Notes: a model not told the origin generated them from the letters alone. A DNA stretch of 64,000 nucleotides from Calditrichales bacterium (GCA_965267575.1 OZ254086.1:1216001-1280000), one strand, 5' to 3'. Shown: positions 1-64,000, numbered from the stretch's first letter. Made by a program: numbers and translations.

Positions 1-1
1 C

Positions 2-658
2 TCAGATAGCCACAGCGGTTTTCACTTCCGGCAGCGGTCCAACCACAGCACGGATTTTGTCGCCGGGGGTAAGCGGACCCACACCGGCCGGCGTCCCGGT
101 CAAGACAACATCGCCGGGCAGCAACGTAAAAATGTGCGAGATATAACTTATCAGCGTATGCAGCGGAAAGATCATCTGGCCGGTATTGCCCTTTTGGCGC
201 ACTTCACCATTTTGCTCCAGCAGCACCTCCCATTGGCCATCATAATTAACCCGGGCCGAGTCCGCAAAGCGCGATACGGGGCAGGCGCGATCAAACCCTT
301 TGGCCACGCTCCAGGGCAGGCCTGCTTTCTTGGCCTCACTTTGCACGTCACGCAAAGTTAGATCCAGGGCCATGCCATAGCCGCGCACATAATCCAGCGC
401 TTCATCTTCAGCAACGCGTTGTGCTTTTTTGCCGATCACCACGGCCAGCTCCAGCTCGTAATGCACGGCACCCTTATCGCGCGGAATTATCAGCGCTTCT
501 TCCATCGGGCAAAGTGCCGTGGAAGGTTTTAAAAACAGAACCGGGTCTTTGGTGCGTTGCGCCTTCATCTCTTCGATATGCTCGCCGTAGTTTCTGCCCA
601 CCGCCACGATCTTGCTGCATTCTACGCGGCTGCCGTCATTCATCTGTATATAATTCAT
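2..658 (-). CDS. Fumarylacetoacetate hydrolase family protein (FAHD1/YcgM-like)
   Basis: KIVAVGRNY, PVLFLKP, HYELELAVVIG, DLTLRD, WSVAKGFD and GDVVLTGTPAGVG motifs. Confidence 0.93.
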   Translation of the reverse strand: MNYIQMNDGSRVECSKIVAVGRNYGEHIEEMKAQRTKDPVLFLKPSTALCPMEEALIIPRDKGAVHYELELAVVIGKKAQRVAEDEALDYVRGYGMALDLTLRDVQSEAKKAGLPWSVAKGFDRACPVSRFADSARVNYDGQWEVLLEQNGEVRQKGNTGQMIFPLHTLISYISHIFTLLPGDVVLTGTPAGVGPLTPGDKIRAVVGPLPEVKTAVAI

Positions 659-1953
659 CAGTCCAAAATCCGTAATAGTTTAATACCTGTTCGTGTTATC
701 CGTTCACGATCCACTTCTTTCAAAGCGTCGCGTACTTCCTTTTCCTGGGCGTTTTCAACAAATATGTGCACGTAGCCCAGTTCGTTGCCATTGCTCTTAT
801 CCACTTCGGCATGCGCCGAAACGATATTGATATTGTGGCTGCCTATGATATTTGTCAGTTTGCCCATCACGCCGGGTTTGTCCACACAGGGAAAGCGCAG
901 GTAATAGGACGTAACCACATCGTTGATATCCGTAACCGGTTTATTATTCCAGTTAAAGGTAAAGTAATCGCGGCGCGGGCTTTTAAATATGCGATTGCCT
1001 ACCTCCACGAGGTCGCGCATGATCAGGCTGCTTGTGGGCTTGGTGCCCACACCCAGACCGTAAACCATGTATTCGCCCAGCAGGTCGGTTTTAATATAAT
1101 AGGCGTTGTATTCACCGCGCACCGAAACCAGCGGATGGCTCCTCGGCACCAGTGTCGGATGCACTCGGATTTCAAATTTGTCTTTGTGGTCGCGCAGGAT
1201 AGCCAGCGGCTTAATTTCGTAGCCGTATTGCTTGGCGCATTTAATGTCATACTGCGTGATATCGGCGATGCCCTCGGCGTAAACATCAAGAAAACCAATA
1301 TCAATCCCAAAGGCCGTTGCCGCCAGGATGGCAACTTTCATGGCTGAATCCGAGCCTTCATAATCCACAACGGCAATCGACTCCGCCATTTTCAAAATTT
1401 CCGGCATTTCCAGCACCTGGTGCAAGGAACGGCTGTTGTCCGTCATCTGGTCGAGGATGAAGTTGGATACGCCGCTGACGATGCCGGTCATTTCGGTGAT
1501 GCGGTTGGCCACCAGGTCGCGCTGCAGGATAGCCGAAACGGGAATGCCACCGCCAAGCGACGGCTCGGTCAGAAAATGGATCTGGTTCTCGTTGGCCAGG
1601 TCAGAAAGCTCGTGGATTTTGGCGGCCAGCAGGGCACGATTGGCGGAAATGATGTGTTTCTTTTTTTCAATAAACTTGCGGATGATACTGAACGTCGGCT
1701 CAATACCGCCTATGGCGTCGACCACCACCCTGATCTTTTTGTCGCGCAAAATGTCATTGGGGTCGCTTGTGAACAGGCTCGCATCGACATCCGCGGGGCG
1801 CTTAAAATTTTTATTGCGAACCAGGATTTTGGCGGGATTCAGGTCAAAGCCGGTCTTGTCATGGATTGACTTACGCGTTGCCTGCAGGGCTTTGTAGAAA
1901 CCCTGGCCCATTTTTCCAAAACCCAAAAGGGCAAAATTGAGTTGGTTGCTCAT
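658..1953 (-). CDS. hom: Homoserine dehydrogenase with C-terminal ACT domain (divergent active-site motifs)
   Basis: GFGKMG Rossmann motif, EPSLGGGIP, RVHPTLVP..HPL, ACT domain DKPGVMGKLT; ANK is ANR and NGTTN is SGVSN. Confidence 0.82.
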   Translation of the reverse strand: MSNQLNFALLGFGKMGQGFYKALQATRKSIHDKTGFDLNPAKILVRNKNFKRPADVDASLFTSDPNDILRDKKIRVVVDAIGGIEPTFSIIRKFIEKKKHIISANRALLAAKIHELSDLANENQIHFLTEPSLGGGIPVSAILQRDLVANRITEMTGIVSGVSNFILDQMTDNSRSLHQVLEMPEILKMAESIAVVDYEGSDSAMKVAILAATAFGIDIGFLDVYAEGIADITQYDIKCAKQYGYEIKPLAILRDHKDKFEIRVHPTLVPRSHPLVSVRGEYNAYYIKTDLLGEYMVYGLGVGTKPTSSLIMRDLVEVGNRIFKSPRRDYFTFNWNNKPVTDINDVVTSYYLRFPCVDKPGVMGKLTNIIGSHNINIVSAHAEVDKSNGNELGYVHIFVENAQEKEVRDALKEVDRERITRTGIKLLRILD

Positions 1954-2357
1954 TATTTGTCTGCCAATACCGTGGATACGACCACTTTGTAGTAGCCGTT
2001 TTTGCGCAGCAGATCCATAATACGGATGACCGTTCCGTGGTTAACATCGCTGTCGGCCTTTAAAACAATCTGCTGCTGGTCGTTTACATCTTTGAGAGAT
2101 TTGATCTCTTCAACCATGGTGTTCAATGTAATAAGCTGATCGTTTAAAAAAACATTTTTTTCTTTATCCAGGTAGATGATCACTTTTTGCGTGGTGTGGC
2201 TCTGGGCGCTTTCCGCTTCCGGCAAATTAAGCTGTATGCCGGGCTGCTCCAAAAAGGTGGAGGAAACGGCAAAAAAGATAATCAGAATGAATAGCACGTC
2301 GATCAGCGAGGTCAGGTTGAGCGTCAGTTTTTTGGGCTTGCGAATGGAAAGACGCAT
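1953..2357 (-). CDS. exbD: Biopolymer transporter ExbD/TolR
   Basis: LNLTSLIDVLFILIIFF transmembrane motif; LKADSDVNHGTVIRIMDLLR. Confidence 0.93.
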   Translation of the reverse strand: MRLSIRKPKKLTLNLTSLIDVLFILIIFFAVSSTFLEQPGIQLNLPEAESAQSHTTQKVIIYLDKEKNVFLNDQLITLNTMVEEIKSLKDVNDQQQIVLKADSDVNHGTVIRIMDLLRKNGYYKVVVSTVLADK

Positions 2358-2986
2358 CAGGAAGCCTCCTGCGCTTCACCTTGCTTGAGGCGGTGGATTT
2401 TTTGCACCAGCGTGTTGGCGTATTTCTCGATATCGAGGATCAGGCTTTCTGCTTTACTGGAGAAATAGTTGTAGGCAATAAGCACGGGGATGCCGATAAA
2501 CAGGCCGGTCACTGTGGTAAGCAACGCCTCGGAAATGCCGCCGGACAGCGCCGCCGTTTGCCCGATGCCCTGATCCTTGATCACGCTGAATACCTGCACC
2601 ATACCGAGCACGGTACCAAGCAAACCCAGCAACGGCGCAATCGCCGCGATTGTCTCCAGAATGGTTAAGCCTTTTTCAAGCTCGCGGATGTCCTGGCGGC
2701 CCTGGTCTTCGAGAAGCTGGCGGATATCTTCCTTGTGAAAGTGAACGTTGTCCAGCGCCAGTAAAATCAATCCCGAAAGGGCGCCTTTATATTTGGCGCA
2801 GACATTGCGGGCAAAATCAATATCTTTTAAGGACGAGAAGTTGTCGACAACGGAAATAATCTCCGGCACAATGATCTTTTTTTTGCGCAGGGCGATGGCC
2901 CTTTCCACGACAAATGCCAGCGCGATCAGTGAAGCCAGCGCCAGCGGGTACATCATAATTCCACCACGTTCGAATAGTTCAATCAT
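2357..2986 (-). CDS. exbB: MotA/TolQ/ExbB proton channel
   Basis: APLLGLLGTVLGM and GISEALLTTVTGLFIGIP motifs. Confidence 0.93.
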   Translation of the reverse strand: MIELFERGGIMMYPLALASLIALAFVVERAIALRKKKIIVPEIISVVDNFSSLKDIDFARNVCAKYKGALSGLILLALDNVHFHKEDIRQLLEDQGRQDIRELEKGLTILETIAAIAPLLGLLGTVLGMVQVFSVIKDQGIGQTAALSGGISEALLTTVTGLFIGIPVLIAYNYFSSKAESLILDIEKYANTLVQKIHRLKQGEAQEAS

Positions 2987-2989
2987 CTA

Positions 2990-3868
2990 TCATCTCCTAC
3001 GTAAATCGGGGTAAATCAGGGTTGCGGTTATGCCCAGTTTTTCATCGGGGAAATCATCCGGCAGCGGCAAAAACGGAAACGTGCTGCGGATTGAATTGAC
3101 GCTGGCGTCGAGCAGGGACTCATGTCCCTGGTGGTCGAGCACTTCCAGCGTTATCAAGTTGCCCTGGCGGTCAATCTCCAGGTAGAGCCTGGTGCGTCCG
3201 GAGATCAGGCCAAGGCGGTTGTAGGCCGCGGGCGTAAACCAGACGTTCTGATGCTTGACGCGCAGCTTGTTCAGGTACGGCGCGTAGGCCCAGGCATAGG
3301 TGGAGAGAGACAGCGCGCCGACCTCCTCCACGGAAAATTTTTTCTGCTCGCTGGTCTGGCCGGTGCCGGGGCTGCCAACACTGGCCTCAGATGTTTCTTC
3401 ATCTTCCCGGGTTATGCGGTCTTCACCTTTGGGGTTGTTGGTTTCATCCACCTGCTTGCCGGTGAGGGCTTTACTGCTGAACGGCTTCCAGCCCGGCGGC
3501 TTAAATTGCGTAGACGAAAGATTTGGCGTTTGCCGTGTTCCTTCGCTCATCGGATTGTTGGGACTGGTCTGGTCGGTTTTTTCGGGATTGCGGGCGCGGC
3601 TGTTGCGATCGGACAAAAGGTTGGTCTGGTCGGGTCTTTCCTCATTGAAGTTACGGTTCTCCACGATCAGCCTTTCCTGCTCCTCCTGATCCTGCTGTTG
3701 CGGCCTGTTTTCGGGAAAGATGAACTCCACCTCGGTGGCCTGCGCTTCCTCAACGGGCTCCGCGTTGATTACAAGGATATCGATAAAATCCAGGAAAAGG
3801 AGAAGGGCTGCATGGAACAGAAGGGAAAAAACCGCCGCCAGCCACAATGCTTTTTTGCGTTCAATCAT
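2990..3868 (-). CDS. TonB/TolA-like energy transducer
   Basis: N-terminal transmembrane segment with SLLFH, low-complexity linker, TonB-C-like C-terminus (FPFLPLP); upstream of exbB-exbD. Confidence 0.75.
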   Translation of the reverse strand: MIERKKALWLAAVFSLLFHAALLLFLDFIDILVINAEPVEEAQATEVEFIFPENRPQQQDQEEQERLIVENRNFNEERPDQTNLLSDRNSRARNPEKTDQTSPNNPMSEGTRQTPNLSSTQFKPPGWKPFSSKALTGKQVDETNNPKGEDRITREDEETSEASVGSPGTGQTSEQKKFSVEEVGALSLSTYAWAYAPYLNKLRVKHQNVWFTPAAYNRLGLISGRTRLYLEIDRQGNLITLEVLDHQGHESLLDASVNSIRSTFPFLPLPDDFPDEKLGITATLIYPDLRRR

Positions 3869-4028
3869 ACAAATAATGCCTGCTGCATAGAGCCGTTAAA
3901 TTAGGTGTTGACGGTTTTTTAAGCAATTGAACAATAAACGGTTCCAAAACTTGCAGCGCTTTATCAAAAAATAAAAAAATGGTATATTTCTTTTTAATTG
4001 CGGATTGAAATCGGGGTAGCAATTAATT

Positions 4029-4120
4029 TCCCCTTATTAAAGGGGACTAAGGGGTTGTATTTGTGCGTCAATCATTTATCAATGAAGCACAACCCCCTAA
4101 CCCCCTTTACCAAGGGGGGA
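4029..4120. repeat. Intergenic inverted repeat (MITE/REP-like)
   Basis: TCCCCTTATTAAAGGGGACTAAGGGGTTGT ... ACAACCCCCTAACCCCCTTTACCAAGGGGGGA, near-complementary arms. Confidence 0.7.
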
Positions 4121-4168
4121 CCATTTCTTACCCGAGCCCGCGTTAAATACTAATTAAAAATAGGCTCA

Positions 4169-5266
4169 ATGTATTTCGATCGTATTGTACTGCAGAAACA
4201 TATAAAGGATTTTTTTGCGCGCACGTTGGAGAATGACCGGTTGGCACACGCCTACCTGTTCTTCGGGCCGGAAGGCAGCGGCAAGGATGCTTTTGCGCTG
4301 GAGCTGGCCAAAGCGCTGAACTGCAGCGACATGTTCGGCAAGCCCTGCGACCAGTGCCCTTCATGTAGCAAAATAAAGCGCCTGGCACATCCCGATGTGA
4401 AGATGCTCTTTCCGATCTCGCGCACGGAGCGTGATAATGAAGGCAAGCTGCTGCCGCTGATGAAGGAGAAAGCAGCCAACCCCTACCGCCAGCCGGCCGT
4501 TGCCGGTCACCTGTCCATCGCCATAGAGCAGATACGAGAGCTGAAAAGCGAGGCCAAGTATGCCCCCTTCGAGGCGCAGAAGCGCGTGTTTATTGTCAGC
4601 GGGGCGGAGTATATGACACGCGAAGCGGCCAACTCTTTTCTGAAGCTGCTGGAAGAACCGCCCAAGGACCTGCTGCTGATCCTCTGCACCAACGATATGC
4701 AGGCCCTGATGGACACGATCCGCTCACGCTGCCAGCCTGTGCGTTTTTCGCCGTTTGATGATCAGCAGATCCGCGATATCGTGGAGCGCTATGCGGAGGT
4801 GGAGCAAAGGGCGCTGGATGCGGCCATACGCGTAAGCCGCCACAACCTGCGGCGCATTTTTGACCGCCTGGACAGCAACGCCGAAGATTACCGCCCGCTG
4901 GCCGTTGAGTTTCTGCGCCACCTGACCAGCGGAAACTGGGTGGGCGCCAACGATATTATTGACGCGCTGGGACAGGGCCGCGACAAAAACAAGGTGCTGG
5001 AATTTATCGAGATGGCTATACTGTGGCTGCGTGACGCGCTCTATTACCACGCCTCGGGCAGCAACACGGAGTTGCTGAACAACGACATGGAGGAATCCAT
5101 CATTAAGTTTGCCGACTTTTTCAAAGAGCTGGATTATGAACGCACGCTGGAGCTTCTGGAAAAAGCCTATCGCGACATAAACGCCAACACGCACCCGGCC
5201 CTTACCCTAACACGGCTGGCCGTGGACATCCAGCGTGAACTGAAGTCCGCCAGGGAGACAGCCTAA
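4169..5266 (+). CDS. holB: DNA polymerase III subunit delta'
   Basis: HAYLFFGPEGSGK, zinc-binding CDQCPSC, HPDV, AANSFLKLLEEP, TIRSRC. Confidence 0.93.
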   Translation: MYFDRIVLQKHIKDFFARTLENDRLAHAYLFFGPEGSGKDAFALELAKALNCSDMFGKPCDQCPSCSKIKRLAHPDVKMLFPISRTERDNEGKLLPLMKEKAANPYRQPAVAGHLSIAIEQIRELKSEAKYAPFEAQKRVFIVSGAEYMTREAANSFLKLLEEPPKDLLLILCTNDMQALMDTIRSRCQPVRFSPFDDQQIRDIVERYAEVEQRALDAAIRVSRHNLRRIFDRLDSNAEDYRPLAVEFLRHLTSGNWVGANDIIDALGQGRDKNKVLEFIEMAILWLRDALYYHASGSNTELLNNDMEESIIKFADFFKELDYERTLELLEKAYRDINANTHPALTLTRLAVDIQRELKSARETA

Positions 5267-5270
5267 GCAT

Positions 5271-6494
5271 ATGAGCAATCGCAAAAAAGAACCACGCATT
5301 TACGACATTACCATTATCGGCGCCGGCATTGTGGGGCTGGCCAGCGCCTACGTCCTTTCCCGCGAAACAGATGCTTCGATCCTCGTCATCGAAGCGGAAA
5401 ATGACCTGGCCCAACACCAGACAGGTCACAACAGCGGCGTGATACATTCGGGCCTCTATTACAAGCCCGGCTCCTACAAAGCGCGCAATTGCGTGGAAGG
5501 CCGGGAGGCCATGTATATCTTTTGCGAGAACAACAATGTGGAGCATGAACGCTGCGGCAAGATCGTGGTGGCGACCAGCAAGAAGGAAATGAATCAGCTG
5601 CTGAAGCTGCAAAAGCGCGGCGAGGAAAACGGCCTGCAGGGGATGAAGCTGCTAAACAGCGACGAGATGCGCGAATACGAGCCGCACGTCGCCGGCAAAG
5701 GCGCGCTTTATGTGCCGCAAACGGGCATCGTGAATTACACGAATGTCTGCAAGGCGCTGGCCTGGCACATCCGTAACAAGGAGCACGAGATCCGCTACAA
5801 CACGCGCTTTTTGAAATACCACCGCGCCAATCCCGGCATGGTGCTGGAAACGTCATCGGGGCCCGTGCACACAAAACACCTGATCAACTGCGCCGGGCTG
5901 CAATCGGACCGTGTGGCCAGGCTGTGCAAGGTAAGACCGGGCGTGCGGATTGTCCCTTTCCGGGGCGAATACTATGTACTTAAAAAGGAGAAGCAGCACC
6001 TGGTACGCAACCTGATCTACCCCGTGCCCGATCCAAGCTTTCCCTTCCTTGGCGTTCATTTTACACGGATGATCGATGGCGGCGTGGAGGCAGGACCCAA
6101 CGCCGTACTGGCCTTTAAGCGCGAAGGCTACGACAAAAGCTCGTTCAGCATTCGCGATACGCTGGATACGTTCCGTTTCCCGGGATTCTGGTCTTTGGCG
6201 TTGCGCTATGGCGTAACCGGACTTGGTGAGTTTTACAGATCACTGAGCAAAAGCGCTTTTGTGGAGGCGTTGCAAAAGCTTGTACCGGAGGTGAGCGAAG
6301 AGGATGTGGAACCCGGCGGCGCAGGTGTCCGCGCCCAGGCCCTGAAAGCCAACGGCCAACTGGTGGATGATTTCTTCATCCGTGAGAGCGAAAACATGAT
6401 CCACGTGCTGAACGCCCCCTCCCCTGCCGCCACGGCCTCGCTCAGCATCGGCCGGCGCATCGCAAACCTGGCGAAGGAAAATTTCAGGATATAA
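5271..6494 (+). CDS. lhgO: L-2-hydroxyglutarate oxidase
   Basis: GAGIVG, HQTGHNSGVIHSGLYY, PFRGEY, PFLGVHFT, GVRAQA, NAPSPAATAS. Confidence 0.95.
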   Translation: MSNRKKEPRIYDITIIGAGIVGLASAYVLSRETDASILVIEAENDLAQHQTGHNSGVIHSGLYYKPGSYKARNCVEGREAMYIFCENNNVEHERCGKIVVATSKKEMNQLLKLQKRGEENGLQGMKLLNSDEMREYEPHVAGKGALYVPQTGIVNYTNVCKALAWHIRNKEHEIRYNTRFLKYHRANPGMVLETSSGPVHTKHLINCAGLQSDRVARLCKVRPGVRIVPFRGEYYVLKKEKQHLVRNLIYPVPDPSFPFLGVHFTRMIDGGVEAGPNAVLAFKREGYDKSSFSIRDTLDTFRFPGFWSLALRYGVTGLGEFYRSLSKSAFVEALQKLVPEVSEEDVEPGGAGVRAQALKANGQLVDDFFIRESENMIHVLNAPSPAATASLSIGRRIANLAKENFRI

Positions 6495-6563
6495 ATCCCG
6501 TCTTATTCTATACGCCATGAAGAGCATGAAGGGCTTGTGTGGGATTGCCGCAGCTTGCTGTGC

Positions 6564-6617
6564 GTATGATTCTTTTATTTCATTAGACACATCCGGATGG
6601 AAGAATAGTTTAGGCAT
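6564..6617 (-). pseudogene. Truncated RelE/ParE-family toxin (first ~18 codons)
   Basis: MPKLFFHPDVSNEIKESY resembles a ParE N-terminus, lies just downstream of the antitoxin, then runs into repeat DNA and the lhgO antisense strand. Confidence 0.6.
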
Positions 6618-6622
6618 TTGCT

Positions 6623-6844
6623 TTAGCCTTTGATTCCTTGCTTTATTTTATCCCACGTTACAGGCTTAACATTTCCACTTACAAGGTCATCATATCTTTT
6701 CTCAGCTAATTTGGCCCATGCAGAATCGACTTCTTCATCAATCACTGTGTCTAAAGATGAAATGATTATATGGGCCATTAAGGCTCTCTCTTTAGGATTT
6801 AGCTGTTTGACGTTTTCTAAAATTTGCTTAAAATCTTTTGACAT
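6623..6844 (-). CDS. Putative addiction-module antitoxin (TIGR02574-like)
   Basis: 73 aa; L..KERA.MA...I.SLD......W...AEKRY.....G......WD pattern. Confidence 0.8.
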   Translation of the reverse strand: MSKDFKQILENVKQLNPKERALMAHIIISSLDTVIDEEVDSAWAKLAEKRYDDLVSGNVKPVTWDKIKQGIKG

Positions 6845-6940
6845 ATATTCTCCATGAATACTTTATCTAAAAATAAGTCTGGCGAGCGAGTTGCCAAAAT
6901 TAATAGACAAACTTCGAATTATATCTTTTGAATGGACAAA

Positions 6941-8206
6941 CTATTTGAGATATAAAATCTTTTGAACATCTCTGAAAAAACCTGCTGAAAACCGGGAAAA
7001 ATAAATCCCGCTTGGTAATGGTTTTCCATCAACCGTTCCATCCCATAACAAAGTATGCTCACCGGCATTTTTTGGTTCATTGATAAGCGTGGTGACGTGT
7101 TTACTGTTTATCGAATAAATATCGAGAGATACATGTTGATTTACCGGTAAAGAAAAGGAGATTTTTGTAGAACTGTTAAAAGGATTGGGATAGTTTTGCT
7201 GTAAGCGATATCCGGTTGATTCTTTCTCTCCAGCATCAATCGAATTAATAATTTTACCCGATTCTATCAATACCGATGATTCTCCTGCCAATGATAATTT
7301 AACAACCCGAAACTCTTCAACGCCTCTTCCGCTGCCGTGACCGGTTTCAAATACGAAAATGGCGCCGTCATTATAGGCAATACCAAGCGGGAACCATTCC
7401 CCGCCGGAATAATAGAAATCGCTGTGTTTACCTTCCGGGGTTACTTTCAAAACCCGGGCATTTGAATAATAAGCAACATAAAAATTGCCATTTTCGTCGA
7501 TATCCAGATCATACATTGTATTGTAATTATTTCCACCCCAGGGATTGTCCGGGGGATTATTCTCCAGTAAACCGCTGGCAATCGTAGTCACCTGGCCATC
7601 GCTTGTAATCTTTCGGATAGCACCATCATCGCTTACATAAATGTTGCCATCACTAAGCAGGGTCATTGCATCGATTTTTGTAAACCGTGCTTCCAGCCGG
7701 TATCCGTCTTCGGTGCCTCTCAAGCCGCCGATATAGGGATAATATTTACCGCTGGGTTCTCTTTTATAAATATAAACGTAAACATCATCTCCTTTGGTAT
7801 AGATGTGTTGATAATACAAATTTCCATCTTTATCCAGTGCAAATTTGCTACCCAACAGATCACTGTTATTTGTTGGTTCAATGACGTAGCTTTCTTCACC
7901 GTTTGGGGCAACTTTAATTAGACTTACCCAGCCATTGCCCAGCTGAGTTTCTTCGTTTTCCAGATAAAGATTATCATGTTCATCCACAAATAACTGATGC
8001 ACCCACTTATCCGAATATAGTTTTAGCAATGTGTTATTGGGTGAATATTTCCAGATGGCCCTGTTACCGATATTGGTAAAATAAAAATTGCCTTTTGAGT
8101 CGAATTCAGTGCCCCAGCCTTCATGTGCTTTTACAGATGTAAATACAGTTGTCAGCAACATAAACAGATATAATATTCTTTTAGGCATGACACTCCTTAA
8201 ATTCAT
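6941..8206 (-). CDS. Secreted NHL-repeat/beta-propeller protein with T9SS type A (FlgD-like) C-terminal sorting domain
   Basis: Signal peptide; repeated D..GN.Y motifs; QNYPNPFN...WDG...LPSGIYF...KILYLK tail. Confidence 0.82.
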   Translation of the reverse strand: MNLRSVMPKRILYLFMLLTTVFTSVKAHEGWGTEFDSKGNFYFTNIGNRAIWKYSPNNTLLKLYSDKWVHQLFVDEHDNLYLENEETQLGNGWVSLIKVAPNGEESYVIEPTNNSDLLGSKFALDKDGNLYYQHIYTKGDDVYVYIYKREPSGKYYPYIGGLRGTEDGYRLEARFTKIDAMTLLSDGNIYVSDDGAIRKITSDGQVTTIASGLLENNPPDNPWGGNNYNTMYDLDIDENGNFYVAYYSNARVLKVTPEGKHSDFYYSGGEWFPLGIAYNDGAIFVFETGHGSGRGVEEFRVVKLSLAGESSVLIESGKIINSIDAGEKESTGYRLQQNYPNPFNSSTKISFSLPVNQHVSLDIYSINSKHVTTLINEPKNAGEHTLLWDGTVDGKPLPSGIYFSRFSAGFFRDVQKILYLK

Positions 8207-8263
8207 TTTAGCTTTATTTTCTTACGGGTTTAAAGTGCCGTACTACGGGTAAAATAAAAATAA

Positions 8264-8376
8264 GTTATCTGGCAGGACAGGGGGGACAATTTTGGAAAAC
8301 GGCTGGCCAACGGCATGTTCTTTTGCAGGCTGCAGGCGGGTAATTTTGTGCAAACACGCAGATGGTACTTTTGTAA
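8264..8376 (+). pseudogene. Relic of a T9SS/FlgD-type C-terminal sorting domain
   Basis: Reads VIWQDRGDNFGKRLANGMFFCRLQAGNFVQTR, then after a frameshift MVLL*; no 5' part of the gene. Confidence 0.6.
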
Positions 8377-8467
8377 CGATGAGCATAACGGGCACGAACG
8401 CTGAACAAACTTCCAGTTGCAAAATCATGCCCCGCGTGAAGTGTCCGCGTTAATGCTGTTGTTATGT
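8371..8467 (-). other. attC recombination site (array 1, distal)
   Basis: Minus strand ACATAAC-N5-CATTAAC ... GTTATG-N6-GTTACAA, an imperfect palindrome of 97 bp. Confidence 0.85.
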
Positions 8468-8487
8468 TGCCATTATTTTATATAATA

Positions 8488-8666
8488 TTACTCAATTATA
8501 TCATTCCAATCAGAAGTAATTTTTAGTTTATTATTATTATTTTCAACTTTGAAACGTATGGTATCTGCACCAACTGGGTATTTAACAATTAAATCTGATC
8601 TTCCGACATTTAATGGTATAATTTCTCTAGTTGTTAATTTTATTATTGAAGAATCAAATCCTGAAA
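8488..8666 (-). pseudogene. 3' remnant of a cassette gene fused to a truncated attC
   Basis: AT-rich open frame ending at 8488; the apparent start (8700) lies inside the half attC. Confidence 0.6.
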
Positions 8667-8739
8667 AACCGCATGCAAAATTTTCAAAGTGGAAATTCAC
8701 CGTCGCGCGGTTAATTCCCAGTTAATGCTGGTGTTATAC
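8667..8739 (-). other. Truncated attC (R'', L'' and loop present; L' and R' missing)
   Basis: GTATAAC-ACCAG-CATTAACTGGGAATTAACCGCGCGACGGTGAATT... matches the intact attC at 19798-19894 up to GCGGTT. Confidence 0.75.
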
Positions 8740-8743
8740 AGGT

Positions 8744-9280
8744 TTAATTTTTAGACAACGGTACTGCTACTATTTTCTTTCCCTTTCTTTTAAAGCCATT
8801 TAATTCTCGTAACTTTTCAAAAGTTGATCGATCATATTCTGGATTTAATGCATATTCTAGTTTTTGTATTATTTCAAACATTATTGTTATCCCATCAACA
8901 GCTATTACTTGTTCTATAAATTTTTTACTAACAAATTTTGAAGTATAAAGTTTTAATGCTTTAAGAAAATAAAACTTAACATGTCTTCTGGCTTTATCAA
9001 TTTCCTGAGCTTTTTCATCACCATTTGCAAGGTTTTCAATCCATTTTTCATTAAAATCATTTGGACTTTCATCTTTCCAATTTTTTAAGATTCTTAAACT
9101 ATTTACCATTTTATAGTCACTGTATTCTTCTAAAAATTGTAAATATAAATTGGCTTCCGTTGTTGATTTGATAGCTTTTGCTGATAACCATGCTGCGATT
9201 GCGGAGAAAGACGCTGCGATTGCTGTAATTGCGGTTAGTATCAAAATGCCTAATTGTTGGATTTCTGTATTACTTTCCAT
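8744..9280 (-). CDS. Cassette-borne hypothetical protein with N-terminal transmembrane helix
   Basis: AT-rich ORF bounded by complementary cassette ends GTTATACAGGTTT / AAACCTGTATAAC. Confidence 0.75.
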   Translation of the reverse strand: MESNTEIQQLGILILTAITAIAASFSAIAAWLSAKAIKSTTEANLYLQFLEEYSDYKMVNSLRILKNWKDESPNDFNEKWIENLANGDEKAQEIDKARRHVKFYFLKALKLYTSKFVSKKFIEQVIAVDGITIMFEIIQKLEYALNPEYDRSTFEKLRELNGFKRKGKKIVAVPLSKN

Positions 9281-9307
9281 TTGTGGGCTTTCAATTTTAT
9301 AAAACCT

Positions 9308-9405
9308 GTATAACGTTTTGGCATAAGAGGCGCGAACGCTTGATACGCTTAACTTTGCAAAATCATGCCCCGCGTGAAGCGTCCTGCTTAATGCCTTTGT
9401 TAGCA
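9308..9405 (-). other. attC recombination site (array 1, proximal)
   Basis: Minus strand TGCTAAC-AAAGG-CATTAAG ... CTTATG-CCAAAAC-GTTATAC; same family as 8371-8467 and 20581-20678. Confidence 0.85.
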
Positions 9406-9421
9406 GCTATTTAAGTAGCAG

Positions 9422-10183
9422 CTATTTAAGATTATAATATTTATTAATTTCTTGTATTAATCCCACATCAGTATGTACGCCTGGCATTACTTTGGGGTTT
9501 TCATCAGAATTCACCAAAATATACCCAACAGATCTCTCATATTCGCTTGTAAAAATCGGAACTGATTCATGTTCTGGAAGCCACACACTTATAATTTCTG
9601 CAGAAGTATTCACAACTTTTATTTTTTCTTCATCTAAGTATGGTTTTATTTTCTCTGAATAATACATAAAGTCAGAAATCATTTCATTAAAGCCGGATTC
9701 TTCATTTTGGGATTTCGTATCTATCTCTTCTTGAGAAGGTTGATACAAAATTACACAAGGCTCAGAGATAAATTGAACTTTATCATTTTGGTGGATGATT
9801 TTTATATCATCAATTTGAGCATGTATTTTAATATACTTTGTTTGGCTACCTTCGATATAGCTTATATAAATGGAAGTTGACGTTCTGATTAGTTTGGGAG
9901 CATACATTGGTGAGAATCTAAATAATGATTGATTTGGATATTCACCATACTCTGAAACAGCTACAAAGATATTATTGGTAATTTCTCCATTGGAAAAGCC
10001 TGCGCTTCCAGGTTCATTTGAAGTACTACAAATCCTTATTATTAACGAATCATTCCTAATTTCACCAAGAATTTCTATTTCATTAAAAAGTTTTTTTAAA
10101 CTCTCATCACTAATTTTTGAAACTGAAACCTGAGAATAAGAATAAACAATAAATAAACTGAGAATAAAGAATATTTTTTTCAT
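9422..10183 (-). CDS. Cassette-borne secreted hypothetical protein
   Basis: MKKIFFILSLF signal peptide; bounded by GTTATCAGCTA (10201) and TAGCTGCTAAC (9399). Confidence 0.78.
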   Translation of the reverse strand: MKKIFFILSLFIVYSYSQVSVSKISDESLKKLFNEIEILGEIRNDSLIIRICSTSNEPGSAGFSNGEITNNIFVAVSEYGEYPNQSLFRFSPMYAPKLIRTSTSIYISYIEGSQTKYIKIHAQIDDIKIIHQNDKVQFISEPCVILYQPSQEEIDTKSQNEESGFNEMISDFMYYSEKIKPYLDEEKIKVVNTSAEIISVWLPEHESVPIFTSEYERSVGYILVNSDENPKVMPGVHTDVGLIQEINKYYNLK

Positions 10184-10194
10184 AATGTTTTAGC

Positions 10195-10325
10195 TGATAA
10201 CAAGTATTAGACGTACTAAAATCCATGTTATAACATTCCTAATTAGTATTTTTTATATGTGGAAAAAATTCCATATAAAACACCTATAGCGTGGTATAGG
10301 TGGAAAATTTTCCATATAAAAACAC
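10195..10325 (-). other. attI-like site/leader of cassette array 1
   Basis: Minus strand CTAATACTT-GTTATCA core at 10195-10201, preceded by two ~30-bp direct repeats (10254-10283, 10295-10325); no attC-type palindrome and no intI. Confidence 0.55.
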
Positions 10326-10478
10326 GGTTTTAGACACCCTATTTTATTTTGGGATAATATAACCTCAAAGAAGCAGCAAAACAGCTTTTTTTCCACCGTT
10401 TAATACTCTTCTCCCTAAGAGTCAAGATGTTGCGTCTCTACACAAATATCGTCTCCAAGCCTGGCAGGGTGGAGAAAC

Positions 10479-10560
10479 GGGAGTGTATGTAAGGCTGCTA
10501 CAACTTTCATTTCCTGGATTCCTGTTTTCACGGGAATGACATGCCGGAAAGGGACGGGCA
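10479..10560 (-). repeat. Leader segment A (contains a dRS3-like palindrome); inverted copy at 18346-18422
   Basis: TCCGGCATGTCATTCCYGTGAAAACRGGAATCCAGGAAATGAA...CACTCCC shared by both copies. Confidence 0.85.
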
Positions 10561-10638
10561 TTTTTTGTTACTGTGAAATAATAAGAAATGGGAAAGATCC
10601 CGGTGTGGCTCAGCCGCCAACCGGGATGACGCTCCATT

Positions 10639-10700
10639 TCATGAACAAGATTTACCTGAACACGCACTCTAACACCTTAACACCCAAACACTTTAGCACA
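10639..10700 (-). repeat. Leader segment B with 8-bp tandem units; inverted copy at 18165-18233
   Basis: CAAGATTTACCTGAACACG and TTAACACCCAAACAC shared by both copies. Confidence 0.8.
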
Positions 10701-10706
10701 CTCTTT

Positions 10707-11984
10707 CTACACACCCATTGCTTCCACAAGCCACAGGCTCAGGCCAGGCCAGTAGGTGATGATCAGCAGGGCGATCAGCAGAATAACCAGGAAGGGCAGC
10801 GTGGCGCGGTAGAGTTTCAGTACCGGCTGGTCAAAGCGGAAAGAGGCGATAAACAGGTTCATGCCCACGGGCGGCGTGGAGTAGCCGATGCCCAGGTTGG
10901 CCAGGAAGATGATGCCCAGGTGCACCGGGTCGATGCCGTAGTTGGCGGCGATGGGAATGATCAGCGGGGCCACCACCATGATTGCCGAGAAAATATCCAT
11001 CATCGCGCCGACAACCAGCAGGAACAGGTTCAGCACAATCAGGAAAGCGATTTTGGAGGTGATCAGCGTTTTCATGGCGTCGAGGATCTGCATCGGGATC
11101 TGCGCGTCCACCAGGTAATTGGCCAGCCCCAGCGCGGCGCCCAGTATCACCAAAATGCCCCCTACCATGATCATGCTGTCGTTGACCACGCGACGCAGGT
11201 CTTTTTTGATAGAAATATCGCGATAGATGAACACTTCCACGATCAGCACCCAGAAGGCGGTTATAGCCGCGGCTTCGGTGGCGGTAAACCAGCCCAGGTA
11301 AATCCCGGCCAGGATGACAAAGGGCAAAGGGATTTCAAAGGCGGCGTCACGTGTGGAGCTCCACAGCTCCGCCGCGTTGAAAGGCTTGCGTTTAACCGCG
11401 CTGCCACGCACCACCCACATGGCGTAAAGCGCCAATAGCAGCACCATCAGCGTGCCCGGCAGAATACCGGCCATAAAAAGCTTGTCGATGCTGGTTTCCG
11501 CCACCAGGCCGTACAAAATGATCGGCAGGCTGGGCGGGAAAAGCAGACCAAGATTGCCGGAAGCGGTCAGCATGCCCAGGCTGAATTTCTCGGAGTAGTT
11601 CTCCTCCATCAGGGCAGGCAAAAGCAGACCACCCAATGCCACGATCGTAACACCGGAGGCCCCGGTGAAGGCGGTAAACACGGCGCATGAAACCAGCGCC
11701 ACGATGGCCAGGCTGGCCGGCATCCAGCCGAACAGCGCCCGTGAAAAATTGACCAGCCGTTGCGGCGTGCGGCTTTCCGCCAGCAGGTAGCCCGCAAAGG
11801 TAAACAGCGGGATGGCCAGCAAAACCGGCTGACTCGCCAAACGGTACAATTCAATGATCAGCGCGCTGGAATCGATCTCAGCGGCGTGAAAGGCCAGCAG
11901 GGCAATCGCCGAAATGATGACGAAAAGGGGTGTGCCAAACAGGGTCAGAACCAGCAGCAGCAATCCAATCAGGAGGACAGTCAT
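10707..11984 (-). CDS. dctM: TRAP transporter large permease
   Basis: LLAIPLF..AG, GLLFPPS, GIDPVHLGII, TPPVGMNLF. Confidence 0.93.
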   Translation of the reverse strand: MTVLLIGLLLLVLTLFGTPLFVIISAIALLAFHAAEIDSSALIIELYRLASQPVLLAIPLFTFAGYLLAESRTPQRLVNFSRALFGWMPASLAIVALVSCAVFTAFTGASGVTIVALGGLLLPALMEENYSEKFSLGMLTASGNLGLLFPPSLPIILYGLVAETSIDKLFMAGILPGTLMVLLLALYAMWVVRGSAVKRKPFNAAELWSSTRDAAFEIPLPFVILAGIYLGWFTATEAAAITAFWVLIVEVFIYRDISIKKDLRRVVNDSMIMVGGILVILGAALGLANYLVDAQIPMQILDAMKTLITSKIAFLIVLNLFLLVVGAMMDIFSAIMVVAPLIIPIAANYGIDPVHLGIIFLANLGIGYSTPPVGMNLFIASFRFDQPVLKLYRATLPFLVILLIALLIITYWPGLSLWLVEAMGV

Positions 11985-12478
11985 GATGCTTCCTCCCGCG
12001 GCTTAAGCGCCACTGCATTGTAAAGTGCCAGCAAGAGAAAGCGTACCCCCATCAGCGCGAATCCTATCGGGATGATCACCTGGAAATACCACGAGGGGAT
12101 ATCGTCGAACAGCGTGCCGCCATACATGCGTTCGTCCATTACAAATGTATATGACGCGTCTGCCAAAAAATAACAGACCACCACGGAAGCAATCTGCGTA
12201 ACAATTTTTGCCACGACCTGCGCGCGGCCTTTAAGCAGCCTGCCAAACACGTCGATGTTGATGTGCTTTTCATCGCGGGTGGCCAGCGAGGCGCCGACAA
12301 AACCAACCCACAGTACCAGGTGCCGCAGAAAAGCGTCGCCCCATAAAAAGCTTTGATCGAACAGGTTGCGCAGCAGCACCTGGGCAAAAGCCAGCAGCAC
12401 CATCACAAGCACTACCAGCACTAAAAACCACGATTCGACGCGCGCGAAGGCGCCGTTTATTTTTTCCAGTATGTTCAT
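11981..12478 (-). CDS. dctQ: TRAP transporter small permease
   Basis: Four transmembrane segments, GASLA...HINID motif, overlaps dctM. Confidence 0.9.
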   Translation of the reverse strand: MNILEKINGAFARVESWFLVLVVLVMVLLAFAQVLLRNLFDQSFLWGDAFLRHLVLWVGFVGASLATRDEKHINIDVFGRLLKGRAQVVAKIVTQIASVVVCYFLADASYTFVMDERMYGGTLFDDIPSWYFQVIIPIGFALMGVRFLLLALYNAVALKPREEAS

Positions 12479-12492
12479 AAGTCGCCGTTTTT

Positions 12493-13887
12493 TTGGCCAT
12501 CAACATAGCGGATTTAAAAATATGCTTCAAGCGTTTTCGCCGTTTCATCATTGCCCGGCGATGCGTATTTTGGCGCATGATGCGATTTCTCCTGGCACAC
12601 ACGGCACGTTACTTCCGCTCCTACCGTTTTAGCGGTCTGCTGGAGCTCTTTTTCCTGCTGCTGATCGTCTGGGCTTTTGGCGCCACGCGGCTGGCTTCTT
12701 TCACCGAGCGTTGGCTGGCCGAAGGCACCTCCGCGGGTCTGCTTTTTCTCAGCGCGCACATCTTCTGGCTGGCCGCGCAATGGACGCTTGTTTTCATCGT
12801 GGCCTTTTTGCTGCCGCGTCTGCCACAGGTAAAAGCCCTGCAGGGATTGCCTCTCAGCAACCGCCGTCTGCTCGGTTTACTGGCTGTTTTTTGCGCGCGC
12901 TACATGCTGGCCTTTGCCGCCCTATGGCTGATCGTTGTCTGGGCGCTGGCGGAAAGCGAGGCCTGGGTTGCGGCTTTGGGCGGGCTGCTGATGATGCCGG
13001 CGGGCCTGCTGTTCTCCATTGTTTTTATTCTTTTTGGGCGATTGCTTTTTGGGCAACGGCAACATTTCCTGTTTTTTACCCCGGCCCTGCTGCTGGCGGC
13101 GCACATACCCTTTACGCTTTTTTACTATTCCGGTTCAACGTTTGCCGCGGCCGATGCTGTTGTCGCGCTGCTTCTCGCCGGGTGGATGCTTTTTATGTTG
13201 CCCCGTCTGCCACAGCGTCACGCGGAAGATCTTTTCCCGGCTCCGGCGAACAGGCGCTCCGGTTTTTCCAGGCTTGCGCTGCCGCGATTGTTTGGCCGGC
13301 GCGTCCGGGCTCTCTGGCAGAAGGAGGTTTTATCGTTGTGGCGCAACCCGCGCTACCGGCGCCTAAAGCTGCTGCACCTGCTGTTGTTGTTAGCCGCCAA
13401 CAGCTGGGCCTTCACCCTACCCGCGGAGACACAGGTTTTTGCTCTCACGCTGATTGCCGCGACCTGGCTGTGGCTGCATTACAGTCACGGCTTTAACGAA
13501 AAATACGCCCACGCCGACGATGATATATTTTTGCTGACGCTGCCCTTGCGCCTGCGTCACCTGCTGGCCGCCAAATACCTGGCCGAGCTGCCGGCCTTGC
13601 TGCTGCTGTTTGCCGTCCAGGGCGCTTTTATGGTGCTGGCCTCGGGGAGCACCGTGGCGCTGCAGGCGCTGATCGTGTTATTCATTTTTGCCCATTTCGT
13701 ATTGCTGATCATGCTCAATTTCCGCATCCTCTTTCACAACGATCCGCGCAGCGCCGGCTACCTGTACCATTTTGTGGTGCTGTTTATCGGGCTGATGAGT
13801 TACAATTACCGGCTGGTGGGACCGCTCGTGGCACTGGGACTATTGATTTACTACTTTGACAAAAACAGGCGTTACCTGAACCACTGA
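12493..13887 (+). CDS. Putative ABC exporter permease (start uncertain; ATG at 12577 is an alternative)
   Basis: Multi-transmembrane protein, ALWQKE...WRNP and LLTLP...LLAAK motifs, coupled to an ABC ATPase. Confidence 0.7.
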   Translation: MAINIADLKICFKRFRRFIIARRCVFWRMMRFLLAHTARYFRSYRFSGLLELFFLLLIVWAFGATRLASFTERWLAEGTSAGLLFLSAHIFWLAAQWTLVFIVAFLLPRLPQVKALQGLPLSNRRLLGLLAVFCARYMLAFAALWLIVVWALAESEAWVAALGGLLMMPAGLLFSIVFILFGRLLFGQRQHFLFFTPALLLAAHIPFTLFYYSGSTFAAADAVVALLLAGWMLFMLPRLPQRHAEDLFPAPANRRSGFSRLALPRLFGRRVRALWQKEVLSLWRNPRYRRLKLLHLLLLLAANSWAFTLPAETQVFALTLIAATWLWLHYSHGFNEKYAHADDDIFLLTLPLRLRHLLAAKYLAELPALLLLFAVQGAFMVLASGSTVALQALIVLFIFAHFVLLIMLNFRILFHNDPRSAGYLYHFVVLFIGLMSYNYRLVGPLVALGLLIYYFDKNRRYLNH

Positions 13888-14510
13888 TGCACACACTTAA
13901 AACAGATAACCTGCAGCTTTATTACGAAGATATTCCCGCGCTTAAAGGCGTCACCTTGGAATTGTCCTCCGGGCAAATCTACGGTTTGCAGGGCCCCAAC
14001 GGCGCCGGCAAAAGTACTCTGCTGAAAATCGCTGCCGGCATCATCACCGCCTACCGCGGTTCCATTTCTCTGGATGGATACGAAGTACGCGGGGAACGTT
14101 TTTGGATCAAGAAAAACAGCTGCTACTGCGCGGAGCAGGCCAGTCTGATGCCCTACCTGAGCGGTCGCGAATACCTCACCATGATCGCCGATATTTACGA
14201 CGCGGACAAAAATGTAATCAACACATACTTAGAATTGTGCAACCTGGAGCATGAGGCCGATACGCTGGTGGAAGACTACAGCCATGGCATGCGTCAAAAA
14301 CTGGCCCTGGCCGGCGCTTTCCTGCCGCAGCCGCCGTTCCTTTTCCTGGATGAAGCGCTGAACGGGCTGGATCAGGTCACAACCGAAAAAGTACTCAGTT
14401 ATCTCGCGGGCTTAGAACAGACTTTGGTCGTTTTTGCGTCACACCAGGCAGAGCTTCTGCAGCGCACTTGTACAACCGTTCTGCGTATTGAAGACGGAAA
14501 AATTGTCTGA
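13887..14510 (+). CDS. ABC transporter ATP-binding protein
   Basis: Walker A GPNGAGKST, signature YSHGMRQK, Walker B LFLDE. Confidence 0.93.
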   Translation: MHTLKTDNLQLYYEDIPALKGVTLELSSGQIYGLQGPNGAGKSTLLKIAAGIITAYRGSISLDGYEVRGERFWIKKNSCYCAEQASLMPYLSGREYLTMIADIYDADKNVINTYLELCNLEHEADTLVEDYSHGMRQKLALAGAFLPQPPFLFLDEALNGLDQVTTEKVLSYLAGLEQTLVVFASHQAELLQRTCTTVLRIEDGKIV

Positions 14511-14547
14511 GAACGCCCTATCGTCAAAGGAAATAATACTTTAGCTA

Positions 14548-14610
14548 TTGCATCTACAGGTAAACGGATGTATACTTGGTGTACTATTGTATATTAAACC
14601 GGGAGTACAC
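14548..14610 (+). promoter_or_regulatory. lexA promoter with tandem candidate LexA boxes
   Basis: TTGCAT-N17-TATACT (14548-14576); GTAAAC-N4-GTATAC (14560-14575), GTGTAC-N4-GTATAT (14579-14594), half-site GTACAC (14605-14610). Confidence 0.75.
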
Positions 14611-14611
14611 C

Positions 14612-15232
14612 ATGAGCAAGGGTCTCACCCGCCGTCAGCAGGAAATAATGGAGATCATCACCGATCACATCAAACGTAAGGGATACGCGCCCACCTACCA
14701 GGAGTTGGCTGACCGGCTCAACATCAAATCCAAATACGCCATTTTAAAGCACATCGATAGTCTTGTTTCCAAGGGCTATCTGGAGAAGGACTCTTCGGCG
14801 CGGGCGTTGCGCGTGGTGCATCCGGATTTTATGCCGGCCAATAATAACGAATACGAGCTGCCGCTGATCGGTCGCGTGGCGGCCGGTTATCCCATCCTGG
14901 CCCAGGAAAACGTGGAACGCTATGTCTCCATCCCGCGGGCGATGGTTAAAGCCGAGGGCCGCTACTTCGCCCTGAAGGTGCGTGGCGATTCGATGATCAA
15001 CGCCGGTATTTTTGAAGATGACATCGTTGTGGTGCTGGCTGCGCAGAGTGCTTACAACCGCGACATCGTTGTGGCCCTGGTGGATGACGAAGTGACGGTA
15101 AAGCGCCTCATCCGCGATGGTGGCCAAACCTACCTGAAAGCCGAAAACCCGGATTACGAGGACATCTACCCGCAAGGCCAATGGTCCATCCAGGGCAAGG
15201 TGGTTGGATTGATCCGTGAAATGGCAAATTAG
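14612..15232 (+). CDS. lexA: SOS repressor LexA
   Basis: LTRRQQEI...GYAPT winged HTH, VAAGYP cleavage site, GDSM (Ser) and TVKR (Lys). Confidence 0.96.
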   Translation: MSKGLTRRQQEIMEIITDHIKRKGYAPTYQELADRLNIKSKYAILKHIDSLVSKGYLEKDSSARALRVVHPDFMPANNNEYELPLIGRVAAGYPILAQENVERYVSIPRAMVKAEGRYFALKVRGDSMINAGIFEDDIVVVLAAQSAYNRDIVVALVDDEVTVKRLIRDGGQTYLKAENPDYEDIYPQGQWSIQGKVVGLIREMAN

Positions 15233-15244
15233 AAGAGTGGCGGG

Positions 15245-15360
15245 TTGAATTATTGAATAGATGAATTGATGGATTAGAGAATCTTCAAAAATTGAAGCAC
15301 GTTCTTTTCAAAAATTCAAATATTCAACCATTCACTAATTCAGTATTTCATACATTCACT
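15245..15360. repeat. Inverted arrays of degenerate 8-bp tandem repeats
   Basis: TTGAATTA/TTGAATAG/ATGAATTG units facing ATTCAAAT/ATTCAACC/ATTCACTA/ATTCAGTA units. Confidence 0.65.
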
Positions 15361-15363
15361 TCT

Positions 15364-15753
15364 ATGGAACTCTACAACATTCCTCTTTTTGGCGAGGTGC
15401 ACATTGAGCACGACGGACCCTGGCAGGGCGATTACGACCTGGGCGAGCTCATCCGCAATGTGCGTGCCCGCGAAGCCGAAACCATCACCGTGCGTGCCGC
15501 CGATGACGGCCTGATCAGCGACGGTATTTACCCCAACGATTTTCTCACCGTGGACATGAAGCGCAAACCACACGATGGCGATATTGCAGTGGTGCGCCTG
15601 GGTCACCGTGTGTATGCACGTAAGATTTTTTTTGAGAAGAAATTTGTCCGCCTGGAAACCAGCGGCGACAACCCCGCCCCCCTGATCATAGAACCCAAGA
15701 CCCCGGGATTTGAATTAGTCGGCCGTGTGGTGACGGTGATACGGGAATTGTAG
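15364..15753 (+). CDS. LexA C-terminal/UmuD-like S24 domain protein lacking catalytic residues
   Basis: Aligns ungapped with the adjacent LexA CTD core: GDSM>DDGL, TVKR>YARK, VAAG>VHIE; ends FELVGRVVTVIREL; no DNA-binding domain. Confidence 0.8.
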   Translation: MELYNIPLFGEVHIEHDGPWQGDYDLGELIRNVRAREAETITVRAADDGLISDGIYPNDFLTVDMKRKPHDGDIAVVRLGHRVYARKIFFEKKFVRLETSGDNPAPLIIEPKTPGFELVGRVVTVIREL

Positions 15754-15758
15754 GAGAA

Positions 15759-16157
15759 CTATTTTAATAGTTTAAAGTCTTTTGATTTGGCCGCCGTTTT
15801 ATCCAGGGTAACCGTATAATCACAGCCCTCACGTTTGTTGTAAACGGCGATCAAATAGTCAGAAAAATCTGCCTGGCCCTGCGCAAATAACAGAGCCGCT
15901 TGTCGAGCATCCGTTGCCTTCTCAACTTTTAACTCTTTCGAATCCAAAAGGGTATTTAGTACTTCAACAATAAGCTCTTTAGGATATTTATACGCGCGTT
16001 TTAAAACCCAAACTAATTCACATAAGACGACAGTATTAATAAAGCCCGGACTTTCGATAGTGCAATTATTCTCAATAAATTCGCTTGCTAAAGCCGCTTG
16101 ACCTGGATCATCTTGTACGACATAGCGGACGATTACATTGCTGTCAAGGCCCTTCAT
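15759..16157 (-). CDS. vapC: PIN-domain toxin
   Basis: LDSNVIVRY, VVLCELVWVL, ADFSDYLI, TLDK. Confidence 0.9.
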   Translation of the reverse strand: MKGLDSNVIVRYVVQDDPGQAALASEFIENNCTIESPGFINTVVLCELVWVLKRAYKYPKELIVEVLNTLLDSKELKVEKATDARQAALLFAQGQADFSDYLIAVYNKREGCDYTVTLDKTAAKSKDFKLLK

Positions 16158-16386
16158 TATTCTCTCCGCCTTCAATTGCAGCTTGCATTTCTTCTAAACT
16201 CACCACATAGTCCGGCTTTGGAAGTATCCCTTTTAATTTCTTAACAGAGGTCTTTACCGGCGCCAGATATATTCGACCAGAATCATCTAAAACGAAATCT
16301 ATTTTATCCCCAGTATTTAGATTCAGTTTTTTTCTGATCTTGCCCGGGAGTGTAATTTGACCTTTGCTCGTAAGCGTAGATGTCAT
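16144..16386 (-). CDS. AbrB/MazE/SpoVT-family antitoxin
   Basis: STLTSKGQITLP..IRKKLNL..GD motif; overlaps vapC. Confidence 0.9.
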   Translation of the reverse strand: MTSTLTSKGQITLPGKIRKKLNLNTGDKIDFVLDDSGRIYLAPVKTSVKKLKGILPKPDYVVSLEEMQAAIEGGENNEGP

Positions 16387-16406
16387 TTCAAAAACCCTCA
16401 TCATTT

Positions 16407-16423
16407 CCTTACTAAAGGTAAGG
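16407..16423. promoter_or_regulatory. Probable antitoxin operator palindrome
   Basis: CCTTAC-TAAAG-GTAAGG just upstream of the antitoxin start. Confidence 0.5.
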
Positions 16424-16624
16424 GAATTTCCTTGAAATGTAAAATTTGTTTAGGACGAAAAAATCTATTTTCGTTGAGAAGCATTTTTGCGCCATTTAGC
16501 GCCGGCTGTCATCTCAAATCCCCGGTTAGGGGTGAGAGATCAAGGAGCTACCGATGCAGCCCGAACTCCTCGCGTCCCAAAAATCCGTCCATTCCCCATT
16601 CCCAATTTTTTAATTCCCGCAACG

Positions 16625-16672
16625 TTGCCCCGCGCCCGGCTTCTCCTTATATTTTGGTGTACATAAGTACAC
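16625..16672 (+). promoter_or_regulatory. Promoter and candidate LexA box of the Y-polymerase operon
   Basis: TTGCCC-N17-TATATT (16625-16653) followed by perfect GTGTAC-ATAA-GTACAC (16657-16672). Confidence 0.78.
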
Positions 16673-16685
16673 TACAAGGATGAGC

Positions 16686-16940
16686 ATGAAATTTGAAGAC
16701 ATCTTCGAGCCGATCGAAGTGATCACCCATTTCAAGGATGGCAAACTGCGGCCCCTGCGCTTTAAGTGGAACGGCCGGGTTTACAAAGTGCGCCAGTGGA
16801 ACGGCAACTGGATCAACCACCAGGGCTATACCAAGCAGTACCACTTTTCCGTGCGCGCCGACAGCTCCGACTATATCGAGCTGCTGTTTGACGACTCCAC
16901 CCTGCAATGGCAGATCGCCCGTGTCTGCCTGGAAGGATAG
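16686..16940 (+). CDS. Small DUF6504/ImuB C-terminal-like protein
   Basis: PLRFKWNGRVYKV...W....Y.FSV......ELLFD.....WQI pattern; AAGGA RBS; ends 2 nt before the polymerase ATG. Confidence 0.7.
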   Translation: MKFEDIFEPIEVITHFKDGKLRPLRFKWNGRVYKVRQWNGNWINHQGYTKQYHFSVRADSSDYIELLFDDSTLQWQIARVCLEG

Positions 16941-16942
16941 CC

Positions 16943-18160
16943 ATGCCACAACGTGTCATCATGCACATAGACGCCGATGCTTTTTTTGCCTCGGTGGAAC
17001 AGGGTTTTAACCCGCAGCTGCGTAACCGTCCGGTGGTTGTGGGCGGTATTGCCGAGCAGCGCGGCGTGGTGCATACGGCCAGCTACGAAGCGCGCGAACA
17101 GGGCATCCGCACCGGCATGCCACTGGTAAAGGCCAAAACCATCTGTCCCGATGCGGTGTTCCTGAAAGGCGATTACGCGCACTACCGCGCCGTGGGTGAA
17201 GTGCTGCAGGAGGTCTACCTGCGCTATACGCCGCGCGTGGAATTTACTTCGCTAGATGATGCCTACCTAGATCTCACCGGCACCGGGCACATCCATGAGT
17301 CGCCCACTTGGGTGGCGCGTTGCATCAGCGATGAAGTAGAGCGTCGCGTGGGCGTCAGCATCTCCATCGGTATCGCCGGCAGCAAGATGATCGCCCGCAT
17401 TGCCTCGGGCATGTACAAGCCGCGCGGCATCGCCCACATAACCCCGGACCATGAGATGGATTTTTTGGGCAAACTGCCCGTGGACCAGCTGCCGGGTATC
17501 GGGCGCATGGCGAAGGAAAAACTGACCGATCTGCACATCTTCAAGGTGGCTGAACTGGCCCGCCTGCCGCGCATCATCGTGGAGCAGCTGTTTGGCAAAA
17601 ACGGTATCACCATCTGGAAAATGGCCAACGGCATCGATGAGCGTGAAGTGAAAACGCGCGTCATCCCCCGTCAGATAAGCCGCGAAACCAGCTTCCCCGA
17701 AGACACCTCGGACATGGGCATCATCAAGGGCAGCATGCAGTACCTGGCCGAGCGCGTGGCCCTGACCCTGCGCCGCGATCAGCTCACCTGCCGCACCGTC
17801 GGCATCCGCCTGGCCTATTCCGATTTCAGCCGCATTGGCCGCAGCCGCAGCATGGAGATGGCCTCCGATGATCCCGCCGACATCTACGCCCAGGCCGAGC
17901 AGCTGTTCGACGCGTTGACGCTGCGCCGCGTGCGCATCCGTCATATCGGTGTTTCCGTCACGCAGATCCGGCCGCGCAATGAGCAGGCCTTCCTGTTCAG
18001 CGAGCGCTCACGCAAGGAGGCCCTCAACAGCGCCATTGATGAGCTGCGTGAACGCTTTGGCTTTATGGCCGTAATGCCCGCCGACACGCTAAAGCTGAAA
18101 AGCCGCTACCGCAACGACGCCCACGGCTACATCCTGCACAACCCGGCGCTCACACGGTGA
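16943..18160 (+). CDS. dinB: Y-family DNA polymerase (DinB/PolY) with UmuC-like C-terminal extension
   Basis: HIDADAFFASVE, ASYEAR..GI..GMP, SLDDAYLD, KPRG, LPGIG; clamp-like QAFLF; AIDELRERFG tail. Confidence 0.92.
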   Translation: MPQRVIMHIDADAFFASVEQGFNPQLRNRPVVVGGIAEQRGVVHTASYEAREQGIRTGMPLVKAKTICPDAVFLKGDYAHYRAVGEVLQEVYLRYTPRVEFTSLDDAYLDLTGTGHIHESPTWVARCISDEVERRVGVSISIGIAGSKMIARIASGMYKPRGIAHITPDHEMDFLGKLPVDQLPGIGRMAKEKLTDLHIFKVAELARLPRIIVEQLFGKNGITIWKMANGIDEREVKTRVIPRQISRETSFPEDTSDMGIIKGSMQYLAERVALTLRRDQLTCRTVGIRLAYSDFSRIGRSRSMEMASDDPADIYAQAEQLFDALTLRRVRIRHIGVSVTQIRPRNEQAFLFSERSRKEALNSAIDELRERFGFMAVMPADTLKLKSRYRNDAHGYILHNPALTR

Positions 18161-18164
18161 CAAT

Positions 18165-18252
18165 GTGTTATGGTGTTTGGGTGTTAAAGTGCGTTTTCAG
18201 GTGTTCACGTGTTCAGGTAAATCTTGATCGTGATCTTACTCATGATCAAGAT
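18165..18252 (+). repeat. Leader segment B plus hairpin
   Basis: GTGTT 8-bp units, CGTGTTCAGGTAAATCTTG, hairpin ATCTTGATCGTGA-N6-TCATGATCAAGAT. Confidence 0.75.
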
Positions 18253-18345
18253 CCGTGGAAAACCATCCCATCTTTTTCGTTCTCTTTCTCTTTATCATTA
18301 TCTGCGTTTTCTTCACCATGAAGGACATGAAGGGCATGAAGAAAC

Positions 18346-18422
18346 GCCAGTCCTTATCCGGCATGTCATTCCTGTGAAAACGGGAATCCAGGAAATGAAG
18401 ATTGTGGCTCTTACACACTCCC
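18346..18422 (+). repeat. Leader segment A (inverted copy of 10479-10560)
   Basis: Direct sequence comparison. Confidence 0.85.
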
Positions 18423-18607
18423 GACCAGACAAAGAATCATGCCGGTTTTGTTGGCCTGCGAAAGGTGTTTTTTTTGTAAAAAATTTACTTAGTGTAAAGA
18501 TATGCGGGTCCACATATCACGCCTGTGGGAATGATATATTGCCAAAAAATCCAGATAACACCACCTGTGAGGAATATTTGAAAAAACAGTTTTTTTTGTG
18601 CTGACGG

Positions 18608-18650
18608 ATTATGTATTTTTCTATAAAACTACATAATAATAATGTTAGGC
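18608..18650 (+). other. attI-like site/first recombination point of cassette array 2
   Basis: ATTATGTA-N14-TACATAAT inverted repeat then GTTAGGC (18644-18650), complementary to GCCTAAC at the end of the first cassette. Confidence 0.6.
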
Positions 18651-18658
18651 ACTTGAAC

Positions 18659-19093
18659 ATGGAAAAAGAAACCTTACAAATAGCTAAGAAAATATTTAAA
18701 CGCATAGCTACAGATTATCCCAGTTTAGAAACTACAATCCAAGAGGGAAGTCAAGTGGAACTAGAAATGGTTATTCCAAAGCAAAAAGGCTTGAAGTTTC
18801 CGATTCATTTAAATCTTCAAAACAATGATGAACTACATTTGCAAGCAGGAAATTGTTTTTGGCTAGAATGGTTCCCTTGTACAAATCCTGAGCGTGTTGA
18901 ACAATTTGTTGACGCAGTTAATGGATTAATATCAGGAAAATACAGAATCTTGGAACACTATAGAGGAAAGCGAGCAATTAAAGCAGAGTTTCAAATACCT
19001 GATGGGGAAACTTGGAATACAATTGGGACATGGAGTACTTTGAGTTTCCCATTTCCTATGAGAAAAGAACAAAAGGTTGTCTCAAATGCCTAA
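18659..19093 (+). CDS. Cassette-borne hypothetical protein
   Basis: ATG 15 nt after GTT; stop codon TAA lies within attC R'' (GCCTAAC). Confidence 0.8.
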   Translation: MEKETLQIAKKIFKRIATDYPSLETTIQEGSQVELEMVIPKQKGLKFPIHLNLQNNDELHLQAGNCFWLEWFPCTNPERVEQFVDAVNGLISGKYRILEHYRGKRAIKAEFQIPDGETWNTIGTWSTLSFPFPMRKEQKVVSNA

Positions 19094-19209
19094 CAAGCAA
19101 ATTAACCTGACGTGATCGGGACTTTCCTTCGGCCTTCCATTGTGAAACCCAATCTATCTGCTAAATTACACTCTTAATCACCACGCAGGTTATCTGCTGG
19201 CCGCTATAT
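19088..19209 (+). other. attC site (array 2, first; R' is GCT instead of GTT)
   Basis: GCCTAAC-AAGCA-AATTAACCTGACGTGAT ... ATCACCACGCAGGTTATCTGCTGGCC-GCTATAT. Confidence 0.78.
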
Positions 19210-19229
19210 AACCAAAGAGTTCTAATTAA

Positions 19230-19793
19230 ATGAAAAAAACAATTATAATTTTCATCCTTACCTTTACTTCTATTCTAGATTGTTTTGCTCAATCTGATAT
19301 AAATAAAATTGCTAATGTTACTTTTGAAAAAGATGGAATAAAATTTTCTTTTTATATTAATAAAACTATCGTTTCTTCAAAGGATACGCTTGAAACAGAA
19401 ATTGATATTTTAAATGAATCTGATAATTCAATTTTCGTTGTACCAACATTCCATTTTACTTATGTGGTGGATAGTATATCCAAAATTCCGAATAGTATCT
19501 ATTTGGATTTTGGTGGTTCAATTGAAGATTATATAGTAGCTGTTCCATTTATTGAAATAGAAAAAAATAAAAATTTTAGTGTTAAAAAGAATTTTCATTG
19601 TAGCAATTTTTCTTATGATGGTTTTGCTAAAGAAATATATTTCCAATTATGGTTTGGATATCTTAGACCAAGACCTTTTGAAAAATTTGAAGAACCTAAA
19701 ATATCAGATGGATATCTTTATTTCGATCAATCGAATATTAAATTTTTTGAAAAAGGTTTATTAAGTTTGGCAAAGGTAATACATCACCAATAG
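19230..19793 (+). CDS. Cassette-borne secreted hypothetical protein
   Basis: MKKTIIIFIL signal peptide, very AT-rich, between two attC sites. Confidence 0.78.
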   Translation: MKKTIIIFILTFTSILDCFAQSDINKIANVTFEKDGIKFSFYINKTIVSSKDTLETEIDILNESDNSIFVVPTFHFTYVVDSISKIPNSIYLDFGGSIEDYIVAVPFIEIEKNKNFSVKKNFHCSNFSYDGFAKEIYFQLWFGYLRPRPFEKFEEPKISDGYLYFDQSNIKFFEKGLLSLAKVIHHQ

Positions 19794-19797
19794 GTCA

Positions 19798-19894
19798 TAT
19801 AAACAAAATATTCAACTGAGAATTAACCGCCGGACGGTGAATTCCCAAACGATAAATCATACAGCGGTTAATCCCGTTAATATTCACGTTATAT
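19798..19894 (+). other. attC site (array 2, second)
   Basis: TATAAAC...AACTGAGAATTAACCGC ... GCGGTTAATCCCGTTAATATTCAC-GTTATAT. Confidence 0.8.
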
Positions 19895-19931
19895 GCTTAG
19901 AGCCTGTTAATAATAAAGTTTTGATGTAAAG

Positions 19932-20537
19932 ATGAAGCTATCTACACTTATAATACTAAGCGCGACATTATCGCTACTAGGTATATTAACCATTGCATAC
20001 TCAGATCTGCTTTGGAGCGAACTCTGGCTTGGAGTTCTGTTTTTTGAAGCACCACTATTTCTTGGATTCTTAACAATCTTTATTTCATCGATAGTTTTGT
20101 TAATTAAACACAAAAGAATTAAAAATCTTTTACCATTATTTATTAATGTATCCACCATATTAATTATAGTTTTTTGTCCTTTGGGAGACTGGAAAAATTC
20201 TTTTACATTTCAATGGCATTTTGATGAAATGAATAAGATTGTGCAAATGGTTAACTCTGGTGAATTAAGTCCCAATGTTAAACATAATCAAAGACTAATC
20301 CGTCTTCCATCACAATATGAAAACTTATCTGTAGGTGGCGGTGAAATTATCGTCGATAAGATCAACGATTTGAATGTTGTTTTCTTTTACACGTTTAGAG
20401 GAACGCCGGATGGAAGAGCCGGTTTTATTCATCTTCCTAAGAAAACAAGTCTTGCAGATTTGAAAAGAAAAATTTATTATGAGTTATATTTCCAAAAGAA
20501 GCTGACAGATAATTGGTTTTATATAAGTGCAGATTAA
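19932..20537 (+). CDS. Cassette-borne membrane protein (three N-terminal transmembrane segments plus soluble domain)
   Basis: Hydrophobic N-terminus; bounded by GTTATATGCT / AGCATATAAC. Confidence 0.78.
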   Translation: MKLSTLIILSATLSLLGILTIAYSDLLWSELWLGVLFFEAPLFLGFLTIFISSIVLLIKHKRIKNLLPLFINVSTILIIVFCPLGDWKNSFTFQWHFDEMNKIVQMVNSGELSPNVKHNQRLIRLPSQYENLSVGGGEIIVDKINDLNVVFFYTFRGTPDGRAGFIHLPKKTSLADLKRKIYYELYFQKKLTDNWFYISAD

Positions 20538-20580
20538 AAGAAATATGATCATAGTTAATTTTTACATTAATAGTAGTAGC

Positions 20581-20678
20581 ATATAACAAAGGCATTAACT
20601 CGGAAACTTCACGTGGACGGTGATTTGGCAAATGGAAGCTTTATCAGCGCTCGTGCCGGCTATGCTCGAACGTTACAA
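20581..20678 (+). other. attC site (array 2, distal)
   Basis: ATATAAC-AAAGG-CATTAAC ... GCTATG-CTCGAAC-GTTACAA; closely similar to 8371-8467. Confidence 0.85.
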
Positions 20679-20757
20679 ACCTAATTTTCCCTCACCCCTG
20701 AACAAAAAGACATCAAGACTCAAAAACCTCAGGACCACAAGACCGCCAGCCCCCGGC

Positions 20758-21522
20758 CTAAACCAGCCGGCCGTAATAGAGCGAGCAGCGGTAGAGAAAC
20801 TGCACCTCGCCGGCAGCATCCATGTGTTCTTCAAAAAGTGCTTCGGCCTCCGCGCGCAAGGGTATATAAGCGGCGCTCTCCGGCAGCGGAACATAAGACG
20901 ACGAATGCAGCAATCCGAACACACCCTCTTTATTGAGCTTCATGCGGTTGGGAAAAGTGGCCTTATGAAAAACCTGCGGGGCAAAAAAAGCGCGAACAGC
21001 TTCGTCATCGGCATAGCCGCAACGGCGGCCGGCATACTCGGGGCAGTGCTTTTGCAATAAAGCCTCATACCCGCGCAAAAAGGGTGTGGCGTATTTATCG
21101 CGTTCGTTCCAGATTAAGGCGACCATACCCGGCGGCTTTAGGATACGCAACCATTCGCGGCGGGTTTGTTCGGGCTCGAACCAGTGGAAGGCCTGGGCCG
21201 CGCACACGGCGCAAATGCTTTGGTCCGGCAGGTTGCTTTCCTCCGCTTTTCCGTCCACAATGATAACGCCCGCGCCCTTGATTTCGCGGCGCAGCGTTTT
21301 GCGCATGGCTTCATTTGGCTCCACAGCAAATACGCGCATTCCCTTGTCCAGCAAAAGCCTGGTAAAGATGCCCGTCCCAGCGCCAAAATCGGCAACAGGA
21401 CCGCCGGGGCTCAATTTGCAGGCACGCTTCAGAAACGTTATTATCTCTTCAGGGTAGCCCGGACGAAACCGGTGGTAGGATTGCGCGCGTCCGGAAAAGC
21501 GCGTTAGGGGATTATTATCCAT
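20758..21522 (-). CDS. Class I SAM-dependent methyltransferase
   Basis: RFSGRA..Y...RPGYP, DFGAGTG, AQAFHWF. Confidence 0.9.
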   Translation of the reverse strand: MDNNPLTRFSGRAQSYHRFRPGYPEEIITFLKRACKLSPGGPVADFGAGTGIFTRLLLDKGMRVFAVEPNEAMRKTLRREIKGAGVIIVDGKAEESNLPDQSICAVCAAQAFHWFEPEQTRREWLRILKPPGMVALIWNERDKYATPFLRGYEALLQKHCPEYAGRRCGYADDEAVRAFFAPQVFHKATFPNRMKLNKEGVFGLLHSSSYVPLPESAAYIPLRAEAEALFEEHMDAAGEVQFLYRCSLYYGRLV

Positions 21523-21602
21523 ATTTAACCCGCGTGTTACACTTACAGGCCACCAATAACATACATTTAAAAGAGCGCGCTGCCAATACAAAGGAGAGAA
21601 AA

Positions 21603-24065
21603 ATGCAATTTTTTGAATTATACGGTTTTTTAACGGAGTGGCCCCTTATTTATAGCATTGTTACTGTTTTGGTCGCTGTTCTCGTTTTGGCTTATAACCG
21701 CGCGCCGCTGTGGCTATGGTCGATCGTAATCCTGGCACTGCTCGGCGGCCTGGGCGCTTCCGCTGCGCTGTTCATCGTGGCGGCGGCGATTCTTGCTTTG
21801 TTTAATATTCCGCTTATAAGACGCCTGCTTATAACGGCGCCGATCGTGAAGCTGCTAAAGGCGCTTAATTTCATGCCCGTGATCTCGGAAACCGAGCAGA
21901 CAGCCATCGAAGCCGGCAATATCTGGGTTGACGGTATGCTATTTTCGGGCCGGCCGGATTTTAAAAAGATCATGCGGGAGCCCTATCCCGAACTGAGCGA
22001 AGAAGAGCAGCGCTTCCTGGACGGTCCCGTGAACGAACTGTGCCGCATGGTCAGTGAATGGGACGTTTACCAGCGCCGCGATCTGCCGCCCGAAGCCTGG
22101 GACTATATTAAAAAAGAGCGCTTCTGGGGTTTGATCATTCCCAAAGAATATGGCGGGCTGGGTTTTTCCGCTTCCGCCAACAGCGCCATCGTTGCACGGG
22201 TCGCTTCACGCAGCAACCCGCTGGCCACAACCGTGATGGTGCCCAACTCGCTGGGTCCGGCGGAACTGTTGTTGCATTACGGCACCGAAGAGCAAAAAAA
22301 GCACTACCTGCCGCGCCTTGCCCGTGGCGAAGAGATTCCCTGTTTTGCTTTAACAGAACCGCAGGCCGGTTCCGATGCCGGCGCCATGACTTCCACCGGC
22401 GTCGTTTTCAAAGGTGACGACGGCAAGCTCTATCTGCGTCTGAACTGGCGCAAACGCTACATTACCCTGGCGGCAATCTCCACTATACTGGGTCTGGCCT
22501 TTAAAATGCGCGATCCCGACAACCTGCTGGGCAAGGGAGAAGAACTGGGCATCACCTGCGCGCTGATCCCGACAGATACGGAAGGTGTCGTTGTCGATAA
22601 ACGTCACGATCCGCTGAGCATTCCTTTTTACAACAGCCCCACCGAAGGCCACGATGTTGTTGTCGGGCTGGACGCCATCATTGGCGGGCCGGAGCAGGCC
22701 GGTAACGGCTGGCGCATGCTGATGGAGTCGCTCGCCGTGGGCCGCGGCATCAGTCTGCCGGCTACAGGCAGCGGCGGAACCTGGTGGGCAACCCGCGTGG
22801 CAGGCGCCTACGCCATGGTGCGTCGCCAGTTTGGCCTGCCGATCGCTAAATTTGAAGGCATTGAAGAGCAGCTTGGCAAGCTGGCGATAGCCTCCTATAC
22901 GCTGGACGCCGCGCGCCGTTTTACCTGCGGCGGGCTGGACAGCGGCCAGAAGCCGGCGGTCATTACGGCCATGGCCAAGTACAATTTCACGGAAACCCTG
23001 CGTACATCAATAAACCGCGCCATGGATATCCTTGGCGGCGCCGGTATCGTAATGGGTCCGCGCAACCTTATGGCCCACGCCTATTTTTCCGTGCCGGTCA
23101 ATATTACCGTGGAGGGCGCCAATATCCTGACCCGCACGCTGATGATCTTCGGGCAGGGCGCCGTGCGCTGCCATCCCTACGCCTATGATGAGATTATGGC
23201 CCTGATGAAAGATGACGTCAAAGCTTTCGACAAAGTATTCTGGAAACATGCCGGACATATTGTTTCACTTGCGGCCCGCTCGCTGTTGCTCAGCCTCAGC
23301 CGCGGACAACTGTTTTTCAGCCATCCGGGTGGCCCGCTGGCGCGCTATTACCGCAAGCTGGGCTGGGCCGCGGCGTCCTTTGCCTTCCTGGCCGATTTTG
23401 CCATGGCCCGGCACGGCGGAGCGCTGAAGCGCCTGGAAAAAATCAACGGACGCTTTGCCGACATTTTTTCCAACCTGTATCTGGCCACAACCATTTTGCG
23501 GCGCTATGAAGCGGAGGGACGACCTAAAGAAACCCGCGATCTGGCGGAAGCGTCTTTACAAAGCCGCTTCGCCGATATGCAGGTGGCTTTCGATGCGCTG
23601 TACCGCAATATCGGCTTTCCCTTTAACACGCTGCCGCTGCTCTGGTCACGGGTCAATCCGATCGGCTCCGCGCCAAAGGATGCGCTGAACAAAAAGGCCG
23701 CCGAGTTTATCACCACACCGGGCGAATGGCGCAACCGCCTGACACATGGCATCTACCTGCCAACGGAAAGCGACGATACCCTGGCCCAACTGGAACGCGC
23801 CTTTGAGCTGGTTATTCGCGCGGATGACATCATGAAGAAGGTGTACAAGGCCGCGGGAAAGGGTGAGATAAGACGCGCTGAATCTGAAGAGATGATCAAA
23901 CAGGCGCTGGAGAAAAACATCATTAGCGGCAATGAGGCCGAATTGATGGAGCAGGCTGAAAAGGCCCGCGCCGAGGCCGTGGAAGTTGATGCCTTTGGCC
24001 TGGATGAGTATTTTGAAAAGTCCGTTTACAAAAACAAGGCGCCGGGCGCTGAACTGGTAGATTAA
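21603..24065 (+). CDS. fadE: Acyl-CoA dehydrogenase FadE (long, membrane-anchored type)
   Basis: MVPNSLGPAELL, CFALTEPQAGSDAG, KRYITLA, ITVEGANILTR. Confidence 0.93.
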   Translation: MQFFELYGFLTEWPLIYSIVTVLVAVLVLAYNRAPLWLWSIVILALLGGLGASAALFIVAAAILALFNIPLIRRLLITAPIVKLLKALNFMPVISETEQTAIEAGNIWVDGMLFSGRPDFKKIMREPYPELSEEEQRFLDGPVNELCRMVSEWDVYQRRDLPPEAWDYIKKERFWGLIIPKEYGGLGFSASANSAIVARVASRSNPLATTVMVPNSLGPAELLLHYGTEEQKKHYLPRLARGEEIPCFALTEPQAGSDAGAMTSTGVVFKGDDGKLYLRLNWRKRYITLAAISTILGLAFKMRDPDNLLGKGEELGITCALIPTDTEGVVVDKRHDPLSIPFYNSPTEGHDVVVGLDAIIGGPEQAGNGWRMLMESLAVGRGISLPATGSGGTWWATRVAGAYAMVRRQFGLPIAKFEGIEEQLGKLAIASYTLDAARRFTCGGLDSGQKPAVITAMAKYNFTETLRTSINRAMDILGGAGIVMGPRNLMAHAYFSVPVNITVEGANILTRTLMIFGQGAVRCHPYAYDEIMALMKDDVKAFDKVFWKHAGHIVSLAARSLLLSLSRGQLFFSHPGGPLARYYRKLGWAAASFAFLADFAMARHGGALKRLEKINGRFADIFSNLYLATTILRRYEAEGRPKETRDLAEASLQSRFADMQVAFDALYRNIGFPFNTLPLLWSRVNPIGSAPKDALNKKAAEFITTPGEWRNRLTHGIYLPTESDDTLAQLERAFELVIRADDIMKKVYKAAGKGEIRRAESEEMIKQALEKNIISGNEAELMEQAEKARAEAVEVDAFGLDEYFEKSVYKNKAPGAELVD

Positions 24066-24067
24066 AC

Positions 24068-24880
24068 ATGAGCCATATTGAGGTCCTTTCCCTGCATATT
24101 TACCCGCTTAAATCCTGCGCGGCCGTCGATCTTTCAACGGCGCAGGTGGGTGACCGCGGTTTTGTTAACGACCGTATTCTGATGTTGGTGGAGGAAGAAG
24201 GCGAATTCATGACCCAGCGTGATCACCCGCGTATGGCGCTGATACGTGCAACCATCGACATGGGGATGCTGAGTCTCTCAGCCGGCGATATGCCGTCTAT
24301 GGTGCACATGCTGGAGGATGAGGGAGCGCCGCAAGCCGTAGAAGTGTGGGGCGATCTGTGCGAAGCCATCGACCAGGGGGATGAAGTGGCAGACTGGTGC
24401 AGCCGTTTCCTGGAAGTACCCTGCCGCATGTACATGATGCGTCACGGGTTTCAGCGCAATCTTGATCCTGAATATCGTGTCTCGGCGGGAGACCATACCG
24501 GTTTCGCCGACGGTTACCCCTTTCTGCTCATCTCGCAGGAATCGCTAGATGACCTGAACAGCCGCATGGAAAAACCCGTCCCGATGAACCGCTTTCGTCC
24601 CAATATTGTTGTGCGCGGCTGCGAACCCTACGCGGAAGACAGCTGGAGCCGTATTCAAATCGGCGACGTGAAGCTGGAAGTGGTAAAGCCGTGCGTCCGC
24701 TGCGTTATAACCACCACGGACCAGAAAACGGCCGAACGTTTTAAGGAACCGCTAAAAACGCTGGCCGGTTACAGGCGCATCGACAGCGGCGGCGTTATTT
24801 TCGGGCAGAACCTGATCCACCGCAACCGCGGTGTTATAAAAACAGGTATGCCGCTAAAAGTTCTCTCCGCGCGGCAATAA
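24068..24880 (+). CDS. MOSC domain protein (YcbX/mARC-like)
   Basis: IYPLKSC, FADGYP, RFRPNIVV, KPCVRC, FGQN. Confidence 0.92.
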   Translation: MSHIEVLSLHIYPLKSCAAVDLSTAQVGDRGFVNDRILMLVEEEGEFMTQRDHPRMALIRATIDMGMLSLSAGDMPSMVHMLEDEGAPQAVEVWGDLCEAIDQGDEVADWCSRFLEVPCRMYMMRHGFQRNLDPEYRVSAGDHTGFADGYPFLLISQESLDDLNSRMEKPVPMNRFRPNIVVRGCEPYAEDSWSRIQIGDVKLEVVKPCVRCVITTTDQKTAERFKEPLKTLAGYRRIDSGGVIFGQNLIHRNRGVIKTGMPLKVLSARQ

Positions 24881-24938
24881 TGATTGTCCGGCCCTGCGCA
24901 AGTTTGTAAATTAAATCAAAAAGCTTCAGGAGGATGAC

Positions 24939-25652
24939 ATGATCCGCCTCAACAAGCAAGTCCCGCTGGAAGATATCCTTGCCCGTCAAATACACTTTTG
25001 GGAAAGCACCGGAAAACAACGCGAAAGCATCCCCGGCCGGCTGCCCTGTATTGCCTTTTCCCGCCAGCCCGGTTGTTCCGACATGGCCCTGGCCAATGAA
25101 CTCTCCAGGCGCCTCAACTGGAAAATTTTTGACAAAGAGATCGTCGAATACATCGCCGGTAACAACAATATTCGCAAAGAGATGGTGGAGATTTTTGATG
25201 AAAAGACGCGAACGGAGATGGACAATCTTTTCCAGGCCCTGGTAAACAGCCAGGCGCTCAATCAACAATCTTACGCTAAATACCTGGCCAAAACGATCAT
25301 CGGGATCGGCAAGCACGGTGCGGCTATTATCCTGGGACGCGGCGCCAATTTTATCCTGCCCGACAAAACAGCATTGAAAATACGTATTGTTGAAGAGTTT
25401 GACGATCGTGTTCAAAACCTTGTTAATCTCAGTATCGACCGTGAAAATGCTATCAAACAATTAAACGAAGAGACCGCCAACCAGAAGGCCTTTTTAAACC
25501 GGTTGTTTGGCGTGAAGTCACTTGAAGCAACGGCCTTTGATATCGTGATAAATCTTTCCAAAATGACAGTTGATTGTGCCGCGGATATTATTGTCTGCGC
25601 GCTGACCCACAAATTCAAAATCCATAAAGATGACCTGAGAGTGGAACTATGA
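24939..25652 (+). CDS. Cytidylate kinase-like family protein
   Basis: IAFSRQPG, FDKEI, IILGRGANF. Confidence 0.8.
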   Translation: MIRLNKQVPLEDILARQIHFWESTGKQRESIPGRLPCIAFSRQPGCSDMALANELSRRLNWKIFDKEIVEYIAGNNNIRKEMVEIFDEKTRTEMDNLFQALVNSQALNQQSYAKYLAKTIIGIGKHGAAIILGRGANFILPDKTALKIRIVEEFDDRVQNLVNLSIDRENAIKQLNEETANQKAFLNRLFGVKSLEATAFDIVINLSKMTVDCAADIIVCALTHKFKIHKDDLRVEL

Positions 25653-26188
25653 GAACAAGCCTGCTATTGCTGATCCCCGTCGTGTTGATAACCTGTTCAC
25701 AGGATAACATGAAACAGGAAAAGGCGATTGCTTCAAAAGCCCTTAAGCCGTTCAAAATGGAGTTGATGCATACGCTGCAGAAAACCATGCAGGAAGAAGG
25801 CCCGCTTGCGGCTATTCGCGTCTGTAGCATGGAGGCTCCGGAGATCGCGCGTCAGAATGAGCGCCCCGGCATCCTGATGGGTCGCACCAGCCATAAATTG
25901 CGCAATCCGGATAACGAACCGCGGGAATGGGTGAAGCCGCTGCTGGCACACTATGTTTCCATGCCGGAAGATACCAGCAGCCGTGTGGTGGACTTGGAAA
26001 ATAATCGCACGGGCTACGTGGAGCCGATCCATGTGAAAGCGCTTTGCCTCGCCTGTCATGGTGACCCGCCTGCGGCCGTGGCAACCGTTATTGATTCCCT
26101 CTATCCGGCCGATGAGGCAACGGGTTTTGCGGAAAGTGATTTCCGCGGTCTGTTTTGGGTGGAGATGGATCGCTCTATAATGGAATAG
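25649..26188 (+). CDS. DUF3365/Tll0287-like c-type heme lipoprotein
   Basis: Lipobox-like signal, RTS.KLRNP.N.P, CLACH, YP.D.ATGF...DFRG. Confidence 0.85.
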   Translation: MRTSLLLLIPVVLITCSQDNMKQEKAIASKALKPFKMELMHTLQKTMQEEGPLAAIRVCSMEAPEIARQNERPGILMGRTSHKLRNPDNEPREWVKPLLAHYVSMPEDTSSRVVDLENNRTGYVEPIHVKALCLACHGDPPAAVATVIDSLYPADEATGFAESDFRGLFWVEMDRSIME

Positions 26189-26966
26189 CGATAAACAAAA
26201 ACGGCCTGACAGTACTTCGCTTGTAAAGCTTCAGAAAGCGTTTTTGGTTACTTTGCGTGATCAGCCAGGCGCAAAAACTTCCGACCAGTGCTCCCGCCGC
26301 TACATCTGTCAGGTAATGTTTGTCCGCAGCGATACGCATATATCCGGTTAACCCCGCCAGCACCAAACTTCCGCTCCAGATCAATCCCGATTCATTTTGA
26401 TATTTTTCTTCCAGCAGCATAGAACCGGAAACGGCCAGGGCAAAGGCCAGGCTTGTATGCCCGCTGAAAAATGAAAGATTGTCGTTATGACCGCGGGATG
26501 AAGCCGTTTTAAAACGGGCGTATGGTCTTTGACGGCCCACCAGAAATTTTACACCATTGGTAACAATGCCGGTTGCTGCCAGAACCTGCACCTGGTTAAG
26601 TATCGCGTTGCTGTATTCATAGGGCGATATGGCGGGAAGCCAGACAGCGGAGGGCATAAAAACACCATAGAGCAACGCGTCGCTGATGCGTGCCGCGGTT
26701 CGCATATTTTCTCGGCCCCAAAAAATGGCGTTACGTGCCGCAGCATCAAACTCTCCGGGCTCTGTCCAGCGAGGTTGATCCGGCGCCAGTGACTTGCCAA
26801 ATACCTGTCCGGCGGCAGCGATGGAAAGGCCGCCATAACCCAAAACATAATCCGCCGTTGACGGTTTCTCCTGAGCCGATGCGGCACCCGCCAGCAGAAA
26901 AACAATCGTGCAAACAACAAAAAAAGGCCGCGCAGTGGCGGCCTTCGTTTTACTTAACATTTCCAA
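26175..26966 (-). CDS. PAP2-family phosphatase
   Basis: K....RQRP, SFFSGHTS, RIAADKHY..DV. Confidence 0.88.
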   Translation of the reverse strand: MEMLSKTKAATARPFFVVCTIVFLLAGAASAQEKPSTADYVLGYGGLSIAAAGQVFGKSLAPDQPRWTEPGEFDAAARNAIFWGRENMRTAARISDALLYGVFMPSAVWLPAISPYEYSNAILNQVQVLAATGIVTNGVKFLVGRQRPYARFKTASSRGHNDNLSFFSGHTSLAFALAVSGSMLLEEKYQNESGLIWSGSLVLAGLTGYMRIAADKHYLTDVAAGALVGSFCAWLITQSNQKRFLKLYKRSTVRPFLFIAIPL

Positions 26967-28464
26967 TTAATTTTTGTATCGGCTTTGTAAAGATAAGGAA
27001 TACCAATCCCGCGGCAGCGACGATCACGGCCACGTTGCCGAAGAGTTCTGTCAGCGGCATATTCTCAAAATTACCCGCCAGCAGACCGGCAATCAGGTTA
27101 CCGAGAGCGGCGCCCATAAACCAGATACCCATCATCTGGCCGACAAGCTTTTTGGGAGAGAGCTTGGTGACGCTGCTAAGACCCACAGGGCTGAGACAAA
27201 GCTCGCCGGTGGTATGCAGAAAATAGGTGGCAATAAGCCAGGCCGGACTGACCAACTGGCCTTTTTCCGTGTAGCTTGCGGCCCAGGCCATTACAAAAAA
27301 ACCAACGCCTAAAAGTACAAGGCCATAGGCAAATTTTGTCGGAATGGACGGCTCGCGTCTATCCAGCCACAGCCACAACCAGCCAAACACAGGCGCCAGC
27401 GTTATGATAAAAAGAGGGTTGATCGATTGCAGCCAGCTTGCCGGCATCATCCAGCCCAGAACAACACGGTCGGTGTAGTCCGCGGCAAACAGGTTAAGGG
27501 AAGAACCTGCCTGTTCAAAACCGGACCAGAACATGGCCGCTCCTATGAACAGGAAGAAAATGACCACAATGCGCTTCTTTTCCTGAGTATTAAATTCGCC
27601 AAAGATCAAAACATACAAAAAATAGATGATGGCCAGTGAGACGATAAAAACACCGGTATTACCGGCTACATCAGCCATGTCAAACGCGAGCAGGCCGGTA
27701 ACCCGGAACGCGGCAACAAAAGCAATCAGAACGCCGACAAAACCAAGGCCAATATAAAGCATCTTGCTGTTTTTCTTGATCTCCACAGGCGTGGCTTCCG
27801 GCCGCAGACCTGCTTCGCCAAAGTTTTTAATACCCATACGGTACTGGATAAGGCCTAACACCATCCCGATACCGGCAGCGCTGAAACCAAGATGCCAGTT
27901 GATGGTTTCGCCAAGAAAACCGCAAACCAGCGGGCCGGCAAACGCGCCGATGTTGATACCCATGTAAAATATGGAGAAGCCGGCATCGCGGCGTGCCCCG
28001 CCTTCCGGGTATAAACCGCCGACAATGGCGCTCACATTGGGTTTAAGAAGACCCGTTCCGATTACAATAAGGATAAGACCAAGGTAGAAAGTAAAGGTAA
28101 AAGGAACCGCCATGCTGAAATGGCCGGCGGCAATGATAACGCCCCCGACAAAGACCGCTTTTTGCTGGCCCCAGATACGGTCAGCTACCCAGCCGCCGGG
28201 CAAAGCCAGAAGATAGACCATGGCTGTGTAAAGACCGTAAATGGCAGCGCCGGTTTCCGTGTCCAGGCCAAATCCGCCGTTCTCGATGGGCGCTACCATA
28301 AACAGCAACAATATGCCCCTCATGCCGTAGTAGCTGAATCGTTCCCAAAGCTCCGTAAAAAACAGCACCGGTAAGCCCTTTGGGTTGTGCCCGAAAATGC
28401 GTCCCATGACGCCTTCCAGTTGAGGCACTTCCGGCGTTTGCTTCTCAGGCATCCGCACCTCCAT
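26950..28464 (-). CDS. POT/PTR peptide MFS transporter
   Basis: ELWERFSYYGMR, FSIFYMGINIG, ELCLSPVGLS. Confidence 0.95.
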   Translation of the reverse strand: MEVRMPEKQTPEVPQLEGVMGRIFGHNPKGLPVLFFTELWERFSYYGMRGILLLFMVAPIENGGFGLDTETGAAIYGLYTAMVYLLALPGGWVADRIWGQQKAVFVGGVIIAAGHFSMAVPFTFTFYLGLILIVIGTGLLKPNVSAIVGGLYPEGGARRDAGFSIFYMGINIGAFAGPLVCGFLGETINWHLGFSAAGIGMVLGLIQYRMGIKNFGEAGLRPEATPVEIKKNSKMLYIGLGFVGVLIAFVAAFRVTGLLAFDMADVAGNTGVFIVSLAIIYFLYVLIFGEFNTQEKKRIVVIFFLFIGAAMFWSGFEQAGSSLNLFAADYTDRVVLGWMMPASWLQSINPLFIITLAPVFGWLWLWLDRREPSIPTKFAYGLVLLGVGFFVMAWAASYTEKGQLVSPAWLIATYFLHTTGELCLSPVGLSSVTKLSPKKLVGQMMGIWFMGAALGNLIAGLLAGNFENMPLTELFGNVAVIVAAAGLVFLIFTKPIQKLIGNVK

Positions 28465-28623
28465 GAGTTGATTTATTTATATATGTGAATGTGATTGAAT
28501 CCATGTTTCAGACAGTTTTTATTCACTTTATATGCGGGCGATTTTGTAATATAGGAAACCTGTATATAAACAACAAAACCCTTTTTTTACAAGCCGTTAC
28601 CCCCTTCGTGAAGGATAGCTATC

Positions 28624-30042
28624 ATGTCTGATATGGCAAAATCACGCTTTGTATTTGCCAAAAAGATCTGGTCCGTTTTGCGCTCAATCATGCGCGGCGA
28701 TGAGGAAGATTATACCACAGGCTCCATTGGCCGGGCTGTGCTTTACCTGGCTATTCCCATGGTGCTGGAGATGGCGCTGGAGTCGGTTTTTGCCGTCGTG
28801 GATGTTTTTTTTGTGGCCCGCCTGGGCGCCGATGCAGTGGCCGCAGTAGGCATCACCGATGCCATTGTTACGATTGTTTTTGCCATCGGTATCGGGCTGA
28901 GCATGGGTACCACCGCCATGGTGGCCCGGCGTATCGGAGAAAAGGATCGTCATGCGGCGTCACGCGCGGCGGTGCAGGCCATCTGGCTGGGCGTTTTTAT
29001 TTCGGCGCCGGTTGCGCTGGGCGGTATAATCTTTGCCGAGGACATTTTGCGCGTCATGGGTGGTAGTGATTCCGTGGTAAATATAGGCTCCGGCTTTACG
29101 GCGGTTTTGCTGGGCGGCAATATCACGATCATGCTGCTTTTTATTCTAAACGCCGTGTTTCGCGGCGCGGGAGACGCGGTTATCGCCATGCGCGTTTTGT
29201 GGATTTCCAATATTCTCAACATTATCCTGGACCCGCTTTTGATTTTCGGGATTGGCTCATTTGAAGGCTTCGGCGTTACGGGCGCGGCCATCGCCACAAC
29301 CATCGGGCGCGGGACCGGCGTTGTAATCCAGCTGCGCACGCTTTTTTCCGGCCGTAGCCGCATCCCGATTGCCTTGGCCGACCTGAAACCGGACTGGCCG
29401 CTGATGCGCCGGCTGGTGCGTATTTCCATCTGGGGTGTTTTTCAGTTTATGATTTCCACATCGTCATGGGTGGTGTTGGTTCGCATCTTGGCGGTTTTCG
29501 GCAGTGCCGCATTAGCCGGATATACGATCGCCATACGTATAATCATTTTTACTATACTGCCCTCGTGGGGTTTGTCCAACGCGGCGGCCACCCTGGTCGG
29601 CCAAAACCTCGGCGCCAAAAATCCACGGCGCGCGGAGAAATCCGTCTGGATTGCCGCTTATGTGAACCTGGCTTTCCTGCTTTCGATTGCTGCCGTTTTT
29701 ATTGCCATTCCGGAGTGGATCGTCAGGATATTTACAGATGACCCGGCGGTGCTTCAACAGGGCGTGGAGGCGTTGCGGGTCATCAGCTACGGATATGGTT
29801 TTTACGCCTTCGGTATGGTCATTGTGCAGGCATTCAACGGCGCGGGCGATACAACTACGCCGACCATTGTAAACTTTTTTTCCTACTGGATTTTTCAAAT
29901 ACCGCTGGCTTACGTATTTTCCGTATCGCTGGGTTTTGGCGCGCATGGCGTTTACTGGGCCATCCCCGTGGCCGAGGCGCTGTTGACCGTCATTGCCGTC
30001 GTCGTGTTTAAACGCGGCAAGTGGAAGCTGAAAGAAGTATAA
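28624..30042 (+). CDS. MATE efflux transporter
   Basis: LAIPMVLE, NIILDPLLIFG, GVTGAAIAT, VGQNLGA. Confidence 0.93.
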   Translation: MSDMAKSRFVFAKKIWSVLRSIMRGDEEDYTTGSIGRAVLYLAIPMVLEMALESVFAVVDVFFVARLGADAVAAVGITDAIVTIVFAIGIGLSMGTTAMVARRIGEKDRHAASRAAVQAIWLGVFISAPVALGGIIFAEDILRVMGGSDSVVNIGSGFTAVLLGGNITIMLLFILNAVFRGAGDAVIAMRVLWISNILNIILDPLLIFGIGSFEGFGVTGAAIATTIGRGTGVVIQLRTLFSGRSRIPIALADLKPDWPLMRRLVRISIWGVFQFMISTSSWVVLVRILAVFGSAALAGYTIAIRIIIFTILPSWGLSNAAATLVGQNLGAKNPRRAEKSVWIAAYVNLAFLLSIAAVFIAIPEWIVRIFTDDPAVLQQGVEALRVISYGYGFYAFGMVIVQAFNGAGDTTTPTIVNFFSYWIFQIPLAYVFSVSLGFGAHGVYWAIPVAEALLTVIAVVVFKRGKWKLKEV

Positions 30043-30061
30043 TTCAAACGCACACAGCCAT

Positions 30062-31456
30062 ATGAATTTCAGGGACTTGTTCGAAAGGCAGAATGTTTAT
30101 TTCCGCGATACCGTGCGGCATACGGATGCTAAAAGCCGGGTGCGCAAACTTTCGCAAATGCGCGAATGGATCATGGGCAACCGAGAGCAGATAGGCCAAG
30201 CCGTTTACGCCGATCTGAAAAAGTCCGTCCCGGAAACAGACCTTACCGAGATAAAAGCCTCCCTGCTGGAAATTGACCATGCCCGTAAAAACCTACGGCG
30301 CTGGATGAAACCAAAACGTGCCGGCAGGTCGCTGCTTTTTCTCAGTGCTTCGGGCAAAACGGTCGCCCAGCCCAAAGGTGTCTGCCTGATCATTTCGCCA
30401 TGGAATTTTCCATTTCTGTTGAGCATCGGTCCGTTAACGGCGGCGATCGCGGCGGGTAATTGTGTTATTCTAAAGCCTTCGGAAATGGCCCCGCAAACAA
30501 GCCGCCTGCTGTGCCGCATGGCCGAAGAGCTTTTCCCGGCGCAGGAAATATCTGTCGTTGAAGGCGGTGTCGAAACGGCACAGGCGTTGCTGAAATTGCC
30601 CTTTGACCACATCTTTTTTACCGGCAGCACACGTGTTGGCAAAATCGTTATGGAAGCGGCTGCCCAAAATCTCAGTTCGCTGACGCTGGAGCTGGGCGGT
30701 GAAAATCCGGCCATAGTGGATGATACGGCACGCATTGAACTGACCGCGCGGCGACTTGTGTGGGGCAGGTTTATCAATTGCGGCCAGGCTTGCGTGGCGC
30801 CCAATACCGTTTATGTGCACGAAAGCATCCGTGAACCTTTGACAGTGGCAGTTAAGCGCCAGATTGGGATGCTGTTTCCCGGCGCCAAAAAAAACAATCC
30901 CGATTACGGGCGCATTATTGATGAAAAAAATTTCAGGCGGATTGCAGAACTGCTGGATGATGCCGGAGAGAAGCAGGCGCGCGTTATCTATGGCGGCAAT
31001 ACGGACGAAAAAGAGCTTTTCATCGAGCCCACTGTTTTGGAGTGCAACAACAGGGAGGCACGTGTTTTCCGCGAAGAAATTTTCGGGCCGCTTTTGGTAT
31101 TACATGGCTATAAAGAATTGGACGATGTACTGGCTTTTATTAATGAAGGCCATAAACCTCTGGCCCTGTATGTTTTTTCACAGAACAGAAAGGCGATCGA
31201 TTATATTATCTCAAACAGCGCGTCCGGTGGTGTGGGCATTAACGATACGACGCTGCAATTTGCCCACCCGCATCTGCCTTTCGGGGGAGAAAATCATAGC
31301 GGCCTGGGACGCGGCCACGGCTATCACGGTTTTCTGGCTTTCAGCAATGAGCGGGCCGTTTTTCGCCAGAGCCGCTGGAATACAAGCGCGCTGATTTATC
31401 CGCCTTACACGGCGGGCGTAAAAAAAATCATAAATATTATTTTACGATATTTCTAA
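30062..31456 (+). CDS. Aldehyde dehydrogenase (family 3-like)
   Basis: PWNFP, FFTGS, LELGG, GQACVAP, EEIFGP, PFGG. Confidence 0.93.
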   Translation: MNFRDLFERQNVYFRDTVRHTDAKSRVRKLSQMREWIMGNREQIGQAVYADLKKSVPETDLTEIKASLLEIDHARKNLRRWMKPKRAGRSLLFLSASGKTVAQPKGVCLIISPWNFPFLLSIGPLTAAIAAGNCVILKPSEMAPQTSRLLCRMAEELFPAQEISVVEGGVETAQALLKLPFDHIFFTGSTRVGKIVMEAAAQNLSSLTLELGGENPAIVDDTARIELTARRLVWGRFINCGQACVAPNTVYVHESIREPLTVAVKRQIGMLFPGAKKNNPDYGRIIDEKNFRRIAELLDDAGEKQARVIYGGNTDEKELFIEPTVLECNNREARVFREEIFGPLLVLHGYKELDDVLAFINEGHKPLALYVFSQNRKAIDYIISNSASGGVGINDTTLQFAHPHLPFGGENHSGLGRGHGYHGFLAFSNERAVFRQSRWNTSALIYPPYTAGVKKIINIILRYF

Positions 31457-31482
31457 AACCAACACCTATAAGGGAGGAGACT

Positions 31483-32319
31483 ATGACACGGTTATTAGCC
31501 CTTTGTATTTTTGTATTCGGCATTTCTGTAACACATGCCCAGATCGAAACACCGGCGCCCAGCCCGCTGGCCAAGGTGACGCAGGTTGTGGGCATTACCG
31601 AAGTGGAGATTACCTATTCCCGCCCGGGCATAAAGGGACGCGAGATCTTTGGCGGCCTTGTTCCATACAATGAAGTATGGCGGACAGGCGCCAACGCCTC
31701 CACCAAGCTAAGCTTTAGCAGCAGTGTGACGCTGGAAGGCAATGATATTCCGGCAGGGACTTACAGCCTTTACACTATTCCCAATCCCGAAGGCTGGGAA
31801 ATTATCATCAACAAAAAACTGGATTCCGGCGGACGTCATGTGGCGGAAGAAGATTTGATACGCTTTAAAGTAAAGCCCGGCGATTTCCCGCGTTCGGTTG
31901 AACGCTTTTATATCGGTGTGGAAGACATGACCGACAACAGTGCGACGATCTTTCTGCGCTGGCATAAAACCGAAGTACCGATCCGCCTGGAAGTACCAAC
32001 CAAAACACTTGTTATGGAAAGCATCGACAATTTTGTGGAGAAGGGCGACCATGGCAATGCCGGATCGTGGTATCAGGCGGCGCGCTATTTTTATGACAAC
32101 GATGTAGATACTGAAAAGGCACTGGAGATGGTCAACAAGTCACTTGAGCTAAATGCCGATCCGTTTTGGGTATGGCACACCAAAGCGCTGATACTGGCCA
32201 AGCTGGAGCGCAATGAAGGCGCCGTTGAAGCAGCCAAAATGAGTATGCAAAAAGCAGAAGAAGCAGGTAACACCGATTTTATAAGACTTAATGAAGAGCT
32301 GATCAAGGAACTGCAGTAG
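31483..32319 (+). CDS. DUF2911 domain protein with C-terminal TPR-like region
   Basis: SP...V.Q.VG.T..EITYSRP..KGR.IFG.LVPY..VWRTGAN. Confidence 0.88.
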   Translation: MTRLLALCIFVFGISVTHAQIETPAPSPLAKVTQVVGITEVEITYSRPGIKGREIFGGLVPYNEVWRTGANASTKLSFSSSVTLEGNDIPAGTYSLYTIPNPEGWEIIINKKLDSGGRHVAEEDLIRFKVKPGDFPRSVERFYIGVEDMTDNSATIFLRWHKTEVPIRLEVPTKTLVMESIDNFVEKGDHGNAGSWYQAARYFYDNDVDTEKALEMVNKSLELNADPFWVWHTKALILAKLERNEGAVEAAKMSMQKAEEAGNTDFIRLNEELIKELQ

Positions 32320-32332
32320 CGCGGAGACCTCC

Positions 32333-33022
32333 ATGGAAAAAACGGTTTTAATAACAGGAGCGGCCGGCAACCTGGGGCAGGCGGCGGTTAAGCGTTTTCT
32401 GGATGACGGCTGGTTTGTGGTCGCCACGCTGGCCCCCGGCGAAAAGCTGGATATTTCCCATGAAAAGCTGCTTAAGCATGAAGTGAATCTGTTTAACGAG
32501 GACGAAGCCGCCAAATGTGTACGCACCACCATAAATACACGGCGCAGTATCGACGCTGCCCTGCTGCTGGTGGGCGGCTTTGCCATGGGCAAGGTGGAAG
32601 AAACCGGCAAGGAACAGCTGGACCGCATGTACCGCCTCAATTTTGAGACGGCTTACTTCTGCGCGCGACCGCTGCTCAAACAGATGAAAGCGCAAAAAAA
32701 CGGCGGGCAGATTGTTCTGGTGGGCACGCGGCCGGGCTTAAATCCCGCTGAGGGAGCGGCCATGGCGGCATACACCCTGTCCAAATCGCTGATCTTTTCG
32801 CTGGCGGATATTCTTAATAAGGACGGTGAAGAGCATGGCGTTACGACATCGGTGATTGTACCGAGCACGATCGATACGCCGCAAAACCGCAAATCGATGC
32901 CCGATGCCGACTTTGATGAATGGGTGACGCCGGAAAGCCTGGCCAATGTGCTGGCTTTTGCATGTTCCGAAGAGGCCGGGGATCTGCGACAGACGATCTT
33001 TAAAGTCTACGGCGATTCCTGA
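32333..33022 (+). CDS. Short-chain dehydrogenase/reductase
   Basis: TGAAGNLG, YTLSK, PSTIDTP.NR. Confidence 0.9.
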   Translation: MEKTVLITGAAGNLGQAAVKRFLDDGWFVVATLAPGEKLDISHEKLLKHEVNLFNEDEAAKCVRTTINTRRSIDAALLLVGGFAMGKVEETGKEQLDRMYRLNFETAYFCARPLLKQMKAQKNGGQIVLVGTRPGLNPAEGAAMAAYTLSKSLIFSLADILNKDGEEHGVTTSVIVPSTIDTPQNRKSMPDADFDEWVTPESLANVLAFACSEEAGDLRQTIFKVYGDS

Positions 33023-33034
33023 AATAACTAATTT

Positions 33035-33068
33035 AAAAAGCCCCGCACATGAAAGCGGGGCTTTTTTT
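33035..33068. terminator. Bidirectional intrinsic terminator
   Basis: AAAAAGCCCCGC-N8-GCGGGGCTTTTTT between convergent genes. Confidence 0.88.
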
Positions 33069-33858
33069 ATTTGATGTTGCTTTTTTTGCGGATGATCGTG
33101 CGGGCCTTGTTGCCTATGGGGATAAGGTTATAGAAGAAGTTTTTGACCGGTTTATAGGAGTAGGTCTCCCACACCACTACTTCAAAGCCCGCTTTTTCAG
33201 CGAGAAACGTAAATGAATCTTTATTGTATTCATTACAATGCCCGGGAACATAGCCCTTGCCGTAGGTGCGATCATGGATGCCAGCCTTTTGCAGCAACCG
33301 TTTCACTTTCAGATCCAGTGCTTTTATGTTGGGAAATTCCAGCACGGCATGACCGTTTTCTTTCAGGGCACTGTTGATTTGCTTCATGGCCAGCACAGGT
33401 TCGGGCAGATGCTCAAGAACATGCCGCAACACCACCAGGTCATATTTTTGATCGGTGTAGCCGTCCTCCAGAAAATTGGCAATATCCACATCGATGCCCA
33501 GCTTTTTTTCTATGGACTCCGCCAGCAGCGGAGAAAGCTCCAGGCCATGAGGCTGCCAGCCTGCCTTTTGCAGCAGGTACAGAAGCCGACCATTACCGCA
33601 TCCGATATCCAGCACACTTCCGGGCTTGTCCAAATGCTTCGTAATAAAACGGTATGTGATTGTCTGCGCGATATTGACCTTGTCATCCTCGTCATAAGGA
33701 TCAATATAAACCCGGCCGTATTTTTCCTGGTTTAGTCCATTAGACAAGTCATAATTGACCATACCGCATTCATCGCAGCGCTTAAACTTAAATTGCTGAT
33801 CGTCTCCCTGTGTATAATACAACTCCAATTCGTCTGAACCGCAGACACGACAAACCAT
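33067..33858 (-). CDS. Class I SAM-dependent methyltransferase with N-terminal CxxC/CxxC
   Basis: CRVC..CDEC, LDIGCGNG, HVLEHL. Confidence 0.88.
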   Translation of the reverse strand: MVCRVCGSDELELYYTQGDDQQFKFKRCDECGMVNYDLSNGLNQEKYGRVYIDPYDEDDKVNIAQTITYRFITKHLDKPGSVLDIGCGNGRLLYLLQKAGWQPHGLELSPLLAESIEKKLGIDVDIANFLEDGYTDQKYDLVVLRHVLEHLPEPVLAMKQINSALKENGHAVLEFPNIKALDLKVKRLLQKAGIHDRTYGKGYVPGHCNEYNKDSFTFLAEKAGFEVVVWETYSYKPVKNFFYNLIPIGNKARTIIRKKSNIK

Positions 33859-34065
33859 AATGCCCCTCTTAAAAAATATCCGTAATGATTGCAAAAGGTG
33901 GCCAAACTAATATCGTTATCACAAAAACGCAAACGACAAAACAATAGCACGCATATAGATTAGCTTCTTTTGTGGTAGCCGGAGAACCCCAATTTAGGAA
34001 CAACAACGGCGGTTTTATCAATTTGCAGTATTTGTACCCTTCTGCTTTTTGCGTAACTTTGCCTT

Positions 34066-34956
34066 TTGGGAAAAATAATGACAGAAAAATCGCAAAACGG
34101 GCTTGCATTAACGCTTTTGCTTGCCGTATCCGTCATCTGGGGCAGCTCGTTTATTCTTATTAAAAAAGGTCTACTGGTTTACTCTCCGCAGCAGGTGGCT
34201 TTGCTGCGCGTATTTTTTGCCTGGATTGTACTTGTGCCCAGCGCACTGATCCATTTACGAAGATATTTCAAAAAGAGCGGCTGGCTGCTGGCCGTTTCGG
34301 GGATTATCGGTAATTTTATCCCGGCCTTTTTATTTGCCACGGCGCAGACGCGACTGGACAGCGGCATCACCGGTATTCTGAATTCGCTTACGCCATTGTT
34401 TACTATGATGGTGGGCGTATTGGCTTTTAGCCTGGCCATGCAGGCACGGCAGCTTGTGGGATTGCTGCTTGGGCTGAGTGGCTCCATTGTACTAAGCCTG
34501 ATTGGCAGCGGCGGCACTTTAGGGAGCATGAACTTTTTCGCCCTCTTTGTAATCCTGGCTTCGTTCTGCTACGGCACTAATGTCAACATTATAAAAAAAT
34601 ATTTTGCGGGGATTCCTTCGTTCCGCCTTACGGCCATGTCACTCTTTTTTATCGGCCCGCCTTCGCTGGTGTTACTTTTTCTTACTGATTTCAATCAACG
34701 CCTTGTTGAATCTCCCGGTGCCTGGCAGGCCCTTGGGTTTTTGGCCATTCTGGGGATCGTAAATACTTCGGTTGCCCTGGTATTATTCAACAAACTGATA
34801 AAAATGACGTCACCGGTTACGGCCAGCTCGGTCACATATATCATTCCGGTAATTGCTCTTGCTTTTGGTGTGTGGGACGGTGAACCGTTTTATATGTGGC
34901 ATGTGTTGGGCATGGCGATGATTGTCGGCGGTGTCTATCTCATCAACCGGCGTTGA
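34066..34956 (+). CDS. DMT/EamA transporter
   Basis: IWGSSF..IK, LNSLTPLFT, VTYIIPV; about 10 transmembrane segments. Confidence 0.9.
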   Translation: MGKIMTEKSQNGLALTLLLAVSVIWGSSFILIKKGLLVYSPQQVALLRVFFAWIVLVPSALIHLRRYFKKSGWLLAVSGIIGNFIPAFLFATAQTRLDSGITGILNSLTPLFTMMVGVLAFSLAMQARQLVGLLLGLSGSIVLSLIGSGGTLGSMNFFALFVILASFCYGTNVNIIKKYFAGIPSFRLTAMSLFFIGPPSLVLLFLTDFNQRLVESPGAWQALGFLAILGIVNTSVALVLFNKLIKMTSPVTASSVTYIIPVIALAFGVWDGEPFYMWHVLGMAMIVGGVYLINRR

Positions 34957-34957
34957 T

Positions 34958-35806
34958 ATGCTGCACAGCACCCACCGTCGCGGCCTGGTCAACCTGCTTT
35001 TTGCCACCTTCTCGTACAGCATTATGGCCGTATTCGTCAAACTGGCCGGCACGGATATGCCATCGCAGCAGATCGTTTTCCTGCGTTCCGGCGTCGGCTG
35101 CCTGCTGATCGTCTTCCTGGCCTGGCGTCGCGGTATAAGCCTTAAAGGACACAACTACGGTTTGCTTGCCCAAAGGGCGCTGTTTGGCTTTTTCGGGATG
35201 TCGGCTTATTTCTACACACTCACGGTCATCCCCATTGCCGACTCGACCATCCTGCTTTATACCAACCCGCTGTTTACCATCTTGCTGGCGCCTTACTTAT
35301 TGCGCGAGGCCAACACCGGGCGTCAGTGGTCATACTCAACGCTTGGCTTTATCGGCGTTTTTATGGTAATCCAGCCAACGCTCAAGCTGGATCCGCTGGC
35401 AACAGTTGTGGGTATTGCCGGGGCCGTCGCGACCGCCCTTGCTTACATCACTGTAAGACGCATGCGCGATTCCGAGCACGAATTGGTGATTATTTTTTAT
35501 TTTATGTCCTTTTCCGTATTGGCCTCGTTTCCGGGCATCAGTTATGATTTTGTGATGCCCGGCGCGCGCGTTTGGTGGTATATCGCCGGGGTAGGCGTTT
35601 TTACCGTTCTGGGCCAATTGTTCATGACCCGCGGCCTGCACCGTGTGCGTGCGACGCAGGCAACTAACGTTTCCTACAGCAATGTACTATTCACCACTTT
35701 TTGGGGTATTTTAATCTGGGGTAACTGGCCGGATGTTCTGGCGGTCGCCGGCGTACTGTTTATTGTTGGCTCGATCGTTTTAATGAATCGGCGCGCTAGT
35801 AGTTAA
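34958..35806 (+). CDS. DMT/EamA transporter
   Basis: IVFLRS, YTNPLFT..LA, GQLFMTRG. Confidence 0.88.
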   Translation: MLHSTHRRGLVNLLFATFSYSIMAVFVKLAGTDMPSQQIVFLRSGVGCLLIVFLAWRRGISLKGHNYGLLAQRALFGFFGMSAYFYTLTVIPIADSTILLYTNPLFTILLAPYLLREANTGRQWSYSTLGFIGVFMVIQPTLKLDPLATVVGIAGAVATALAYITVRRMRDSEHELVIIFYFMSFSVLASFPGISYDFVMPGARVWWYIAGVGVFTVLGQLFMTRGLHRVRATQATNVSYSNVLFTTFWGILIWGNWPDVLAVAGVLFIVGSIVLMNRRASS

Positions 35807-36419
35807 GCGCCTTAACATCGCCGGCGCCTTTGCGCAAAATCTCAGGCGGATTGACGGTAAAATCCACGATGGTGGAAGGATTAATGAAGCTGATGCCGGC
35901 ATCGATGATCAGGTCGAGGTCATGGCCGTAAAGCTTGAATATTTCCTGCGGATCGGTGTGGTAGGTCAGGTCATCTTCGATGGGTACGCTGGTTGACAAT
36001 ATGGGGTTGCCAAGCTCTTCGATGATAGCCAGGGCCAGCGGGGCATCGGGAATACGTATCCCCACCTGCTTGCGGTTATAAAGAAGCATTTTGGGCACAT
36101 CGCGGGTTGCCGGCAAAACAAAAGTGTAAGGACCGGGCACCACGCGGCGCATTATGCGGTAAGCATAGTCCGGCACATTGGCGTAGGTGGCGATATCTTT
36201 CAAATCCGGCAGGATAAAACTCAGCGGCTTTTTGATCGATTCATGCTTGATGCGCATGATACGGTTCATGGCCTTCTTGCTGAACAGGTCCGCGCCGAGG
36301 CCATAGATCGTATCCGTGGGATAAACGATAACGCCATCATTGCGCAGAATCTCCACAGCGCGCTTTACCGCTTTGTAATTTACCGTATCCGGGTAAGCTT
36401 CAATCATTTCCGCTGGCAT
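35796..36419 (-). CDS. Sua5/YciO/YrdC family protein
   Basis: YPTDTIYGLG, PGPYTF, VGIRIP, PILSTS, PSTIVD. Confidence 0.92.
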   Translation of the reverse strand: MPAEMIEAYPDTVNYKAVKRAVEILRNDGVIVYPTDTIYGLGADLFSKKAMNRIMRIKHESIKKPLSFILPDLKDIATYANVPDYAYRIMRRVVPGPYTFVLPATRDVPKMLLYNRKQVGIRIPDAPLALAIIEELGNPILSTSVPIEDDLTYHTDPQEIFKLYGHDLDLIIDAGISFINPSTIVDFTVNPPEILRKGAGDVKALNY

Positions 36420-36604
36420 AATATCTTCCGGTTAAAAGTGCCTAATTTAAAGCATTGTTTTCATCGATAAAAGGAGAATCGAAACTGTTCGCTGCTTTAT
36501 ACAGAGAGCATCATTGGAATAATGACAAAAAGCGACATAGTTTTAAATTATTCCCCGCGGCAACAGGCCTGCGGAAAACTTGGTTTTGGCCAGCAGGAGG
36601 AGAT

Positions 36605-37021
36605 ATGGCGCAATACAATAGCGAATTAATTACAGCTTTACGCGAAACAGCACGGCGGCTTAAAAGCGGCGCGCGCTACGAGTGGGGCCACATGGGGCGC
36701 TGCAATTGCGGCCACCTTGTGCAAACCGTAACCGGCATGAGCGATGTGGAAATTGTAAAATCGATTGATTTTAAACTGGATGAATGGACCGAACATGCCC
36801 GTGATTATTGCCGGGGAACCGGCGGCAAAGTGGATGAAATCTTTGAACAACTTAAAATGCTGGGCTTCAGCCGTGAAGACGTGCTGCACCTGGAATACCT
36901 CTCTGATCCGCAGATACTGGGCCGGCTGAACCGTGAGAACAAACATTTGTCCCACAACAATATAGATGATGTCATCGAATACATGGAGACCATGGCCGAC
37001 GTTCTGGGAGAGAAGATCTAG
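36605..37021 (+). CDS. Conserved hypothetical protein
   Basis: AGGAGG RBS; YEWGHMGRCNCGHL motif. Confidence 0.7.
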   Translation: MAQYNSELITALRETARRLKSGARYEWGHMGRCNCGHLVQTVTGMSDVEIVKSIDFKLDEWTEHARDYCRGTGGKVDEIFEQLKMLGFSREDVLHLEYLSDPQILGRLNRENKHLSHNNIDDVIEYMETMADVLGEKI

Positions 37022-37059
37022 GTTTAGATCCTAAAATGATTCAGCATTACAAAATGCCC

Positions 37060-37158
37060 GTCATGCTGAACTTGTTTCAGCATCTTCTCCACGTTCGATC
37101 AATGAACTGGGTCTATACGCTGCCGCGAACATAGATCCTGAAATGAATTCAGGATGAC
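37060..37158. repeat. Paired inverted REP-like palindromes
   Basis: GTCATGCTGAACTTGTTTCAGCATCT ... AGATCCTGAAATGAATTCAGGATGAC; related copy at 44489-44515. Confidence 0.8.
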
Positions 37159-37258
37159 GCAGTCCTGTTTTTCTGAACTCGTTCCAGCATCTTTTCTTTA
37201 ATGAAACTCGAGCTGACTCTTTGTTGTACCGCATCCGACCAATCGTTATCATTCCCCC

Positions 37259-38158
37259 ATGCATACAATTAAGAAAAATCTTTACCTGCAGGAGCTGACC
37301 CAAAATCTGGAAGGCTTCCGCCAATTTATAAGCTGCTGGATTTATACCGCCCATGACCGCGTGATCCTTGTTGATCCCGGACCGGCGGCAACCATAACCA
37401 CAGTAAAAAACGCGCTTAACAAGCTGGGCGCAAAGCATCTTGACTACATCCTGCTGACTCATATTCATATCGATCATGCCGGCGGCACAGGGTTGTTGCT
37501 GGATGAATTTCCCGAAGCTCGGGTGATCTGCCACCCCAAAGGCATCCCGCATATGATTGAGCCGCAAAAGCTGTGGGAAGGTTCTCTAAAAGTACTGGGT
37601 GAAGTGGCCGAGGCTTACGGTCCGATAGCTGCCATTCCTGAAAAAAGCATTTCCTACCCGGATAAAATATCTGACGGCGCGCTGAAAATTGAGATCACCG
37701 AAACACCGGGCCACGCTTCGCACCACCTCAACTATCTTGTGGATGGATTGCTGTTTGCCGGCGAGGTTGCCGGGGTCAACGCACCGGTCGATGAAGGGTA
37801 TTACCTGCGCATAGCCACACCCCCGCGCTTTATTTATGAAATCTACCGCGATTCGCTGTGGAAGGCGGCGGAACTGGACGCCGGCACCATCTGCTTTGGC
37901 CATTTTGGCGCGCGTGAAGATGTAAAGCAGGTTTTCGACCGTGCCAGGGCGCAACTGGAACTGTGGCTGGAAACATGCCGCCGCCACCATGAAAAAAACC
38001 TACGCGTCGTGCCGGACGAGATCTTTACCGAGTTGAAACAGCGCGACCCTTCGATGGCCACTTTTTCAATTTTGCCAAAAGATATTCAGAAGCGGGAAGA
38101 GTATTTTTCACTAAACAGCATTAAGGGCATGCTGGGCTACCTGGCCGATCAAAAATAA
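37259..38158 (+). CDS. MBL-fold metallo-hydrolase
   Basis: THIHIDHAGG, TPGHASHH, FGHFG. Confidence 0.92.
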   Translation: MHTIKKNLYLQELTQNLEGFRQFISCWIYTAHDRVILVDPGPAATITTVKNALNKLGAKHLDYILLTHIHIDHAGGTGLLLDEFPEARVICHPKGIPHMIEPQKLWEGSLKVLGEVAEAYGPIAAIPEKSISYPDKISDGALKIEITETPGHASHHLNYLVDGLLFAGEVAGVNAPVDEGYYLRIATPPRFIYEIYRDSLWKAAELDAGTICFGHFGAREDVKQVFDRARAQLELWLETCRRHHEKNLRVVPDEIFTELKQRDPSMATFSILPKDIQKREEYFSLNSIKGMLGYLADQK

Positions 38159-39000
38159 AGGCCGTAACCAATAAAATCAGGGGTGATGCGAAGACCCGGC
38201 GCCGGCAACTTGTAGCGGTCCAGCAGAACAATCAGGTGGCGCAGAAACGGTGAATCGGTTTTGATGCGCTTGAGATTATAATCGAGAGCGACAACCAGTT
38301 CGCGGCGGTTGCCGCGGCTGACGCTGACACCCGTGGCCACGTTCAGCCAATTGGGCCACCAGGCGATTTCACGATCGAAATAGGCCGGCGCGTTAAAGGT
38401 TAGCCAGAAGGTCATGTTGGTGTAGTCTTCAATCGTCGCTTCATCGGATTTGGGTCGCGTAAAGTTGTAGCCCAGCTTGTAATCAAAGGCGCGCCATTTG
38501 GGATAGTGGTATTGCAGCGATGTGAACCCCGCACCGATGGCGTTGGCCACAAAATCGCCCGGCGTAAACCCCCAGCGTACGTAGTATGCATCGTGTATTT
38601 CCATGGCACTCATAATGCCTGTGGCCAGCCCAAACGCAGTCCAGGAAGAGGCCTCCGGGCCCATGCCCGACCAGCGCGCCAGGAAGCGGATATTCTGCGC
38701 GAATAATCCAGCCGAGTAAATATGCCCGAATTTGTCGAGCCCGCGGTGGCCGTTATCAAACCACTCCAGGTCACCATTCGGATTACGGGTAAAATGGAAA
38801 TCACGCTTCGCTTCATTGTAGTAGATGGGCCGGCCGGCGTTATAAATGGCGGCCACGCTAAAGCCGACCACACCCAGCGATATGCTGCCGCGATCCCATT
38901 GCAGGCTTGCATCCGGGTGGCTGTAATCAGGACGGTAATCGATGCTTTGTCCCGGCAGCAATGAAACGATCAATAAAAAAAAGACACTTAGCTTTAGCAT
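38149..39000 (-). CDS. DUF2279/YfiM-like exported protein
   Basis: DKFGH, E..D.Y...WGF...D..AN..G, EDYTNMTFWL. Confidence 0.8.
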   Translation of the reverse strand: MLKLSVFFLLIVSLLPGQSIDYRPDYSHPDASLQWDRGSISLGVVGFSVAAIYNAGRPIYYNEAKRDFHFTRNPNGDLEWFDNGHRGLDKFGHIYSAGLFAQNIRFLARWSGMGPEASSWTAFGLATGIMSAMEIHDAYYVRWGFTPGDFVANAIGAGFTSLQYHYPKWRAFDYKLGYNFTRPKSDEATIEDYTNMTFWLTFNAPAYFDREIAWWPNWLNVATGVSVSRGNRRELVVALDYNLKRIKTDSPFLRHLIVLLDRYKLPAPGLRITPDFIGYGLYF

Positions 39001-39085
39001 GCTGCAAAACTAAGTGTCCAGGGGTCTTGGGGCAATGTTTTTGTGGCCGGCATTTTCACCTGCCACGGGGAATGGGGTCGGAAAC

Positions 39086-39292
39086 TCACACGTCTTTTCT
39101 GATTATAAATCGTGTTTGTTCATCGCGTAAGCGTCTCTCTTCATCAAAATAACGCTCCACCAAAAGCTGGCTTGCTGTTTTGGGAAGATAAATGGCGCCT
39201 TCTTCCCTTTGAAGGTATTTTTCCCACAGGTACAATGCCCCATAAAGCAGTGCGCCTGTGGATAAAAAGGCGATAAGAAAAAGCAATTCCAT
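39086..39292 (-). CDS. Small membrane-anchored hypothetical protein
   Basis: GGGAG RBS, single N-terminal transmembrane helix. Confidence 0.5.
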   Translation of the reverse strand: MELLFLIAFLSTGALLYGALYLWEKYLQREEGAIYLPKTASQLLVERYFDEERRLRDEQTRFIIRKDV

Positions 39293-39404
39293 TTGCGTTC
39301 TCCCTTCCATAGCTTCTTTGTTTAGTTATGATTTTCGGATTGCCAAGGCGGATAGTGAACAGCATTTCAACACAGGCAGAAAAATGACCAGCGGGAGAGC
39401 GGAA

Positions 39405-39842
39405 AACCACAGAGCGCGCAGAGTCTTTTCAAAGAGGCTAAAGAGGATTTTTAATTATTTTTTGTCTTGGGTTGTGGCGAGCGTAAACTTTTCGACCCTC
39501 TAAAAATTCCTGTTCTGTTGGAAAATAATATTGGTAGTTTGCCAAACCCCAAAAACAATCAAGTCTTTTAGGGAAATTAAAAAGCAAACACAGAGTACAC
39601 CGAGGATTTATTTTTCTAACCGGCCTACCGTAGTAAAACTCTTCAATATCCTAAGCACACTGTTCCTTAGGAACATAATATTGGTAGCGCCCCAATACCC
39701 AATATCAATCGAGTCCCTTTAGGGACGCAATAAAACCGTAAAAACATTTCCTTCGCTTAACAAAAAGAATTAATAAATAAAATTCTTTAGATTTGTATTT
39801 TACTCCGTGAACTCTATGCTGTACTCTGCGCTCTCTGTGGTT
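39405..39842. repeat. Composite repeat element bounded by inverted CACAGAG-type arms
   Basis: AACCACAGAGCGCGCAGAG ... CTCTGCGCTCTCTGTGGTT, enclosing GTTCCTTAGGAAC and GTCCCTTTAGGGAC palindromes. Confidence 0.65.
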
Positions 39843-39856
39843 AAAAAAGGAAGCCG

Positions 39857-40555
39857 ATGCGATTTAATACTCCCCTGATTGAAACCAAACTGATTCGCCG
39901 TTACAAGCGTTTCCTGGCCGATGTGGAAATGCCCGATGGCAAAGCGCTCACCGTCCATTGTCCCAACTCCGGCAGCATGAAGGGCTGTACCGGCGAAGGC
40001 TGGCCGGCCATGATCAGCGACAGCGGCAACCCCAAACGCAAGCTGCGCCACACCCTCGAAATGACCCACAATGGCCAAACATGGATCGGCGTAAATACCA
40101 TGCACCCCAACAAGCTGGCCAAAGAGGCCATCGAAAACGGGACAATCGCGGAATTGCAGGGTTACGACGAAATAAAAAACGAGCAGAAATACGGAGAAAA
40201 TAGTCGCATAGATTTGTTGCTGCGAAGCAGTGCTAAGCCAGATTGCTACGTGGAGGTAAAGAACGTGACGCTGGTGGAAAATAACGAATACCGCTTTCCG
40301 GACGCGGTGACCGCGCGCGGCCTGAAACATTTGCATGAGCTGATGGAGATTAAAAAGAAGGGCGGGCGGGCAGTAATGCTGTTTATTATCCAGCGTGGGG
40401 ACGGAACCCTGTTTCGTCCTGCCGCAGACATTGATCCGGTTTACGCGAAGCGCCTGAAGGAAGCTCACGATGCCGGCGTGGAAATCATGCCCTGGCGGGC
40501 CCATGTTTCACCTGAAGAAATCGAAGTGATAGAAAAAATACCCTTTGTACTCTGA
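39857..40555 (+). CDS. sfsA: DNA/RNA nuclease SfsA
   Basis: RYKRFLADV, HCPNSGSM, SRID.LL, YVEVKNVT, FPDAVTARG.KHL.EL. Confidence 0.95.
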   Translation: MRFNTPLIETKLIRRYKRFLADVEMPDGKALTVHCPNSGSMKGCTGEGWPAMISDSGNPKRKLRHTLEMTHNGQTWIGVNTMHPNKLAKEAIENGTIAELQGYDEIKNEQKYGENSRIDLLLRSSAKPDCYVEVKNVTLVENNEYRFPDAVTARGLKHLHELMEIKKKGGRAVMLFIIQRGDGTLFRPAADIDPVYAKRLKEAHDAGVEIMPWRAHVSPEEIEVIEKIPFVL

Positions 40556-40656
40556 TTGGCTTGATTTTATGATGGGCTTTGATTCATAAAACCAGGGTAA
40601 AAATCATTAAATCATTTAATCACGCAAATCACAGTTCAGACAATAGAAATTATGTA

Positions 40657-41403
40657 ATGGCAAAAAGACCGGAAATTTTTAACAATATCCACATCGTGCT
40701 GGTAGAACCGGAAAACCCCGGCAACATCGGGGCGGCGGCGCGGGCCATGAAAACCTGTGGCCTCAGCCGGATGATCCTCGTGCGGCCGCAATGCGACCTG
40801 GACCATGAGGATGTACGCAAAATGGCTCACCGCTCGCGGGACATCGTCAAAAGCGCCCGGCTGGAAGAGGACCTGACCGTCGTCCTGAACGACATGCATT
40901 TCAGCATCGGTACGACTATGCGCAGACGACACACACGTTTTCCTTACTACAGTCCGCCGGAGATCAGCGACAAAATATTCAGCATGGGTAAAGACAGGAA
41001 ATCCGCGTTGGTGTTTGGCAACGAGCGCAACGGCCTCTCCAACGACGATCTCGAACTGTGCATGGTGCGCTCCACCATCGCCACGGCCACGCAGAATCCT
41101 GCGCTGAACCTGGCCCAGTCGATCATGATCTATTGCCACACATTGTACAGCAACGCACTGGAAAACAAAGGCAGCTACGGCTGGGAAAGCGCCACCTCGC
41201 AGCAACTGGAAACCATTTACGCTCGATTACGCCAAGCCTTGGAAAATAGGGGTTTTGAACCCAACGACGGCATGGATGCCTTCATCACACGCTTTAAACG
41301 CATACTGGGCCGCGCCCAACCGGAAGAACGCGACGTAATGCTGCTGCATAAAATTTTGCAGGTGCTGGACAGGGAAGATCGAAGAAAAAAAAATAAAAGA
41401 TGA
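40657..41403 (+). CDS. trmJ: SPOUT RNA methyltransferase (TrmJ/LasT family)
   Basis: IVLVEP..PGNIGAAARAMK, VFGNERNGLSN, LNLAQS. Confidence 0.85.
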   Translation: MAKRPEIFNNIHIVLVEPENPGNIGAAARAMKTCGLSRMILVRPQCDLDHEDVRKMAHRSRDIVKSARLEEDLTVVLNDMHFSIGTTMRRRHTRFPYYSPPEISDKIFSMGKDRKSALVFGNERNGLSNDDLELCMVRSTIATATQNPALNLAQSIMIYCHTLYSNALENKGSYGWESATSQQLETIYARLRQALENRGFEPNDGMDAFITRFKRILGRAQPEERDVMLLHKILQVLDREDRRKKNKR

Positions 41404-41407
41404 AAAT

Positions 41408-41435
41408 GTAGAGACGCAAAATTTTGCGTCTCTAC
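41408..41435. repeat. Perfect 28-bp GTAG-type REP palindrome
   Basis: GTAGAGACGCAAAATTTTGCGTCTCTAC; half copy at 10430-10441. Confidence 0.85.
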
Positions 41436-41452
41436 GTCTTTAACAGGCGCGT

Positions 41453-42520
41453 TTAATCCACCCACTCCGCAAGGAAAACGTTGGTATCGCGTGGGTTGCG
41501 GTTGGCACGGTTGCTGGCAAATACCAGGTGCTTGCCGTCGCTGGTAAACATGGGGAAGCCGTCAAACTGTTCGTGAAAAGTAATCTGCTTCAGGCCGCTG
41601 CCGTCTTCATTGATCATCCACAGGTTAAAATCCGGCTGGCGCGGGTTTGTGCTGCCCAGGCTGCTGCTAAAGAGGATGCGCTTGTTGTCGGGATGAAAGA
41701 ACGGCGCGAAATTGGCGAACTCATTATCGGTCACCTGGCGCTTGTTGGAACCGTCGGCATCCATCACCCATACCTGGAAATTACCCGGACGTATCATTTC
41801 CTGTGCCAGTAAATCCTTATATGTTTTGATCTCATCCTCGGTTTTGGGGTGGTAGCTGCGGTAAACGATTTTGCTGCCGTCCCAGCTGAAAAACGGACCA
41901 CCGTCATAACCCAGCGCGTCGGTCAGCCGCTTCAGGTCGCTGCCATCGATATTGCAGGAGTAGATGTCCAGGTCGCCATCTCGCTGCGATGTGAAAACAA
42001 TGCGATCACCCTGCGGTGACACGGTGGCTTCGGCGTCATAACCGGGTGCCGGCAAAAAGGGACGCGGGTTGCTGCCATCTGCATTGGCGATATACATGTC
42101 AAACGTGCTGTAGACCTTCCAGACATAGCCCTGCGAAAAATCGGGTGGCGGCGGGCAGGCGCTGTCCGCGGCATGGGTGGAAGCGTAGATAATGGCGCTG
42201 TCACCGGGCAGGAAATAGGAGCAGGTGGTGCGACCGTAACCGGTGCTGACCAGCTTCTTGTTGCTGCCATCCAAATCCATCGTAAAAATCTGATCGCATT
42301 CATACGGACCGTGCTTGCTTTGATAGATCAGCTTATCTTCGGTAAAATTAAAATATGCTTCGGCGTTTTCACCTTCCGTCGTCAGCATTTTAATATTGCG
42401 CAGATGTTTTTCCTGCTCGTAGCGCAGGGTGTCGGCCGCCGGATCGTAGGCCTGTTGTTTTTGCTCGCTGCCGCAGGCTGTTAATAAAGCAAGGATAGTC
42501 ATGAACAATATGTAGCGCAT
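41453..42520 (-). CDS. TolB-like PD40 beta-propeller lipoprotein
   Basis: LTAC lipobox; GENAEAYF, GYDAEATVSP, GYDGGPFFS, FDGFPMF. Confidence 0.88.
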   Translation of the reverse strand: MRYILFMTILALLTACGSEQKQQAYDPAADTLRYEQEKHLRNIKMLTTEGENAEAYFNFTEDKLIYQSKHGPYECDQIFTMDLDGSNKKLVSTGYGRTTCSYFLPGDSAIIYASTHAADSACPPPPDFSQGYVWKVYSTFDMYIANADGSNPRPFLPAPGYDAEATVSPQGDRIVFTSQRDGDLDIYSCNIDGSDLKRLTDALGYDGGPFFSWDGSKIVYRSYHPKTEDEIKTYKDLLAQEMIRPGNFQVWVMDADGSNKRQVTDNEFANFAPFFHPDNKRILFSSSLGSTNPRQPDFNLWMINEDGSGLKQITFHEQFDGFPMFTSDGKHLVFASNRANRNPRDTNVFLAEWVD

Positions 42521-42630
42521 TGTCGTCTCCGTTTTAAGATCCCGGCGCGGCTCGCCAGCCGGGATGACATTTTATCTTTTTTCATTTTCCTAATCACAAT
42601 CATTCTCAGATCCCCATCCCCCTTGCCTCG

Positions 42631-42709
42631 TGTCATTCCCGTGAAAACGGGAATCCATTACCGATTGCTGCCACTGGCCCGCTGGATTCCCGCCTGCGCG
42701 GGAATGACA
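42631..42709. repeat. Inverted pair of dRS3-like palindromes
   Basis: ATTCCC-GTGAAAAC-GGGAAT and ATTCCC-GCCTGCGC-GGGAAT. Confidence 0.85.
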
Positions 42710-42736
42710 TTACCGGCCCCCGCCTTGAGCTCGTGC

Positions 42737-44128
42737 TTAAATATGCACCGCTTCGCCTTCCGCATCGGCGGCCGCTTCCATGATCATCTCCGACAGCGTG
42801 GGGTGGGCGTGAACCGTTTTGCTCAACTCTACCGGCGTTGCTTCAAGTGACTTGGCCATGCCCAGCTCGGCGATCAGTTCGGTTGCTTCGGTGCCCACAA
42901 TGTGCGCGCCCAGCAGCTCGCCGTATTTTTTATCAAAGATCAGCTTAACCATACCTTCTTTGGCGCCGATGGCGCGGGCCTTGCCGGAAGCGCTGTAGGG
43001 AAATTTGCCGACCTTCACATCGTAACCGGCCTCTTTGGCCTTCTCTTCTGTCATACCGATACTGGCCACCTGCGGCTGGCAATAGGTACAACCGGGAATA
43101 CTGTTGTAATCGATGGCATGCGTTTTTACTCCGGCGATTTTTTCCACGCAGACGATGCCCTCATGCGAAGCCACGTGCGCCAGCAGCGGCGGCCCGATGA
43201 CATCGCCAATGGCGTAGACGCCCTTCACGCCGGTTTCATACCATTCGTTGACCTTAATAAAACTCTTTTCTGTTTTAACGCCGATACCTTCCAGGTTAAT
43301 ATTTTCGATGTTGCCTTGGATGCCAATGGCCATCAGCGCTTTTTCGCCTTTCAGCGTTTCCTTCTTGTCCTTTACGGAAACGGTAACATTAACGCCGCTT
43401 TTCAGTGTTTTGACCTCTTCCACTTTGGCACCCGTCAGCACTTTGATGCCTGCTTTTTTGAAACTCTTCTCCAGTACCTTGGAAATCTCCTTGTCCTCAA
43501 TTGGCAGCAGTTGGTCCATCATTTCTACGATTGTTACCTCGGTGCCGATGGAGTTATAGAAATAGGCAAACTCAACGCCAATAGCCCCGGCCCCGATGAT
43601 CACCATCGACTTGGGCTGCTTGGGCAGGTTCATCGCCTGGAAATAGCTGATCACCTGTTCACCGTCAATTTCCACATTAGGGATACTGCGCGGCCTGCCA
43701 CCTGTCGAAACGATAATGTGCTTGCCTTTTACTTCGCTTTTTTTGCCGTTTTTGTCCTTAACTTCCAGCGTACCGGGGTCTTTAATACGACCATCTCCAT
43801 GGATCACATCAATCTTGTTCTTCTTCATCAGGTATTCCACACCCTTGGAGTTGGTGTCAGCCACGCCGCGGCTGCGTTTGATAACGGCCGGGAAATCAAC
43901 GGAGAATTTATCCAGTTTGAAACCATACTCTTTGGCATGCTGCATCTCTTCGTATACTTCTGCGCTTTTCAGCAGGGCCTTGGTGGGAATACAGCCCCAG
44001 TTCAGGCAGATGCCGCCCAGCTTGTCGCGCTCCACCAGCGCCGTTTTCATGCCCAACTGCGAGGCGCGGATTGCCGCCACATAACCACCCGGTCCGGAAC
44101 CCAGAACCACAACATCATACTGCGCCAT
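42737..44128 (-). CDS. lpdA: Dihydrolipoyl dehydrogenase
   Basis: GSGPGGY, GGICLNWGCIPTK, HAHPTLSE. Confidence 0.97.
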   Translation of the reverse strand: MAQYDVVVLGSGPGGYVAAIRASQLGMKTALVERDKLGGICLNWGCIPTKALLKSAEVYEEMQHAKEYGFKLDKFSVDFPAVIKRSRGVADTNSKGVEYLMKKNKIDVIHGDGRIKDPGTLEVKDKNGKKSEVKGKHIIVSTGGRPRSIPNVEIDGEQVISYFQAMNLPKQPKSMVIIGAGAIGVEFAYFYNSIGTEVTIVEMMDQLLPIEDKEISKVLEKSFKKAGIKVLTGAKVEEVKTLKSGVNVTVSVKDKKETLKGEKALMAIGIQGNIENINLEGIGVKTEKSFIKVNEWYETGVKGVYAIGDVIGPPLLAHVASHEGIVCVEKIAGVKTHAIDYNSIPGCTYCQPQVASIGMTEEKAKEAGYDVKVGKFPYSASGKARAIGAKEGMVKLIFDKKYGELLGAHIVGTEATELIAELGMAKSLEATPVELSKTVHAHPTLSEMIMEAAADAEGEAVHI

Positions 44129-44230
44129 GATCACTCCAATCTTTTCATTATGTATTTTTTTTGAAAGCAAGAAACAGGGCAAAAAATTACGTGCAGGCCT
44201 TTAAAAATGCAAAAGCGTTTAAGCGGGAAG

Positions 44231-44633
44231 CCACAGAGGGTGCAGAGTACTGCACAGAGAACACTGAGATAATTAATAGGATATGTAAAAGAATGCGAAG
44301 TGGTTCTAACGACGCCTTTAAATTTTGTGTCACTATTACATGGTTTATAGAGCATAACAACATCTATCCTCATAATCGTTTTTAAATTAAAACTTTGTGC
44401 TCTCTGTGAAGCACTCCGTGAACTCTGTGGTTAATAAAGTGAGAGGACCTTAGCGGGAAACTACGGATTTAGGCAGGCTCGCTTAATTGAGATGCTGAAA
44501 CGAGTTCAGCATGACGCAGCTATTTTTGCTGGCACTATTATATGGTTAATAGAATTAAATGGTTTTTGTCCCTATACTCATTCCATAGTTTTAAGCTCTG
44601 TGCTCTCTGTGAAGCGCTCAGTGAACTCTGTGG
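44231..44633. repeat. Cluster of CACAGAG-type repeats and a REP-like hairpin
   Basis: 44231-44268 inverted relative to near-identical 44393-44432 and 44596-44633. Confidence 0.75.
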
Positions 44634-44654
44634 TAAAAATGAAAGGGGCGAGAA

Positions 44655-45164
44655 ATGAAAAAGATCCTGATGTTTGTTGAAGACGTATATGAAGATCTGG
44701 AACTATGGTATCCGCGTATCCGCATGGAGGAAGCCGGCTATAAGGTGGATGTGGCCGGGCCGGATAAAGGTAAGGTCTACAAGGGAAAAAACGGCTACCC
44801 CTGCCGCAGCACGATCGCGCTGGATGACGTAAAAGCAGCCGAGTATGTCGGATTGATTATCCCCGGTGGTTTTGCACCCGATAAGCTGCGACGCATGGAT
44901 GTGGTAAAGGACCTGACGCTCCATTTTCACGAAAACGGCAAGCTGCTGGCGCACATTTGCCACGCCGGCTGGATACCCATTTCGGCAGGTATTATGGAGG
45001 GTTTCCGCTGTACCTCCACGCCCGGCATAAAGGACGATCTGGAAAATGCCGGAGCCACATGGCTGGACGAAGAAGTGGTGGTGGATAGGCATATGGTTTC
45101 CAGCAGGCGCCCGGATGATCTGCCGGCCTTTTGTAAAGCGATTTTGGCATATCTGGAAAAGTAA
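44655..45164 (+). CDS. PfpI/DJ-1 family protein
   Basis: YEDLELWYP, IPGGFAPD.LR, ICHAG, SRRPDDLPAF. Confidence 0.92.
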   Translation: MKKILMFVEDVYEDLELWYPRIRMEEAGYKVDVAGPDKGKVYKGKNGYPCRSTIALDDVKAAEYVGLIIPGGFAPDKLRRMDVVKDLTLHFHENGKLLAHICHAGWIPISAGIMEGFRCTSTPGIKDDLENAGATWLDEEVVVDRHMVSSRRPDDLPAFCKAILAYLEK

Positions 45165-45399
45165 CATTCAGGTATACGCAGTGTGGGCTTACCCGGCCTC
45201 TGTAATTTGAGTTTTGCACTTGGAATTTCTGCCCGTTTGACCTTTTCTGCTTCCGGCAAGAGATTCCGGTATGGCAAAAACGGCCAACCGGAATGACAGG
45301 CAAAGAAGGCTCTAATATTTAGTGTCTAAAACAATTTACTTTGATTTTTTGCCTCCGTAACTTCCATTCCTGTCTAACCGTGACGAATGAGGATTTACT

Positions 45400-46779
45400 A
45401 TGAAAAACGTTCTTGTTCTTGGGGCCGGGAAAAGCAGCCCTTACCTGATACATTATCTGCTTGAAAACGCGCAGAGGTATGACTGGTTTGTAACTGTCGC
45501 CGATCGTGACCTGGATCTGGCCAAAAGCCGCATCAATAACCACGTGCGGGGAACGGCCATCCATTTTGACATAAACGATCGCGAAATGCGCGCCAAACAC
45601 GTAAAAAAAGCCGATGTGGTCGTAAATATGCTGGCACCGCGTTTTCAGCACATGGTGTCGCTGGCCTGTGTAGAAGGCAACACGCACATGATATCGGTTT
45701 CGTACGAAGACCGCCGTATCCGCGAACTGGAAAGCGACGCCCAGCGCCGCGGCCTGCTGATGCTCACCGAGATCGGCCTCGACCCCGGCATTGACCACAT
45801 GTCCGCCGCGGAAATTCTGGACCGCATCCGTGAAGACAGCGGCTCTGTTACCGTTTTTGAATCTTACGGAGGTGGTCTGCCCGCGCTGGACTCGCTCAAT
45901 AATCCGCTTAAGTATGTAATCAGCTGGAATCCGCGCAACGTGGTGATGGCCGGCTCCAGCGGGGCACAGTATATCCGCAACGGCAAGATAAAGATCATCC
46001 CTTATCATAATGTATTCCGCCACTCATGGGACGTGCAGGTGGAGGGCATGGGTCAAATGGAAGCTTACCCGAACCGGGATTCCATTACCTACCAGTTGAA
46101 GTATGCTTTCAAGCAGGCTAAAACTGTTATCCGCGCCACGTTGCGCTATCCCGGCTGGAGCGAAACCTGGCACGAAATTGTGCGACTTGGGCTGCCAAAC
46201 GAAGATTTGCGCATACCCAATCTAAAAAACAAAACCTATGCCGATTTAACCGAGATGTTTTTGCCGCTGCAAGTACGCGGCGAAGACCTCTATAGCCGTG
46301 TAGCCAATTTTCTCAATATCAGCCCCACCGGCGAGATCATGAAAAAGCTGCGCTGGCTGGGTCTATTCTCAGAAGAAAAAATCGGTATTGATGTGGAAAC
46401 CGCGGCCGAGGTGATGACGCATCTGCTCAGCGAAAAACTGAAGCTGACGCCCGACATCCGCGATATGGTGGTATTGGTGCACAAGATAGATGTGAAGTAT
46501 CCTGATAAAAGAAAGAACGAGCGGATTGTCTCAACGATGATCCACAACGGAGAACGCGGCGGTTTTACGGCCATGTCCAAATCCGTGGGTTTGCCTGCGG
46601 CGATTGTGGCCAGGCTTTTGCTGAACAATGAATTGCCGCTGACGGGCTGCCATATTCCCACACATCCGGCGATTTACCGTCCCGTGTTGAAAGAGCTGGC
46701 GGAGTACGGGCTGACCTTCAGCGAGACGAGCTATCCGCTGAAAACAAAAGCGAAAAAGACAATCAAGAAAACAGCCTGA
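45400..46779 (+). CDS. Saccharopine dehydrogenase family protein
   Basis: GAGKS, EIGLDPGIDHM, SYGGGLP, WNPRNV, EAYPNRDS, TLRYPG. Confidence 0.92.
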   Translation: MKNVLVLGAGKSSPYLIHYLLENAQRYDWFVTVADRDLDLAKSRINNHVRGTAIHFDINDREMRAKHVKKADVVVNMLAPRFQHMVSLACVEGNTHMISVSYEDRRIRELESDAQRRGLLMLTEIGLDPGIDHMSAAEILDRIREDSGSVTVFESYGGGLPALDSLNNPLKYVISWNPRNVVMAGSSGAQYIRNGKIKIIPYHNVFRHSWDVQVEGMGQMEAYPNRDSITYQLKYAFKQAKTVIRATLRYPGWSETWHEIVRLGLPNEDLRIPNLKNKTYADLTEMFLPLQVRGEDLYSRVANFLNISPTGEIMKKLRWLGLFSEEKIGIDVETAAEVMTHLLSEKLKLTPDIRDMVVLVHKIDVKYPDKRKNERIVSTMIHNGERGGFTAMSKSVGLPAAIVARLLLNNELPLTGCHIPTHPAIYRPVLKELAEYGLTFSETSYPLKTKAKKTIKKTA

Positions 46780-46793
46780 ACAATATAAATAAA

Positions 46794-46820
46794 AAGCGGA
46801 GTACAATATGTGCTCCGCTT
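46794..46820. terminator. Hairpin, probable terminator
   Basis: AAGCGGAGTAC-AATAT-GTGCTCCGCTT after the stop codon. Confidence 0.55.
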
Positions 46821-47001
46821 AAAGCTCCGGTTTCGTGTATGGCACAAAAACAGCCGTCGCAGCGTAATTTTCCCGCCCCCGCTTCCTGAATAAGGGCCGC
46901 TTTTTTAATCGTTATAATAATTTGATACTATAAAGTAGCACTCAAATTTGTTTTGACTATATTTCATAGTAAGCATTCATAAAACCGGAAAGAGGTAAAA
47001 A

Positions 47002-48291
47002 ATGAAGAATGTAGTCATTGTAAATGGTCTCCGGACACCGTATGCCAAAATGGGTACCGCTTTTAAGGATATACCCGCCCATGAACTGGGGGCCACATTA
47101 TTGAAAGAGTTTATAAAAAGACTGGAAATCGACCCCAAGGATCTGGATGAAGTCATATTCGGGAATGTGGCACAGCCGCCAGAAGCAACCAACATCGCAC
47201 GTAATATTGCGCTGCTGGCCGGTGTACCTGAGAGCGTCCCTGCTTTCAGTGTGCAGCGTAACTGTTCCAGCGGCATGCAGTCAATCTCCGATGCCTGGTA
47301 CCGTATCCAAGTGGGTGAAGGCAGTATGTATGCCTGCGGTGGTGTGGAGAGCATGACCAATATCCCGCTGCTCTGGAATGATGAAGCGACGGAATGGTTT
47401 ACCTCCATGTTCAAGGCCAAAAGCGCCGGCAAAAAAATATCGACCATGGCCGGATTCAAACCGGGCTTCCTTAAGCCGGTCGTCGGACTGCAGCTTGGAC
47501 TTACCGATGGGTTCTGCGGCATGAATATGGGCGAAACGGCCGAACTGCTTTCACGCGAGTTTAAGATTGACCGGGAAGAGCAGGACAAATTTGCCATGCA
47601 CAGCCACAATCGCGCGGAGAAGGCGCAAAAGGACGGCTTTTACGATGATGAGGTGATGGCCGTGCCGATGCCGCCCAAATACAACGACGCGCTTGATCAT
47701 GACAACGGTGTGCGCAAAGGACAATCGATGGAAGCACTGGCCAAACTGCGTCCCGTTTTTGACAAACACAACGGAACGGTGACCGCCGGTAACGCCAGCC
47801 AGATTACCGACGGCGCCGCGGTCGTGCTGGTGATGGAAGAAAAGAAGGCCAAAGAGATGGGCTTTAAGCCGCTTGGCCGGATAAAGGCTTTCTCCTATGC
47901 CGGGCTGGATCCCAAACGCATGGGGCTGGGTCCCGCCTACAGCACAAAACTGGTGCTGGACAAAGCCGGCATGACCATGAAGGAGATGGAGCGCATCGAG
48001 ATTAATGAAGCTTTTGCCGTGCAGGTGCTGGCCAACATGCGCATTTTCGATTCCGAGGAGCTGAGCAAAAAGTATCTCGGTCTGAGCAAACCGCTCGGCG
48101 CTATCAATCATGACATCCTCAATGTAAACGGCGGTGCGATTGCACTTGGCCACCCGGTGGGTTCTTCTGGCACGCGTCTGGTTCATACCCTGCTGCGCGA
48201 ACTGAAACGCGCCGATAAGACGATCGGCCTGGCAACGTTGTGTGTGGGCGGCGGCCAGGGCGCGGCCTTTGTTCTGGAAAGAATGAACTAA
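47002..48291 (+). CDS. Acetyl-CoA C-acyltransferase (thiolase, FadA/FadI type)
   Basis: NCSSG, NEAFA, GGAIALGHPVG, LCVGGGQG. Confidence 0.95.
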   Translation: MKNVVIVNGLRTPYAKMGTAFKDIPAHELGATLLKEFIKRLEIDPKDLDEVIFGNVAQPPEATNIARNIALLAGVPESVPAFSVQRNCSSGMQSISDAWYRIQVGEGSMYACGGVESMTNIPLLWNDEATEWFTSMFKAKSAGKKISTMAGFKPGFLKPVVGLQLGLTDGFCGMNMGETAELLSREFKIDREEQDKFAMHSHNRAEKAQKDGFYDDEVMAVPMPPKYNDALDHDNGVRKGQSMEALAKLRPVFDKHNGTVTAGNASQITDGAAVVLVMEEKKAKEMGFKPLGRIKAFSYAGLDPKRMGLGPAYSTKLVLDKAGMTMKEMERIEINEAFAVQVLANMRIFDSEELSKKYLGLSKPLGAINHDILNVNGGAIALGHPVGSSGTRLVHTLLRELKRADKTIGLATLCVGGGQGAAFVLERMN

Positions 48292-48345
48292 CCCCGGGAT
48301 GGCAAAGACAAAACCAATCATCGCCAAACGGGAAGGATAACAATA

Positions 48346-50481
48346 ATGGCACAAGCATTTCACTTTAAAAAAACGAATGATGATATCGGGATTTTGCTTT
48401 TTGATTTACCCGGACAAAAGGTGAACAAATTCTCCACCGACGTGATGCAGGAGCTTGAGAACCAGCTTACTGAACTGGCAAAGGAAAAACTTAAGGCCCT
48501 GATTATCGCCAGCGGAAAGGAAAATATTTTCATCGCCGGCGCCGATATCAATGAGATCAAAGACATCACGGATGCGGAAAAAGGCTACGAAGTGGGCCGC
48601 AGGGGGCAGCAAATATTTCAGCAGCTTGCCGACCTGCCCTACCCGACCATCGCGTTGATACATGGCGCCAGCATGGGCGGCGGCACGGAAATGTCCCTGG
48701 CCTGCAGCTACCGCCTGGCCAGCGACGCCGATAAGACAAAAATAGCCCTGCCCGAAGTCAATCTCGGTATCCTGCCGGGTTGGGGCGGCACGCAAAGACT
48801 ACCCAGGCTGATCGGTATCCAGAAAGCGCTGGATGTTATTTTGACCGGGCGCAAGCTGGACGCTAAACGCGCCCTGCGCTACGGTCTGGTCGATAAAATC
48901 GTTGCCGCGGAGTGGCGGTTGGACCGGGCACTGACCTTTGCCCGCGAAATCGTGTTGGGCAAGGGCGAAAGCTATCTGAAAAAGCGCCGTCAGAACAGCC
49001 TGCAATCTTTCATGCTGGAAAAGACGCCTTTCGGACGCGCCGTCATGTTCAGCCAGGCGGAAAAGATGGTAATGAAAAAAAGCGGCGGTCATTACCCCGC
49101 CCCGCTAAAGGCGCTGGAAGTAATCAAGAAGACGCACGGTATGCGCCTTGAAAAAGGGCTGGACGTCGAAGCACGGGCCCTGGGCGAACTCATCGTCACG
49201 CCTATCAGCAAGAATCTGGTTAAGATATTTTTCTGGACGGAAGAGATAAAAAAGGAAAACGGTACCGACAACAAAGAGCTTAAGCCGCGCGAAGTCAGCC
49301 ACAGCGGTATTCTTGGCGCGGGGACCATGGGCGGCGGTATTGCCCAGTTGTTCGCGTCAAAAGGCATCGACGTGCGTGTTAAAGACATCAACTATGAAGC
49401 GGTGAGCCAGGCTTACAAACAGGCGGACAAAGTGCTGAAAGGGCTGGTTAAGAAACGCCGCATCAGTAAGGACGAGCATCGCCGCGTATTACACCGCATC
49501 AGCGGCACAACGGACTACAGCGGCTTCCAAAAAACAGGCCTGGTGGTAGAAGCCGTCGTGGAAGACCTGGAAATAAAGAAAAAGGTGCTGGCCGAACTGG
49601 AAAAACATGTCAGCGAGGATACGGTCATCGCTACAAATACCTCTTCTTTGCGCGTGGATGATATGGCCGCCGCCCTGAAGAAAAAGGGGCGCTTCGTGGG
49701 TATGCACTTTTTTAACCCCGTGCACCGTATGCCACTGGTGGAGGTGGTGCGCGGCAAACACTCGGACGACGAAGCCATCGCCACGGTTTTTAACCTGTGT
49801 CAGCGTACCGGTAAAACGCCGATTGTTGTCAACGATGGTCCCGGTTTTCTGGTAAACCGGCTGCTTGTGCCCTATATGGTGGAAGCGATTTCCATGCTGC
49901 AGGAAGGTCACTCAGTGCAAAAACTGGATGGCGCGCTGCGCTCATTCGGCATGCCCATGGGACCCATCGAGCTGTTTGATGAAGTCGGCATCGATGTGGC
50001 GCATAAGGTGGCAAAAATCCTGCAAAAATTTATGGGCGACCGCATGGCCGATTCTGATCTGCTGGAGAAACTTGTAAACGATAAGCGCCTGGGTAAGAAA
50101 AACGGTATCGGTTTTTACCGCTATGATGACGGCAAGCGCGAGTATGACAAAAAAATTGAAGAGTACATCACCGTTAATCATAAAACAAAATTGACCGATC
50201 AGGAAATTGTGCGGCGGATGATCTATCCGATGATAAACGAGGCCGCGCGCTGTCTTGAGGAAAGGATCGCCCTGCGTCCCCGTGACGTGGATATCGGCAT
50301 GATCTTCGGGACGGGTTTTGCCCCCTTCCGCGGCGGACTGCTGACATATGCCGACAGTGAAGGGCTGGGCCAGGTCATCGATCAGCTTAAGGTTTTTGAG
50401 AAGAGCTTTGGCGAGCGCTTCAAGCCCGCGGCACACCTTTTAAAGGTGCACGAAAAGGAGAAGAACTTCTATAAGAATTAA
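48346..50481 (+). CDS. fadJ: Fatty acid oxidation complex alpha subunit (enoyl-CoA hydratase/3-hydroxyacyl-CoA dehydrogenase)
   Basis: FIAGADI, LPEVNLG, GAGTMGGGIA, HFFNPV, GFAPFRGG. Confidence 0.92.
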   Translation: MAQAFHFKKTNDDIGILLFDLPGQKVNKFSTDVMQELENQLTELAKEKLKALIIASGKENIFIAGADINEIKDITDAEKGYEVGRRGQQIFQQLADLPYPTIALIHGASMGGGTEMSLACSYRLASDADKTKIALPEVNLGILPGWGGTQRLPRLIGIQKALDVILTGRKLDAKRALRYGLVDKIVAAEWRLDRALTFAREIVLGKGESYLKKRRQNSLQSFMLEKTPFGRAVMFSQAEKMVMKKSGGHYPAPLKALEVIKKTHGMRLEKGLDVEARALGELIVTPISKNLVKIFFWTEEIKKENGTDNKELKPREVSHSGILGAGTMGGGIAQLFASKGIDVRVKDINYEAVSQAYKQADKVLKGLVKKRRISKDEHRRVLHRISGTTDYSGFQKTGLVVEAVVEDLEIKKKVLAELEKHVSEDTVIATNTSSLRVDDMAAALKKKGRFVGMHFFNPVHRMPLVEVVRGKHSDDEAIATVFNLCQRTGKTPIVVNDGPGFLVNRLLVPYMVEAISMLQEGHSVQKLDGALRSFGMPMGPIELFDEVGIDVAHKVAKILQKFMGDRMADSDLLEKLVNDKRLGKKNGIGFYRYDDGKREYDKKIEEYITVNHKTKLTDQEIVRRMIYPMINEAARCLEERIALRPRDVDIGMIFGTGFAPFRGGLLTYADSEGLGQVIDQLKVFEKSFGERFKPAAHLLKVHEKEKNFYKN

Positions 50482-50511
50482 GGCCCCTGTACGGCAATAC
50501 GGAGAGATACC

Positions 50512-52245
50512 ATGTCAGAACCTAAAATCAGTTTTTCAAAAGCAATGGTTAGCGGCATCATCCTCGATGATCTGGTTTTCCCCTATCCCAAAATGGAGAA
50601 GGATGAAGCTGAGAATGTCGCCATGATCAAAGATACCTTTCTCAAGTTTGCCAAAGACAAACTGGACCCGGTAAAGATTGACCGCGAGGCAAAGATTCCC
50701 AGCGAAGCCATAGATGAAATGAAAGAGCTGGGCTTTTTCGGGCTGATCATCCCGGAAAAGTATGGCGGCTTTGGTCTCTCCAGTACCGCCTATACCAAAA
50801 TGCTGGGCGTTGTCAGCAGCTGGGACGGCTCCACGTCACTGACGCTCGGCGCACACCAGTCCATCGGTATGAAAGCGCTGCTGCTTTTTGGCAATGAGAA
50901 GCAGAAAAAGAAATACCTGCCCAAGCTTGCGACCGGCGAAATGGTGGCCGCTTTTTGCCTCACCGAACCGGAGGCGGGTTCTGACGCGGCCGGAATTAAG
51001 ACCAGGGCGGTGCGCGATGAGCAACAGAAATGCTACATCATGAACGGCAGCAAGCTGTGGATCACCAACGGAGGAATCGCCGACTTTTTCACGGTATTTG
51101 CCAAAGAGGAGATCACCAATAAAAAAGGCGAAAAGGCCGAGAAGATCAGCGCGTTCCTGGTGGAACGTGCCTGGGAAGGTGTCAGCGTGGGTAAGGAAGA
51201 GGACAAGCTGGGCATTAAGGGCTCATCCACGGCGGCGGTATTTTTTGAAGACGTAAAGATACCTTTTGAAAACGTTGTGGGAGAGCGCGGCAAGGGTTTC
51301 AAGGTGGCCATGGAAGTGCTCAACTCGGGGCGCATGGGTCTGGCCGGCGGCGTTTTGGGGGCGTTGAAAACAATCTACGGAATTACGCTTGAGCATATTT
51401 CACAGCGTAAGCAGTTTCGTAAAACATTGTCGCAGTTTGAAGCGATCAAGCAAAAAGTGGCGCAGATTGCCATTGACCTGTACGCGGCGGAGAGCATGGT
51501 TTACCTGACCACCGGTTTGGCTGATCGCGGCGATATCGACTACTCGGTGGAATCGGCTATGTGCAAAATTGTGGCCACGGATGTCTGCTGGCGCGGTGTG
51601 AATGAATGCCTGCAAATGGCCGGCGGCATCGGCTATATGAAAGAGTATCCTTACGAACGCTATCTGCGTGACGCGCGCATCAACCCGATTTTTGAGGGCA
51701 CCAATGAGATTCTCCGTTTCTTCGTGGCGTTGTCCGGCATGCACGAGCGCGGCGAATACCTGCGGCGTATCGGCGGGGCATTGCGGGCACCGATCAAGGG
51801 CTTTGGTCTGCTGACCGATTTTGCTTCGGATTACGTCCGCTCGCGGATTACCACAGGCCGCATTCGTCACGTGCATCCGGCGCTGGAACACTCCAAAAAG
51901 CAATTTGAAAATTTTGCCAAAGATCTGCATATCACGGCAGAGCGCGTATTGATGCAGCATGCCGGCGATATTATCTACCGCGAGATGATCACAACCAGGC
52001 TGGCCGACGCGCTGCTGGACCTTTACGGTATGATCTGCTGTATTTCACGGGCCGAGCTGCGCATCACCGAAGTGGGCATTGAGAAGTGCCGCGATGAAGT
52101 ACGTATCGTCAACACTTTCTGTGAACAGGCCTGGCGGCGCGTACGTCGCAACCTGCTGATGGTTGACAAAAACAGCGACCAGGCGATGACCGAAATCGCC
52201 GATAATATTTCGGCCCTGAAGCGATTTCCCTATGAAACGGAATAG
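50512..52245 (+). CDS. Acyl-CoA dehydrogenase (VLCAD/ACAD9-like)
   Basis: AHQSIG, FCLTEPEAGSDA, IFEGTNEILR. Confidence 0.93.
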   Translation: MSEPKISFSKAMVSGIILDDLVFPYPKMEKDEAENVAMIKDTFLKFAKDKLDPVKIDREAKIPSEAIDEMKELGFFGLIIPEKYGGFGLSSTAYTKMLGVVSSWDGSTSLTLGAHQSIGMKALLLFGNEKQKKKYLPKLATGEMVAAFCLTEPEAGSDAAGIKTRAVRDEQQKCYIMNGSKLWITNGGIADFFTVFAKEEITNKKGEKAEKISAFLVERAWEGVSVGKEEDKLGIKGSSTAAVFFEDVKIPFENVVGERGKGFKVAMEVLNSGRMGLAGGVLGALKTIYGITLEHISQRKQFRKTLSQFEAIKQKVAQIAIDLYAAESMVYLTTGLADRGDIDYSVESAMCKIVATDVCWRGVNECLQMAGGIGYMKEYPYERYLRDARINPIFEGTNEILRFFVALSGMHERGEYLRRIGGALRAPIKGFGLLTDFASDYVRSRITTGRIRHVHPALEHSKKQFENFAKDLHITAERVLMQHAGDIIYREMITTRLADALLDLYGMICCISRAELRITEVGIEKCRDEVRIVNTFCEQAWRRVRRNLLMVDKNSDQAMTEIADNISALKRFPYETE

Positions 52246-52328
52246 CGATCGCTCTGATTTTATTTATTAAATAAAACTTTGTACATTTAGCGTTTTCATT
52301 TTAAGAAGAACCGTATTAGGAGGAAAAA

Positions 52329-53078
52329 GTGAATATTGCGGTATGTGTAAAACAGGTTCCGGATACGGAAACAAAAGTCAAGATCAGCGATGACAAAAAG
52401 AGCATCGTTGAAGATGATATAAATTTTATCCTGAATCCTTATGACGAATTTGCCGTGGAAGAAGCGCTTAAGCTGAAAGAAGAACACGGTGGCGATGTCA
52501 CGATTATTTCACTCGGGCCCGATCGCATTACGTCCGCTATGCGCAGCGCGCTGGCCATGGGTGCCAACAAGGCGATCCATATCAAGACCGACAAGAACCC
52601 CGATGATCCCGGTGTGGTTGCCGGCGCTTTGGCCGAGGTGCTGAAGGAAGGCAACTACGACATCATTTTTACAGGCAAGCAGGCCATTGACGATGACCAC
52701 GCCCAGATGGCATCGCTGTTGGCGGAAAAACTGGATATGCCGGCCATGACGGTGATCGTGAAGCTGGAGATCAAAGACGGCAAAGCCACGGGCGAGCGTG
52801 AAGTGGACGGCGCCCACGAGATCGTGGAATGTGCGCTGCCCTGCATTATTGGTGCCCAGCGTGGCTTGAACGAGCCGCGTTATGCGTCGCTTAAGGGCAT
52901 TATGGCCGCCAAAAAAGTACAAATCGAAGAGAAGAGCGTTACCCTGCCCGATTCGCAACTGGAAGTGGTTGAATACAACTATCCGCCGGAGAAGACAGCC
53001 GGCAAGATCGTTGGCGAGGGCGCGGACGCCGTACCGGAACTGCTGCGTTTGCTTCACGAAGAAGCCAAAGTACTGTAA
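52329..53078 (+). CDS. etfB: Electron transfer flavoprotein beta subunit
   Basis: VCVKQVPD, NPYDEFAVEEA, GKQAID, NEPRY. Confidence 0.96.
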   Translation: MNIAVCVKQVPDTETKVKISDDKKSIVEDDINFILNPYDEFAVEEALKLKEEHGGDVTIISLGPDRITSAMRSALAMGANKAIHIKTDKNPDDPGVVAGALAEVLKEGNYDIIFTGKQAIDDDHAQMASLLAEKLDMPAMTVIVKLEIKDGKATGEREVDGAHEIVECALPCIIGAQRGLNEPRYASLKGIMAAKKVQIEEKSVTLPDSQLEVVEYNYPPEKTAGKIVGEGADAVPELLRLLHEEAKVL

Positions 53079-53123
53079 GGCGGCAGTTATACAATCGATA
53101 TGAAAATGAAAGGAATGAAATAG

Positions 53124-54077
53124 ATGAAAGCACTGGTTTTTGCAGAACAGCGTGAAGGCGCCCTACGCAAAATCGCTTTTGAAAACCTGAGCCTGGCCAA
53201 AAAACTGGGTCTCGATTTTGATACCGTCGTCATCGGCGGGGCGATCGAGAACCTGGAGCAGGAGCTGGGGCATTACGGTGCCGGAAATGTTGTCCATTAC
53301 AAAGATGACAAGGTAGCCAATTACACGCCCGACGGTTACGCCGCGATCCTGGCCGAAGCCATGGAAAAGCAGGGCGCGGATGTGCTGATCATGGGTGCCA
53401 CGGCCATGGGCAAAGATTTGGGCCCGCGTGTGGCCGCCCGGCTGAATGCGGCCATGGCCACGGATTGCACGCAGGTGGAACTGGAAGGCGACAATTTCAA
53501 AATCGTGCGCCCGATGTACGCCGGCAAGGTGCAGGCCACCATCCGCCTGACCTCAGCCAAGAAGGTGATCACGGTAAGACCCAACGTTTACTCTGCCGTT
53601 GAGAACAGCTCTTCGCCGAGCGTAAGTGAAGAGGCCGTTTCCGATACCGATTTCAAAACGGTGGTTACGGAGATTAAGACCGGCAGCAAAGGCAAGCTGG
53701 ATGTTACCGAGGCCGACATCGTGGTGTCCGGTGGCCGTGGCTTGAAGGACCCCGAAAACTGGCACCTGATTGAAGAGCTGGCCGGACTGCTTGGCGCCGC
53801 CCATGGCGCGTCGCGTGCCGCGGTGGATGCAGGTTGGCGTCCGCATGACGAGCAGGTGGGACAAACAGGCAAAACCGTTTCGCCCAGCCTCTACATTGCC
53901 GTTGGTATTTCCGGCGCCATTCAGCACCTGGCCGGAATGTCTTCTTCCAAGTACATCGTGGCCATAAACAAGGACCCGGAAGCGCCCATCTTTAAAGTAG
54001 CCGACTATGGCATCGTTGGTGACCTGTTTGAGGTGGTGCCAAAGATGATAGAAGAGTTGAAACAACAACGCCAGTAA
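53124..54077 (+). CDS. etfA: Electron transfer flavoprotein alpha subunit
   Basis: [25 protein letters not shown]. Confidence 0.96.
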
Positions 54078-54082
54078 AAATT

Positions 54083-54112
54083 AAAGCCCCGGTTGTGCCG
54101 GGGCTTTTTTTT
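54083..54112 (+). terminator. Intrinsic terminator
   Basis: AAAGCCCCGG-TTGTG-CCGGGGCTTTTTTTT. Confidence 0.9.
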
Positions 54113-54193
54113 GTGATTGTTTTTAGGCTTTATTTAACCAACAACATCCATCCGGAATTTAATATACGCTCCCGCATTGTTTTATTGCTTCAC

Positions 54194-54225
54194 GGCCCGG
54201 ATTATGCCCCAACATAATCCGGGCC
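54194..54225. terminator. Hairpin downstream of the minus-strand gene
   Basis: GGCCCGGATTATG-N6-CATAATCCGGGCC. Confidence 0.55.
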
Positions 54226-54262
54226 TATTTATCGACAATCATAGGCAGAACCTCCTAGATAA

Positions 54263-55291
54263 TTAATGAGTCATTTTACCTTTCAGGATTACCCTATAAT
54301 AATCGTAATCCTGAATAGCAAATACATAATCATCATTACACCAAAGCCCCCAGATGTTAAGACTGTATGGTGCATTTTTTATCTTTTTCCACGTACTACC
54401 ATTATAGTGATATAACCCAGTCTGATATCCACCCGCAAAAATATTATTTTGCGCGTTACCATGAATAGAATAAATTGTCGATGTATAAAATTGATTGCTC
54501 CATATTCCATCGGCGTACTTATAAACCCCGTCCATAGCTGAATAGAAATTGTTCATGTCATATCCCCACAAATCCATGCCAAAGCCTTTATCAAAAGTTC
54601 TTGAAGAATCCAGGAGTACTATTTTTTCACCAACTAATTGATAAAATCCTGCAAAATACCTTCCATTCTCTTCAGTCTCAGTCCCAATTGCATAAACTGT
54701 TGTATCACTAAAACCCCAAAGGCCTCTAAACTGTATCGATTTTCCGGTTTTGTATTTTGTAAATTCTTCACCATCATATTTAATTATCATACCACTATCA
54801 CAACCAAAAAACATATTATTTGATGAAGTGCCCCACACGGATAGACAAATTGGAAAATCTCGGTTATCCATACGATTCCAGGTACCGTTGTAATGCAGAA
54901 AATAACCGGGAGCTCCTGGTACATCGCTCTTAACGCCATACCCTACAATCCAGAAATCATCTTGCGCAAAACCGAATATTGCTTTATAGGTCGGTACATG
55001 ATCAATTGGCGGTACATACACGTTTTTCCAGGAGTTTCCATCGTAATGCCAGATGCGGTAGCGCGTTAAGCTGCTGTGTCCTACCGCCCACACGTTGTTC
55101 TCATCGGTACCCCATATATCATACAAATAGATTTGGAAAGCTTCTTCTTCATAAAGGGTGTCGCTTGTCCAGGTAAACCTGTGGCTGGTTGTATCCGGGC
55201 CATTTTGTGCGGAGGCAGGGTTTTCACTACAGCTTATTAAAATAAGGGTGATTAAGACAGGCAGTAATATCTTCGTTATAATATTTCTCAT
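54263..55291 (-). CDS. Beta-propeller lipoprotein with WG-x4-N/D and HYDG..W repeats
   Basis: LISC lipobox; IWGTDENNVWAVG...HYDGNSW-like repeats; AT-rich. Confidence 0.8.
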   Translation of the reverse strand: MRNIITKILLPVLITLILISCSENPASAQNGPDTTSHRFTWTSDTLYEEEAFQIYLYDIWGTDENNVWAVGHSSLTRYRIWHYDGNSWKNVYVPPIDHVPTYKAIFGFAQDDFWIVGYGVKSDVPGAPGYFLHYNGTWNRMDNRDFPICLSVWGTSSNNMFFGCDSGMIIKYDGEEFTKYKTGKSIQFRGLWGFSDTTVYAIGTETEENGRYFAGFYQLVGEKIVLLDSSRTFDKGFGMDLWGYDMNNFYSAMDGVYKYADGIWSNQFYTSTIYSIHGNAQNNIFAGGYQTGLYHYNGSTWKKIKNAPYSLNIWGLWCNDDYVFAIQDYDYYRVILKGKMTH

Positions 55292-55494
55292 AGCAGCCAC
55301 TCGTTAAGTAGGTTTACTGTTAATATATAAAGAAGAACAGAGAAAAAATACAACAATAAAGTGGTTATTCTTGGCTTTCCTGGTCTCGACGTGGATCCCG
55401 GCGCATGGCCGGGATGACATACTTGGTACAATTCCCAATGCGTAGCGGAGACCGCCGGAGCAGGGCTAGTGACGTTCAAAAAGGCAAATAATGG

Positions 55495-55950
55495 TCAGCT
55501 CGTCTCCTCCTTTGCCTTCAGCTTGCCCTCAATCATCTCGCCGTGGGAGAGGCCCAGCAGGCGGCTGATTTTTTTGACCAGCGCTTCCTCGTACTTATCC
55601 ACCTTACCGTCGCTTAACACGAGTCCCCACAGTTTTTCCACGATCACTTTGCGTGTGTCACGGTCAAAGCGTTCTTTAATCTGGCTGGTAAAAAACCAGA
55701 TGTCGGTGTGCGATTGTCTCTTTTCCGCGGCCACTTCAATCAGCTCCTCCACGCGCTCCACGCTGATCTTGAAAAAGGCGCTCAAGGTATCACGCATGTG
55801 CTGTTCTTCTTCTTCGCTGACGGTCTCGTCGGCGTAGGCCATTTCCAGGAAAAGCACGGTGGTGGCCACGGTCAGGTCCACCTGATGGGATGGTTCATCA
55901 GCGGAAGCGCCGCCCATCCAATCGGCAATTTTTTGCCACTGTTTTTTCAT
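55495..55950 (-). CDS. TerB family protein
   Basis: EMAYAD..VSEEE, SDGKVDKYEE..VKKIS.LLGL. Confidence 0.85.
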   Translation of the reverse strand: MKKQWQKIADWMGGASADEPSHQVDLTVATTVLFLEMAYADETVSEEEEQHMRDTLSAFFKISVERVEELIEVAAEKRQSHTDIWFFTSQIKERFDRDTRKVIVEKLWGLVLSDGKVDKYEEALVKKISRLLGLSHGEMIEGKLKAKEETS

Positions 55951-56022
55951 TATTTTTCTCCTATTTCACCATGAAGAGCATGAAGGACATGAAGAAATAA
56001 ATAGACTAACTCATGCTGTCTT

Positions 56023-56541
56023 TTATTCTGTCTCCAGTAAATCTATGTAGGCTTTAGCAACAAGATCGCTGTCCTTAATGTTCAGAAGGCGCATCAGGTA
56101 GTGTACTTTTTCTTGCGCTTCCCGTTCCGGCGTTTCCTGCTCCATCACCGCTTCCAGTTCGATAAAACGGCCCAGGCCGCGCACATCATCCAGGTGGATG
56201 CGCACATAGTCAAACATGTACAAAAGGCGCTGCTTCTTCACCACGCCGCGGATGCCGTACATGGCCGTCAGCAGCTCCTTCACCCGTTCCAGCTCGTCCT
56301 TTGCCACGGACAGCAACGCGTATTGCGATTCCTTTGGCCCTTTCTCATCGTCACGCAGGTAGGGTATTAAAAACGATTCACCCGTGCCCAGTTCGCGCAG
56401 CTTCAGGCGGCCTTTTGGTGTATTGTAAAAAGTATCTGTTTGCTGCAGGATTGCCTTACGGGCGATGGAGGCTTTTTCCAATGCTTCAACAGCCTTGTTT
56501 AAATCATGGCAGCGTGCCTTTATTTCGATGTTTTTACCCAC
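56023..56541 (-). CDS. CYTH domain protein (class IV adenylate cyclase-like)
   Basis: NIEIKAR, Q.DTFY, RLKLRE, RIHLDDV.GLG.FIELE. Confidence 0.9.
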   Translation of the reverse strand: MGKNIEIKARCHDLNKAVEALEKASIARKAILQQTDTFYNTPKGRLKLRELGTGESFLIPYLRDDEKGPKESQYALLSVAKDELERVKELLTAMYGIRGVVKKQRLLYMFDYVRIHLDDVRGLGRFIELEAVMEQETPEREAQEKVHYLMRLLNIKDSDLVAKAYIDLLETE

Positions 56542-56675
56542 AATAATTTACCCTTGTAAACAACGTAGATTTTTTAGTAATGCTGCCCTAAATTAGAGGC
56601 TTTTATTTTTTGTTGAAAATTTTTGTATATAGGGGCGCTTCCAAAATGAATCGACCCTCATCAAGGAGTATTTTT

Positions 56676-57875
56676 TTGGCTAAAAACAAGTCCGCTTTAC
56701 TGATCATATTTCTGACCATTTTTATTGACCTGCTTGGTTTCGGCATCATCATTCCCATCATCCCCTTTTACCTGGAGGGCTTTTTGGGTGACGCCGATTT
56801 TATCGGTCGTAACATGGCCGCGATGATCACCCTCTACAGCCTGATGCAATTCCTCTTCGCGCCGTTCTGGGGCCGCTTGTCAGACCGCATCGGCCGCCGC
56901 CCGATCATTATGATCAGCCTGATTGGCACCGCGGTAACGCATGTCTGGTTTGCGTTATCAACGGAGCTGTGGATGCTCTACGCCTCGCGGATATTCACGG
57001 GCATCTTTGCCGCCACCATTCCAACGGCCAACGCCTACATAAGCGATGTAACAACGCCGGAGAATCGCGCCAAAGGCATGGGTCTGGTGGGTGCCGCTTT
57101 TGGACTGGGTTTTATCCTTGGCCCGGCTACGGGAGGTATTTTGTCGCATGTGGGTGGCTACCGGTTGCCTCTGCTGGTTGCCGGCGGCTTGTCCCTGGCG
57201 GCTTTTGTGCTTTCGGTTTTTATGCTGCCGGAATCACGAAAAAAAGATGCGGCGCGCAATTACGAGCGCTTTAAGATAAATTTCATTTTCAACGCCCTGC
57301 GCCATCCGCGGCTGGGATTGCTGTTCGCCATCTTTTTCATTGTAACCATGTCTTTTTCAAATTTTGAAACCATCTTCGCGCTCTACGCCGAAGAGCGTTT
57401 CCAATTTGATGCGCTGCAAGTGGGTTATGTCTTTGCCTTTGTAGGCGTATGCAGCGCGTTGATGCAGGGGGTCTTCATCGGAAGACTCAACAAGCGCTTC
57501 GGCGAGAAAAACCTGATTGCCGCCGCCACGCTGCTTTTGGCAACCGTCTTTATCGTGATGCCTTTTCTGGTGAACATACCCGTGTTTGTTGGCGCGGCCG
57601 GCATAATGGCCATCAGCCTGGGCATGCACAATCCGTCTGTGCTGGCGCTGGTTTCCAAAAACGCCTCAGATAGTGAAAGCGGGGCAATCCTCGGGATAAA
57701 TCATTCCTTTTCCGCGCTGGGCCGTATTTTGGGTCCGTTGTGGGCGGGATTTTTCTTTGACAAGGTGAGTCCGGAATTTCCGCTGATAAGCGCCGGTCTG
57801 CTGATCGCGGTGGCTTTTGCTATGAGTCTGCTGCTTAGGAAAAAGCAAAACCTGGTGGAAAAGGTTAACCGATAA
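56676..57875 (+). CDS. MFS transporter (TetA/DHA1-like); TTG start after AAGGAG assumed
   Basis: FIDLLGFGIIIP, GRLSDRIGRRP, AFGLGFILGP. Confidence 0.9.
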   Translation: MAKNKSALLIIFLTIFIDLLGFGIIIPIIPFYLEGFLGDADFIGRNMAAMITLYSLMQFLFAPFWGRLSDRIGRRPIIMISLIGTAVTHVWFALSTELWMLYASRIFTGIFAATIPTANAYISDVTTPENRAKGMGLVGAAFGLGFILGPATGGILSHVGGYRLPLLVAGGLSLAAFVLSVFMLPESRKKDAARNYERFKINFIFNALRHPRLGLLFAIFFIVTMSFSNFETIFALYAEERFQFDALQVGYVFAFVGVCSALMQGVFIGRLNKRFGEKNLIAAATLLLATVFIVMPFLVNIPVFVGAAGIMAISLGMHNPSVLALVSKNASDSESGAILGINHSFSALGRILGPLWAGFFFDKVSPEFPLISAGLLIAVAFAMSLLLRKKQNLVEKVNR

Positions 57876-57992
57876 AACGGTTCACCTTGTTAATATTTGG
57901 TACTAAACCCGATGACTAAATTCATGGGTTAACTGTGCTTTAATAACCTCACCGGTCAAAAAAAACGGCTCATCGGTTTCCACAGCAAAATT

Positions 57993-59147
57993 CTAGGTGG
58001 CGTCTGCCTCGCCCAGGTTTTTTGTGTTTTCCTCGAGGTTCAGTTCAAAGGCATCACTGTCCTCGCTGATCTCACTGTCTTTGCGGCGCAGCAGGTTCTT
58101 TTCGGAAAGATTTTTTTCGATGATGATATAACCCGTTACCAGCGTGGCATTGATGATGGCGTAACCATAGCCTACGGTCATGTAGCCGGCCAGCATAAGG
58201 AAAATGTAGATGATAACAGCGGAGATTTCCGCAGATGGCCCCAGTGTTAAGGCGACATACTCTTTTTTCAGATAAACCAGTCTCGAACCGGCCTCACCAA
58301 AAATATCACGTACGATTGCATCCAGACCACCGACGGACATCTGCACGTAATAAAGCGCCTGATCCAGAATGGGCGCCAGCGAATGCATCAGCGGCATGAA
58401 CAAAACGGAATAGATTATCAGCCCGATTTTAATTACAAACGCGAATGCGACCGTGCCGGTAATAAAAAGCAGGATGCCCATTAATCCGTAAACACCCAGG
58501 CGCCAGGGCTGGCCCCAGGTGAGATGCATGCACTGCACGGCCGCGCCAAAGCCATCTTCCTCAGAAGAAGCGATAATAGCAGGCGCCAGAAAAAAGGCCA
58601 GGCCGAAGCAGATCGTCATAAACACCAGCACCATGCCGGAAAAAATGTAGGGTAATGTGGCCAACGCGTTGAGGATTTCTCCAAACCAGGGTATGCGGCC
58701 GACCGCGGCCATGAGCAAGGCCCCAACTATGAACGGCGTAATCAAAAAGACAAACGTAATGAAAACGCCAAACAGCGCTCCGGCGCGGCGGAAAGCAAAA
58801 GCGATCGCCTGGCGGCCCGTGTAAAAATAGTTATCACGCAGATACATATAGACCGCGCGGGAAAGAACAGTTGCCGTAAGCAAAAGGCTAAAGGCGCTTA
58901 CAGCAATGCCTGCCCAGCCGATAAGTACACCGGGCAGCGTAAGCTCCATCCCGAAGATAAAGGGCAGCAAGCCCCGGTTTTGCCACACGCTCCCGATTGA
59001 ATGACCGGAAACGATACAGGCCAGATAGGTTGTGCAAAAATAAATAACATGGGTCGCTGCGATACCAAACGTGGCCAGGTACAATCTTTGCGGACTTACT
59101 GCAATCCGTGGGGCTTTGATGATGTCTTTGTAGTTGTAATAGATCAT
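57993..59147 (-). CDS. Multi-pass membrane hypothetical protein
   Basis: Several hydrophobic segments; coupled to the SPOR gene. Confidence 0.75.
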   Translation of the reverse strand: MIYYNYKDIIKAPRIAVSPQRLYLATFGIAATHVIYFCTTYLACIVSGHSIGSVWQNRGLLPFIFGMELTLPGVLIGWAGIAVSAFSLLLTATVLSRAVYMYLRDNYFYTGRQAIAFAFRRAGALFGVFITFVFLITPFIVGALLMAAVGRIPWFGEILNALATLPYIFSGMVLVFMTICFGLAFFLAPAIIASSEEDGFGAAVQCMHLTWGQPWRLGVYGLMGILLFITGTVAFAFVIKIGLIIYSVLFMPLMHSLAPILDQALYYVQMSVGGLDAIVRDIFGEAGSRLVYLKKEYVALTLGPSAEISAVIIYIFLMLAGYMTVGYGYAIINATLVTGYIIIEKNLSEKNLLRRKDSEISEDSDAFELNLEENTKNLGEADAT

Positions 59148-59905
59148 GGTATCCGTTCTACGATCCAGGCGTCGGGGTAACCCGAAGCACGTACGTTATT
59201 AAGCTCAGCCTCCGCCTCTTCGCGGGTGACAAAAGGCCCGACGAAAACTTTGTAAAGCTGCCCGTCCCGTTTATAAAAAGCGTTGCTGGCCGCGACGTTC
59301 TGCCATTGGTTCACAAGCGTTTTGGCTTTCAGCGAATCAGACGATGCCAGGAGCTGTATGCTGAACCGTCCCGCGTTTTGGATGCCGGCTTGCGGCTTTA
59401 CAGATACGCTGTCCGCTTCGATCGGGATATTTATTTTTGTAGCTACGACCCACGCTTTGTCAAATCCTGTTTTACGCATATCCATCACCATCATGTCCGC
59501 TCCGGGGCGGTATGGGAAATCACCTGCCTGCACTTTGTAAAGGGCATCCTGCCGCACGAGATAAACAGAGTCTTCGACACTTGCCGCCACCTGGCTTTTT
59601 ATAGCCGCCGCATTCAGCGAATCGATGCCGGCAAAAACCTGTACGCGAAATCCGTCGATCTGCTTGTGGGTCGGTGCGGGTGGCGGAGGCGGCGGGAGAA
59701 CGGTCACGGTCAGGCGTACATCCTGTCCATAACCGGCCTTGAGGCTGTCCAGAAACGGATCGTTTACCGGCTTGGGCTGATAATACAAAACGCTGTCTGC
59801 AGCGGTTGAAGCTTCCATACGCCCGCGGCGCACCCCTTGTGGCGGTTGACATGCCGCAAGCAATAATACAATCGCCAAAAACAATAATATAAGTTTAGTG
59901 CGCAT
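59144..59905 (-). CDS. SPOR domain lipoprotein (two SPOR repeats)
   Basis: LAAC lipobox; GFRVQV, YKVQAG.F, YKVFVGPF, GYPDAWIV. Confidence 0.88.
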   Translation of the reverse strand: MRTKLILLFLAIVLLLAACQPPQGVRRGRMEASTAADSVLYYQPKPVNDPFLDSLKAGYGQDVRLTVTVLPPPPPPAPTHKQIDGFRVQVFAGIDSLNAAAIKSQVAASVEDSVYLVRQDALYKVQAGDFPYRPGADMMVMDMRKTGFDKAWVVATKINIPIEADSVSVKPQAGIQNAGRFSIQLLASSDSLKAKTLVNQWQNVAASNAFYKRDGQLYKVFVGPFVTREEAEAELNNVRASGYPDAWIVERIP

Positions 59906-61143
59906 TAATAAAGCCTCCGCAAGCGCGTGCCCGGAAAATAGCTCTCCAGAATGTGGTAAAATAACAGGCCTTTTTCCGCCTTGTCCACCGCGCCCCATTG
60001 CGACATACCGACGCCATGGCCGTTGCCGCCGCCATGAATTACCAGGCCCGTATCACTGGCGCTAAGATAAAACAGCGTGCTGGGCAAGAGGCGCCCCGCC
60101 GGCCAGCCAAAGTAGCGACGGATCTCGTAATTCTGCAGGTCAAAGCTGTCATCACCGTATGTAACGTTCATTTTTTTAACACGATTGGACGCAGAGCGCT
60201 CCAACACTTTAAAGGCGTAGGGCAGGCGCAGCGTATCTGAGACAGCCTGCGGCTTTTGGCCCTTACCGCGGAAAGCCTTGTATAACGAATCGAGTTGCGC
60301 CAATGTGCGCGTTTGCTTCCAGCGGAACCAGGGCTTGTCCGATCCTGCCAGGCGATCACCGATAACGTCCTGGCGGGCCATCATGTATGTGAGATTGGCT
60401 CCCGGCCACAAAACAGAGTCCTCTTCCAGCATGCCGCCGCTGTGTGAGTGATAGTAAACCCGGGCAAGCTCGTCGTTGTAAACCAGCACACGGCCACGGG
60501 TTTTATCAACGGCCTGGTTGCTCCATTCCGTACGTCCGGTCAGCGAGCCGTAGGCCTGGTCGCGCACATCGGCATGCATGTGGTAAATTTCGTTTCCACG
60601 CTGCGCGATGCGGTTTAGGGCGTAGGTACGGGCGCAAACGGCCTGCGCTTTTATGGCTTCCAGGTAAACTTGTTTTGCTGAAGGAATTTCCGCCGGAACG
60701 ACGCTCTTCAGGTAATCTTCCAGATCGATGACATTTACAAGCAGAAGGCTGTTGTCATCGGCGCGCTGAATAAAGATCTCTCCATTGTAGCGTTTTGTAT
60801 CGAACGCAAACCAGGCACCTTCTTCACGGGGAACAAAACGCACGACATCCGCCGGGCGAAAAAGGAACAGCCGCTGCTCATTAAAAAGCTTGTAGCCATC
60901 GGGCAGCGGTTCAATAATTATACGATTGTTGTTACGCCCGAATTCGTAATTGGCCTCTTCACTATTCAGATCGAAGGTTTGGTGGAAGTAGAGCGTGTCC
61001 GGCGCTGATATCTTTTTCAAGAGCACTTTTACCGTGGGTGCCGGTTCGCGTGCTTCGCGGATCTGATCGCGCGGGACACAGGCAAAAAGCAGCAATATCA
61101 GCAGAAAAGCCGGGTAGCGCTTAATAAAATTTAATGGATTCAT
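59905..61143 (-). CDS. SpoIID/LytB domain lipoprotein
   Basis: LEDYLKSVVPAE, KAQAVCARTYA, GNGHGVGMSQWGA. Confidence 0.92.
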   Translation of the reverse strand: MNPLNFIKRYPAFLLILLLFACVPRDQIREAREPAPTVKVLLKKISAPDTLYFHQTFDLNSEEANYEFGRNNNRIIIEPLPDGYKLFNEQRLFLFRPADVVRFVPREEGAWFAFDTKRYNGEIFIQRADDNSLLLVNVIDLEDYLKSVVPAEIPSAKQVYLEAIKAQAVCARTYALNRIAQRGNEIYHMHADVRDQAYGSLTGRTEWSNQAVDKTRGRVLVYNDELARVYYHSHSGGMLEEDSVLWPGANLTYMMARQDVIGDRLAGSDKPWFRWKQTRTLAQLDSLYKAFRGKGQKPQAVSDTLRLPYAFKVLERSASNRVKKMNVTYGDDSFDLQNYEIRRYFGWPAGRLLPSTLFYLSASDTGLVIHGGGNGHGVGMSQWGAVDKAEKGLLFYHILESYFPGTRLRRLY

Positions 61144-61165
61144 CTAATAGTGGTGCTTCTTTTTG

Positions 61166-61801
61166 CTAAAAACCAAAATTATAGATGCGCAGGCCGACGC
61201 GGAATCCAAGGCCGGACATGCGAATCTCCGACCGGACGGGCAGGCCCAATTCAGTTTCCCCCTGGTCACGCGATGGCGTGCTATGATGGTAAACCAGCTC
61301 GCCAAAAAAATCGGAAGCGCGCGAGATGGGCATGCTGACCCCAGCGCTTATATGCCAGGCAAAGCCACTGAAGAATTTGGTCTTGTCGATATTTTCTTCA
61401 TACTTGGTGACGCTGTTCCATAACAGCTCGTAGCCGACACCGCCCGTTACCTTCAAATCCAGGGCCGGTGAAACAGGCCCGACATAATTTAAATTAAAAA
61501 ACAACGGGATCGCCGTCATGCTTTGATCAACTTCGCGGGCGACCACTGTTATATCGCCTTGTCCCTGATCTTCCACGCGGATCTTGGTATCCTTGGTGTA
61601 ACTGCTATGATAAAAATCCATACCAAAGCTAATACCGACATTTTCGTCGACCATGCGTCCCAGGTTTATCCCGCCAAAAAAGCCGCCTTTAGCATCTTCC
61701 GGCCCAAGATAGCCGGCCTTAAATTCTGTCATTCTGTTATCTGCCATTATAAAGCCGGCAAAAATTAACAACGTCCAAATCGCTCTGTGTACTGTTTTCA
61801 T
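61166..61801 (-). CDS. Outer membrane beta-barrel protein
   Basis: Signal peptide, alternating beta-strand pattern, C-terminal Phe. Confidence 0.72.
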   Translation of the reverse strand: MKTVHRAIWTLLIFAGFIMADNRMTEFKAGYLGPEDAKGGFFGGINLGRMVDENVGISFGMDFYHSSYTKDTKIRVEDQGQGDITVVAREVDQSMTAIPLFFNLNYVGPVSPALDLKVTGGVGYELLWNSVTKYEENIDKTKFFSGFAWHISAGVSMPISRASDFFGELVYHHSTPSRDQGETELGLPVRSEIRMSGLGFRVGLRIYNFGF

Positions 61802-61824
61802 AGAATCACCCCACTTGTTCCGGA

Positions 61825-62721
61825 CTAGTTTTCCAATCTGTCTTCCAGGAAACTGGCCTTGAGCCACTTTTCAAAGTTGCCCTCGATAACACAATCGTGG
61901 CAGGCCCTGGTGTATTTTAAAAGTATTTTTGTGTCACGTGATAAAACCGTGTTGTATTTAAGTCCCTTTAACGAAAGCAGCTTGGCAAACTCCTTATGCT
62001 CTTCGGCGAGGTGGTCCGTATAAATGCTGCGCAGCTTGTTTTCGTAGTCCTGTTCCAGCCAGGGAATCAGTCTGTCCGTTAAATCATAAAAAGCGTCAAA
62101 CAGAAAAACTTCCTTAATTTTATTGCCAACACCGCCGTTTACCAGCCCAAGTATGGCCGGCCTGTAGCCCCCACTGTGCGCACTGATGATCACATTGCCC
62201 AACTCTTTGGCAGCGATTCTGTTTTCCGCTTTTAAAAGATCCAGCGTCTCCATGATAAACATACGCAGACCGTTTTTTTCCTCCATCTTACCGCCGGCCG
62301 AATCCATGGCGTTCTTAGGCCCCTGGGCAAAGATAAGAATGGCGTTCTTGTTGGAGCGCACCAGCTGCGGCGGCATGTCGAAATCGTGCATAACGTTTAT
62401 AACCTCATTGCCCCAACCATGAAAATGGACGATAACATCGTTTTGGCCGCCATAGGAAAAATAGTTGTCGGGGATAAAAACGATGGCCGAGCTATCGCTG
62501 TAATTAACGGAATAGGTAAAGACCATATTTTTATAGGTATGGCCGCTTTTCCGCGATGCGTGGGGAAAGGGACTACTCTGCAGATAAACACGTGCCCACG
62601 AGCCGCCTTCCGAATTGTGCCACACCACACTGGACTTTTGCTGCTGCCTGGTATCATCCGCGCCAACGGCCATAACAACTGCCGTAAAGCAAATAAAAGA
62701 TACCAGGATGGGGAAACGCAT
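61825..62721 (-). CDS. Exported alpha/beta-hydrolase-fold protein
   Basis: VHFHGW, AHSGGY nucleophile elbow, LFDAFY. Confidence 0.75.
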   Translation of the reverse strand: MRFPILVSFICFTAVVMAVGADDTRQQQKSSVVWHNSEGGSWARVYLQSSPFPHASRKSGHTYKNMVFTYSVNYSDSSAIVFIPDNYFSYGGQNDVIVHFHGWGNEVINVMHDFDMPPQLVRSNKNAILIFAQGPKNAMDSAGGKMEEKNGLRMFIMETLDLLKAENRIAAKELGNVIISAHSGGYRPAILGLVNGGVGNKIKEVFLFDAFYDLTDRLIPWLEQDYENKLRSIYTDHLAEEHKEFAKLLSLKGLKYNTVLSRDTKILLKYTRACHDCVIEGNFEKWLKASFLEDRLEN

Positions 62722-62888
62722 AGAAACTCCGCAGAATGTCATAATTATAGCTGAAAATACGTTTGCAAACGGATTCAAGTCAAATATCACAGTTCATATT
62801 TTGGCCACCTGATTCAAATTTTTAAGCATCCTGAAATATTAGCGATTATCAATATTAAACACGGATGTTTTAAACAAAGGATCAGGCT

Positions 62889-63632
62889 ATGACACGTCAG
62901 AACATCAGACGCTCCATTCAGGAGATTTATGACCAGTTTTGTCAGCGCAGCCCGGCTTTGGAGTTCACGCTGGAATCAATCTATCTCATTTTTGATATAG
63001 GAAATGAGGTGTTTCTGAAAAACAGCGATGAAGAATACGAAAAGCTTGCTCAGCACCCGACTTCAAACGCACCGGACATCATGGATGATGAACCGTTCAG
63101 CTTTGACCGGACCATGGCAATTTACCAGGATTTGCAGCCACTCTACACGGAAGTAAACCCGCAGCTTATCCAACGCGTTTTTGAAGTGAACAGCCGGTTT
63201 GCCTGGAGCGAGTACAAGCAAAAATACCGCTCCTATATACTTGAAATCTACGATGAGCAGAAAAACGATGAGTATATCTGCTACCTAGCCGCTGTACTCC
63301 ATTACGACGGGCACGAATTCGAAAAAGCCATCGCATGTCTGAACCGCGCCTACGCCCAGAACAATTCCTGCAGCATGATATGTCACTTAAGGGGGTTATG
63401 CTATCTGCAACTGGGACAAATGGAAGAAGCGCGAAGCGATCTTTATCAGGGATTGTTCCTTATTGAATTACTTCAGGATGTACCGCCAAGAATGCAAGGC
63501 GAGGATGAGATCTATCCTAATTATCCGCTGGAATATCACACCTCTGCAGATGTCATCCGCAGCGATATTCAAAAGCTGGATCAGGTTGAGGACTTCTATC
63601 AGGCATCCGTAGTACCGCTTTTAGGTGCTTGA
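62889..63632 (+). CDS. TPR-containing hypothetical protein
   Basis: A...LNRA / HLRGLCYLQLGQMEEA TPR pattern. Confidence 0.7.
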   Translation: MTRQNIRRSIQEIYDQFCQRSPALEFTLESIYLIFDIGNEVFLKNSDEEYEKLAQHPTSNAPDIMDDEPFSFDRTMAIYQDLQPLYTEVNPQLIQRVFEVNSRFAWSEYKQKYRSYILEIYDEQKNDEYICYLAAVLHYDGHEFEKAIACLNRAYAQNNSCSMICHLRGLCYLQLGQMEEARSDLYQGLFLIELLQDVPPRMQGEDEIYPNYPLEYHTSADVIRSDIQKLDQVEDFYQASVVPLLGA

Positions 63633-63998
63633 TTTTTCCAGCAATTCGAGACCGCTAGAAATAATGCTGTCCAGTTCATCGGACGTCTGCTTTACTTTAT
63701 CCAGATGCGACATAAGCTCCGCTTGCAATGCGTCGCTGCTGTCCATTTCCCGGGCCAGTTCATAGATCTCCAGCGGCAGCAACCACTCTCCTTTATAGTT
63801 ATCCCGCACCATATTAAAGATCTCGCTGAGCTTTGGCAGTTCCGCGGTTTTTTGCCGGCGCATGTCGCGCACCTCTTTATAGAGCAGATGCAGGCTTTTC
63901 TCTTTGTCGCTGTACTTTATAGGAATGGCTTTCCGTTTTGACTTTTCAGGAAATACATTGTGTTTCAGTTTGTCTGCCGTTCCCGCAAAAACGGACGG
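63621..63998 (-). CDS. 3' end of a long-type aromatic amino acid (phenylalanine) hydroxylase; partial at window edge
   Basis: Frame open to the edge: SVFAGTAD...LYKEVRDMR...EWLLPLEIYE...IISSGLEL, resembling the C-terminal domain of long PhhA proteins. Confidence 0.65.
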   Translation of the reverse strand, partial: PSVFAGTADKLKHNVFPEKSKRKAIPIKYSDKEKSLHLLYKEVRDMRRQKTAELPKLSEIFNMVRDNYKGEWLLPLEIYELAREMDSSDALQAELMSHLDKVKQTSDELDSIISSGLELLEKSST

Positions 63999-64000
63999 GA

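Follow-up and report, generated by a model that had tools for sequence, protein, structure and literature searches.

The two low-GC arms that flank a block of resident genes in this DNA of a Calditrichales bacterium (64,000 nucleotides, GCA_965267575.1 OZ254086.1:1216001-1280000, hereafter the window) are genuine arrays of attC cassettes, and both face outwards. We think that they are very probably two small arrays without an integrase (CALINs), each headed by an attI-type region, and that the repeat segments A and B beside them are ordinary dispersed repeats.

Layout of the locus

The array arms have a GC content of 27-38%, against 52-63% in the block between them. The features described in an initial annotation of this DNA were recovered in place, including the outward direction of both arrays, the dctM stop codon at 10707 (PF06808) and the stop codon of the Y-family polymerase, which contains IMS domains, at 18160 (Table 1). 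It could also be confirmed that the left leader ends at a GTTA core (10201-10198, minus strand), that the right array starts from a GTTAGGC core (18644-18650), and that both terminal attC sites end with GTTACAA (8377-8371 and 20672-20678). The count of three cassettes in each array had to be qualified. On the left side the middle attC is reduced to its 5' half, where the model pairs the 5' arm only (E 0.03), and cassettes 2 and 3 have been fused by a deletion. On the right side the core of the first attC (19086-19211) is mutated to GCTA.

Together these parts place the two small arrays in intergenic DNA 3' of two convergently ending resident genes. The inner end of each array would be a non-coding integron head, AT-rich and about 200 nt long, that extends up to a GTTA crossover core. 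Cassettes would have been inserted at this attI-type core, each closed by a folded attC.

Table 1. Features of the two arrays, their leaders and the flanking segments, in window positions
Feature	Position	Strand	Evidence and remarks
attC L3, terminal site of left array	8371..8467	-	R'' ACATAAC ... R' GTTACAA; model R2 96.6 bits, E 1e-19
Truncated cassette ORF fragment, 70 aa, fused to half-site	8488..8700	-	no Pfam match
L2, 5' half only of an R2-type attC, 3' half deleted	about 8690..8741	-	88% inverted match to 19814-19847
Left cassette 2 ORF, 178 aa	8744..9280	-	no Pfam match
attC L1	9308..9404	-	R'' GCTAAC ... R' GTTATAC; model R2 88.8 bits, E 5.9e-18
Left cassette 1 ORF, 253 aa, N-terminus hydrophobic	9422..10183	-	no Pfam match
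Leader unit 1, orphan attI-type region, 206 nt, TTAAAC to GTTA core, two 24-nt palindromic boxes	10198..10403	-	recurrence; core homologous to site beside intI in G035
Segment A, left copy, REP-like hairpin repeat	10479..10566	-	1 of 57 genome copies; nearest copy 18339-18425
Segment B, left copy, (GTGTTAANG)n-type repeat abutting dctM stop codon	10639..10703	-	1 of 75 genome copies
Resident block: dctM, dctQ, permease-like ORF, ABC ATPase, lexA, S24 peptidase (umuD-like), PIN/MazE pair, Y-family polymerase	10707..18160	.	Pfam; parts syntenic in relatives
Segment B, right copy	18161..18233	+	inverted repeat of left copy
Segment A, right copy	18339..18425	+	inverted repeat of left copy
Leader unit 2, attI-like region ending GTTAGGC (18644-18650), hairpin just 5' of core	18460..18650	+	genome copies; hairpin z-score -3.8
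Right cassette 1 ORF, 144 aa from first ATG past core	18659..19093	+	ORF listing 18611-19093; no Pfam match
attC R1, degenerate, core GCTA not GTTA	19086..19211	+	model R2 27.6 bits, E 3.8e-4
Right cassette 2 ORF, 187 aa	19230..19793	+	no Pfam match
attC R2, R' GTTATAT	19797..19894	+	model R2 78.4 bits; 92% identical to attC of G003 integron array
Right cassette 3 ORF, 201 aa, N-terminal part hydrophobic	19932..20537	+	no Pfam match
attC R3, terminal site of right array, R' GTTACAA	20581..20678	+	model R2 89.3 bits; 86% identical to G003 sites

Identification of the attC sites

An attC site is delimited by inverted core sites, R'' (..TAAC) at its 5' end and R' (GTTA..) at its 3' end, and between them lies an imperfect stem, L''/L', whose R''-L'' arm carries extrahelical bases; the structure of the site rather than its sequence is conserved. 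A BLAST search of the genome with six attC sequences returned self-matches only, so that structure-aware models were needed. Rfam scans covering window positions 5000-23000, together with scans of six related loci, were negative up to an E value of 1. A covariance model built from the local sites detected 14 sites in the genome, a census that is a lower bound, as the models derive from the genome's own sites and 150 of the 819-1084 first-look candidates were scored. In the two arrays, it recognizes four complete attC sites at 78-97 bits and one degenerate site at 27.6 bits. In the integron of the relative G003, the model also detects 19 sites, all co-oriented, within 18 kb beside intI.

Over the 14 genome sites, 95.2% of the cells pair and 11 of the 18 pairs show compensatory changes, in an alignment that was fitted to the model and leans towards it. 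The covariation score was reached by none of 500 shuffles, and sliding the partner columns reduced the pairing to 27-37%. The stem of the sites comprises 14 bp, its 5' arm carrying three single-base bulges; 94.3% of its cells pair and 11 of 14 pairs carry compensatory changes (again in the fitted alignment). Of the 14 sites, 13-14 retain the UA/AU/AU/CG pairs of the R box, and R1 carries GCTA. An independent structural scan found eight sites at 13/14 or better, compared to none in two reversed-sequence controls. The possibility that the sites are mere terminators or REPs was rejected on account of the covariation and of the match to the relative's integron array.

Absence of an integrase

None of the ten TIGR02249 matches in the whole one-contig genome reaches the 265-bit cut-off (best match 127.6 bits), in agreement with the initial annotation, which had noted the lack of intI; the cut-off is exceeded in 21 of the 40 relatives searched. 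The genome's best recombinase (286556-287374) lacks model positions 180-237, and the IntI-specific extra domain was not found in it. Apart from two prophage recombinases, the DNA up to 12 kb from each array and leader yielded no fragment in tblastn searches with the IntI proteins of three relatives, and at neither of the two arrays does an intI lie adjacent to and divergent from the cassettes, as it would in a complete integron. A CALIN is defined by at least two attC sites separated by less than 4 kb, and such sites are present on the left (8371-8467 and 9308-9404) and on the right (19086-19211, 19797-19894 and 20581-20678). The description as integrase-less attC cassette arrays is thus borne out by the attC model and by the lack of intI in the genome, and as genuine attC arrays without intI both belong to the CALINs, a known class.

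The initial annotation had further assumed an integrase that acts in trans, for which the genome encodes no candidate. As the genome contains no intI, the arrays are likely static now and decaying. The mutated core of one attC, the deleted half of another and a truncated toxin-antitoxin remnant may be read as signs of this decay.

The leaders as probable attI-type regions

The leaders had been described as built on one template. This view had to be abandoned: the AT-rich leaders are not homologous, the profile of one giving only E 0.098 on a copy of the other, and instead of a shared platform template there are two unrelated families, unit 1 on the left and unit 2 on the right. Unit 1 occurs four times in the genome, the other copies being located at genome positions 4680143-4680360, 335114-335329 and 2470152-2470208; three copies are full (E 6e-68 or better) and one is internally deleted. 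Unit 2 occurs three times (E 2e-61 or better), with the other copies at 4473191-4473411 and 4462915-4463129. The similarity between the copies of a leader ends at the GTTA core, after which each copy is followed by a different ORF; for the unit 1 type, the divergence begins right after GTTA in eight aligned copies. At least one attC in the same orientation lies downstream of six of the seven leader copies in the genome.

The claim that an attI-like platform heads each array gains support from the relative G035, where the DNA that separates intI from the first cassette is homologous to the core of the left leader. About 135 nt lie between this core and the point where the match to a divergent intI (472.5 bits) starts, and the core also adjoins a broken intI on a second G035 contig. 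Because of this homology, we regard unit 1 as an orphan attI-type site. Its core is conserved in sequence and folds no better than shuffles, as expected of a double-stranded attI and not of an attC; an interpretation as a mini-attC hairpin was rejected, as no stable or conserved fold was found. Unit 1-type cores without an adjacent intI are also found in G034, on contig C436 of G035 and in four metagenome stretches, two of which are identical. Since most such cores outside G035 have no intI beside them, the unit 1 core could also be an insertion site of some other kind.

For unit 2, the attI-like features are the GTTAGGC end and the divergence that follows it. BLAST searches found nothing in the 40 relatives, and in 38 other genomes of the order they gave four weak matches (E 0.003-0.009), of which the two inspected were low-complexity. 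A profile search of 12 intI-proximal and four other loci of relatives gave no hit, and a 22-base pattern had no match in genome or metagenome contigs. A shorter 19-base pattern matched five times in unrelated taxa, about the number estimated by chance, and was discarded. As no homologue was found outside this genome, it is the architecture that argues for the attI status of unit 2. Judged from sequence, both leaders may formerly have been functional attI sites.

Origin of the intI-less leader copies

We infer how the intI-less leader copies could have arisen. The arrays may not have been left behind by local loss of an integrase, and modules of attI leader and cassettes without intI may have been copied or moved as units, which we regard as unlikely. 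One conceivable route would be a recombination of the last attC with a GTT core at the 5' edge of the leader, yielding a circle that would re-insert at secondary, attG-like GWT sites. In line with such movement, all three full unit 1 copies begin at the identical base with unrelated upstream DNA, and two of them read G|TTAAAC; in the window copy, however, an A and not a G precedes TTAAAC, and a common 5' boundary is lacking in the unit 2 copies. The last attC of each window array borders directly on unrelated host DNA, and orphan unit 1 cores are found at the head of cassette-like genes on metagenome contigs that are GC-rich and unrelated. Integrases have been shown to insert cassettes at GWT sites of genomes (bioRxiv 10.1101/2022.09.11.507474). 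On the other side, neither a circle nor an excision product was seen, and an empty orthologous site could not be reconstructed, since the flanking synteny is not conserved in the relatives.

In these relatives the neighboring genes differ, so that no precise empty orthologous site can be defined; the DNA that follows the polymerase gene (inspected in G003, G004, G005 and G007) or dctM (in G005 and G009) contains no attC. Still somewhat less probable, in our view, is the wider proposition that attI-type heads propagate without an integrase, in that intI-less modules of attI and cassettes, with GTT-type cores as their boundaries, reach further chromosomal positions by copying. If this were true, platforms for cassette capture would multiply and be maintained as docking sites that lie dormant and become usable when an IntI arrives in trans.

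It is also conceivable that the leaders are not attI sites but promoter or regulatory regions, either promoter cassettes without an ORF or a 5' region that is conserved because a regulator recognizes it, and that their recurrence reflects selection for expression. The two palindromic boxes of unit 1 do reappear in a prophage-like region, where they precede two genes, and the region of unit 1 with its flanks (window 10100-10760) contains six sigma-70-like matches compared to 1.8 +/- 1.4 in shuffles, one of them facing the cassettes and five the opposite direction; promoter scans for unit 2 were uninformative. Against this stands that the copy at genome position 2470152 retains the last ~57 nt, the core, with little 5' sequence and has lost both boxes, and still heads a cassette with an attC. 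Also, the part that is conserved across genomes is the core beside GTTA and not the boxes, and in G035 this core adjoins intI. Integron heads carry both a promoter and attI, and the two roles are compatible. We give the purely regulatory interpretation little credence, and prefer attI-type heads of decaying CALINs.

Segments A and B

The inverted homologies reported between the two sides are real: segment A aligns over 70 nt with 86% identity (10497-10566 and 18339-18408), and segment B in two parts (10639-10664 with 18208-18233, 92%; 10673-10700 with 18164-18191, 86%). The initial annotation had seen in them a repeat-based landing pad, but A and B occur in 57 and 75 copies genome-wide, the kind of abundance it had itself named as counting against this idea. 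Segment A contains a GC-rich hairpin of 25-30 nt, often arranged as inverted doublets 40-70 nt apart, and its 57 dispersed copies place it among REP/REPIN-like repeats; segment B consists of a tandem 9-mer module with a conserved tail and abuts stop codons. REP/REPIN repeats have a cognate RAYT-type Y1 transposase that is flanked by the repeat, and the genome contains five Y1_Tnp genes. While the dispersed hairpin and inverted doublets of segment A resemble REP/REPIN elements, segment B with its tandem 9-mer and tail is unlike classical REPs.

That a B-A template seeds attI-like platforms, with arrays arising wherever this module sits, is highly improbable and has for the most part been refuted by the counts across the genome: an attC site or leader is found at a distance of 1 kb or less from only 2 of 57 A copies and 2 of 75 B copies, leaving 55 and 73 farther away, and both segments are absent within 5 kb of five of the seven leader copies. 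Both window arrays do start 38-96 nt past an A copy and 208-232 nt past a B copy in identical order, and they take two of the only three same-strand B-then-A composites of the genome, the two that flank the resident block. The third composite, however, lies in a convergent intergenic region (genome 2853097-2853304) and has no array, the DNA from B to A and from A to the leader is unrelated between the two sides, and the leaders come from different families. The two A copies of the window are mutual best matches with extended private flanks (83% over 89 nt, within ~100 nt of private similarity). This similarity, and the local coincidence of the B-A composites at both arrays, is left unexplained by the CALIN reading, which treats A and B as common intergenic repeats, dispersed through the genome, that occupy both regions by chance, without a specific link to the arrays. 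Short inverted similarities beside islands in this genome are usually such generic intergenic repeats.

It had also been considered that the inverted homologies could let the block invert. The inverted shared stretches that flank the block are short and 75-86% identical, and no alternative joint or variant was present in contigs from four short-read runs, although contigs cannot show a rare inversion. These independently assembled contigs, all from one sample, match positions 6000-10226 and 10304-18341 without any difference and break only inside repeats, which makes a misassembly unlikely; they do not cover 18816-20417, where they prove nothing. Three further runs with the same species label contained almost nothing of the stretch, but this does not argue for its absence.

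Relation to known integrons and CALINs

The origin of CALINs is debated, and they are viewed either as decayed integrons or as cassettes inserted directly into genome sites. The available portion of a 2016 survey (PMC4889954) defines them by at least two attC sites within 4 kb without intI nearby, and states that half of the CALIN-bearing genomes lack intI altogether and that 95% of CALINs have no recognizable intI pseudogene nearby. The present arrays match this description in their small size, their genes of unknown function and the lack of intI in the genome and of an intI pseudogene nearby. They differ in that they keep attI-type heads recurring as two families (four and three copies), which have no counterpart in that portion of PMC4889954.

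With the sedentary chromosomal integrons of the same family and order (array beside intI on G003:C1; intI and attI on G035:C165) they have the geometry of head, GTTA core and co-oriented cassettes in common. The attC sites belong to the same family as those of G003, with 82-92% identity and detection of both by one model, and the attI core is common to G035 and unit 1. In contrast to these integrons, the arrays lack intI, contain decaying sites and comprise only three cassettes each, compared to at least 19 attC sites in G003.

Small CALINs have been proposed to arise by cassette insertion at GWT genome sites (bioRxiv 10.1101/2022.09.11.507474). As far as the accessible part of that preprint describes attG insertions, SALINs and small CALINs, the present arrays are similar in being integrase-less cassettes scattered in intergenic DNA with GTT- or GWT-type core boundaries; that model, however, involves direct insertion at genome sites unlike attI, whereas here a conserved attI-type region precedes the arrays. 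The combination of intI-less arrays that possess an attI-type head with the exact 5' boundary of unit 1 points to a third route to CALINs, the copying of integrase-less platforms.

IntegronFinder detects attI by exact match to classes 1-3 only. For annotation, attI regions outside these classes should be recognizable from leaders that recur and whose copies are alike up to a GTTA core and differ beyond it.

Two CALINs around the resident block

The genome, a single contig of 4.73 Mb with 49.6% GC, holds at this locus a resident block of 52-63% GC, and the GC content falls to 27-38% on both sides of it. Outward from the block, each arm carries three ORFs without a Pfam match and, between these, elements of about 100 nt that have a ..TAAC 5' end and a GTTA.. 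3' end in both arms. Four of the window elements served to build a covariance model, which recovered at least ten more sites in other parts of the genome. In the resulting 14-site alignment, which was fitted to the model and is thus biased towards structure, 95.2% of the cells pair and 11 of 18 pairs have changed on both sides; the covariation score was reached by none of 500 shuffles, and the pairing falls to 27-37% if the partner columns are slid. An independently written structural scan found eight sites at 13 or more of 14, and none in two reversed-sequence controls. The rebuilt covariance model furthermore detected 19 co-oriented sites within 18 kb beside the integron-integrase gene (intI) of the relative G003, and R2 and R3, two sites of the right array, share 92% and 86% identity with sites of that array. 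Because of these matches, the window elements belong to the attC family that is used by the chromosomal integrons of this lineage.

The list of window sites was obtained with the model filters off, and under this setting no attC site was found in 5000-8369. As R1 is degenerate and only a half-site is left near 8690-8741, both arrays are slightly decayed. Both terminal attC sites end with GTTACAA, as the initial annotation had stated. Their last eight bases (8371-8378 and 20672-20679) are identical, GTTACAAA, and the DNA beyond is unrelated. The shared end may be a common original insertion core, or it may reflect kinship of L3 and R3.

Features of the locus and genome-wide copies of the leaders (window coordinates, or whole-contig coordinates where marked genome)
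Feature	Position	Strand	Location or character	Method
attC L3	8369-8469		left array	covariance model
attC, 5' half only	~8690-8741		left array	covariance model
attC L1	9306-9407		left array	covariance model
Unit 1	10403-10198	-	left leader	
Resident block	10707-18160		GC-rich; in order: dctM and dctQ (-), permease-like ORF, ABC ATPase, lexA, S24 (umuD-like) peptidase, PIN/MazE pair, Y-family polymerase	
Unit 2	~18460-18650		right leader	
attC R1	19086-19211		right array; degenerate, core GCTA	covariance model
attC R2	19795-19896		right array	covariance model
attC R3	20579-20680		right array	covariance model
Unit 1 copy	genome 4680143-4680360		92% identical	
Unit 1 copy	genome 335114-335329		88% identical	
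Unit 1 copy	genome 2470152-2470208		internal deletion	
Unit 2 copy	genome 4473191-4473411		~80% identity	
Unit 2 copy	genome 4462915-4463129		~80% identity	

The absence of an integron integrase, which had been noted from the sequence alone, holds for the whole genome, as none of the ten matches to the integron-integrase model TIGR02249 is near its 265-bit cut-off; the best one, in two pieces of 127.6 and 99.7 bits, leaves out the IntI-specific insertion at model positions 180-237. A tblastn search with the IntI proteins of three relatives gave no hits within 12 kb of the arrays and leaders other than two prophage recombinases. An intI above the cut-off is present in 21 of the 40 relatives searched, and in six of nine within the same family. 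Chromosomal integrons are common in this lineage. Both arms are therefore CALINs by the published definition, that is clusters of attC sites lacking an integron integrase, and they are a further example of this already known class. The survey PMC4889954 reports that half of the CALINs occur in genomes without intI, and that 95% have no intI pseudogene nearby.

Elsewhere in the genome, at 283000-292000 (locus L016), a 283-aa low-GC tyrosine recombinase (3548-4399, minus strand) was observed for which the N-terminal half of the integron-integrase model scores above XerC and XerD, and which is missing the IntI-specific insertion. Divergent from this gene is a low-GC gene set that includes, by eye, metal-resistance-like genes and a short attC-like hairpin (~60 nt) near 5690-5750 of that locus, where the attC covariance model gave no match.

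The AT-rich leaders as probable attI-type heads

The truly recurring units of the locus are the AT-rich leaders, unit 1 on the left and unit 2 on the right, which bear no relation to each other. In all leader copies the similarity reaches the GTTA core (ACTTGTTA in unit 1, TGTTAGGC or TGTTATAC in unit 2) and ends within a few bases, and a different ORF comes next. A co-oriented attC site lies downstream in six of the seven copies, the copy at genome 4473191 having only a weak match (E 0.36). A fixed left half followed by a variable first cassette is the behaviour that would be expected of an attI, the insertion site at the head of an array. The 92% identical copy of unit 1 lies directly behind the stop codon of a gene. 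The ORF after it runs in the opposite direction and no attC was detected, and the head may be either empty or followed by a degenerate cassette.

For unit 1 this reading is supported by relatives. A BLAST search against 40 of them matched only G035, in three places, and G034, in one, in each case over the last 50-80 nt. On G035 contig C165 the unit 1-like segment lies ~135 nt from the matched start of a 472.5-bit intI and points away from the gene, on C13 it adjoins an intI that is broken by a stop codon, and on C436 nothing but the first few codons of intI is left beside it. These three loci (L018/L035, L021 and L023) form a decay series of one attI type, from an intact intI via an in-frame stop with a split match to the first few codons, with the conserved core beside each. 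Co-oriented attC sites follow the core on C436 and C13. An alignment of eight copies shows an invariant block from about TTAG via TAACATG and TAGTA to GTT, and no similarity past GTTA. None of four versions of the core folds better than shuffled sequence; the core is thus conserved as sequence, as in a double-stranded attI, rather than as a hairpin.

This core also occurs in four metagenome stretches, of which two are identical; their background is GC-rich throughout, and the 0.15-1.2 kb of upstream DNA present contains no intI. Small cassette-typical genes (GNAT, glyoxalase, cupin, DUF7700) lie downstream, and attC matches follow the core in L057 (E 5e-5) and L060 (E 0.06). Orphan copies of the unit 1 head are thus not peculiar to this genome. 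The core may instead be a different kind of insertion site, of which an integron makes use as well. The proposed attI-like platform without integrase survives in modified form, and it is this part of the finding that deserves follow-up; the landing-pad part does not survive.

For unit 2, searches of the relatives and of intI-proximal loci gave no homologue, and neither did exact-pattern scans. This is no strong evidence against an attI, because the attI regions of the relatives differ greatly among themselves. Unit 2 is a putative attI-type head, judged by its canonical GTTAGGC end, the divergence past the core and the cassettes after it. A hairpin lies just upstream of its core (z-score -3.8). 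In the G003 integron (L054, G003:C1), an ORF resembling, by eye, an IS91-type transposase with a cysteine-rich, zinc-finger-like N-terminus is inserted just past the attI region (~13900-15050), between intI and the first attC; both intI matches of G003 contain one in-frame TGA.

A prophage-like region (L009, genome 3824000-3838000) contains three attC-type sites (2103-2200, 3912-4021 and 9703-9830, all minus strand) on the strand opposite to the genes. By eye, its ORFs include replicative helicase-, large terminase- and portal protein-like ones. The region also encodes two tyrosine recombinases, one of 243 aa and one of 365 aa. The palindromic box of unit 1 occurs in it twice (~4293-4316 and ~10380-10402), each time followed on the minus strand by ACATGTTA(G/T). 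Phage genomes with attC sites are the subject of PMC9892861.

Segments A and B are not a landing pad

The inverted similarities that had been listed for the two sides of the block are real: 10497-10566 versus 18339-18408 (70 nt, 86%), 10639-10664 versus 18208-18233 (92%) and 10673-10700 versus 18164-18191 (86%). Segment A is a TGTCATTCC-loop-GGAATCCA type of hairpin, frequently in inverted doublets. Segment B consists of GTGTTAANG-like 9-mers in a row, then GTGTTCAGGT units, then a conserved tail, and it starts right behind a stop codon in the copies inspected. The initial annotation took both for a repeat-based landing pad. Iterated profile searches found 57 copies of A and 75 of B in the genome. 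Apart from the two A and two B copies of the window, all of them are more than 1 kb away from every attC site and leader, and neither segment occurs within 5 kb of five of the seven leader copies. A B-then-A composite is also present in an ordinary convergent intergenic region without an array. The landing pad is thereby refuted: the segments are generic repeats, abundant and not tied to attC arrays, which the initial annotation itself had named as grounds against it.

Two of the three same-strand B-then-A composites in the genome flank the resident block, and ~100 nt of similarity is private to the two window copies of A. This could be due to gene conversion between inverted copies that lie near each other, or arrays could prefer long repeat-rich intergenic regions. 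The genome contains five Y1_Tnp genes. At genome 2624269-2624811, ten A-type hairpins in alternating orientation and ~72-nt spacing form a tandem array of REPIN-like doublets.

Origin of the heads and integrity of the locus

The three full copies of unit 1 start at one identical base, with G|TTAAAC in two of them and A|TTAAAC in the window copy, and the upstream DNA is unrelated. This common boundary argues against an origin from independent intI deletions. A platform already without integrase may have been duplicated, or the head and its cassettes may have moved as a unit via recombination at a GTT-type core; the latter would fit the cassette insertion at GWT genome sites demonstrated in bioRxiv 10.1101/2022.09.11.507474. 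The copies of unit 2 have no common 5' boundary. An empty site could not be reconstructed, as the genes past the arrays are not syntenic in the relatives.

Misassembly at the repeats is unlikely, because four short-read runs of one sample gave independently assembled contigs that show no differences over 6000-10226 and 10304-18341 and break only within unit 1 and segment A. By eye, the loose contig ends agree with the flanks of the other unit 1 copies. Homologous inversion of the block is possible in principle and unsupported: no alternative joint occurs among those contigs, to which rare inversions are invisible, and the longest unbroken identity between the window copies of A is below 20 nt (by eye).

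Within the block, the PIN/MazE toxin-antitoxin pair (15759-16404) separates the umuD-like gene from the polymerase gene. In G003, G004 and G007, lexA, the umuD-like gene and the polymerase gene directly adjoin one another, and no match to the PIN/MazE pair occurs there. Past the left array, at the outer margin of the low-GC DNA, 6240-6844 (minus strand) looks like a truncated toxin-antitoxin remnant. It contains an Unstab_antitox antitoxin gene (6623-6844) with an apparent toxin ORF start downstream, and this ORF runs into the 3' end of a convergent FAD oxidoreductase gene (5271-6494).
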